From: Fibrobacterota bacterium
GTDB lineage: Bacteria; Fibrobacterota; Fibrobacteria; UBA11236
Direction of reading: 5' to 3'
Assembly (NCBI GenBank): GCA_043753995.1
Contig: JAYUVP010000113.1
Span: forward strand, 1-38,441
Length of the DNA stretch: 38,441 bases
Positions 1-38,441 of the stretch are shown here, piece after piece (the stretch's first letter is position 1; every line of letters starts with the position of its first letter). The notes under the pieces were generated by a model. The model was not told where the DNA came from, did no database searches, and saw only the letters and a list, made by a program, of their open reading frames with translations. A program made the position numbers and the translations under genes.

Positions 1-232
1 AGGCCATCCCCAAGTTCACGGGATAATTCGGATCGGCGCTGAGATTAACGGCCTCGCCGTCGCGCATATGTGCCTTGAGGCCGCAGCCCGTGGAGCAATA
101 ACCGCAAACCGTGGTGGTGACGCTATCGGGTTTCAGGCGATCGGCCACCTGGCCCAAACCAAAATGGCCGGGGCTTTTCACCAATTCCCGCGTGAGCGGG
201 CCATCAAAGCTGCGTAGTCGTGTTTCTGACAT
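1..232 (-). CDS. nasA: Molybdopterin nitrate reductase catalytic subunit (NasA/NarB-like), 5' part only, runs off window edge
   Basis: Manual translation from ATG at 232: MSETRLRSFDGPLTRELVKSPGHFGLGQVADRLKPDSVTTTVCGYCSTGCGLKAHMRDGEAVNLSADPNYPVNLGMA. CxxCxxGC is the N-terminal 4Fe-4S motif of DMSO-reductase-family enzymes. No twin-arginine signal. Lies in a nitrate cluster. Confidence 0.85.
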   Translation of the reverse strand, partial: MSETRLRSFDGPLTRELVKSPGHFGLGQVADRLKPDSVTTTVCGYCSTGCGLKAHMRDGEAVNLSADPNYPVNLGMA

Positions 233-250
233 GGGCCGCCTTCGGGAGCC

Positions 251-2023
251 TTAGAAAGCTCCGGGCATGCGGGGAGCCGCTGCCGTGGTGAAGAATAAAT
301 GCCGTTCCAGAAAATCGGCAGCGAAATAGAGCAAAGCGTTCAAGGCCGCGAGTTGGGCCATTCCCAAGCCAGCCGAGTTTGTCCAGGCCAGCCATCCGGT
401 CAAAGCCAAAGCGGCGACGCCTAGGACCGTGCGCAATACGGCTATGCCCAATTGCGGCCCCTGGAGCAATCGCGCCGAGTGCTTCATGAGCACGGCCACT
501 CGGTCTTCTGCCGCCGCCGGGTCACGGGAAACGCGCAAGTGACGTAACAGGGAGGCTTCTACCATCCATTTGGCGGCATGAGCGCAGCCAGCCACGAGGA
601 GAAGCGTGCCGATTCCTTGGCTATGGCCCATGGCGATGAGGACGGCTGCCGCCAAGGCGGGTCCGGTGGCTAAGCTGGTGAGGACAAATCGCAAGGCGGT
701 GGCGCCTCGATGCCACATGGCACGTGGCGTGTCGATATAAAGCATGGCGGAAGCGCCCACCGCAGCAAGGGCAACGATTCCTACGGCGATATCAAGCAGT
801 ATGGACGGAAATCCACCCAGCCAGGCGCTGAAAAAAGCGGGGCTTATGGATCGGGGTAGGGGAAGGCTTGCTGCCCAGGTATGCCAAGGCCCGCCATCAC
901 CAATCAAGCTGAGCGCAGCGGCCGTGGCGGAAACCCCAACGAAGGCCCCGAAGACGATGACTTCGCGGCTGAACCAAGACTTGCGCCAATTCATCCAGGC
1001 TTTCCACGCCAGGTGCGGGCGGCCCAAATGGGTGAGGCCTACCAGCAAGGCCATCTTCATGGTCAGGGCCGATAGCAAGGGTAAAAGCCAAGGAGAGGTA
1101 TCCATGCGGTGATCGAGGAAATATTTCCAAGCAAGACCCGCCCAGGCCAAGCCGAAGGCGACCTGGCTTATCACCAGCAAGGCAGCCAGGGGGCCATGCG
1201 CCGCCTCGGGCTTGAGCTTGCCGACATCGGCGGCGCGCAAGGTTTTGGGCAGAGGCTGCGAGGAAATAAAGCGCGTGGTGGGACGGCTATGCTTCGGGTC
1301 GGGCGCTCCCGGCAAGGAGAAGCCAGACGTCGGAGCCTCGGACTTAGGCGTCAAGGTAATGACGGTGACCTTGATGGCTTTAGTGGGGCAGGCTTGCACG
1401 CAAGCCGGTGCCTCGCCTACGCGCAGACGATCGACACAGAGATCGCATTTGCGTACGATGCCCTTGCCGTGATGAAATTTCGGCACGTCATAAGGGCATT
1501 TAAGAATGCAATACTCGCAGCCTATGCATTGATCGTCGAGATGTTTGACCACGCCCGTGTCGGGCTGTTTTTCATAGGCCAAAACCGGGCAACCTTCGGC
1601 GCAGAGGGGTTCTTGGCAATGATGGCAGGCCGTGGTGATATGCTGCGGGCCCTTCATGGCGGCGGGGTCGAGCAAGAGGCCGACATCTCGAAAGCTTTCG
1701 CCTTCGTCGTCATCGAGGCCATTCAAATTGTGACAAGCGGTGACGCAGGCCTTGCAGCCGCTGCAGCGATCGAGATTCACTTCGAAGGCATATTGCTCTC
1801 CCGGGCCGGGAGCGGCGAGAGGGAGCAATTCGCGATACCAATTCTCCAAGCTACCGGGCGTGGCTTCGGAATGCCAATTCGAAAATTTCTCGACGGCCGT
1901 CAAGGTGGCTTGGTCTTTCAGAGCCGAAGCGACGGCTTCGCCCAATAAGCCGGGGGCGAATTCGCGTAGGGAGGGAGGCGTGCTGGAAATCATGGCATCA
2001 GGCTCAATAAACGTCGCGTCCAT
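251..2023 (-). CDS. DmsB-type 4x[4Fe-4S] ferredoxin fused to DmsC/NrfD-like membrane anchor
   Basis: Four Cys clusters (CSGCKACVTAC, CHHCQEPLCAEGC, CIGCEYCILKC, KCDLC...PACVQAC), then a multi-TM domain with HLGRP and SWFSRE motifs typical of DmsC. Confidence 0.9.
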   Translation of the reverse strand: MDATFIEPDAMISSTPPSLREFAPGLLGEAVASALKDQATLTAVEKFSNWHSEATPGSLENWYRELLPLAAPGPGEQYAFEVNLDRCSGCKACVTACHNLNGLDDDEGESFRDVGLLLDPAAMKGPQHITTACHHCQEPLCAEGCPVLAYEKQPDTGVVKHLDDQCIGCEYCILKCPYDVPKFHHGKGIVRKCDLCVDRLRVGEAPACVQACPTKAIKVTVITLTPKSEAPTSGFSLPGAPDPKHSRPTTRFISSQPLPKTLRAADVGKLKPEAAHGPLAALLVISQVAFGLAWAGLAWKYFLDHRMDTSPWLLPLLSALTMKMALLVGLTHLGRPHLAWKAWMNWRKSWFSREVIVFGAFVGVSATAAALSLIGDGGPWHTWAASLPLPRSISPAFFSAWLGGFPSILLDIAVGIVALAAVGASAMLYIDTPRAMWHRGATALRFVLTSLATGPALAAAVLIAMGHSQGIGTLLLVAGCAHAAKWMVEASLLRHLRVSRDPAAAEDRVAVLMKHSARLLQGPQLGIAVLRTVLGVAALALTGWLAWTNSAGLGMAQLAALNALLYFAADFLERHLFFTTAAAPRMPGAF

Positions 2024-3899
2024 AGCGATGTTCTTTTTTCAGGCGCTCCACGTATTCCTTGGCTTGATCCGCTGTCTTTCCGCCAGCGATTTCGATCACT
2101 TTATGCAAAGCCGAGTCGACGTCCTTGGCCATGCGCTTAGCGTCGCCGCAGACATAGAAGCTTGCGCCGTCTTCGAGCCAGGCATACATTTCCTGAGCTT
2201 GCTCTAGCATGCGATCTTGCACATAAATCTTTTTTTCCTGATCGCGAGAAAAGGCCAGCGACAGCTTATTGAGAAAGCCGTCGGCCTCCATGTCGATGAA
2301 TTCCTCGGCATAGAGAAAATCAAAGGCGCGGCATTGATCGCCGAAGAAAAGCCAGTTACGGCCTTTGTCGCCCAAGGCGCGACGCTCTTGCAGAAAGGCG
2401 CGAAAAGGCGCGACGCCGGTACCAGGGCCCACCATGATGATGGGTTTTCCAGCATCATGCGGCAGGGTGAAATGCGATGTCGGCTGAACATAAACCGGCA
2501 CGGGCATGCCCAAAGGCACGCGCTCGGCGAGAAAAGTCGAGGTCACGCCGCGCCGTAGGCGACCATTCTGGCGCAAGCGCTGCACTCCGACGCATAAATG
2601 CACCTCGCCCGGATTTTCCAGGGGCGAAGAAGCGATGGAATAAAGGCGCGGTGCCAATTTGCTCAGCGATCCCACCACGTCTTGCAACGGAGGATGGCTA
2701 TGTGAAAAATCTTCCAGTACATCGAGGCAATCACGGGCCGCCAAATAATCCAAGGTGGCTTCACTTTGGGGCTCGACTACCAAGGCTTCGGCGCGCTTGC
2801 GTTCATTGGGATTGCGCGTGCCTGCGACGATGGCGCGCAATAAGGCTTCGCTTCCGCGCCGCAAGTCGAGCTTTTCCAAGAGGGCTTGGCGCAAGGTGGC
2901 GGACTCGCCGCCCACGGTAACCGCCTCGCTACCCAAGGCATTGAGCCTCAGGATAAAGCGATCGACGAGGTCATAGTCATTGCGCGGCATCACGCCCAGG
3001 GCATCGCCCACTTTATAAGACAGCCCGCTGCCCAGCAGGGAGAGGCTGAAATGGCGGGTGTCCTTGGCCGAACCCTTAGCATTCAGGGGATGGTTTTCGA
3101 GCAAGGCGGCGGGAAAGGGATGCTTGCGATCGTATTTGGGAGCCGTGCCTGCGGGGGCTGCGCTAGCCATTGGCTGGGAGCCATTGACTGCCGCGGAAGG
3201 CGTGGCCGCGCCCGTCGGCATTGCTTCGGAGATACCGGGATTTCCTTCACCGGCATGATTCTGCAATACCGTGGCCAGGTCGGTGAACCAAGTTTGTGCG
3301 GTGGCTTCAAAATCTGTATCACAGGCGACGACAGGCAAAAGCCGCTTGGCGCCGAGAGCGGCGAAGCGCTCGTCCAATTGCTTTCCCGCTTGGCAAAAGC
3401 GGCGATAACTGCGATCGCCCAAACCGAAGACGGCGAAATGCGTGGAGTCCAAACGAGGGGCTTGATCGCCTTTCAGGAAATCCCAAAAAGCCACGGCATG
3501 ATCGGGCATGTCGCCATCGCCCCAGGTCGAGCAAAGCAGGACAATGAATTTTTCGGCCGCAAAATCGAGATCCGCGTAGGCATCCATGCCCAGCACGCGT
3601 GGGGCCAAGGTGACCGGACCAGCGGCGCCTTTCAGCTTATCCGCAAATTGATGCGCCAAGCTTTCGGCATTGCCGCTTTGCGATCCGAAAAGCACCAGGA
3701 TTTGCGCCGTCGCTTTGGCGCTGGAGTTTGCCCTGGCGGTCGGCACGCCACCGGCATTGGGCATGCCCTGCGAGGGATTGCCGCCTTGCCAGCCATTTTG
3801 CAGCAAGGACACGTTTTGCATCCCGGCCAAAAAGCCATTCAGCCATGAGCGTTGTTCAACGGAAAATGGCGCATTATCAGGAATGATGGGGGAAATCAT
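2004..3899 (-). CDS. cysJ: CysJ-like diflavin (FMN/FAD/NADPH) reductase flavoprotein subunit
   Basis: Flavodoxin motifs FGSQSGNAE and STWGDGDMP; FNR motifs RLYSIASS, GPGTGVAPF, YVCGDAKRMA; C-terminal RDVY. Start placed at ATG 3899 (TTG 3914 possible). Confidence 0.9.
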   Translation of the reverse strand: MISPIIPDNAPFSVEQRSWLNGFLAGMQNVSLLQNGWQGGNPSQGMPNAGGVPTARANSSAKATAQILVLFGSQSGNAESLAHQFADKLKGAAGPVTLAPRVLGMDAYADLDFAAEKFIVLLCSTWGDGDMPDHAVAFWDFLKGDQAPRLDSTHFAVFGLGDRSYRRFCQAGKQLDERFAALGAKRLLPVVACDTDFEATAQTWFTDLATVLQNHAGEGNPGISEAMPTGAATPSAAVNGSQPMASAAPAGTAPKYDRKHPFPAALLENHPLNAKGSAKDTRHFSLSLLGSGLSYKVGDALGVMPRNDYDLVDRFILRLNALGSEAVTVGGESATLRQALLEKLDLRRGSEALLRAIVAGTRNPNERKRAEALVVEPQSEATLDYLAARDCLDVLEDFSHSHPPLQDVVGSLSKLAPRLYSIASSPLENPGEVHLCVGVQRLRQNGRLRRGVTSTFLAERVPLGMPVPVYVQPTSHFTLPHDAGKPIIMVGPGTGVAPFRAFLQERRALGDKGRNWLFFGDQCRAFDFLYAEEFIDMEADGFLNKLSLAFSRDQEKKIYVQDRMLEQAQEMYAWLEDGASFYVCGDAKRMAKDVDSALHKVIEIAGGKTADQAKEYVERLKKEHRYGRDVY

Positions 3900-3910
3900 G
3901 GTCTGGCTCT

Positions 3911-5830
3911 TCAAACTTCGGCCAAGGCCGCGGAGGTGGATTTGGCCAGGGCTTCGGCAGCCACGGGACTCAAGGCGGCAATCAAGGATTCATCGGAATG
4001 TCGAGCCGTGAAGTCCGTGAAGGTCTCGCCCGGACGGCGCGAGGAGACATAGGTGGCCAAAACCGCATGTAACACCTGGGTTACGGCGCTTTCCGGCACC
4101 GACTCGATGAGGGGTACGGCGATGCGGCCTTGATCCTGATATCCTCCGCCCACGAAGAAATGAAATCCGCCTTGCACACCTTTGGGGGTTTCGACCTTGG
4201 TGGCGATAAGCCCCAAGTCCCCGATGAAATGCTGGGCGCAGCTATGCCCGCAGCCTGTGACGTGAATGTTGACGGCGGCATCCTCCGGCAAGCTACCGGC
4301 GAGTTTGGCGGCGATGACGCGGGCCGTGCCCTTGGTGGCAGCTTGTCCGAATTTGCAGCCCTCGGCGCCCGTGCAGGCAACCAGACCTGCCACGATGGGA
4401 TCGGGAGCATGGCTGAGACCGAGCTTTTGCAAGCCTTCGAATACAGCGTCAAGCTTGGCCTCGGGCACATGGGGCAAGATCAGGTTTTGCCAAACCGTGA
4501 GACGCCATTCGCGCTGTCCGCAGGCGTCGGCGAGATCGGCAAGTCCATGTAATTGGGCTGAAGTCAGTCGTGCGGCGGGGACGGCGGCACCCACCCAGAA
4601 TAGGCCCTCTTGCTTTTGGGAATGAAAGCCAAGATGGGTTTTGCGACCTGAGGCGGGGGCGAAGGCGCAGCGATCCTTGGGGTAACGGCGCAGGGACCGG
4701 CCCAGTTCTTTTTCGGTGGCCGCCAAAAAGGCATCAAAGCCTTCGATGTCGAGCACATACTTGAGGCGGGCTTTTTTGCGATTGCCGCGGTCGCCCTTGG
4801 CAATATAGACCCGCACCATGGCCAAGGCCACATCGACGGTTTCGGCGGGCGTCAATAGCAAACCCGTGTCGCGGGCGAAATCCTTATGCCCCGAGATGCC
4901 GCCGAGGGCGCAGCGGAAGTAAATGCCTGCCGGCAAATCGCCATCGGCTTCAACGCGTACCGCGCGAAAGCCGATGTCATTCGTGTCTTCTAAGGCGGCG
5001 ATGCTGCCGCCGCCATCGAAGGCGATATTGAATTTGCGCGGCAGGCCATAACATTCGCGATTGTGCAAAATGGCATGATGGAGTTTTTTGCAAAGCGGTA
5101 AAACGTCGAAGAGTTCGTCCTTGTCGATGCCCGCGGTGGGATTACCGGTGACATTGCGGATATTGTCGGCGCCCGAACCGCGCGGAATGATGCCGCATTG
5201 ATGCAAATCAGTGAGCAAGGCCTCCATGAATTCAGGCTTGATCTCGCGAATCTGCAAATTGGCGCGGGTAGTGATATCGGCATGGCCGACCGCATAGCGC
5301 TCGGCGCAATCGGCGACCACTCGCATTTGCTGCGAAGACAGGACTCCGCAAGGAATGCGCATGCGGCACATCAAGCCGGCTTGCGCGGGCATCACATTAA
5401 AGAGCCCGTGGAATTTAAAGCGGAAAATGTCGGCGCCTTCGGGAGCTTGACCCAAGGCCGAAAGCTTGGCTATGGTATCCCAAGCCTCCAGGGGATTGCC
5501 TTCGAATTTGATTTGCTCTTCTTTAGATAGGCGTTTGCCTGCGGCGAGCCAGGCTTGCTGGGCGCGGTAGCCTATCGCCTCTTTACCGCCATAAGACGCG
5601 ACCGTGCCAGAACCGGGTTCCGGCGCAGCGCTTTTGCCGGGCTGGGAAGGCGAGGCACTGGCTGAAGTCGCAGGGCCTGCTCCGACCATGGCGCGCAGAA
5701 AACCATCGAGGTATTCCTTTTGCGTGTCGGAGAAGGCACCGGTGGCGCCATTATTGGGGTTGGAAAATGTGGGGTTTGCCGCAATAGCGGAAACCGTAGG
5801 CAATACAGGAGACGTCAACGTCTGGGCCAT
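3911..5830 (-). CDS. nirA: NirA-family siroheme/4Fe-4S nitrite reductase
   Basis: TTRANLQIR, GADNIRN and LPRKFNIA motifs; siroheme/Fe-S ligands CTGAEGC and GCGHSC; nitrate cluster context. Confidence 0.9.
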   Translation of the reverse strand: MAQTLTSPVLPTVSAIAANPTFSNPNNGATGAFSDTQKEYLDGFLRAMVGAGPATSASASPSQPGKSAAPEPGSGTVASYGGKEAIGYRAQQAWLAAGKRLSKEEQIKFEGNPLEAWDTIAKLSALGQAPEGADIFRFKFHGLFNVMPAQAGLMCRMRIPCGVLSSQQMRVVADCAERYAVGHADITTRANLQIREIKPEFMEALLTDLHQCGIIPRGSGADNIRNVTGNPTAGIDKDELFDVLPLCKKLHHAILHNRECYGLPRKFNIAFDGGGSIAALEDTNDIGFRAVRVEADGDLPAGIYFRCALGGISGHKDFARDTGLLLTPAETVDVALAMVRVYIAKGDRGNRKKARLKYVLDIEGFDAFLAATEKELGRSLRRYPKDRCAFAPASGRKTHLGFHSQKQEGLFWVGAAVPAARLTSAQLHGLADLADACGQREWRLTVWQNLILPHVPEAKLDAVFEGLQKLGLSHAPDPIVAGLVACTGAEGCKFGQAATKGTARVIAAKLAGSLPEDAAVNIHVTGCGHSCAQHFIGDLGLIATKVETPKGVQGGFHFFVGGGYQDQGRIAVPLIESVPESAVTQVLHAVLATYVSSRRPGETFTDFTARHSDESLIAALSPVAAEALAKSTSAALAEV

Positions 5831-5860
5831 GGCAACACCTTGGAAAGGCTAGGTGGAGTC

Positions 5861-5919
5861 CAAAGGCCCGGGCGGACCGGGAACCAGTTGGTGGCGCGAA
5901 TAAGCTTTCGGAAAAGCCT
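5861..5919 (-). promoter_or_regulatory. Conserved leader element, nirA copy (candidate cis-regulatory RNA)
   Basis: Minus strand AGGCTTT-TCCG-AAAGCTT hairpin, then CCACCA-ACTGG-TTC-CCGGT-CCGCCCGGGCCTTTGG; matches the nrtA and narK leaders. Confidence 0.55.
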
Positions 5920-5945
5920 AGACACGCAAGCCGAAATATTTCTAA

Positions 5946-5961
5946 TGCAATCCACGTACCA
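5946..5961 (-). promoter_or_regulatory. sigma54 (-24/-12) promoter of the nirA operon
   Basis: Minus strand TGGTACG-TGGA-TTGCA vs consensus TGGCACG-N4-TTGCW; GG-N10-GC spacing exact. Confidence 0.85.
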
Positions 5962-6056
5962 AGAATTTTTTTAGGAGCTCGGAGCATCAAAACGCAAATT
6001 GGGCGAAATTTCGCAGGCTTTGACTTCTTTCGAACAAAACAATCGAGGGTGATTTT

Positions 6057-6097
6057 TGACAATGGCAGTCTTTGTCATATGATGGGTGTGAGTGTCA
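6057..6097. promoter_or_regulatory. Putative upstream activator sites (TGACA/TGTCA half-sites)
   Basis: TGACA 6057, TGTCA 6073, TGTCA 6093; about 95-135 bp upstream of the nirA sigma54 promoter. Confidence 0.4.
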
Positions 6098-6210
6098 ATT
6101 GTTGCGGCTTTGATACGTGGCGGGCTTTTCCCACGATTCGATTGATGAGCTATTCATCCATGTGGTTAAATCAGAGTCAGGGCGCGGGCTTTGCGGTCCC
6201 ACTATAAAGA

Positions 6211-7323
6211 ATGGCTTTGAATGAACTTTTGCAAATCGGCTTTATTCCCCTGGCCGATTGCGCACCCCTGGTGGTGGCTCATGAATTAGGGTTGTTCGAA
6301 GCGCATGGCCTCAAGGTCGAGCTCCGCAAAGCCAATGGCTGGGACCAATTGGTGGCTCGCCTTGCGGCGGGTGAGGTCGATGCCGCGCATATGCTTATCA
6401 CTCTGGTCTTGGCGCACAATGTTGCGCCCGGCGGGTGGCAAGAGCCTTTTGCTTATGCAACATGTCTCTGTCAGCATGGCAATGGCATCACCTTAAGCAA
6501 TGCCCTGTGGCGCGCGGGAGTGCGCGATGCTTTGGGTATTGCCACCTACCTTGAGCAGAATCCCGAAAAAGTTTTACGGCTCGGCGTTGTCCATCCCCGC
6601 AGCACCCATGAGTATTTATTTCGCAATTGGTTATTGCGTGGCGGCTTGACGCCAGGCAAGCGGATTGAGTTTGTGCATGTGCCGCCACCCGAAATGGTGC
6701 GCCGCTTACGCACGGCGGAAATCGATGGATATTGCGTGGGCGAGCCTTGGAATCAAAGGGCCGTCACCTCCAAGCTTGGGTATTTAGTGGCGCTTAGCAC
6801 CGACCTTTTGCCGCCCATGAATGAAAAGGTTTTGGCCGTCCGCAAAAATTGGCACGAAAGTCATGCTGAAAGCCATGCCAACCTCCTACGCTGCATTTTG
6901 GAGGCGGCGGTTTGGTTAGGCGATCCCGAACATCGCGAACAGGCTGTGGATTGGATTGCTTCGAAGCGCTATGTGAATAGCACCAAGGAGCCCATCAAAG
7001 CCGCCTTGTCAGGGGAGTTATTGGCGGGAGGCGGACGGATTCTGCATTCCAAAGGCTTTTTGAGGTTTTCCGGTGAGGGAGCCAATTACCCCGATGCGAA
7101 TCATGCGCGTTACTATGCTCAGCGCATGTGGGAAGAGGGTCATTTCAGCTCGGATGATTTGCAAAGACTCGACATGGAAAATATTTGCCTCGATACCTTT
7201 TTCGCCAAGTCAGTCGAGAGCTTGCCCAGAATCGATGGACAGGCTTGGGTGCCTCCACAATCCCAACTCGGCTATGCTGAATTCTTGGATGAATTTCCAA
7301 ATGGGTCTAAGTCAAAAGGATGA
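6211..7323 (+). CDS. nasS: NasS-like cytoplasmic nitrate/nitrite sensor (CmpA/NrtA fold, no signal peptide)
   Basis: GFIPLADCAPL, DAAHML, PPPEMV and GYCVGEPWN motifs; starts directly at the binding domain with no export signal; divergent from nirA. Confidence 0.75.
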   Translation: MALNELLQIGFIPLADCAPLVVAHELGLFEAHGLKVELRKANGWDQLVARLAAGEVDAAHMLITLVLAHNVAPGGWQEPFAYATCLCQHGNGITLSNALWRAGVRDALGIATYLEQNPEKVLRLGVVHPRSTHEYLFRNWLLRGGLTPGKRIEFVHVPPPEMVRRLRTAEIDGYCVGEPWNQRAVTSKLGYLVALSTDLLPPMNEKVLAVRKNWHESHAESHANLLRCILEAAVWLGDPEHREQAVDWIASKRYVNSTKEPIKAALSGELLAGGGRILHSKGFLRFSGEGANYPDANHARYYAQRMWEEGHFSSDDLQRLDMENICLDTFFAKSVESLPRIDGQAWVPPQSQLGYAEFLDEFPNGSKSKG

Positions 7324-7363
7324 CGCTCATGGCATATAGGGTCCCGCTTTGAAGCCATTTGGT

Positions 7364-7426
7364 TGACAGAGGATTTGTCAATGCATGTCATGCCATTGCT
7401 CATACAAAAAATGACATGTTATGACG
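7364..7426. promoter_or_regulatory. Putative upstream activator sites (TGACA repeats)
   Basis: TGACA 7364, TGTCA 7376 and 7386, TGACA 7412, TGACG 7422; two pairs with 10-bp period. Confidence 0.45.
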
Positions 7427-7507
7427 TAGCACCCTTGATACCTCTTAGATGTGGCGAAAAACGCGTCACTTTGCTGGCTAGTCAAAAAAAAGTCTAGACA
7501 GTTTCAT

Positions 7508-7523
7508 TGGTACGTTGATTGCT
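7508..7523 (+). promoter_or_regulatory. sigma54 promoter of narK operon
   Basis: TGGTACG-TTGA-TTGCT; GG-N10-GC exact. Confidence 0.85.
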
Positions 7524-7536
7524 CCTTTAATAATTT

Positions 7537-7573
7537 GGTCCTCCAGCCATTGCAATGTTTCCGGTCCGTCCGG
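7537..7573 (+). promoter_or_regulatory. Conserved leader element, narK copy
   Basis: GG-T-CCTCCA-GCC...CCGGTCCGTCCGG; 13-mer identical to the nrtA copy. Confidence 0.5.
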
Positions 7574-7706
7574 TTCTCTGGCCACGCGAGATCGAAGCAG
7601 GCGAGTCTAGCCGACTCGCGCGCTCGGCAGCGTAGTCACCTGATCCGGATATTTTGATCCTTGGTTCGGAGCTAGCCGTGCGTTTCCACCTTTTTGGGGA
7701 TACGCC

Positions 7707-8921
7707 ATGCAAATCAAAGATTTTATGAAAGCCGGCCACCCGCCTACGCTTTTTTCCGCCTTTCTCTACTTCGACATGAGCTTCATGGTCTGGGTGCTGC
7801 TCGGGCCTCTCGGCATTTTCATTGCCAAGGACTTGGGCCTGTCGCCTGCGCAAAAAGGATTCATGGTGGCCTTACCGGTTTTATCCGGCGCCTTTTTCCG
7901 TTTCTTTCTTGGTTTGTTGGTGGATCGAATCGGAGCTAAGCGCGCTGGCCTGCTGGCGCAAGTCATAGTCATTGCCGCGCTGGCTTGGGCCTATTTAGCC
8001 CATGTCGACACCTTGTCGCAAATTTGGGTCTTGGGCATTTTCCTCGGCGTCGCCGGAGCCTCTTTCGCTGTCGCCTTGCCCCTGGCTTCGCGTTGGTATC
8101 CCCCTGAAGCCCAAGGTTTGGCCATGGGCATTGCAGGCGCGGGTAATTCCGGTACGGTTTTCAGCGCATTGTTTGGGCCAGTACTCGCCCAGCACTTCGG
8201 TTGGAATGCCGTTTTCGGAATCGTTCTTATTCCCCTGGTACTGACCTTAGGCCTTTATACCATCATGGCCAAGGACAGCCCCGATGTGCCGCCCCCGAAA
8301 AAGCTTCATCAATATTTGACCGTCTTGCGCGACGCGGATACTTGGTGGTTCATGTTTTTCTATTGCGTCACATTTGGTGGTTTTGTCGGACTTTCCTCCA
8401 GCCTAGTGATTTATTTCAATTCGCAATTTGGCGTGAAGCCGGCCGTCGCGGGTTATTTGACGGCGGCCTGCGTATTCGCGGGTTCCTTATTCCGCCCTAT
8501 CGGCGGTAAAGTGGCAGATCAAATCGGCGGTATACGCTCCCTGCAATTCATGTATGGCTGCGTCGCCACCGCCATGTTGGGCATTGTGGTGTTCTCGACC
8601 CAGCTTATCCCTTCCTTGCTTTTCTTTATTTTCGGCATGATGGCTTTGGGCATGGGCAATGGCGCGGTTTTCCAATTGATTCCTCAGCGCTTTCGCAAGG
8701 AAATCGGCGTGCTCACCGGCCTGGTTGGCATGGCGGGCGGTATCGGTGGCTTTTATCTCGCCACTTCCATTGGCTTGTCTAAGCAATATACCGGTGACTA
8801 TCGAGCGGGCTTTCTCATCTTCGGCCTTTTGGGTCTGCTGGCCTTGGCTGGACTCTTGGGCGTTAAGCGCCGTTGGCGTAGCACCTGGGGATCGCCCTTG
8901 GTGACGACGGCGAAGATCTAA
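7707..8921 (+). CDS. narK: NarK/NasA-family MFS nitrate/nitrite transporter
   Basis: About 12 TM segments; nitrate signatures GLAMGIAGAGNSG and GMGNGAVFQL...GMAGGIGGF; conserved Arg in FFRF and FRPIGG. Confidence 0.93.
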   Translation: MQIKDFMKAGHPPTLFSAFLYFDMSFMVWVLLGPLGIFIAKDLGLSPAQKGFMVALPVLSGAFFRFFLGLLVDRIGAKRAGLLAQVIVIAALAWAYLAHVDTLSQIWVLGIFLGVAGASFAVALPLASRWYPPEAQGLAMGIAGAGNSGTVFSALFGPVLAQHFGWNAVFGIVLIPLVLTLGLYTIMAKDSPDVPPPKKLHQYLTVLRDADTWWFMFFYCVTFGGFVGLSSSLVIYFNSQFGVKPAVAGYLTAACVFAGSLFRPIGGKVADQIGGIRSLQFMYGCVATAMLGIVVFSTQLIPSLLFFIFGMMALGMGNGAVFQLIPQRFRKEIGVLTGLVGMAGGIGGFYLATSIGLSKQYTGDYRAGFLIFGLLGLLALAGLLGVKRRWRSTWGSPLVTTAKI

Positions 8922-10639
8922 TGCTTTCGGTCTCAATGGGGCAGGTCACCCTCACGGGTCGGCGTGGTCCCAATGAGGATTTTCTTGGCGGGGTGACCCC
9001 CGAAGGCGAGGTTTTGCGCGATAAAGGCGTGGCCCTCGCGGTCGCGGACGGCGTGGGTAAAGGCCGCGGCGGGCGTAACGCCGCCGAGACGTCCGTCCGG
9101 CGTTTCCTCTCCGATTATTATAGCAGTCCCGACACCTGGGGCGTTCGCAAAAGCCTGGAACAAACCCTCATTGCCCTGAATCGCTGGGTGCGCGAAGGCG
9201 CAGTCAAGGATGGCAAGGCGGGTGAGGCTACTTTCGCTTGTTTGGTGGTCAAGGGTCGGCGTGCCACGGTAGCTCATGTCGGCGATGCTCGCGTCTATTT
9301 ATTAAGGCAGGGCGAATTGCGCCGCCTCACCCAAGATCATGTTTGGGACAATCCCGATTTTCGCAATGTGGTTTCGCGTGCAATGGGCTTGGACGAGCAC
9401 ATTCATCCAGAATTCCATCAGGAAAATGTCATGCCCGGCGACGTTTTCCTGCTTTGCACCGATGGTTTTTACAAAGCCCTGGAGCCCACCGCCGCCAGCG
9501 TGCAAGCCGAGCTACGCCAGGATATTCAGGCCACCGCCGATGCTTTAGCCCAAGCTGCCGCCGCGCGCGCGGGCAGCGACGACGATATTTCCCTTTTGAT
9601 GCTGCGCCTAGATAAGCTGCCCGCTGAAGACGCTTTGCAGAAAAGTGCGGGAACCGACGACTTGCCCTTGCATCCCGATATTCGCGAAGGCATGACTCTC
9701 GATGATTTTTATCTCGCGCGGCGCTTGCATCGCGGTCAGCTTTCCGAAGTTTTCCTTGCCGATGATCTCAAGCGCGGGCGCAAGGTGGTTTTGAAATTTC
9801 CCCGTATCGAGGCCGCTTCCCCCGAAGACTCGCGTCGGCAAATCGATCGCTTCTTGCGGGAAGAGTGGGTGGGGCGACGCATTCAGCATCGCCACGTCAT
9901 GCCTGCCTTGATCTTGGAGGCTGGACGCCGCAGCCACTTGTATTATGCCACGCCCTGGCATCCCGGCGAAACCTTGCGCCGAAGGCTCGATGCGGGCCAA
10001 CCCCTGCCCGCCGCCGAAGCCGTAGAGCTCACCGTGCAAATCGCCCGTGGTCTAGAGGCCTTGCACCGCTTGCAGGTTCTGCACCGCGACATCAAGCCGG
10101 ACAATATTCTTATAGATGAAGAGGGTAAGGCCTTGCTTCTCGATTTAGGCGTGGCCCATACCGACGCCTTTGCCGGCGAAGGCGGAGGGGAAAGCGATGT
10201 GCCGGGCACGCCAAGTTATATGGCGCCCGAATTTTTTCGCGGCAAGCAAACCATGGCCGATGAACGCACCGAGGTCTATGCCCTGGGCGTGACACTCTAT
10301 GAATTGTTAACTCGCAAATTGCCCTATGGTGAAATCGAGCCCTTCAGCCAGCCGCGCTTTCAGCGCTGGACCCCGCCTTCACGCTACAATCCCCAAATAC
10401 CTCTTTGGTTGGAAACCGTGGTGCAAAAAGCCACCGAGGCCGATCCTGCGCGGCGCTTTCAAGCCCTCAGTGAATTGCGTTTTCATTTGGAACGCCGGGA
10501 ACGCGTAGCCCAGGAAGATGCGCCACGCACCATCGCCGAATCAAATCAGGGCAATGTCTTACCCTGGAAATTCGCTGCCGTTCTTTTCGCCGTCCTTGCC
10601 ATTCTTGAATTTTTGCTTTTGCTGCGCTCGCGACATTAA
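8921..10639 (+). CDS. Bifunctional PP2C-type phosphatase / Hanks-type Ser/Thr kinase with C-terminal TM helix
   Basis: PP2C motifs VADG, HVGDAR, LCTDG, DDIS; kinase motifs VVLKFP, HRDIKPDN, LDLG, GTPSYMAPE; hydrophobic C-terminus; TAATG overlap with narK stop. Confidence 0.92.
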   Translation: MLSVSMGQVTLTGRRGPNEDFLGGVTPEGEVLRDKGVALAVADGVGKGRGGRNAAETSVRRFLSDYYSSPDTWGVRKSLEQTLIALNRWVREGAVKDGKAGEATFACLVVKGRRATVAHVGDARVYLLRQGELRRLTQDHVWDNPDFRNVVSRAMGLDEHIHPEFHQENVMPGDVFLLCTDGFYKALEPTAASVQAELRQDIQATADALAQAAAARAGSDDDISLLMLRLDKLPAEDALQKSAGTDDLPLHPDIREGMTLDDFYLARRLHRGQLSEVFLADDLKRGRKVVLKFPRIEAASPEDSRRQIDRFLREEWVGRRIQHRHVMPALILEAGRRSHLYYATPWHPGETLRRRLDAGQPLPAAEAVELTVQIARGLEALHRLQVLHRDIKPDNILIDEEGKALLLDLGVAHTDAFAGEGGGESDVPGTPSYMAPEFFRGKQTMADERTEVYALGVTLYELLTRKLPYGEIEPFSQPRFQRWTPPSRYNPQIPLWLETVVQKATEADPARRFQALSELRFHLERRERVAQEDAPRTIAESNQGNVLPWKFAAVLFAVLAILEFLLLLRSRH

Positions 10640-10643
10640 TTCG

Positions 10644-10700
10644 TAACAAAGGCTGACAAAGCCGATTCGTCAACTCGCCATTTCCTGACAACACATGACT
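10644..10700. promoter_or_regulatory. Putative upstream activator sites (TGACA repeats)
   Basis: TAACA 10644 / TGACA 10654 and TGACA 10686 / TGACT 10696 (10-bp period), plus CGTCA 10668. Confidence 0.4.
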
Positions 10701-10804
10701 TCTCGACTCAAGGCCCTTGGGGCTTTTGAGTCGATGTCTAGGGCTCACGGCCTGTATCGGCCCGAATCGTTCAAAATCAGCACTTGCATGTGACGTCACT
10801 TTAT

Positions 10805-10820
10805 TGGTACGGGGGTTGCG
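10805..10820 (+). promoter_or_regulatory. sigma54 promoter of nrt operon
   Basis: TGGTACG-GGGG-TTGCG; GG-N10-GC exact. Confidence 0.8.
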
Positions 10821-10840
10821 TATACAAGTTACAGGCCGGA

Positions 10841-10891
10841 CTTTGTTCGCAAAGCCTGGCCGCCAACTGACTCCGGTCCGTCCGGGCTTTT
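10841..10891 (+). promoter_or_regulatory. Conserved leader element, nrtA copy (candidate cis-regulatory RNA)
   Basis: CTTTG-TTCG-CAAAG hairpin, then CCGCCA-ACTG-ACTC-CGGT-CCGTCCGGGCTTTT. Confidence 0.55.
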
Positions 10892-11224
10892 GGAACGTGG
10901 AACTTCGCCCCTATAGGCGCAGGCCACGCTCGAAGCCCACATTGCCAGGAATCAGATATGGCCACCAACGATTTTATCGTGGAGGTTACCGTTACCGATG
11001 TGTTACGTCGGCAACAGCGGCCTCCCCGGCCGAGCGGAGCCCGCCCTCAGGACCAGCAGAGGACCCGCCGGGCTTCGACAGGCGTACCGCCCGTGACTCC
11101 CGGAGCAGTGCGCCTTGCCCCGCCGGAGGCGTGTCTTCAGCGCCTCCCGCGGGGTCCCCTCCCTCGCCGCAGTTTTTTATCCGTTGCCATCAGCGCCAAC
11201 CTTCTCTCCATCAAGGACAAAATC

Positions 11225-12535
11225 ATGCAAGCCGCAAACCCTTTTGCGACCGCCAAGGCCGTTCGCCTTTCTTTCCGAACCCGCGTTTTCGCCGCCGCTG
11301 GCGCGGCGCTCTTCGCGCTCATGCCTGCCTGGGGACAAGGCAAGCCTGAGACCACCAAGGCCAAGCTGGGCTTTATCGCCCTCACCGATTTCGCCCCTTT
11401 GGCGATTGCCAAAGAAAAAGGCTTTTTCACCAAGCATGGTATGCCGGATGTCGAGGTTTCCAAACAAGCCAGCTGGGGAGCCACCCGCGACAATCTGGAA
11501 TTGGGTTCAGAGCATGGCGGCATCGATGGTGCGCATATTCTGACGCCCATGCCTTATGCTATGACTTTGGGCCTCAATACCAAGGGCAATAAGTCGGTGC
11601 CCATGTATATCCTCGCCCGCCTCAATTACAATAACCAAGCCATTTCGGTGGCCGAGAAATACAAGGAAAAGGGTTTGAAGCTGGACGCTTCCGTCATCAA
11701 GCCGATGGTGGACAAAGCGAAAGCCAAGGGCGCACCACTCACCTTCGCCATGACCTTTCCCACCGGCACGCACAATTATTGGATACGCTATTGGCTGGCC
11801 GCTGGCGGCATTGATCCCGATCTTGATGTCAATACCATAGTGATACCTCCGCCGCAAATGGTTGCCAATATGCGCGTCGGTAATATGGATGCGTTCTGTG
11901 TCGGCGAACCCTGGAACCAACAGCTCATCAATCAGAAAATCGGGTATAGTGCCATTCAGACCCAAGAGATTTGGAAGGACCATCCAGAGAAAGCCTTGGG
12001 CATGCGCAAAGAATGGTGCGACAAGAATCCTATAGCCACCAAGGCAATACTCAAGGCCATCATGGAAGCGCAAATGTGGTGTGACAAGGACGAGAACAAG
12101 GTTGAGCTTTCCAAAATCCTATCCCAAAAAAATTGGATCAATTGCCAAATCTCAGATTTGGAGCCTCGCCTCAAAGGCGAAACCAACTATGGCGATGGTC
12201 GTCCCAAGAAAACCGGTGAGCTGATGAAATTCTGGCGCGACAATGCCTCCTTCCCTTACAAAAGCCATGACATCTGGTTCCTGGCTGAAACCCGGCGCTG
12301 GGGCTTTCTGCCCAAGGGTGTCGAATACGATAAGGTCGTGAACTCAGTGAATCGCTCGGATCTCTGGCGCGAATGCGCCAAGGAATTGGGCGTGCCTGAA
12401 GCTCAAATACCTGCCACTGATTCTCGCGGCAAAGAAACCTTCTTTGACGGCGTTGTCTTCGACCCCGAAAATCCTGAAGCCTACCTTGCCTCGCTCAAGA
12501 TCAAAAATCTCGACGGTAGCAAGAAAAAGAAATGA
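11225..12535 (+). CDS. nrtA: Nitrate ABC transporter periplasmic binding protein
   Basis: Signal peptide ending AWG; LGFIALTD, IDGAHIL, FPTGTH, PPPQMVANM, FCVGEPWN, HPEK motifs; AAGGA RBS before ATG 11225. The frame is open back to ATG 10958. Confidence 0.92.
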   Translation: MQAANPFATAKAVRLSFRTRVFAAAGAALFALMPAWGQGKPETTKAKLGFIALTDFAPLAIAKEKGFFTKHGMPDVEVSKQASWGATRDNLELGSEHGGIDGAHILTPMPYAMTLGLNTKGNKSVPMYILARLNYNNQAISVAEKYKEKGLKLDASVIKPMVDKAKAKGAPLTFAMTFPTGTHNYWIRYWLAAGGIDPDLDVNTIVIPPPQMVANMRVGNMDAFCVGEPWNQQLINQKIGYSAIQTQEIWKDHPEKALGMRKEWCDKNPIATKAILKAIMEAQMWCDKDENKVELSKILSQKNWINCQISDLEPRLKGETNYGDGRPKKTGELMKFWRDNASFPYKSHDIWFLAETRRWGFLPKGVEYDKVVNSVNRSDLWRECAKELGVPEAQIPATDSRGKETFFDGVVFDPENPEAYLASLKIKNLDGSKKKK

Positions 12536-12576
12536 TTGGGTGATATACCCGCCAACTCATGACCGGAGATAAGTCC

Positions 12577-13500
12577 ATGATACTGGATGTCAAAGCCACC
12601 AAGGTCGAGCCGCCTGTCCCTGAAAAGGGTGCCGCGGCTGCCAAGTCCCCTGAGGCGAAAGCGCCGGTGAAAATGCCCAAGCCCCCTGAGGCTGAGCGTG
12701 AAACCGATACCGAGCGCATCGCGCGCGTGCGTCGCCTCGCGCAAACCATTCTCTTGCCGATCATTGCCTTGGTCTTCATAGGCTTGTTTTGGGAGGCGTA
12801 TAGCAATCGTGAAGGCGTGACCTTGCCCGGACCGGTGAAAACCGTGACCGAAAGCTGGAATCTGATTGCGCATCCTTTTTACGACAATGGACCCAATGAC
12901 AAAGGCTTGGGCTGGCATCTACTCAATTCGCTTAAGCGCGTGGGCATGGGCTATTCCCTGGCGGCCATAGTCGGGGTTTTCCTGGGTATTGTCCTGGGGA
13001 CTTCGGTGATGGCCTATCGCGCTTTCGATCCCTTGTTCCAAGTATTACGCACCATTCCTCCCCTGGCTTGGCTGCCGATTTCTTTGGCGACATTTAATGA
13101 AGCTCAGCCTTCAGCCATATTCGTCATCTTCATCACAGCCATTTGGCCCATTATCATCAATACCTCGGTGGGCGTCATGCGCATTCCCTCCGACTATCAC
13201 AATGTGGCCCGCGTCTATCAAATCAACGGCTCGCGCTTCTTCTTCAAAATCCTTTTGCCGGCCGCCGCGCCTTATATCTTCACGGGTTTGCGCATCGCCA
13301 TCGGCATGGCTTGGCTGGCCATCGTCGCCGCCGAAATGCTAACGGGCGGTGTTGGCATTGGCTTTTTCATCTGGGACTCTTGGAATAGCTCGCGCATGAG
13401 CGACATCGTGGTTTCGGTGGTCTATGTCGGTCTCGTCGGCCTGCTGCTGGATCGCATCATGGCCGGAATTGCTCACTGGGTCGGAACCCGTAACGATTGA
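12577..13500 (+). CDS. nrtB: Nitrate ABC transporter permease
   Basis: GPNDKGLGW, LRTIPPLAWLP, WLAIVAAEM, GIGFFIWD; GGAG RBS 8 nt before ATG 12577 (alternative start 12559). Confidence 0.93.
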   Translation: MILDVKATKVEPPVPEKGAAAAKSPEAKAPVKMPKPPEAERETDTERIARVRRLAQTILLPIIALVFIGLFWEAYSNREGVTLPGPVKTVTESWNLIAHPFYDNGPNDKGLGWHLLNSLKRVGMGYSLAAIVGVFLGIVLGTSVMAYRAFDPLFQVLRTIPPLAWLPISLATFNEAQPSAIFVIFITAIWPIIINTSVGVMRIPSDYHNVARVYQINGSRFFFKILLPAAAPYIFTGLRIAIGMAWLAIVAAEMLTGGVGIGFFIWDSWNSSRMSDIVVSVVYVGLVGLLLDRIMAGIAHWVGTRND

Positions 13501-13513
13501 ATGAGGTGATCAA

Positions 13514-14356
13514 ATGAATAAGGAATCATCCATGTTACCCAAGGAAAAGGATCCTCAGGATCGCCGCTTCGTGCACCTGGGCGGAATACACCAGATTTTC
13601 GGCTCCGGCGCTTCGCGTTATCATGCCTTGGACAATGTCGATCTCGACGTGGCCCGCGGCGAATTCGTGAGCATTATCGGCCATAGCGGTTGTGGCAAAT
13701 CGACCTTGCTCAATATCGTCGCAGGACTGGCTTCCCCCACCCAGGGTGCGGTCATGGTGGCTGGCAAGCAAGTCACCGCTCCCGGACTGGATCGCGCCGT
13801 GGTTTTTCAGTCGCATAGCCTATTGCCCTGGCTCAGCGTCCTGGAAAACGTGCGCATGGCCATCGACAGCGTGCATCCCAGCTGGAACAAGGCGCAGCGC
13901 ACTGAAGCCGCCATGAAATATGTCGACATGGTGCATCTCACCGCCCATGCCAAGAAGAAGCCGAGTGAAATCTCGGGAGGTATGAAACAGCGCGTCGGCA
14001 TCGCCCGTGCTTTCGCCGCCAATCCCGACGTGCTTTTGCTTGACGAGCCCTTCGGCGCTCTCGACGCTTTGACACGCGGTAGTATGCAGGACGAGTTGAC
14101 CTCAATTTGGGAGCGTGATCGCAAAACCGTGCTCATGATCACCCATGATGTCGATGAGGCCATTTTCCTTTCCGACCGCATCGTACTCATGAGCAATGGC
14201 CCCAGGGCCAAAATCGCGGAAAACGTGATCATCGATATTCCCCGGCCGCGCACTCGCGAAACCCTGATTGATGATCCCCGCTATAGCGAAATCCGCAAGC
14301 GGCTGGTGCATTATCTCATCAGCACCGGACATGCCCTACATAAGGCGGCGGCATGA
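13514..14356 (+). CDS. nrtD: Nitrate ABC transporter ATP-binding subunit (NrtC/NrtD)
   Basis: Walker [10 protein letters not shown], signature ISGGMKQR, Walker [20 protein letters not shown]. Confidence 0.92.
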
Positions 14357-14495
14357 AAAAATTCCGTCGGCCCCTAGAGGCCTGATTTCTCAAACTCTCA
14401 CACTTAGCAGGCGCATTTCCAAATGCGCCAGGAATCAAACCATGTCTTTAACCCACACCGTCGCCGCCAACCCGGCAATTTCTCAGGAGGCCATT

Positions 14496-15845
14496 ATGCT
14501 CAACTCATCGTCCCCCGTCCGACTACGCCGTAAGAGCGTGTTGGCTGCAACCGCCCTCGCCTTTTCCGCCGGAGCGGTTTGGGCCATGCCACCGGGCGAA
14601 TCGCCCTTTTCCATGCCCCAGCCTCCCTTCTTTGGCCAAGTGCGCCTTCGCACCGAATACGATGTCAAGAGCATGCTCGACACCACGGTAAAGAAAGGCC
14701 TGTTAAATACCCAGATTCGTACTCGTCTGGGCTTCTTGGCGGCTCCTTCGGAAAAAGTCGAAATCAAGGTCGAACTTCAGGACACTCGTTTCTACGGCAG
14801 TGAAGTTCCGGCTGGCAATCCCGCCACAGCTTCGGTCGCCAATTCTAAAGGTGTCGATCTCTTGCAGGGCTATGTGGCTATCCAAGAAGGTCCAGTCAAG
14901 CTCGCCCTTGGCCGCCAGAAAATGTCGCTCGGCGCGGGCCGCTTCCTCTCGACCCTCGAATGGAGTCCCACCAGCCGAGCCTTTGACGGCGCAGCCTTCA
15001 ATTGGACGGTCACCCCGACTTCCGACCTCACCGGTTTGTTTTACCTCGTGCGCGACACTCTCACCGCAGCAGCCTCAGCCAATACCACAACCATTATCGG
15101 TGACCGCCTGCTCCTCACCGGCCTGCATTACAATCACAAGGTGAGTGATGCCTTTACCGGCGAAGCTTATGCCTTTTACGATCAAAGTCGCCTGCGCGCC
15201 GTTTATGGCGTCGACTCCGCCGATAATTATGACCTAGTCTACCTAGGTGCCCGTGTTTTCGGTAAGGCCGGTCTTTTCACCTATGATGAAGAGTTCATTT
15301 ATCAAGCCGGTGAAATGCGCAAAGGCGCCAAGGATTTGACCAGCGCCGCTTGGCAGCTCGGAGCACGCTTGGGCATGGCCTTCCCCAGTGACATCAAGTT
15401 CAATGTTGGTCTAGACATCATGACCGGCGATACCACCAAAGCCGACGGTGACAATAACCTTTACCGTGCCAATTATTATTTCGCGCATCACCTTTATGGC
15501 TGGATGGACTATTTCGGAGTCAACCCCCAATACGGTGTCATGGATTATCGTGCCGATGCTGACTTTGGATTCTTTGGCGAACCCGGCTCGCGAAAAGCAA
15601 CCCTCAAGCTTGCCTACCATTACTTCACCCCTCAAAATGCGCCTAAGGCCGCCGACGTCGCCTATGGTCAGGAATACAATGCCGAAGTGCATCTCTCGCT
15701 CTATCCCAAGAGCAATATCGTACTCGGAGCCGCCGCCTTCCTTCCCGGCGAAGGTGCCTACAGTGTGCCCCTGGCTCGCTTACCCAAGGGCCGCAACAAT
15801 GAACCCGGACTCTTCCTCTATTTCATGCCCGTCTTCAATTTCTAA
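14496..15845 (+). CDS. Alginate-export (AlgE-like) family outer-membrane beta-barrel, candidate anion porin
   Basis: AGGAGG RBS; signal peptide; GQVRLRTE, LGRQ and RAFDG motifs; amphipathic strands; C-terminal Phe (FNF). Confidence 0.8.
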   Translation: MLNSSSPVRLRRKSVLAATALAFSAGAVWAMPPGESPFSMPQPPFFGQVRLRTEYDVKSMLDTTVKKGLLNTQIRTRLGFLAAPSEKVEIKVELQDTRFYGSEVPAGNPATASVANSKGVDLLQGYVAIQEGPVKLALGRQKMSLGAGRFLSTLEWSPTSRAFDGAAFNWTVTPTSDLTGLFYLVRDTLTAAASANTTTIIGDRLLLTGLHYNHKVSDAFTGEAYAFYDQSRLRAVYGVDSADNYDLVYLGARVFGKAGLFTYDEEFIYQAGEMRKGAKDLTSAAWQLGARLGMAFPSDIKFNVGLDIMTGDTTKADGDNNLYRANYYFAHHLYGWMDYFGVNPQYGVMDYRADADFGFFGEPGSRKATLKLAYHYFTPQNAPKAADVAYGQEYNAEVHLSLYPKSNIVLGAAAFLPGEGAYSVPLARLPKGRNNEPGLFLYFMPVFNF

Positions 15846-15866
15846 TTCTCCTCTCCTAAATTTTTC

Positions 15867-15900
15867 GGCGCCGGGCGGTAAATCCGTCGGCGCCTTTTTT
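15867..15900 (+). terminator. Rho-independent terminator of nrt operon
   Basis: GGCGCCGGGCGG-TAAAT-CCGTCGGCGCC stem-loop followed by TTTTTT. Confidence 0.85.
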
Positions 15901-16004
15901 ATGCCCCCTTTGTCGGTCTGACAAAAATCCCTGCAGCTGGTATTTCAATAATTTTGAAATAATTTGGCAATATTTGTTGCATCACCCCTCCGTGGAGGTC
16001 ATGC

Positions 16005-17336
16005 ATGCATCAACCCGTAAACCCATTCATCAGGTCAGCCACCGCCCTGGGCTCCGTAGCGATAGCATTGACGCTAAGCTCCGGCGTGGCGGCCGTGCCT
16101 AACGATTCGCCCTTTGGTCCCACCAAGGACGGCATCAGCGGCCAAATCCGCCTGCGCACCGAATTCGATCACAAGCGCATGACCTCGCCCTATGCCGGCG
16201 AGCGAATTTGGACGCTTGAGCGCGCCCGCCTCGGCTATGTGACGTCGCCCAGTGAAAACCTCCTCGTCAAGGTCGAAATCCAAGACAGCCGAGCCTTTGG
16301 CAGCGGGCCCGAAAGCAATGGCAATCCTATCAGCGCCCCCAGTGGCGACGCCAAGGGAGTGGACTTGCTTCAAGCCTATTTCTTGCGCAAACTCGGCAAG
16401 GTGCAAGTGGCCGCTGGCCGCCAACGCATCACTATGGGGAGTGGGCGCGTGCTCGAACGCAGCGAATGGAATAATCACGGGCGCAGCTATGACGGTATTT
16501 CCGCCAATGGCGATTTCGGTAAGACCAATGTAACAGCCTTGCTTTATCTTATCAGCGACCGCGGCCAGCAAACCATGAACGATCATGTTTTGCTTTCAGG
16601 CCTATTCTTCAATCAACAAATCACATCGAGCCTAGCCCTCGACCTGTATTCCTTTTACGATCAATCCCGTTTGCCCACTACCTTTGGCCAAGGGAATGGC
16701 AGCCAAACGTCTCTAGCCTATGATTTGTTTTATTCCGGTGAGCGCTTAAGCGGCCGGGCCGGAATTTTCGCCTTTGAAGAAGAATTTATTTGGCAAAGCG
16801 GCGAATTGAATCTGTATGGCAAGCCTGACGCCGCCAGCCAAGCCTTTCAAATCAGCACGCGCGCGGGCATAGTCGCCAAGAATGTCAAAGCCAATTTGGG
16901 CTTCGACATGATGAGCGGCGACGATGGCAGCGACAAAACCGTGTCGACCTTGTACCGCGCTAGTTATTATGCCGGTCACAGCGCCTATGGCTGGATGGAT
17001 TATTTCACCACCAATCCGCGCCTCGGCGTCATGGATTTCCGCGTCGACATCGAAGCCGATTTATTAGCGTGGGGTGAAGGCAAAAAAGTCACGGTCAAAG
17101 CCCAGAATCATTTCTTCCTGCCAGCCAAAACCATTACGGGCGTGGAAGACCCCTATGGCAATGAAGTCGATGGCGAAATCAATGTGTCTTTGATCAAAGG
17201 ATGCACCATGGCCATCGGCGGCGGCGTTTTCATTCCTGGCAATAGCGCCGACGAATTGAAAGACGCGGCCTTGGGCAATGGCGATGGCCAGAATATCGGC
17301 ACCTTGCTCTATATCATGCCCACAGTGAATTTCTAA
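16005..17336 (+). CDS. Second AlgE-like outer-membrane beta-barrel, paralogue of upstream gene
   Basis: GGAGG RBS; shares GQIRLRTE, KGVDLLQ, FYDQSRL, YGWMDYF and terminal NF with 14496..15845. Confidence 0.8.
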   Translation: MHQPVNPFIRSATALGSVAIALTLSSGVAAVPNDSPFGPTKDGISGQIRLRTEFDHKRMTSPYAGERIWTLERARLGYVTSPSENLLVKVEIQDSRAFGSGPESNGNPISAPSGDAKGVDLLQAYFLRKLGKVQVAAGRQRITMGSGRVLERSEWNNHGRSYDGISANGDFGKTNVTALLYLISDRGQQTMNDHVLLSGLFFNQQITSSLALDLYSFYDQSRLPTTFGQGNGSQTSLAYDLFYSGERLSGRAGIFAFEEEFIWQSGELNLYGKPDAASQAFQISTRAGIVAKNVKANLGFDMMSGDDGSDKTVSTLYRASYYAGHSAYGWMDYFTTNPRLGVMDFRVDIEADLLAWGEGKKVTVKAQNHFFLPAKTITGVEDPYGNEVDGEINVSLIKGCTMAIGGGVFIPGNSADELKDAALGNGDGQNIGTLLYIMPTVNF

Positions 17337-17456
17337 AAGCTTCGCATTACCGTTTCTGTTGGGGTCGTCAAGCGCCTCTGGGGCGACGGCGGCCCACCCC
17401 TGTCTGCCCCTTGCCTCGCATGAAGGACTCGTCTGCTTTTGTTATTTAGATCGCAC

Positions 17457-17972
17457 ATGATTAAAAAATACCTGCATTCAATGTTAGACAAGGAAGCGGT
17501 CAAGTTAGGAGAGCCTGTCGATTGGGCTAAATATGTTGTGGACGCGACGCCGGTGACTTTTCTGAAATATGTAATGGCAATTCCACTATTGGCCCTATGG
17601 AAGCATTCCTCTGCAAAGGCCCTATCTGTAGCCCGCTTGATCGCCGTACAAAGTGAAGACTGTGGTAGCTGTGTTCAAATAGAAATAAACGCGGCCAAAA
17701 AGAGAAAGGTTGACCTAGACGTTATTCGAAACACGCTTCGAAAGAATTATGAGGTTCTTGAAGAACCATGCAAAGACGTCGCGCTTTTTACAGAAGCCGT
17801 TATAAGTCGATCTGGGAATGAGATGGAATTGGGTGAAATCCTCAAAAGAAAAATTGGAGAAAAGGCATTTGTGGAAATTGCTGTTGCTATTTCAACCGCA
17901 AGATTTTATCCAACGGTGAAACGAGCATTGGGCTTTTCCACTGAATGTAAAATTGAAAGTCTGAAAATATAG
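17457..17972 (+). CDS. AhpD/carboxymuconolactone-decarboxylase-like protein
   Basis: EDCGSC (CxxC) motif, helical composition, RFYPTVKRALG; markedly AT-rich; alternative TTG start 17439. Confidence 0.65.
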   Translation: MIKKYLHSMLDKEAVKLGEPVDWAKYVVDATPVTFLKYVMAIPLLALWKHSSAKALSVARLIAVQSEDCGSCVQIEINAAKKRKVDLDVIRNTLRKNYEVLEEPCKDVALFTEAVISRSGNEMELGEILKRKIGEKAFVEIAVAISTARFYPTVKRALGFSTECKIESLKI

Positions 17973-18040
17973 CGGGATAAAAAATGAAGGGCCCCGGCAC
18001 CCTGGGAAGGCCGCGAAGTAGAGCTCCGCAGCCCTAACCC

Positions 18041-19477
18041 TCAGCCCACCCAACTCCAGCTCGTGCTACCGTCCTTATTGTCTTTAAGCGTCACGCCGCG
18101 CGCCGTGAAAGCGGCCCGTAATTCATCGCTCTTCTTCCAGTCTTTCGCCGCGCGCGCCGCATTGCGCTCCGCCAGCAAGGCCTGCAAGTCTTCCGGCAAA
18201 GGCTTCACCGCCACCGCCGCAGGAGCCTCGGCAAGCCCCAACCCGAATAAGGCGTCGGCATCCGCCACCAAGGCCGACTTTTCCTCGTCGAGCAAGTCGC
18301 CGTCTTTCAGCATCACATTCAGCAAGCCCAGCGCCTGGGGAAAATTCAAGTCATCGCAGACCGCGTCGAGAATTTTCTCTTGCCATTGCTTAGCCAAGTC
18401 ACTTCGCAAGGCACCAGCGCGGCCAATCAAAGGATCGGTTTTCTTGCGCAAGGCCGCCAGCGATTCGCGCGCGCCGTCCAGGGCTCCATAACCAAAATTC
18501 AAGTAATTGCGATAATGGGCTGTCAGGCAGAAATAGCGGTAGTCCATGGCGCTATAGCCCTTTTGCAAGAGCACATCCAGGGTTACGAATTCCCCCGCGC
18601 TCTTGCTCATTTTGCCGCCGCCGCCCTGCTCATCCGGAGCTTCGAGCAGCCAGCCGCCATGCAACCAAAAGCGCGCGAAAGGCTTACCCGTGGCGCATTC
18701 GCTTTGCGCGATTTCATTGGTGTGATGCACGCGGATATGATCCGTCCCGCCGCAATGAATATCAAGAGTCGGCCCCAAATGCTTCATGGCCATGGCCGAG
18801 CATTCAATATGCCAGCCTGGAAAGCCACGGCCCCAGGGTGAGTCCCATTCCATTTGCCGCTGGGTGTCGGTGGGCGAAATTTTCCACAGCGAAAAGTCGG
18901 TGGCATTGCGCTTGCCTTGCGTCACCGCGATGCGCGCGCCCGCTTGCATGCCTTCAATGTCGAGCTGGGCGAATTCGGCATAGCGCGGAAACTTAGCCGT
19001 ATCGAAATACACTCCGTCACCTTCGATGAAATAAGTGTATCCCCGATCTTCCAGGGCTCGCACCAATTCGATTTGCTCGGCAATATGATCGGTGGCCTTG
19101 GTCCAGCGCGTGGGGGCCACCAGCCGCAAGCGATCCCAGTCCTTCATGAAGGCTTGGGTATAATATTCAGCGATATCCCAAACGCTTTTGCCTTCGCGTC
19201 GCGCGCCTTTTTCCATCTTGTCTTCGCCCGTATCGGCATCCGAAGTCAAATGCCCCACGTCGGTGATATTCACGATATGAATCACGCGAAAACCGAGTTT
19301 ATCCAAGGTGCGGCGCAACAAGTCTTCAAACACATAGGTGCGCAAATTGCCGATATGGGCGAAGTGATAAACCGTAGGTCCGCAGCAATAAACGCGGGCC
19401 ACTCCGGGCTCTATCGTGGCGAAGGCCTCTTTGCTGCGCGAGGCGGTATTGTAAAGGCGTAGGGTCGGTTGTGGCAT
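18041..19477 (-). CDS. cysS: Cysteine--tRNA ligase
   Basis: CGPTVY, HIGN, NITDVGH, GFPGWHIECSAM, HHTNEIAQ, KMSKS. Confidence 0.97.
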   Translation of the reverse strand: MPQPTLRLYNTASRSKEAFATIEPGVARVYCCGPTVYHFAHIGNLRTYVFEDLLRRTLDKLGFRVIHIVNITDVGHLTSDADTGEDKMEKGARREGKSVWDIAEYYTQAFMKDWDRLRLVAPTRWTKATDHIAEQIELVRALEDRGYTYFIEGDGVYFDTAKFPRYAEFAQLDIEGMQAGARIAVTQGKRNATDFSLWKISPTDTQRQMEWDSPWGRGFPGWHIECSAMAMKHLGPTLDIHCGGTDHIRVHHTNEIAQSECATGKPFARFWLHGGWLLEAPDEQGGGGKMSKSAGEFVTLDVLLQKGYSAMDYRYFCLTAHYRNYLNFGYGALDGARESLAALRKKTDPLIGRAGALRSDLAKQWQEKILDAVCDDLNFPQALGLLNVMLKDGDLLDEEKSALVADADALFGLGLAEAPAAVAVKPLPEDLQALLAERNAARAAKDWKKSDELRAAFTARGVTLKDNKDGSTSWSWVG

Positions 19478-19585
19478 GGAGGGGGAAAAGTTGCAAAAAA
19501 TGGCGGTTCCGGTCGGACCTCGCCCCAATACCCCCAAGGTTCAAGGAAAAGGACATTCGGGGGTGGGCTCGCCCTCCCCCCGCCT

Positions 19586-19632
19586 CGGCCCGCCTTGCTT
19601 CGCTGGCCCTTGTCGGCCTCGGCATCCCCACC
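19586..19632. repeat. GC-rich REP-like intergenic repeat, copy 1
   Basis: CGGCCCGCCTTGCTTCGCTGGCCCTTGTCGGCCTCGGCATCCCCACC; 38/47 identical by hand alignment to 29836..29881; enclosed by a GGTGGG...CCCACC stem. Confidence 0.6.
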
Positions 19633-19863
19633 GGATCACGCGGAAAATGGGTTTTGAAGACCCCTGGCCGCCGCGTCCGCACCAAGCACGCGACTTTCTA
19701 GTCCGCGCACCTCGCAGCGCAAGCGGGTTTGAATGAAACTGTATTGCAATCGGCCTCATTCTGAATAGCATTAGTCGATTCCCAATTTTACCTCCGGTTG
19801 CGCAATCCACGATTCGCAAACACTCTTCAATAAAACTCTCCGTGGACTCTGGAGGCATGTTTG

Positions 19864-21567
19864 ATGTTGATATCGCGCCCATTCAAAAAATTCTTGCAAT
19901 TGACCGTAGTCTTCGCTGCGACTTTATTTGCTAGCCAAGCAAACGCTCAAGCCCGCGTGCTAATTCCCGCCAAATCCGAGACCGGCGCCTTTGCCGATTC
20001 CATCATCGTGAATACCCTGTTGACCAAGGACAAAATTTGGATTTTGAGGGGTTTCGTCTTGGTTAAGAATGGTGTCACCCTTACCATCGAGCCAGGCACT
20101 ACCCTAGAAGGCGATGCCACGATCCGGGGGACACTGTTGGTGGATCGGGGGGCTTATTTGGTAGCCCAAGGAACCCAGTTGCAACCAATCACCTTCCAGG
20201 GACCGACTCAGGATCGGGGAAGCTGGGGAGGGATAGTCTTGCTTGGCAGGGCCGTGGCGAATCCAGGACCCTTCAACCAGTTTGAAGGGCTCTGGGGGGC
20301 TACTTATGGCGGTAATAACGATAACGATTCCTCCGGCGTGCTTGCCTATATGCGCATCATCGGTCCCGGCTTTCCTATAGCGGTGGACCGAGAGTTAAAC
20401 GGCCTTACTCTCTGCTCCGTGGGTCGCCGGACGGTCATTCATCACATCCAGGTGCATAGAGGCGACGACGACGGCATTGAATGGTTCGGAGGCGCGGTGA
20501 ATACCTCGCACTTAGTGGTGACCAATGCTGTCGATGATTCCTATGACACCGATTTCGGCTATTCGGGAAATAGCCAATATATGATTGCCATTCAAAGTGT
20601 TGAGCCGCCTCGCCAACGGGGTGGCACCAGCGCCACTCCAATCGAAACCGTAGGCGATCGAGGTATTGAATGCGGTAGTAATGGCGATCCAACCACTCAG
20701 CCTTTTACCAAACCAACATGGAAGAATCTCACCCTTATCGACAATGGCCGAAGTGGTGGTGCTTTTGAAGCCAAACAAGGCTGCGGTGGGAACTACGAAA
20801 AAATGGTCATAGTCGGTGGAGGCATAGACACTGCAATAAGCAGTTGGATGATGAATTTCGACGGCAAGGAAACCATAGTCGGAATTTCAGATCCTACCGG
20901 TTCCTACCTCAATTTCAGAAAAACCTATCTCACGGGTAAATGGAATAACGCTTTTAATTTTGTATCCAATCCGCTCGGTTCGCCTAATGGTGGTGCAACC
21001 GCGACAGAAATCGCGAATGCCCAAGCCATAGTCAATGTCACCATCAAGCAGCGCCCACTCAGCAGCATTGGCAGCTATGGACTCTACAATAACCTGAAGC
21101 CTTTGCTCGCCGAAATCGCGGCGGATTCCGCTGGCGCCATAGTCGGCAATGACCTTTGGTATGAGGGTTGGACCCTGCCGGGCACCGTGGAGTTTCCCAT
21201 GGGTCAGGTAGAAGTTCTGCCCACCCTGCACACCCAACCCGCCGGTGGAAGGGATACCGCCAGCGCCATCAAGCTATACCGACCCCTAGCATGGGACTTC
21301 GCGATCTTTCAAAGCCCGCCTTTGAACGGCGCCCTGAATGTATCCGCCAGCCAGGCCTTTCTGGATGGCGTGGACGTCAGCTCGGTTTTCCGGTCCTCGA
21401 TCTTGCCTTTCCCGTCTATGCTCGCCAATGGGGATCGCTTGTACCGAGCCATTGGCCAGTCGGGCTTTGTGTTCGGCCCTGCGGGATTGCATCAACTTCG
21501 CCTGAAATTGGTTCTGCTCACCGGCGAGGTGATTGACGAATCGTTTTATTGGAAAACCGTGGAGTAG
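19864..21567 (+). CDS. Secreted putative right-handed beta-helix protein of unknown function
   Basis: GGAGG RBS; signal peptide (ANA-Q); motifs TLTIEPGT, GSWGGIVLLG, DSSGVLAYMRI, ELNGLTL, DDGIEWFGG typical of a widespread uncharacterised secreted family. Confidence 0.7.
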   Translation: MLISRPFKKFLQLTVVFAATLFASQANAQARVLIPAKSETGAFADSIIVNTLLTKDKIWILRGFVLVKNGVTLTIEPGTTLEGDATIRGTLLVDRGAYLVAQGTQLQPITFQGPTQDRGSWGGIVLLGRAVANPGPFNQFEGLWGATYGGNNDNDSSGVLAYMRIIGPGFPIAVDRELNGLTLCSVGRRTVIHHIQVHRGDDDGIEWFGGAVNTSHLVVTNAVDDSYDTDFGYSGNSQYMIAIQSVEPPRQRGGTSATPIETVGDRGIECGSNGDPTTQPFTKPTWKNLTLIDNGRSGGAFEAKQGCGGNYEKMVIVGGGIDTAISSWMMNFDGKETIVGISDPTGSYLNFRKTYLTGKWNNAFNFVSNPLGSPNGGATATEIANAQAIVNVTIKQRPLSSIGSYGLYNNLKPLLAEIAADSAGAIVGNDLWYEGWTLPGTVEFPMGQVEVLPTLHTQPAGGRDTASAIKLYRPLAWDFAIFQSPPLNGALNVSASQAFLDGVDVSSVFRSSILPFPSMLANGDRLYRAIGQSGFVFGPAGLHQLRLKLVLLTGEVIDESFYWKTVE

Positions 21568-21664
21568 GGGATTAGGCCTATTTCTCTCCGGTAGTGATGG
21601 GCGGGCTAATCGCTTCGTATAGTCCGTCACGATTATTGGGATCGACAGCAAGAATAAGAGCGGT

Positions 21665-22807
21665 TTATTGCGTTTTCGTTTTTGGCGCGGAGATTTCGGT
21701 GTGACCCATGATGGAAATGCGTCGAATGACCCGCCCCGTCCTATCGACTAGGGTCACTGCATGATGACCCTTAGCACGAATGGAAAGGTCTACGAAATAC
21801 CCGTGGGTCCCGTTTCGTGAAAGGAGGGTTCGGGCCGGCCTTTCACCTCCAGCGTGCAGCTCCAGGGGATCCGGACTAAAACAGGCGGTGGGATCGCTCT
21901 TGGTCGCGTCTGGATTGTATTCCACATTTCGGCTATCGGTGCAGCCGATGAAATCGCCAGCCACGTAACGCATGGCACCGTACAAGAAATACTTGAGGTA
22001 GCCATTCTTGGCGGCATAGACATTGTTGGTGGACCAGCTATGACCCAAGGAAAGGTGGGCGACACGGCCCCGCCCATCCGACTTCGTCCAGGCAACCGGG
22101 TGATCGTCTCCCATGGGTCCATTGATCGACTTGGAAAACGACTTCTCGTCCACGGTAAGCAAAATGGTGACGCCCGGCCTGCCGCGTGGGGAGGCACGGA
22201 AGGAATAGAACTCGTCTAAAAAGCCGGCGGGCGCCGTCAAACCCTTGAATATCCCCTGGGTTTCCGCTCCTGTAGCCGTCCCTTCTAAATCATGGGTCAG
22301 GTTTGCAGTCGGCTGATTAGTACCGTGAGGACCGTAATAGCTCTCCACGAGAACCGAGGTTATCCACGTCCAATTGATAATGAAGTCGGATGCGGAATGA
22401 ATAGCAATGAACCCTCCGCCGTTTTTGACATAAGCTTCGAAATTTCTCTTCTGCGTGGAATCCAAGAAGCGGTCAACTCCATCATTGTAGCAGAATATCA
22501 CAGCGTGATATCCAGCCAGGCCAGCAGTCGAGAACTCGGTGGAAAAGGTGGAAGCGGGGGCATCCTGACCTAGAGTTGTTATTGTAAAACCTTTTTCCAA
22601 AGCCAATTCCGCGAGGGCTTTCATGAAGTCCGCTCGGCTTTCTCTATGCCCATTGATTCCAAACTGGCTTTTATTCAGCACCAGAATTTTTTTGAGCTTG
22701 GTTTTTGCCGGCGCTTGTCCATAGGCTACGGACGCGCCGCTTACCAGGGTCCCCATGATGAAGAGGAATGCCCCGACCCAGTAAGGAGTTTTTCTGACTG
22801 TCCTCAT
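21665..22807 (-). CDS. Secreted ThuA-domain (class I glutamine amidotransferase-like) protein, paralogue B
   Basis: Signal peptide; GGGFIAIHSA, DEFYSF, MGDDHPVAW, LGH; GCTD..YNPDATK..C linker; partial T9SS-like tail. Confidence 0.85.
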   Translation of the reverse strand: MRTVRKTPYWVGAFLFIMGTLVSGASVAYGQAPAKTKLKKILVLNKSQFGINGHRESRADFMKALAELALEKGFTITTLGQDAPASTFSTEFSTAGLAGYHAVIFCYNDGVDRFLDSTQKRNFEAYVKNGGGFIAIHSASDFIINWTWITSVLVESYYGPHGTNQPTANLTHDLEGTATGAETQGIFKGLTAPAGFLDEFYSFRASPRGRPGVTILLTVDEKSFSKSINGPMGDDHPVAWTKSDGRGRVAHLSLGHSWSTNNVYAAKNGYLKYFLYGAMRYVAGDFIGCTDSRNVEYNPDATKSDPTACFSPDPLELHAGGERPARTLLSRNGTHGYFVDLSIRAKGHHAVTLVDRTGRVIRRISIMGHTEISAPKTKTQ

Positions 22808-22828
22808 TTTCCCTCTATTTAATGGGAC

Positions 22829-24025
22829 CTAAAGCACGGTCACTCGATGCAGGGTTGTTTCCCCGCCCGACTTCGCCACCACGGTATAAATACCGCTCCT
22901 AGAGGGAACGGGAAGCAAGTAGCGGGTAGCCCCAATGCCCGCCTTTGTATCGATCACCCTGCCCGCCACATCCAGGACCATCACAGAATGCGCACCCAAA
23001 CCTCGCAAGTCTACTCGCACAAGCTGTTTGCCCTCCTCACGAAATATCATGGGTTGCGAATCTTTCCCATCGGGACGGAAAATCGAGCTGCTTAACTTGT
23101 GTATGCAGGCGGCGGGATCGTTCTTGGTTGCATCAGGGTTATACTCCTGATACGTATTGTCGACACAGCCTGTGAAATCACCGGACGCATAGCGCAAGTT
23201 GTTATACAGGAAGTTTTTCAAATAAGACCCCTTCGCCGTGAAAACGTTATTGGTGGACCAGCTATGACCCACTGAAAAGTGGACGACGCGGCCCTTTCCC
23301 TCGGTCTTAGCCCAGACCACCGGATGGTCATTGCCCATCGGACCTTTCACCGGTTGCGAATAGGAATTCTCCGCAATAGTGAGCAGGATGGTCACATTCT
23401 GCTTACCTCTCGGAGAGGCACGAAAGGAGTAATACTCATCCAAAAAAGCCAATGGCGCCGTCAGGCCTTTGAATATGCCTTTGGTTTCCGTTCCGTCCTT
23501 GATGCCCTCGGGATCGTGGGACATATTCGCCGTCGGCATATTATCGCCATGGGGCCCGAAAAAACTCTCCACGAGCACGGACGTGAGCCATGGCCAATTC
23601 TCAATGAAAGCCGAGGCGGCATGAATGGGAATCAGTCCGCCGCCGTTTTTCACATAGCCTTCCAAATTGGCTTTGCTCGTGGCATCTAAATGGGTGTGGA
23701 TGCCGTCATTGTTACTGAAGAGAACCACCTGATAGGTGGCCAGTCTCGCGGCAGAAAATTCTGAAGTCACCATGGAGGCGGGATCATTTTGGGCGATGAT
23801 GACAACCTCAAATCCTTTTGCCAGGCCCAATTCCTTGAGGGCGGCATTGAGGTCGCGCCTGCTTTCCATATGACCGCTGGCGCTATTGGCCTTGTCCACC
23901 ACCAAGATCTTTTTGAGGTTGGTCTTGACCGTTGCCTGCCCATAGGCAACGAAGGCACCGCATAAAGCCATTCCAAGGGGTAGGAATTTCATTGAAATCC
24001 TACCCTGAACATTCTTGAACTCCAT
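22829..24025 (-). CDS. Secreted ThuA-domain protein, paralogue A, with T9SS-like C-terminal tail
   Basis: GGGLIPIHAA, DEYYSF, MGNDHPVVW, VGH; tail VLDVAGRVI...SGIYTVV...RVTVL; start may be the second Met (MKFLPL). Confidence 0.85.
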   Translation of the reverse strand: MEFKNVQGRISMKFLPLGMALCGAFVAYGQATVKTNLKKILVVDKANSASGHMESRRDLNAALKELGLAKGFEVVIIAQNDPASMVTSEFSAARLATYQVVLFSNNDGIHTHLDATSKANLEGYVKNGGGLIPIHAASAFIENWPWLTSVLVESFFGPHGDNMPTANMSHDPEGIKDGTETKGIFKGLTAPLAFLDEYYSFRASPRGKQNVTILLTIAENSYSQPVKGPMGNDHPVVWAKTEGKGRVVHFSVGHSWSTNNVFTAKGSYLKNFLYNNLRYASGDFTGCVDNTYQEYNPDATKNDPAACIHKLSSSIFRPDGKDSQPMIFREEGKQLVRVDLRGLGAHSVMVLDVAGRVIDTKAGIGATRYLLPVPSRSGIYTVVAKSGGETTLHRVTVL

Positions 24026-24298
24026 GAATCCCCCTTCAGGTGGCGACGAGTTTTTTCAACAATCGCCCATTCCCGCCCTTCGTGCTATGGACCGAGGATT
24101 TATTTCGCTCTTTTTTAGAGAGCATTATATTCAAAAAGCATTGGCCCCCGATTTCAAGTGGGCATGACCCTTTTCGCCTAAAATCGCAACCACGGTGTAA
24201 ATTACAGGGGTCAAAAATGTTCGCTTAAAAGGAGCGGTAATTCTTCCGGATTTCTTGGTCGCGTCCTATTTCGGAATACCTTTCAAAGTGGAAACCCA

Positions 24299-25114
24299 AT
24301 GCCCGATATCTTCGTTTATCATGACTACCGGCAATTCCTTAAGGATTTCTATAAGGAACGTAAGCAGCGGGAAAAGAAGTTTTCTCACCGCTTTCTATCT
24401 CAGAAACTCGGATATGGGTCGTCAGGCGCATTCGCCGATATCCTGTCGGGACGTAAGAATCTGACCTCCAGTTCGGCCCTGCGCATGGCGCGCAGCCTAG
24501 ATCTCAGCCGCCAGGAAGAGGAATTCTTTCTGCATCTGGTGGCCTTCAACCAGGCCAGCACCCTTGAGGAGAAAAATTTCCACTACGCAAAAATCCTCTC
24601 CCTGGCGCGCGTGAATGTCGAATTCATCGCTCCCGAGAAATACGAATACTTTAGCAAGTGGTACTTTGCGGCCATTCGCGAATTGCTGTATTTCCATCGG
24701 TGCAAGGGGGACTTCAAGGCCTTGGGCAAGAAATTGAACCCGCCCATTCCGGCCGAGGAGGCCCGCAAAGGGGTGGAGCTGCTGGAGCGTTTGGGATTGG
24801 TGAATCGCGACGAACAAGGTTACTACCGCCAAACCTCGAAACTATTGAGCACCCCGGAAATCGGATCCTCTCTGCATGTCGACAATTTCCAGTCGGCGAC
24901 TCTCAAGCTCGCACTGGAATCTTTGGACCGCCACCCGCGGGAGCTCCGCGATCTTTCCACCCTTACCCTCACTCTTTCCGATTCGAGTCTCAAGCAAGTC
25001 AAAGCTGCGTTGAAGGCCGTCCGGCAATGCATCATGAGCCTTGCCGAAAAAGACGAGAATGTCGACCAGGTCTATCAGGTGAATATTCAGCTCTTTCCCC
25101 TGACGCATCGTTGA
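24299..25114 (+). CDS. TIGR02147/DUF4423-family protein (N-terminal HTH-like; Fibrobacter paralogous family)
   Basis: N-terminus IFVYHDYRQFLKDFY, WYFAAIREL, C-terminus VYQVNIQLFPL; recognised from family pattern. Confidence 0.85.
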   Translation: MPDIFVYHDYRQFLKDFYKERKQREKKFSHRFLSQKLGYGSSGAFADILSGRKNLTSSSALRMARSLDLSRQEEEFFLHLVAFNQASTLEEKNFHYAKILSLARVNVEFIAPEKYEYFSKWYFAAIRELLYFHRCKGDFKALGKKLNPPIPAEEARKGVELLERLGLVNRDEQGYYRQTSKLLSTPEIGSSLHVDNFQSATLKLALESLDRHPRELRDLSTLTLTLSDSSLKQVKAALKAVRQCIMSLAEKDENVDQVYQVNIQLFPLTHR

Positions 25115-25131
25115 ATCGAGGAATGAACGCC

Positions 25132-26523
25132 ATGAAAATGACGCACCAAGCGAAATGGGCTGTCCTGGGGGCAATGGTCACGGCTAGCCTGCTGACGCAG
25201 TGGGGTTGCGAAGGCAGCGCAACGCAAACCACCAATGGAGGATTGCATAGCGGCGAAATGGGCGGAGTCCTCGTGGATCGCGAAGGAAGGCCGGTGGCCA
25301 AGGCGAAAGTCCAGATTTGGGCTACCGGTGCCATCTCCCCAGGAATTCCTGGGCAAACAAGCAATGACCCGCCGGAAGCCATTACTGACGATCACGGCCG
25401 CTACAAAATCAGGTCCCTCGCCTCCGGTGAGTACAACCTCTTCGGGGAACAAGGCTCAGGTGCTGCAATGGTTCTCATCCCAGCGATTACCCTGGCGGAT
25501 TCCGGCTTAGACCTGGGTGAGGATACGCTCAAGCCTCCCGGAAAAATCATTGGCAAGGCCATTACCTCCGAAGGGCCCCTGGAAGGCGCATTCTGCTACC
25601 TACCGGGCTCTTCCTTCATCTCGATTTCCGATGAAGATGGATCCTTCGCCCTAGACCGCGTGCCTGAAGGCACCTACCGTCTCAAATACGCTGCCGCAGG
25701 ATATACCACTTTGACCGATACCATCGACGTGATCTCGGGCGAGGTTTTAGCCCTGCCCCCGCAGCGCCTTGGCCCCGACATCACCGTTCAGCCACCCATC
25801 CCCCAAGGCTTGCAAGCCGATTACGATACCGCGCGAGGCATCATCACCTTGCGTTGGAATCCGGTCAAGGTCTCGGATCTTCTCGACTATATCCTGTATC
25901 TCCAGGAGGATGGCAAGGACCCCATCAAGCAAGGGAGTCTCGGCATGGATACGGTGCTGACGGACTCTTCCTACCGCCTCCATTTCCTTCCCGACTGGCC
26001 CTGGGAAAGCCGCGACACGGGCACCTTGGTCTTCGTTCTCAAAGCCCGCGACAAGGAAGGGAATCTCAGCCGCCGCTTTTCTGATCCGGTCACGGTAAGG
26101 ATGACGCGCCCCCCGGTTTATCGCGGGTCCTTCCAGGTTTCCCCGGTAGGCGCTTATGATTCCTCATTTTGCCGTGACACAATACAATTACGAATCTGGT
26201 TCGAGGGCGCCTCACCAGGGCTATTCGGGGGCAATATCTTGGTCAGGCGTAAGCTGGACACGGTTTTTAGCGAGGAGATTTACAAGGAGACCTTGGTCCC
26301 ATTCCCCCTCGGAGATACCGCGGTATTCACCTGGTATTATGGCAAGACCACGGACACCCCCATTTTTAACGAGCAATATCCGAATCGCGAAACCTTCAAT
26401 GCGAGCGACTTCGCGATCGAGCTCACCTTGCTCGGACCGGCGGAATGGGCCCAGACCTTTACCGTGAACATGAAGACCACCGGCCCAGGATGCTTCCGTC
26501 CCGGCCCAGCCCGTTTGGAATAG
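25132..26523 (+). CDS. Lipoprotein with carboxypeptidase-regulatory-like beta-sandwich repeats and FN3-like domain
   Basis: GAGGA RBS; lipobox-like QWGC; TDDHGRY...L.SGEY and SDEDGSF...VPEGTY repeats; ITLRWNPV. Confidence 0.7.
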   Translation: MKMTHQAKWAVLGAMVTASLLTQWGCEGSATQTTNGGLHSGEMGGVLVDREGRPVAKAKVQIWATGAISPGIPGQTSNDPPEAITDDHGRYKIRSLASGEYNLFGEQGSGAAMVLIPAITLADSGLDLGEDTLKPPGKIIGKAITSEGPLEGAFCYLPGSSFISISDEDGSFALDRVPEGTYRLKYAAAGYTTLTDTIDVISGEVLALPPQRLGPDITVQPPIPQGLQADYDTARGIITLRWNPVKVSDLLDYILYLQEDGKDPIKQGSLGMDTVLTDSSYRLHFLPDWPWESRDTGTLVFVLKARDKEGNLSRRFSDPVTVRMTRPPVYRGSFQVSPVGAYDSSFCRDTIQLRIWFEGASPGLFGGNILVRRKLDTVFSEEIYKETLVPFPLGDTAVFTWYYGKTTDTPIFNEQYPNRETFNASDFAIELTLLGPAEWAQTFTVNMKTTGPGCFRPGPARLE

Positions 26524-26569
26524 CGGCTCTTGAATTTGGATCTGAACTTTCGCGCATTGAGGTGACATC

Positions 26570-28444
26570 ATGAACGGACTGCATCGCATCCTGCAACTCG
26601 GCGGGCTGCTCACGGTCGTCGCTTTTGGCCAAAAGCTCGAAGACAGCACTTTTACCCTGAGGAACTGGGGTGGCTCGGCCTACCTCGATAACCTGGTCTC
26701 GGCGGAAGGTGTACTCCTGACCCATACCTATGGCGGGGGCATGTTCCGATCTTTGGACTTGGGGGTATCGTGGCATCCCTTCCCTCTGCCGGTGAACGGT
26801 TTCACCCACCCAGCTCAGACCCTTCTCCAATTCGATCCCACCGCGGGTCTTTTCTATGGATCCACTTTCGCTGGTATCTATGCCGCCACACCCTTGGGGG
26901 CAGGATGGACCCGGATTTTTGACGGCAGCCCATTTTGGTATTCCATGGACGGTGCCACCTTCGCCTCCAATGGCTGGCCTAAGGATGGGATCAACGTTTC
27001 CAGTGATGGTGGTCGGACATGGAAGACGGCCGACACTGTTGAGACTGGAGGTCTCCCCTTGGTGGCGGGCTCTTGCGTCTATGTTGCCCCTGGCGAAAAC
27101 CCGGTCTTGGTCAGCTGCGATGGAGGGACCACCTGGAAATCCGCCGTCGGAGACACCTTGAGCCTTTCCGTGAGAACCATGATTCGTCAGGAGAAGGCGG
27201 TGATGGCCCTGACCCAGCATGGTTTGGTGCGTACGGTGGATAGTGGTAAGTCCTGGGCTCGATGGCGCGGGAACCTAACCGAGGATTTTCTTCTCCGGGA
27301 TTTGAGCCAAGCCGGAAATTCCCTCTTCGCTTTTTCGGATTCCGTCGTCCATCGTTCCGTAGATGGCGGCAGGTCCTGGATGAAATTGTCCTCGTCGGAT
27401 TCCAGCCAAAATTTGCCGCTTTTAGCCGGAGAAATGGTCGAAGCCGGTGGTGCGCTGATCGCCAAATCCCGTCAAGGCCTCAAGAAAAGCACCGACAGCG
27501 GCCGCACCTGGAAACCGATTCCGATCCGCTCGATCCGAAGTCAAATCCATTCTCTCACCGCGCAGGGGAAGGTGATTCTGGCCCATGCGGACGAAGGAAT
27601 ATTCCTCTCCCAAGATTCTGGAGCCACTTGGGATTCGTCGCTCCCTGCTGCGGCTCGGCTTTCTTGGACGGCCTTCGCGGGATCGGCCGCTCTTCATGCG
27701 GCGGGTTCCCAGGATGGAAAGGTCCGGATTTCCACTGACGCTGGCACAAGTTGGACCAGGCCGCTTTCCTTCCCTTCCAATGCCCCCGTAAGCGGCTTGG
27801 CCTTTTTCGGAGGGACCCTCTTCGCAAGCTCCGCAGGCGGACTTTGGCGCCTGTCTTCAACGGACAGCCTTTGGGTCGCCGCTCCCCTTCCCGTCGCCGA
27901 TTCCATAATGACCCTTGCCTCAAGTGCAAATGCCTTGCTCCTCACAGCACGCTCTCATCTCTGGGTGATGCGCCCAGAGGGTTCTATGACCGACAAGAGT
28001 GCAGGAATCGAGATAAGCAAGGTCATGAGAGCCTGGATGATTGACGAGCGACTCTTCGCCTACACCTCCGACGGATTTCTCCACCAATGGAATCCCGGTA
28101 CGGCGGCCTGGGGCAAGCTCTCACCATTCTGCCGCCATATTCTATCGCTGGCAGGGAAAGGCAATCTCCTCGTGGCGGCCACCTATATGGGAACGGCCAT
28201 CTCCGAAGATGGGGGATCCACTTGGTATTCGATATCCAATAACTTCACCGCCCTGACTCTCAGCAATGGTGTTCTTTATGGGGGCGACAATGTGGGAGGC
28301 ATTTGGCGGAGTCGGCTGATCCTGCCCACGACCTGGATCCGATCCCCCGTCAGCCGCAAGGCGCGCTTGGGGGGCGCGCAAACTTTTCCTGCCGAACTTA
28401 TCGAAAGAGTTCGCCGCTTGGATGGCCGTTCGATCCCGCGCTGA
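26570..28444 (+). CDS. Secreted BNR/Asp-box beta-propeller protein
   Basis: Signal peptide; about nine SxDxGxT/SW Asp-boxes (SLDLGVSW, SSDGGRTW, SCDGGTTW, SVDGGRSW, STDSGRTW and others); basic C-terminal RRLDGR tail. Confidence 0.85.
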   Translation: MNGLHRILQLGGLLTVVAFGQKLEDSTFTLRNWGGSAYLDNLVSAEGVLLTHTYGGGMFRSLDLGVSWHPFPLPVNGFTHPAQTLLQFDPTAGLFYGSTFAGIYAATPLGAGWTRIFDGSPFWYSMDGATFASNGWPKDGINVSSDGGRTWKTADTVETGGLPLVAGSCVYVAPGENPVLVSCDGGTTWKSAVGDTLSLSVRTMIRQEKAVMALTQHGLVRTVDSGKSWARWRGNLTEDFLLRDLSQAGNSLFAFSDSVVHRSVDGGRSWMKLSSSDSSQNLPLLAGEMVEAGGALIAKSRQGLKKSTDSGRTWKPIPIRSIRSQIHSLTAQGKVILAHADEGIFLSQDSGATWDSSLPAAARLSWTAFAGSAALHAAGSQDGKVRISTDAGTSWTRPLSFPSNAPVSGLAFFGGTLFASSAGGLWRLSSTDSLWVAAPLPVADSIMTLASSANALLLTARSHLWVMRPEGSMTDKSAGIEISKVMRAWMIDERLFAYTSDGFLHQWNPGTAAWGKLSPFCRHILSLAGKGNLLVAATYMGTAISEDGGSTWYSISNNFTALTLSNGVLYGGDNVGGIWRSRLILPTTWIRSPVSRKARLGGAQTFPAELIERVRRLDGRSIPR

Positions 28445-28474
28445 TACACAGCATCCCAGGAACCTTGGCTTTTC

Positions 28475-29647
28475 CTAGCGCGGCATCCATAGCCGCCATC
28501 CCAGGCCCAACAGAGCCGCAGCGACCACAAGCCAGGGCTCCTTCAATTTCTTGAAACGCCAAAGCGCCGCCGCACTTAAAAGCGCCAGAGCTGCCATGGG
28601 AATGTCGGTGATCGTGCGCCGGGCCAGGACCACCACCGAGCCCGCGATGGCCCCCACGGAGGCCGCGGTGATGCCGTCCACGAAAGCCGCGATAGCAGGC
28701 AGTTTCCCGTATTTCCTGAAATACGGCGCGGGTATCACGGTCAATAAATAGCAGGGCAAGAAGACGCCCAATGCCGCCACGCAGGCACCAGGGAAACCCG
28801 CCACCAGATAGCCGATAAACCCTACCGTGATGACCACCGGCCCGGGCGTGATCATGGCCACGGCCACCGCGTCCAGGAATTCGCGTTGGGTGAGCCACTC
28901 ATATTCCTTGACCACACCGCCATAAAGGAAGGGCACAATGGCCAAGCCGGATCCGAATACGAAGGCGCCCGCCTTGCCGAAAAACACCCCCATCTGAAGC
29001 AGGGAGACGGTGTGAAGGGTTCCCGAACCAGCCCCAAAAAGAGAAGGGAGGGCCGATAATGGCAAAAAGGCCGGGGCCTTTCCAGAAAATCGTGGTCCGC
29101 ATCGCCAAAACCAAACCAAGGCACCCGCGGCCACGAATAGCCAGGCCTCTTCCGATTCGGTAATGGCGGTAATCGCCGCGAGGGCGAGAAATACGAGCCA
29201 TAGCAGCCAATCCTTACCGATGTATTTCGCGGTGAGCTTACGGGCACTGACCGCAATGATGCCGATGACGGCGGAGCCGACTCCATAAAAAACAGCCTGC
29301 ATCCAAGGAAGGCCGCCATACCTCACATAGGCCCATCCTATGGCGACCACCATGAAAAACGATGGCAGGACAAAGGCGATTCCCGACAAGGTGGCGCCTA
29401 GAATTCCATAATGCACATAACCCAGATAAATCGCCAGTTGCGCGGCCAAGGGTCCGGGCGCGATTTGCGACAGGGCCATGCCTTCCTTATAATCGGCTTC
29501 AGAAATCCAGCGACGTTCTTCCACCAAGTCGCGGTGCATATACCCCACCAGGGCCACGGGGCCCCCGAATCCGAAAGTCCCGAGGGACAGCATGTAGTAG
29601 GTGAGATCCCAAAGGGAATAGGACGGTCGAGATTCAGGTTCCGACAT
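28475..29647 (-). CDS. chrA: Long-chain chromate transporter (CHR family)
   Basis: Duplicated CHR domains: GFGGP...APGP and FGSGL...TPGP; multi-TM. Confidence 0.92.
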   Translation of the reverse strand: MSEPESRPSYSLWDLTYYMLSLGTFGFGGPVALVGYMHRDLVEERRWISEADYKEGMALSQIAPGPLAAQLAIYLGYVHYGILGATLSGIAFVLPSFFMVVAIGWAYVRYGGLPWMQAVFYGVGSAVIGIIAVSARKLTAKYIGKDWLLWLVFLALAAITAITESEEAWLFVAAGALVWFWRCGPRFSGKAPAFLPLSALPSLFGAGSGTLHTVSLLQMGVFFGKAGAFVFGSGLAIVPFLYGGVVKEYEWLTQREFLDAVAVAMITPGPVVITVGFIGYLVAGFPGACVAALGVFLPCYLLTVIPAPYFRKYGKLPAIAAFVDGITAASVGAIAGSVVVLARRTITDIPMAALALLSAAALWRFKKLKEPWLVVAAALLGLGWRLWMPR

Positions 29648-29835
29648 TGCGTTTTCCTCAACCCACCCCTGAAACTTTTCAATGGGACGCTAAACTGGAC
29701 TCCTGGCCAGGCGGAAACCAGATCTAAAAAAACACCTTATATAGGGTGTTGGTTGTAATCCAGGAAAAAAGGGTCCGCAGAACCCGGACTCCCAGGGGGC
29801 AAGGCCACTTGCGGATGCGGCCCCGCCCCTCGCTC

Positions 29836-29881
29836 CGGCCCGCCTGACTCCGCTGGCCCGGTCGGCCTACGCTACCCCACC
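29836..29881. repeat. GC-rich REP-like intergenic repeat, copy 2
   Basis: CGGCCCGCCTGACTCCGCTGGCCCGGTCGGCCTACGCTACCCCACC; same orientation as copy 1. Confidence 0.6.
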
Positions 29882-30048
29882 CAAATTGACCTGGATTTGA
29901 CAAAAGCCTTCTCCCCCGGGTGATTTCTTCCGCTCCTCCTTGCAAATCCGCATGACAAATTGCTTCATGTCCTCAATTGTCACGCGTAAATGTCAGACAA
30001 TTAGGGCAACAATGTTGGTCAATGCAAGAATTGTCGGTATTGTGGCCC

Positions 30049-30064
30049 TGGATCGGCAATTGCT
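30049..30064 (+). promoter_or_regulatory. Putative sigma54 promoter of ATP-grasp/alpha-E operon
   Basis: TGGATCG-GCAA-TTGCT; GG-N10-GC exact; TGACA/TGTCA sites at 29953, 29978, 29991 upstream. Confidence 0.6.
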
Positions 30065-30110
30065 CATGCCAATAGGGGTGACGATTTAAGTCGCAATTGA
30101 GGAGGGTTAC

Positions 30111-31592
30111 ATGGGCTTTGGAGATTATCGCCTGGACGGATTCTGGGATGAAATGTTCGCCTCTCCCGGGCGACCGAGACCGACAACCAAAACCTTGTAC
30201 CAAATTCTCGACAGCTTGCCAGCCGATGAAATCAAGACCCGACAACAAGCCGCCGAGCGCGCCTTGCTGCATTTGGGCATCACCTTCAATGTCTATGGCG
30301 ATGAGAGAGGGCAAGAAAAGATTTTCCCCTTCGACATATTGCCGCGCATCATTGAAGAGACCGAATGGGATGAGGTCGAGCGCGGCTTGAAGCAAAGGCT
30401 ACGGGCCTTGAATATGTTCCTCGATGATATCTATCACGATCAAAAAATTTTAAAAGACAAAATCATGCCTCGAGAAGTGGTCGAGGTGTCGGTGGGCTTT
30501 TCTCCTGTCTGCCGTTCCATTCGCCCACCCTTGGGAGTGTGGTGCCATATTTCCGGCACCGATTTGGTACGCGATGGCGATGGCCGCTTCACCGTGCTCG
30601 AAGACAATTTGCGCTGCCCCTCGGGCGTGTCTTATGTGCTGGGCAATCGCGCCGTCATGAAGCGCACTTTTCCGCGCCTATTTGAAGCCATTGAGCCTCG
30701 TCCTGTCGACGACTATTCGTCCAAGCTCTTGGAAATGCTGCAATCGCTTGCCCCCTGGAGCCCCAGCCCGCGCGTGGCCCTGCTCACGCCCGGCATGCAC
30801 AATTCCGCCTATTTCGAGCATTGCTTTCTTGCCCAGCAAATGGGTATTGAATTGGTGACGGGCCCCGACTTGCATGTGCGTGATGGCATGGTTTATATGC
30901 GCACCACGCGCGGATACGAACGCATCGACGTGCTCTATCGCCGCATCGACGACGATTTTCTCGATCCCCAGGTATTCCGGCCTGATTCGGTTTTGGGCGT
31001 GCCCGGCTTGATGGAAGCGTATCGCCGTGGCAAGGTGGCCGTGGTGAATGCGCCCGGGACAGGCGTGGCCGACGACAAGGTGGTTTATGCCTATGTGCCT
31101 AAGATGATCAAGTATTATCTAGGCGAAGAGGCAATTTTGCCCAATGTCGAAACCTGGGTCGGCCATGAGCCCACGGATTTGAAATTCATGCTCGAAAATC
31201 TTGAGAAGCTGGTGATCAAAACCGCCGAGGGTTCGGGTGGCTATGGCGTTCTCATCGGCCCGCATGCCGACAAGGTGACCTTGGAAAAATGGCGTGCCCG
31301 CGTCGTGGAAAATCCATCGGGCTTTATTGCCCAGACCACGCTTTCGCTCTCGCGCAGCCCCGTGCTCGTCGACGGGCAATGGGAAGGCCGGCATATCGAC
31401 TTGCGCCCCTTCGCCCTTTTCGGCAAATCGATTTATGTCTTGCCCGGCGGCCTGACGCGCGTCGCCTTACGTAAAGGCAGCCTGGTCGTCAATAGCTCGC
31501 AGGGTGGAGGCAGCAAGGATACCTGGGTGGTGCCTAGTCCTCGAACCTCGATCGACACCCAAACCGAAGGGTTGGCCATGGCCCTCGCCTGA
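30111..31592 (+). CDS. Circularly permuted type 2 ATP-grasp protein
   Basis: GAGGAGG RBS; GITFNVY, VLEDNLRCPSGVSY, NSAYFEH, YRRIDDDFLDP, GVADDK, VVNSSQGGGSKDTWV. Confidence 0.95.
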   Translation: MGFGDYRLDGFWDEMFASPGRPRPTTKTLYQILDSLPADEIKTRQQAAERALLHLGITFNVYGDERGQEKIFPFDILPRIIEETEWDEVERGLKQRLRALNMFLDDIYHDQKILKDKIMPREVVEVSVGFSPVCRSIRPPLGVWCHISGTDLVRDGDGRFTVLEDNLRCPSGVSYVLGNRAVMKRTFPRLFEAIEPRPVDDYSSKLLEMLQSLAPWSPSPRVALLTPGMHNSAYFEHCFLAQQMGIELVTGPDLHVRDGMVYMRTTRGYERIDVLYRRIDDDFLDPQVFRPDSVLGVPGLMEAYRRGKVAVVNAPGTGVADDKVVYAYVPKMIKYYLGEEAILPNVETWVGHEPTDLKFMLENLEKLVIKTAEGSGGYGVLIGPHADKVTLEKWRARVVENPSGFIAQTTLSLSRSPVLVDGQWEGRHIDLRPFALFGKSIYVLPGGLTRVALRKGSLVVNSSQGGGSKDTWVVPSPRTSIDTQTEGLAMALA

Positions 31593-31643
31593 GGTAACTT
31601 ATAAGTTACCCAGGGACGGGCATCGCCGCAAACGAATACGAAT

Positions 31644-32630
31644 ATGCTGAGCCGAACCGCCGATAGTATTTATTGGATGAGCCGTTATATGGAGCGCGCC
31701 GAGAATGTGGCGCGTTTCATCGCGGTCAACTTGCAAGCCTTGCTGGATTTGCCGCTGGGCTTTCGCGAACAATGGGAGCCGCTGGTCATCACCTCGGGCG
31801 ATCAGGAGCTCTTCGCCGAACACTATGGTGATCCCGATGAATTTGCGACCAAGGCCAATGTGCTGCGCTTCCTGACCTTCGACAAGGAAAATCCCAATAG
31901 CATTTTGTCCTGCGTGTCCTGGGCGCGCGAAAATGCCCGTCAAGTCAGGCAAATAGTCAGTGTGGAAATGTGGGAGGCGCTGAACACCTTTTATTTGCGC
32001 CTGCATAGCCCGGCCGCTCCCGATCAAGCCGAAAACAATCCGTCGGATTTCTTTCGCGATGTGCGCGAAGGGGTGCAGCTATTCGGCGGCATCGCCGAAG
32101 CGACCTTGGCGCGAGACGAAGCCTGGCATTTTTTCCAGCTTGGTCGATGGCTGGAGCGGGCCGACAAGACTTCGCGCATACTCGACGTGAAGTATTTCAT
32201 CCTGCTTCCCAAGCCCAGCGACATCAATTCGGTGGTCGACGACTTGCTTTGGGGCGTACTTTTGCATTCGGTATCGGGTTATGAATTATTCCGGCGTGCG
32301 CATGGGCGCATCACACCCGAGCGCGTGGTGGGCTTTCTTCTGCTCTCACGGGAATTCCCACGGTCGGTGCTTTTCTGTCTAGAAGAAGCCGAGCGTAGCC
32401 TTTTGGCAATCAGCGGCACGCCTTCGGGGACTTATCGCCTTGAGTCGGAAAAATTGCTCTCGCGTTTGCGATCCGAGTTGGCCTATGCTTCGGTGACTGA
32501 GCTCCTGAATGCCGGCCTGCATGAATTCCTCGATGGCCTGCAGACGCGCCTGAATGCAGTCGGCTCCGCGCTCGATGGCAGTTTTTTCACCATGGCGCCT
32601 GAAGCGGGCATGAAGCAATTGCAGCAATAA
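31644..32630 (+). CDS. Alpha-E domain protein
   Basis: MLSRTADSIYWMSRYMERAEN, ARENAR, GRWLERAD, FPRS. Confidence 0.95.
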   Translation: MLSRTADSIYWMSRYMERAENVARFIAVNLQALLDLPLGFREQWEPLVITSGDQELFAEHYGDPDEFATKANVLRFLTFDKENPNSILSCVSWARENARQVRQIVSVEMWEALNTFYLRLHSPAAPDQAENNPSDFFRDVREGVQLFGGIAEATLARDEAWHFFQLGRWLERADKTSRILDVKYFILLPKPSDINSVVDDLLWGVLLHSVSGYELFRRAHGRITPERVVGFLLLSREFPRSVLFCLEEAERSLLAISGTPSGTYRLESEKLLSRLRSELAYASVTELLNAGLHEFLDGLQTRLNAVGSALDGSFFTMAPEAGMKQLQQ

Positions 32631-32643
32631 GAGGTCAAGCATT

Positions 32644-32677
32644 AAAAAAGCGTCCGGCATGGGAATGCCGGACGCTT
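32644..32677. terminator. Intrinsic terminator between convergent genes (U-tract on minus strand)
   Basis: Perfect 13-bp stem AAGCGTCCGGCAT-GGGA-ATGCCGGACGCTT preceded by an A-tract. Confidence 0.85.
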
Positions 32678-32698
32678 GGCCTATGTAAATCGGCGCGA

Positions 32699-33361
32699 TT
32701 AGTTCGCGGCCGGAACGAAACCCTCCTGAATGGCCTTCCCCAGAGCTCGCGCGGGTATTTCAGAGAAACGCTTCAATTGATTTTTGGCTTTCAATTCGAC
32801 CAGCACGTCCTTATCCAACTTGTCTAAGTGGTTCGACCCCTGGTATTGATAAAAGGCCAGGGAAACATCACTTAGTGCGGCGTCGGAAAGCCGGGTATTG
32901 GGAATCTTGACCACGATATCCACATCTTCGATCGAATCGAAGTGATGCCCTTGCGATTTGCTTTGCTTAGGGTCGGGAAAGGCGCGTCTTTCAAAGGGAT
33001 CGGCTAGGCCTTGGGTGCCAATGACTTCGGTTCCCTTGGTGACTTCATAAAGGAAGCCGCCGCCGGTGGCTTCGGGCATGAGCGGTTCGCCGACGACTTC
33101 GGTGGCATGCAGCAATTTCATCTTGCCGTCCTTGCTTACGCGAAAGACGCAATGCAAATAAGCTTTATCGCTCTTAGCCGATGGGGCCGTGGCCAAGGCC
33201 GTGGCTTTTCCAGAGGCGACCTGGGACTGAGCGCGGGGTTTATCCGCCAATTGCTTTTGCGATTCTGCCATGGGATCGGCGGCATGCGCCGATACGGCGA
33301 GAGTCATGCTGGCGAGCAGGGCTAGGCAAGCTAGGCTCCGCTTGGAGTGGATTCGATGCAT
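32699..33361 (-). CDS. Secreted hypothetical protein (220 aa), downstream of M64 peptidase
   Basis: GAGGA RBS before ATG 33361; signal peptide ending AHA; no recognisable domain. Confidence 0.75.
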   Translation of the reverse strand: MHRIHSKRSLACLALLASMTLAVSAHAADPMAESQKQLADKPRAQSQVASGKATALATAPSAKSDKAYLHCVFRVSKDGKMKLLHATEVVGEPLMPEATGGGFLYEVTKGTEVIGTQGLADPFERRAFPDPKQSKSQGHHFDSIEDVDIVVKIPNTRLSDAALSDVSLAFYQYQGSNHLDKLDKDVLVELKAKNQLKRFSEIPARALGKAIQEGFVPAAN

Positions 33362-33426
33362 GGAATGTCCTCGATAGAAAAAGTGTGAAACGTTCTGGCT
33401 GTCGGTGTTCGCTGGGCGGCGCGCGA

Positions 33427-35559
33427 TCATGGGAAGCCGTCCGACCAGGGAGCCGCGTCGGAAAGCGCGGTATAAAGCCAGTGATAATAAATGCGATCGA
33501 AGGTCAGGCCACCTGCGGTCTTGCGAATCAAGCCGAACCATTCATTATTGTGTATGTACAATCCGCTGGTGCCGATACCGCCGGGATAATTCGCTGGCGT
33601 CAACAAGTCTACCGAACCCAAATTCCATCCGCCTATCCAATCGGTGACAAAGGTCCCTGTGAGGCCCAAGCCGCTGGAGGTCAAGGCGCCCAGTCTTTCC
33701 GCACCCGATACCGAGGTATTGAATGCGTAGAGGTCGTCTCTCCCGTCATTGTTCACGTCGGCGACTTGAAACTTATCTGCCGCTCCCAAAACCCAGCTGG
33801 AGAGATAATATCCCGATCCCGGTGAATTATTATAAGCGGTGAGATAAGTGAGATCCGTGCCGCTCGATTTCAGCATATAGAGATAGGCCAGGGTGCCCGT
33901 ATTGTTGAATACGTAAAGATCCGAGCGATTGTCGCCGTCGAAATCGCCTACGAAAACCTTATCATTGAGTTTCAAGTTATAAGTGGCCGCGACATTGGTG
34001 AAGGTTTTTACGAAGGCGAATGCTGGCCCGGTGGATTGAATCATGCCTAAATACTTGGTCGCGCCCCAGTCGACATTGTTCATGATATACAGATCCGTCC
34101 GTCCATCATTGTTGAAGTCGCCGAGAAAGTGTTGGTCATTGGGCTGCATGGTCCAAGAGGTCAAGGTGGTATGGGTATAGACCGAGCTGGTTACAGCGGT
34201 GCCTGAAGAGAGAAAGGTTCCCACCCAAGGCGTGCCCCAGGTGGCTCCATTGGCGACGAAGAGATCGGCCCGGTTATCGCCGTCGAAATCGCCAACTTGA
34301 TATTTGTCACCCGCCGACATATACCAGCTTCCCCCGAGTACGGCGGAATAAAACTTGATGCACTGAAATCCCGTGCCTGTCGACTTGAGCATGCCCATGG
34401 CATTGACGCCGTTGAAGACATACAAATCGTCCTTGCCGTCATTGTCGAAATCGCCGGGGAAGAATTGATCGCCGGGGCTCAAAGTCCAAACCGCGCCGCC
34501 GGGGCCGGCCGGAATGGTATTGTTGTGCGCCTCGGTGAAGCTCAAAGTATAAGGCGCAGCGCTGACGCTATAGAGATGCAAATCGCCGCCATTGTGCAGC
34601 ACAACATCGTCTTTGTTGTCTCCGGAGAAATCCAGCGAAATCGTCTTGGAAAAATTATGTGCCAAGGGCGGGTAAAGCATTTTCTTCATGTGGGTGTAGC
34701 AAACCGGGCAATAATTGGGCGTATTGCCATTCATGCGGCAATTATTGACAGGACGGTAAATGCCTGAATTGTAGGTTCCGCAGCCGGTGAAAGCACCCAC
34801 GGTGCGATTGGCGTCCATGCCCGCTCCGAAAGTAGTGGGCAAGGCGGTTGCTGGAGAAACGAAGCGCTTCCAGTAAATGCTGGTGCTGGTCAAATCAGTG
34901 GTGCAATTGATGCCATTGAGTGCTGCGCCGGTATAGGGGCGGGACGTCGTGTATTCATCTCGCAAGCCGCCGATGCCGTGACCGAATTCATGTGCTACTA
35001 CGGGCCAACTGCTGGTGCGAGTCACCACTTGTCTTCCCCCGCCGCCGCAACCACCGAAGCCATTATTGTTCAGGATAATGACAACGAAATCATAGTTCGG
35101 GACATTGGCCGCCAAGGCATTGCTAATCAAGGTGTTGGTGGTTGCCGACGGCTCCATCCAACAATGAGCCCAGGATCCGGAATAGATATACTTGAGGGCC
35201 GTATTGCGCATAGTGGTGCTGACGATGATGTCGTCGCTAGCATCATTCGGTGTCCCGTTTTCATTGTAGACACGGGTGCTGACCGTGCTGTCCACCGAAA
35301 TCAAATTGGCGCGGTAAACATTAAAAGCATTCTGATTTTCTTTGAAAAAATCATTACCAAATACCCCATTGGTGATGAGGTTGGTCACGTCCGTATTGAA
35401 AGCCGCCTGCTGCGAGGCATTAAAGCCATCGCCCAGAATGGCGATGATTTTTTTGCCCGCATCGGGTCCATTGTCGATGATTTTGGTGGCCGCGGCATGA
35501 GCGCCCGCGGCGAAAATCAGGAGAGATCCAATAAGTAAAGATCGGTCCGTATGTTTCAT
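33427..35559 (-). CDS. Secreted M64-family metallopeptidase with FG-GAP/VCBS repeats
   Basis: Signal peptide; ILGDGF, HEFGHGIGGLRDEY zinc motif, YRP..CRM...CPVC; six (G)DFDGD-type repeats. Confidence 0.88.
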   Translation of the reverse strand: MKHTDRSLLIGSLLIFAAGAHAAATKIIDNGPDAGKKIIAILGDGFNASQQAAFNTDVTNLITNGVFGNDFFKENQNAFNVYRANLISVDSTVSTRVYNENGTPNDASDDIIVSTTMRNTALKYIYSGSWAHCWMEPSATTNTLISNALAANVPNYDFVVIILNNNGFGGCGGGGRQVVTRTSSWPVVAHEFGHGIGGLRDEYTTSRPYTGAALNGINCTTDLTSTSIYWKRFVSPATALPTTFGAGMDANRTVGAFTGCGTYNSGIYRPVNNCRMNGNTPNYCPVCYTHMKKMLYPPLAHNFSKTISLDFSGDNKDDVVLHNGGDLHLYSVSAAPYTLSFTEAHNNTIPAGPGGAVWTLSPGDQFFPGDFDNDGKDDLYVFNGVNAMGMLKSTGTGFQCIKFYSAVLGGSWYMSAGDKYQVGDFDGDNRADLFVANGATWGTPWVGTFLSSGTAVTSSVYTHTTLTSWTMQPNDQHFLGDFNNDGRTDLYIMNNVDWGATKYLGMIQSTGPAFAFVKTFTNVAATYNLKLNDKVFVGDFDGDNRSDLYVFNNTGTLAYLYMLKSSGTDLTYLTAYNNSPGSGYYLSSWVLGAADKFQVADVNNDGRDDLYAFNTSVSGAERLGALTSSGLGLTGTFVTDWIGGWNLGSVDLLTPANYPGGIGTSGLYIHNNEWFGLIRKTAGGLTFDRIYYHWLYTALSDAAPWSDGFP

Positions 35560-35695
35560 GTTTTCCTTTCCAAGGGGTGAATGTCGGAGACAAAGTTCCC
35601 TGGCTTGGGGGCCATTGAACTTCGCGCCGCATCATTGGATGGAAAACAAGTGAAATGGGTAACACTTTATTGGAATAGAAAAATCACTCTTGACA

Positions 35696-36994
35696 TTATT
35701 TCAAACCCATGCAATTCGCGTAGTAGGTGGTGGTCGCCGCCCAATCGCTGAAAACGCCGAGCACGCCCACTTGTCGGGCTAGGACATCCAGCACGGTGAA
35801 GGTATCACCATCATTGTTGATGGCTCCTGCCAAGGATTGGAAATAATATCCGCCGCCATTTTTCAGCGGGCCAGAGCGCTCCAGAGTCCAAGTGATGATG
35901 TCCAGTTTGGCTTTCTTTGCAGCCACGGCATATTCCGAAGGCACGATTTTCTTGTTCGCGTCAAGTTTTAACAAAGCCCATAGGGGTGGGGCGATGATAT
36001 TGACACCGAGTTTGCGGAGTTCACCCATATTCGCCACCGCCGAATCATAGCCGCCAGCAACATCGACACGGGCATCCAAAAAGACGGCTTGTTTGCCGAA
36101 GCGGGGCTCATTCTTGATCCAGTATTTCACGTCGTCAATGAGGAAGGACTGGGCCCAAACGCGCTTGGGATTGATTTTCTTGGCCTTGTATTCCTCGATC
36201 ATTTTCTGCGCGAACTTCTCTTGCGTGAACGTGCCATGAAAGGGCATGGGCACCACGGGGGTTTTCAATTCGGGGGTGAATTTAAGGCCGAGGCTGTCGA
36301 TGAGATCGATGCTTTCTTTGTGAGTCAATAAGGTACCGCAAGTGGAATAGAGATCGGTGCGCCAGGGAGCCGTTCCGCCCATATATTCCGCCGGCGTTGT
36401 CGCCTTGGGGTTAGACGCATCCATCTTTCCGCACAGGCTTTTGAATTCGCCCACAGTGAGATCGCTGGTGCAGCATTTGGCCGAAGCGGCCTTGCCGGTC
36501 GCGGGATCATAGGGGGTAAAGGGTTGGGTGCATTTCGCCGCTAAATCCGGAATGGCCAAAATATTGGTGGTGGTATGCAAATCACATTGGTCATGGCGGC
36601 AGACCAGTTCTTCGTCCTTGGTGAAGGTCACATCGCATTCCAGAATGCCGGCACCCATGCGCGCTCCGGCTAAATGCGATTCCCGCGTATGCTCGGGAAA
36701 TTGCAGCGGCGCACCGCCGCGATGGCCAATGGAAAAATCCGAAGTTTTCGAATCGATTTCGCGGCATTGATTCAGCCTCGTCTTGAGCGGGCCTTCATCC
36801 ATATCGTCGATCAAAAAAAAGGGGCGAGGGCCTAATTGGACATTGCGCTTCAATGCAGGGTGAGATTGAGCATCCTTCTCGCACCAACCACTCGCGTCAT
36901 GTCCATAACCTTTCACTTGCCCTGCCCACACCGAGGGGCTTAAGTGAATGAATAAGCCTGCGGTGCATACGGCGCCGATAACCGAGAGTTTCAT
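35696..36994 (-). CDS. glpQ: Secreted glycerophosphodiester phosphodiesterase
   Basis: GAAGGAG RBS; signal peptide; [33 protein letters not shown]. Confidence 0.9.
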
Positions 36995-37086
36995 GGCGTT
37001 CTCCTTCAGCATTGAGTCGCAAGGGACTTCGTGCCCGCTTGCGTCAATACCGAGGGAGAAAGTAAGGCGGAGGAGCCTCGAACACC

Positions 37087-37112
37087 GTTACACCCAGGTG
37101 AGGACGAGGTTA
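37087..37112 (-). promoter_or_regulatory. Putative Pho-box-like direct repeats
   Basis: Minus strand TAAC-N7-TCAC-N7-TAAC (11-bp period) about 90 bp upstream of glpQ. Confidence 0.4.
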
Positions 37113-37152
37113 GGGAATGATTTCGAATTGAATTAGTCGGACTATCAGCCTA

Positions 37153-37620
37153 TTACCCCAAAAGGCTACGCAACATCCAAGCTGTTTTCTCATGCAATTG
37201 CATGCGCTGGGTTAGCAAATCGATAGTGGGTTGATCGTTGGCGGCTTCTGCTGTTTTCACTAGTCCGCGCGCGGTGGCTGTAACCGTTTCGTGCCCGAGC
37301 ACCAATTGGCGAATCATTTCTTCGGCCTTGGGAACGGTTTCGGCTTCTTGAATGGAGGTGAGCTTGGCGAAAGCGGCATAGCTGCCGGGAGCATAAACGC
37401 CCAAGGCGCGAATGCGCTCGGCGATGAGGTCGACGGCCAAGGCCATTTCCGTGTATTGCCCTTCAAACATGAGATGAAGGGTATTGAACATGGGTCCCGT
37501 CACATTCCAATGGAAGTTATGAGTCTTCAAATACAGGGTATAGCTGTCCGCTAAAAGTTTTGACAGCCCTTCGGCGATGGCCTTGCGTTGAGTTTCCGGT
37601 ATGCCGATATTGATGTCCAT
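37153..37620 (-). CDS. dps: Dps DNA starvation/stationary-phase protection protein
   Basis: [40 protein letters not shown]. Confidence 0.96.
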
Positions 37621-37792
37621 GTGAAGCTCCTTGGGAATAATCCTATAGCATACTTATCGGCTCCCTTGCGGCCAATTAGGAAATTCGTCCCTCCTCTGCC
37701 TTTGCGTCAAAATATGCCGGTAGCAAGTTGCCGTACTTATCCGTCCTACGGGGACGAGCCGGCAAGTTTACAGGACCAAATCGGGAGGTTTC

Positions 37793-38317
37793 ATGCGTAA
37801 AGGCATTTTTCTGCTTCTTTTCGCCATTTTTGGCGTCGGCCTCATTCAGGCCATGTTCACGGGTTCCGTGGACGAGCCACAAACCCAGCGCCATGAGCCG
37901 GTGTATTTGAGTTGGAAAGACTTGCGTTCTTCCATAAAGTCCGAATCCCCGAAGGCCATAGCCAAGCGCGGAAAAATCGCCATTCGCGGCGACCACCTTT
38001 TCATCAATGAGCCCAATGCGGGCATTCATGTCTTCGACAATCGCAATCCCGCCACGCCGGTGGCCATCGCCTTTATCAAAATCCCAGGCAATGTTGACCT
38101 AGCGGTGAAGGGAAATACTCTTTTCGCCGACAGCTTTGTGGATCTTGTCGCCATCGATCTCAGCGCCTTGCCTGAAATTAAAGAGTTGAATCGACAAGTC
38201 GACGTTTTTCCCTATGATGCTTATCAAACCGCCGATGGCCAAGTCTGGTATTACACCGAAATAGACAAGACCAAGGGTGTGGTTGTGAGTTGGAAAACAA
38301 CGCGAGGCGCCAAATGA
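37793..38317 (+). CDS. Exported LVIVD-repeat-like protein
   Basis: GGAGG RBS; N-terminal hydrophobic segment; GIHVFDN.NP, IPGNVDLAVK, ADSFVDLVAID. Confidence 0.7.
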   Translation: MRKGIFLLLFAIFGVGLIQAMFTGSVDEPQTQRHEPVYLSWKDLRSSIKSESPKAIAKRGKIAIRGDHLFINEPNAGIHVFDNRNPATPVAIAFIKIPGNVDLAVKGNTLFADSFVDLVAIDLSALPEIKELNRQVDVFPYDAYQTADGQVWYYTEIDKTKGVVVSWKTTRGAK

Positions 38318-38441
38318 AGCTGTCCAAAATAAATGCGATGCGAATCAGCTTGATTTTCTTGGCTGCCGGCATTTTCTATGCCTGCAATACCGCTGCCTCC
38401 GATTCCAGTGGGACCCTTGATTCTGGTGGCCAGACCGGCCA
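38314..38441 (+). CDS. Lipoprotein, 5' fragment (probable LVIVD-repeat partner)
   Basis: ATGA overlap with previous stop; MKLSKINAMRISLIFLAAGIFYAC lipobox, then NTAASDSSGTLDSGGQTG; open to window end. Confidence 0.65.
   Translation, partial: MKLSKINAMRISLIFLAAGIFYACNTAASDSSGTLDSGGQTG

Follow-up and report, generated by a model that had tools for sequence, protein, structure and literature searches.

To our knowledge, the pathway-specific induction of nitrate assimilation in bacteria has so far been attributed either to ANTAR antiterminators or to DNA-binding regulators. Leaders that depend on ANTAR proteins stand behind a nitrogen-regulated promoter, which is often a sigma-54 promoter. The description of ANTAR targets in PMC3369936 gives two stem-loops with A at position 1 and G at position 4 of the loops, the second of which overlaps the terminator. 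In the account of NasS-NasT clusters in PMC3795266, a cytoplasmic nitrate-binding protein of the NrtA fold is encoded. The part of PMC10945777 that deals with the C-terminal domain of NrtC describes it as binding nitrate and regulating the transporter together with PII.

We analyzed a window of 38,441 nucleotides, the whole stretch of DNA under study, from a Fibrobacterota assembly of 5,211,478 bases (genome 97% complete). An earlier note on this DNA had suggested that nitrate assimilation is controlled by a new cis-regulatory RNA, either riboswitch-like or protein-binding, which is supported here by the Rfam comparison, the copies in the genome, the relatives and the covariation of one helix, P1. 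The three sites in question are copies of one structured leader-RNA element of nitrate/nitrite assimilation genes, and this is very likely a functional cis-acting RNA element of the regulon.

The 13-mer CCGGTCCGYCCGG occurs at 5868-5880 on the minus strand and at 7561-7573 and 10873-10885 on the plus strand. Three matches compare with 0.15 expected in the window, and none of 100 shuffles reached three. When both strands of the whole assembly were searched, only these three copies were found, all in sense orientation and all in nitrate-gene leaders. Copies unrelated to nitrogen genes, which the earlier note had named as a sign of a generic repeat, are thus absent, and a REP-like intergenic repeat was rejected on this pattern of three copies in 5.2 Mb. 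As had been claimed, each copy is on the coding strand and follows a sigma-54-type promoter. These promoters were found as pattern matches before nirA (TGGTAC-GTGGA-TTGC, 5947..5961, minus strand), narK (TGGTAC-GTTGA-TTGC, 7508..7522, plus strand) and nrtA (TGGTAC-GGGGG-TTGC, 10805..10819, plus strand). The canonical -24 GG/-12 GC spacing (TGGYAY-N5-TTGC) is present before all three operons, and TGGTAC-N5-TTGC has four matches in the window against 0.42 expected, a count reached in 0 of 100 shuffles. From the -12 element to the 13-mer we measured 67 nt (nirA), 39 nt (narK) and 54 nt (nrtA), close to the earlier estimates of about 66, 38 and 53 nt.

The consensus of the element is CCAA-YYG-bulge-CCGGUCCGYCCGG-NCYU-UUGG, with a core of about 31-35 nt. 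It consists of a 4-bp P1 (CCAA/UUGG), two pyrimidine mismatches, a G-C pair, a 3-4 nt bulge and P3, the inner hairpin CCGG-UCCGY-CCGG formed by the 13-mer. What had been described as a 'CCNCCA' motif is actually the 5' strand (CCAA or CCAG) of the outer helix, with its partner UUGG or CUGG after the 13-mer; the earlier note had missed this helix. The nirA copy (5860..5891, minus strand; 42.6 bits with search model R1, 51.1 with R2) pairs CCAA (5888-5891) with UUGG (5860-5863) as P1, and ACUGG (5884-5888) can pair with CCGGU (5876-5880) as the alternative helix P2. The nrtA copy (10863..10893, plus strand; R1 40.8 bits, R2 49.4 bits) pairs CCAA (10863-10866) with UUGG (10890-10893), and its P2 joins ACUG (10866-10869) to CGGU (10874-10877). 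The narK copy (7543..7581, plus strand; R1 34 bits) is diverged. Its P1 is a compensatory variant, CCAG (7543-7546) with CUGG (7578-7581), and its 14-nt linker contains a small palindrome. R2 missed this copy because of the insertion.

Upstream of two copies, the UNCG-loop hairpins that had been noticed earlier are present in the predicted folds, with a UCCG tetraloop for nirA (5894..5927, minus strand) and a UUCG tetraloop for nrtA (10834..10861, plus strand). The sequence of the nirA stem-loop is not kept in relatives, and the upstream 30 nt differ among copies. As for the AAAG/CUUU alternative fold, AAAGCCUGG and CCGGGCUUU can form a 9-bp duplex in the host nrtA leader only. This alternative is not a conserved feature, since an upstream partner at or below -9 kcal/mol exists in only 19 of the 57 copies.

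In relatives, the 13-mer was as invariant as in the three window copies throughout the 29 members of alignment A1, with few changes in later variant copies. We tabulated 57 distinct element copies, keeping the short and the long (inserted) forms apart. P1 was CCAA/UUGG in 51 of these, GCAA/UUGC in five and CCAG/CUGG in one, with no mismatched combination, although such counts overstate independence because the copies are related. A sixth GCAA/UUGC copy was found beyond the table, and P1 variants coexist within the host genome and within three others (G004, G018 and G025). The compensatory change in P1 answers the earlier suggestion to look for covariation in homologues. In alignment A2, P1 and P3 together had a covariation score of 0.094, compared to 0.050 in shuffles, and none of 500 shuffles reached it. 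One P1 pair covaries, the fifth P3 pair varies and the remaining pairs are invariant; P2 and three P3 pairs never covary. P2 was scored in a 43-copy alignment, where pairing of this small stem (ACUG/CGGU and variants), reported in the earlier note, is possible in 98.8% of cells. Among the 40 distinct rows used for the outer and fifth pairs of P3, the fifth pair was C-G in 8, U-A in 7, U-G in 7, A-U in 2, G-C in 1 and other in 15, and the outer pair was broken in 13 (CCGA, CCGC and ACGG variants).

The element also tolerates insertions, with whole domains of 70-135 nt at the bulge in 15 copies. In each of these long copies a single CCAACYGA is kept, at 68-135 nt upstream of the 13-mer and with the sigma-54 -12 box 21-42 nt before it. 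A sigma-54-type promoter precedes 40 of 41 short copies and 15 of 15 long copies. Five further hairpins are free-standing and carry the same 13-mer on five different stem extensions. They separate nrtA from nrtB or nrtC from a porin gene and have neither a U-tract nor P1.

The distribution of the element was examined with R1, for which matches were listed for 151 genomes of the class and a score of 28 bits or more was taken as strong. Among the matches listed, all 54 strong ones fall in 26 of the 32 genomes of one family (f1), and variants occur in two neighboring families. One strong match, in G014, appears to be a false positive from a coding sequence. All 57 copies in relatives stand before nitrate or nitrite genes. 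The genes behind them are nirA, narK-type MFS transporters, nrtA, a formate/nitrite transporter, a Fer4+DmsC subunit and Alginate_exp porins. Family f2 adds a NirB-like protein together with a multihaem cytochrome. Most copies are 25-65 nt before the start codon, and all tabulated copies are on the coding strand, the divergent nirA/narK pair included. In the main family, every nitrate/nitrite transporter and reductase transcript examined has the element, except narK in one genus. When window positions 5000-12000 were compared with Rfam 15 by cmscan at E up to 10, no match fell on the element and two chance-level matches were found elsewhere (mir-633 and snoR113). The hit to a known family that the earlier note would have counted against novelty is therefore absent at this threshold. 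The element forms an RNA family that is new but belongs to a general kind already known.

These observations bear on three alternative explanations. A palindrome placed 39-67 bp past the -12 box, which is the arrangement in the window, might be expected of a DNA operator (CCGG-N5-CCGG inside CCAA...TTGG) bound by a transcription factor acting on the sigma-54 promoters. However, the half-sites, which can stand 68-135 bp apart, covary in the manner of base pairs, and different variants occur side by side in one genome. Moreover, every tabulated copy keeps to the coding strand, even at the divergent nirA/narK pair, and some copies are between cistrons, far from any promoter, which makes an operator extremely unlikely. 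P1 covariation and the conserved hairpin form would also go unexplained if the conserved sequence were the target of a trans-acting small RNA base-pairing with all nitrate-assimilation mRNAs. An invariant 13-mer, capable of being single-stranded and common to the regulon, does resemble a seed-pairing target, but the genome holds no reverse complement of the 13-mer or its 11-nt core elsewhere, and we consider this very improbable. On contig C81 there is one further match to the 11-mer, apparently within coding sequence. The strong free-standing 13-mer hairpins are placed like intercistronic stabilizers and could point to a constitutive, structural module that does not switch in response to a signal, for example a stabilizing or processing hairpin of the pathway mRNAs. 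Such a role seems improbable, since the invariance of the 13-mer and the retention of the distal P1 strand across insertions of up to 135 nt far exceed what a stabilizer needs, and the element is limited to a single regulon, where it is always found close to the 5' end and the start codon.

Folding was predicted for 39 short leaders. The minimum-energy fold contained P1 in two, P3 in two and P2 in 12, and forcing P1 and P3 to form cost 5.7 kcal/mol on average. In 29 of the 39, the 3' half of the element paired with the initiation region over at least 5 bases. At least 10 such pairs were predicted in 22 of 39 leaders, whereas 20 shuffled replicates gave 8-18 such leaders; with a mean of 8.9 pairs compared to 6.4 in shuffles, the pairing is only modestly above chance. 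In the consensus fold of nine long nrtA leaders, UUGGACAUAC pairs with GUAUGCCCAA next to the AUG.

We infer a two-state switch, together with its direction, signal and protein effector. In the RNA alone, P2 would form between the first CCGG(U) and the AYYG after P1. This would free the 3' half (CCGG-GCYUUUGG plus a few bases beyond it) to pair with the Shine-Dalgarno/start-codon region, and translation would therefore be off. A trans-acting factor would bind the P3 hairpin and stabilize P1 and P3, which would free the start region and turn translation on. In this scheme the sigma-54 promoters would convey nitrogen limitation, with a second signal specific to the pathway, probably nitrate or nitrite, coming in through the leader. 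A translational ON switch of this kind, with the P1 and P3 form stabilized by a non-ANTAR RNA-binding protein, is the reading we tentatively prefer, with slightly less than an even chance of being correct.

In the host nirA leader, the minimum-energy fold contains a predicted OFF-state helix (5824..5869, minus strand), in which GGGCC (5865-5869) and UGG (5860-5862) would pair with GGCCC (5824-5828) and CCA (5830-5832). In the AUG at 5828-5830, the A and the G would thereby be covered. The CACCU/AGGUG hairpin (5836-5855), placed over the nirA ribosome-binding site in the earlier note, is present in the predicted fold, inside this helix and covering the Shine-Dalgarno sequence. The same OFF-helix architecture recurs in the nirA leaders of relatives. 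A scan for terminators found a terminator-like hairpin followed by a T-run in the nrtA leader (11149..11177, plus strand), about 255 nt downstream of the element, and no such site between element and start in the nirA and narK leaders of the window. The true start of nrtA is probably the ATG at 11226, as NMT1_2 starts only at residue 128 of the open reading frame from 10958. Since the hairpin lies between the element and this ATG, it is a possible attenuator, and in the long nrtA leader the factor may also prevent termination.

The factor could be controlled by, or identical with, the cytoplasmic nitrate-binding protein of the cluster. This stand-alone, NasS-like protein of the NrtA fold (6211..7323, plus strand; Pfam NMT1_2, 1.1e-68) is encoded in every element-carrying cluster, with orthologues in family f1. 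Before its gene is a sigma-70-like promoter (TTGACA-16-TATGAT, 6056..6083, plus strand), a consensus match at 11/12. Its closest solved relative is PDB 8wm7_C (2.9e-53, residues 6-302), the C-terminal regulatory domain of cyanobacterial NrtC; NrtA itself (2g29) scored 8.5e-33. The protein resembles the NrtC regulatory domain, which acts on the transporter, more closely than it does NasS, and it may be unconnected with the RNA. No other regulator-like gene is shared by the clusters; the protein has a solute-binding fold without a nucleic-acid-binding domain, and no RNA-binding protein candidate was identified. A profile of the ANTAR domain, derived from 11 Pfam-confirmed NasT proteins and run on 74,587 six-frame ORFs detected nothing (best E 0.99). 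A PF03861 search gave 0 hits in the genome, but its control failed, and no NIT domain was found in the genome by a search with a weak control. In 11 proteobacterial loci nasT is directly upstream of the sensor gene, whereas the host sensor-like gene is adjoined by nirA and narK. No nasT-like gene was found beside the sensor gene in the clusters examined, and a NasS-NasT system was rejected on this basis.

The main competitor is a true riboswitch, in which P1, the internal loop and P3 would bind nitrate, nitrite or an inducer such as 2-oxoglutarate directly, and the ligand would stabilize P1 and free the start codon. The architecture is classic for a riboswitch, with a covarying switch helix P1 that is not the minimum-energy state, invariant loop and junction bases, and a junction that accepts insertions of 70-135 nt. 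The leaders differ downstream of the element, most having it 25-65 nt from the start codon and the host nrtA leader having a terminator-like site. Neither of the known nitrate-responsive types of RNA-binding protein, ANTAR and NIT, was detected (controls were weak), and no Rfam family matched. In contrast, the core of about 31-35 nt is very small, the distribution is narrow, and small anions are hard ligands for RNA. The P3 stem bases are invariant rather than covarying, which is commoner in protein recognition, and a ligand pocket built with P1 leaves the P1-less hairpins between cistrons unexplained. Taken together, we judge direct ligand binding to be somewhat unlikely, and the more specific proposal that a nitrate/nitrite riboswitch replaces the protein antiterminators NasR and NasT in this lineage to be unlikely.

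Because the module is short and sharply defined, with natural compensatory and insertion variants, the question of the nitrate sensor can be addressed in vitro. Either outcome would be new, a family of RNA-binding regulators or a riboswitch class, and a nitrate/nitrite riboswitch, if real, would give the first example of a nitrogen oxyanion recognized by an RNA receptor. The element also provides a covariance model and a regulon marker for nitrate assimilation genes of uncultured sediment bacteria, including porins and electron-transfer subunits.

Compared to known systems, the cluster protein resembles the NrtC domain in being cytoplasmic and of the NrtA fold, and for both a link to RNA would be hypothetical. 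The NrtC domain is fused to an ABC ATPase, whereas the cluster protein has a separate gene with its own sigma-70-like promoter, and the cluster ATPase (280 aa) is without an NrtC-type regulatory domain. With translational ON riboswitches, the element shares a short aptamer-like fold, junction insertions, differing downstream contexts and, by prediction, a P1 3' strand that also takes part in an alternative helix masking the ribosome-binding region. It differs from them in its invariant stem bases, in an inner hairpin that also occurs alone and in matching no Rfam family; the small classes preQ1-I and guanidine-II serve as a comparison for size only. The ANTAR leaders (NasR on Klebsiella nasF; NasS-NasT in Paracoccus, Pseudomonas and Azotobacter) are likewise structured 5' leaders behind a nitrogen-regulated promoter, and an NrtA-fold protein is encoded in the cluster in both cases, for NasS-NasT as far as the cluster description cited above goes. 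They provide nitrate/nitrite-specific induction of assimilation genes, which is proposed for the element as well, and their active RNA conformer competes with an inhibitory one, as is predicted here. An ANTAR-target leader was nevertheless rejected, in agreement with the earlier impression that the element is unlike the twin hexaloops. The loop is UCCGY (variants UCUGY, UCCGG and ACCGU) without an A at position 1, and no ANTAR domain was detected in the genome. A second stem-loop overlapping a terminator is not indicated, with most copies 25-65 nt before the start codon and no terminator-like site there in the nirA and narK leaders of the window. Instead, the element has one invariant hairpin, with its UCCGY pentaloop inside the P1 helix, and its predicted output, unlike that of the ANTAR leaders, is translation initiation.

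The 13-mer CCGGTCCGYCCGG, the centre of the leader-RNA hairpin that we call the element, was located in the window by pattern matching at 5868-5880 (-), 7561-7573 (+) and 10873-10885 (+). Three copies compare with 0.15 expected, and none of 100 shuffles reached this number. No further copy was found on either strand of the whole assembly (5,211,478 bases, 356 contigs), and the 11-mer core gave one extra match, in an apparent coding sequence on contig C81. The copies are on the coding strand, each downstream of a TGGTAC-N5-TTGC box (5947-5961 (-), 7508-7522 and 10805-10819); transcription is predicted to begin near 5935 (-), 7534 and 10831. They precede, respectively, the NIR_SIR nitrite reductase gene nirA (3911-5830, -), a NarK-type MFS transporter gene (7707-8921), and an NrtA-type binding-protein gene that is followed by permease and ATPase genes. 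Sigma-54-type boxes matched four times in the window against 0.42 expected; the fourth, TGGCAT-N5-TTGC at 18901-18915 (+), lies within a cysteinyl-tRNA ligase ORF of the opposite strand and is probably there by chance. No Rfam family matched the element: cmscan with all 4227 models and E-values up to 10 returned two chance-level matches, both elsewhere.

The anatomy of the element was tabulated from 57 distinct copies, which are not independent because many are orthologues. One row, L154, is from G021, an unpublished genome, and no conclusion depends on that row alone. The consensus reads N-CCAA-YYG-N(3-4)-CCGGUCCGYCCGG-N-C-Y-U-UUGG. Its outer helix, P1, shows perfect co-variation, reading CCAA/UUGG in 51 copies, GCAA/UUGC in five and CCAG/CUGG in one (narK of the source genome); a sixth GCAA/UUGC copy is found in genome G039, and in a low-GC metagenome copy P1 may read UCAA/UUGA. 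Differing P1 variants coexist within single genomes (G004, G018, G025 and the source genome), which favours base pairing over recognition of fixed half-sites. Fifteen copies, which belong to nrtA leaders of the genera g3 and g4, are split in two by a structured insert of 68-135 nt. All 15 have exactly one CCAACYGA octamer, 21-42 nt past the -12 box, and in the consensus fold of nine of them the insert forms closed stems sited at the bulge.

The inner hairpin, P3, pairs CCGG with CCGG around the loop UCCGY. Three of its pairs are invariant, the outer one forms as C-G in 27 of the 40 distinct rows and is broken in the other 13, and the fifth position is variable (C-G 8, U-A 7, U-G 7, A-U 2, G-C 1, other 15). 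Five 13-mer hairpins stand free, without P1, at L031:1933 (-), L033:5505 (+), L034:5058 (+), L035:8030 (+) and L042:1882 (-). Their stems are lengthened by five different complementary sequences, supporting P3 as a physical hairpin. Four of them lie between cistrons of nitrate clusters (nrtA-nrtB or nrtC-porin), while the genes neighbouring the L042 hairpin have no Pfam family. The small stem proposed in the earlier note, P2 (AYYG/CGGU), cannot form together with P3; 98.8% of cells are compatible with it, the only changes being C/U opposite G. The covariation score for P1+P3 was 0.094 versus 0.050 in shuffles (0/500 reached it) and that for P1+P2 was 0.156 versus 0.129 (10/500), with the caveat of relatedness among the sequences and of many invariant pairs. 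An alternative AAAG/CUUU fold, drawn in the same note, is not conserved among the copies.

A further pairing is possible in the long nrtA leaders of g3 (L005, L007, L031, L033, L043, L142, L145, L148 and L149). The loop of their insert hairpin contains ACGGAC, with the variants ACGCAC (L149) and ACGGAA (L031), and ACGGAC complements the GUCCGY loop in the element. A second GUCCGU box is found near the predicted 5' end in several of the leaders. This may indicate contact between the loops or a rival pairing. No covariation at Y was seen in these leaders, and a kissing-loop interaction would require two P3 stem bases.

The spread of the element was examined with two models. R1 (29 positions, from the three window copies and 26 copies of relatives) was used to search 151 genomes of the class. 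Family f1, with 32 genomes, accounts for all 54 of the listed matches that score at least 28 bits, and they are spread over 26 of its genomes. One of the 54, from G014, is without P1 or a promoter and resembles coding sequence. Weaker complete variants, each preceded by a sigma-54-like box and closed by a GCAA/UUGC outer helix, were seen in families f2 (G034) and f4 (G061, G039). R2 (37 positions, including P1) was run on 151 genomes sampled over the phylum and matched eight of 11 genomes of f1 plus the source genome, one of two of f2 and the one of f4. Family f5 gave a single doubtful match of 26.7 bits (1 of 56 genomes), and none was found in the 80 searched genomes of 14 other families. None of 80 distant loci (Verrucomicrobiota, cyanobacteria and Proteobacteria) contains the motif; these were found through their 30-43% identity to the NasS-like protein, a stand-alone cytoplasmic NrtA-fold protein encoded at 6211-7323 (+). 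Exact 13-mer matches in f4 and GC-rich genomes are at least partly, and probably mostly, background, as a reversed-pattern control was about equally frequent, and the inspected ones appear to be coding sequence lacking both P1 and a promoter. A metagenome scan, whose pattern was too loose, gave at least 122 loci; among the matches listed five look real (L233, L234, L263, L264 and L269), and the remaining listed loci are coding-sequence background. One locus, L006 (G009:C10:191330-191394), repeats in tandem at intervals of about 39 nt, with the 13-mer present in every unit; no nitrate cluster surrounds it, and R1 scores it at just 19.9 bits.

Every identified gene downstream of the element functions in nitrate or nitrite uptake or reduction. 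Besides nirA, the narK-type MFS gene and nrtA, the regulon includes a formate/nitrite transporter (L011, L038), a Fer4_11+DmsC protein adjoining molybdenum-cofactor genes (L173) and Alginate_exp porins (L038). The variant copy in f2 (G034) precedes genes for a NirB-like protein and a multihaem cytochrome. A sigma-54-type box is upstream of 40 of 41 short copies and all 15 long copies. We consider it highly probable that the element functions as RNA, in one orientation only, and that its role is reserved for nitrate and nitrite assimilation.

The window contains several other genes. Downstream of nirA (251-5830, -) are a CysJ-like flavodoxin/FAD/NAD protein and then a fused 4Fe-4S plus DmsC-like membrane protein, a pair that would be an unusual electron supply for an assimilatory nitrite reductase. 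The Fer4+DmsC gene of genome G012 has an element copy of its own (L173:10566). Two Alginate_exp-family outer-membrane porins follow nrtABC (14268-17336, +); since a G012 porin also carries its own copy (L038:7735), they may be dedicated nitrate or nitrite channels. The porins are followed by a gene (17439-17972, +) whose 177-aa product has a CGSC motif and matches no Pfam family. A gene for a PP2C phosphatase fused to a Ser/Thr kinase (8921-10639, +) overlaps the narK stop codon; this fusion is conserved downstream of narK in the genera g1, g2 and g4 (L035:4717-6405; L172:2653-4389) and absent from g3 clusters.

When, as a simple rule, the first ATG in an open frame is taken for the gene start, most copies of the element end 25-65 nt upstream of the start codon. 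Minimum-energy folds of 39 short-type leaders contained P1 in two, P3 in two and P2 in 12, and forcing P1+P3 cost a mean of 5.7 kcal/mol. The 3' half of the element pairs at least five bases with the start-codon region (-25 to +15) in 29 of the 39. In the predicted fold of the nirA leader, P2 joins 5884-5888 with 5876-5880, and GGGCC..UGG (5860-5869) pairs with CCA.GGCCC (5824-5832), spanning the AUG; the CACCU/AGGUG hairpin that had been noticed over the nirA Shine-Dalgarno is present in this fold. Likewise, GGCCUUUGG pairs with CCAAUGGCC in g4 nirA leaders, and UUGGACAUAC pairs with GUAUGCCCAA beside the AUG in nrtA/narK leaders of g2 and g3. Start-region pairing is enriched rather than proven, because shuffled 3' segments often pair too: at least ten pairs formed in 8-18 of 39 shuffled leaders versus 22 of 39 observed, with means of 6.4 and 8.9 pairs. 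Covariation cannot test this pairing since both strands are nearly invariant. A two-state switch is a well-motivated inference: P1 and P3 would be formed in the ON state, and P2 and the start-region helix in the OFF state.

The nrtA and narK leaders of the source genome are longer. In the nrtA ORF from 10958, the NMT1_2 domain begins at residue 128; this ORF probably over-extends, the likely start being the ATG at 11226, followed by an apparent signal-like peptide. The roughly 90 codons of open frame upstream of that ATG (10958-11226, +) are Arg/Pro-rich and include a terminator-like hairpin with a T-run at 11149-11177. Compared with shuffles, the complete 413-nt leader folds far more stably (z = -4.4). 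Together, these features make attenuation possible in this leader. Similar in-frame extensions of 90-170 codons occur upstream of nrtA in relatives (L033, L032, L175).

Readings of the element as a generic repeat, a DNA operator or an sRNA target were each contradicted by the data. As for what acts on the RNA, a protein effector has a slight edge over a small molecule, because the 13-mer hairpin also works as a module on its own, the bases of its stem do not vary, and small bulged hairpins are typical protein-binding sites. A riboswitch sensing a small molecule directly is the less likely explanation; it would fit the switch architecture of P1, a junction that tolerates insertions, and the fact that known RNA-binding regulators were not detected in the genome. 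ANTAR (PF03861) and NIT domains gave no hits there, with weak controls in both cases (no control genome was positive for ANTAR, and NIT showed up in one, below the cut-off). Since the official family-search control failed, we built our own profiles from 11 Pfam-confirmed NasT proteins of proteobacterial loci. Among 74,587 six-frame ORFs, ANTAR was not found (best E 0.99), and the full-length NasT profile matched receiver domains only.

The clusters have a single regulator-like gene in common, that of the NasS-like protein, which has a sigma-70-like promoter at 6056-6083. Orthologues of 44-59% identity are present in 22 of 31 other f1 genomes, all 22 with strong element matches, a co-occurrence that is trivial because both sit in one cluster. 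Among solved structures, the protein is closest to the regulatory domain at the C-terminus of cyanobacterial NrtC (8wm7_C, 2.9e-53), ahead of periplasmic NrtA (2g29, 8.5e-33). The NrtC study describes this domain as binding nitrate and docking PII onto the transporter (PMC10945777). The cluster ATPase (13514-14356, +; 280 aa) is without this domain, so the NasS-like protein may be merely a detached transporter regulator; the two look like a split form of NrtC. Isoelectric points of NasS-like proteins (6.2-9.2, versus 5.2-6.0 for 10 of 11 NasT-partnered NasS) differ too weakly to argue for RNA binding. The nearest stand-alone homologues outside the lineage, in Chthoniobacter-type Verrucomicrobiota (36-39% identity; L054:3949-4854, L058:1155-2060), are encoded divergently beside a LysR-type regulator, not beside nasT. 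No RNA-binding candidate emerged from the ANTAR, NIT and cluster-gene searches.

Rfam contains a 'narK motif', but no Rfam model matched the element. Literature searches for this motif as a riboswitch, for NasS leader RNA, and for nitrate, nitrite reductase or sigma-54 riboswitch candidates found no description of the element. The nearest counterparts of the element in function are the leaders of NasR and NasS-NasT (PMC3795266; PMC3369936). Their RNAs are marked by two loops with A1 and G4 and by terminator overlap, and their protein is of the ANTAR type; these traits were looked for and do not apply to the element.
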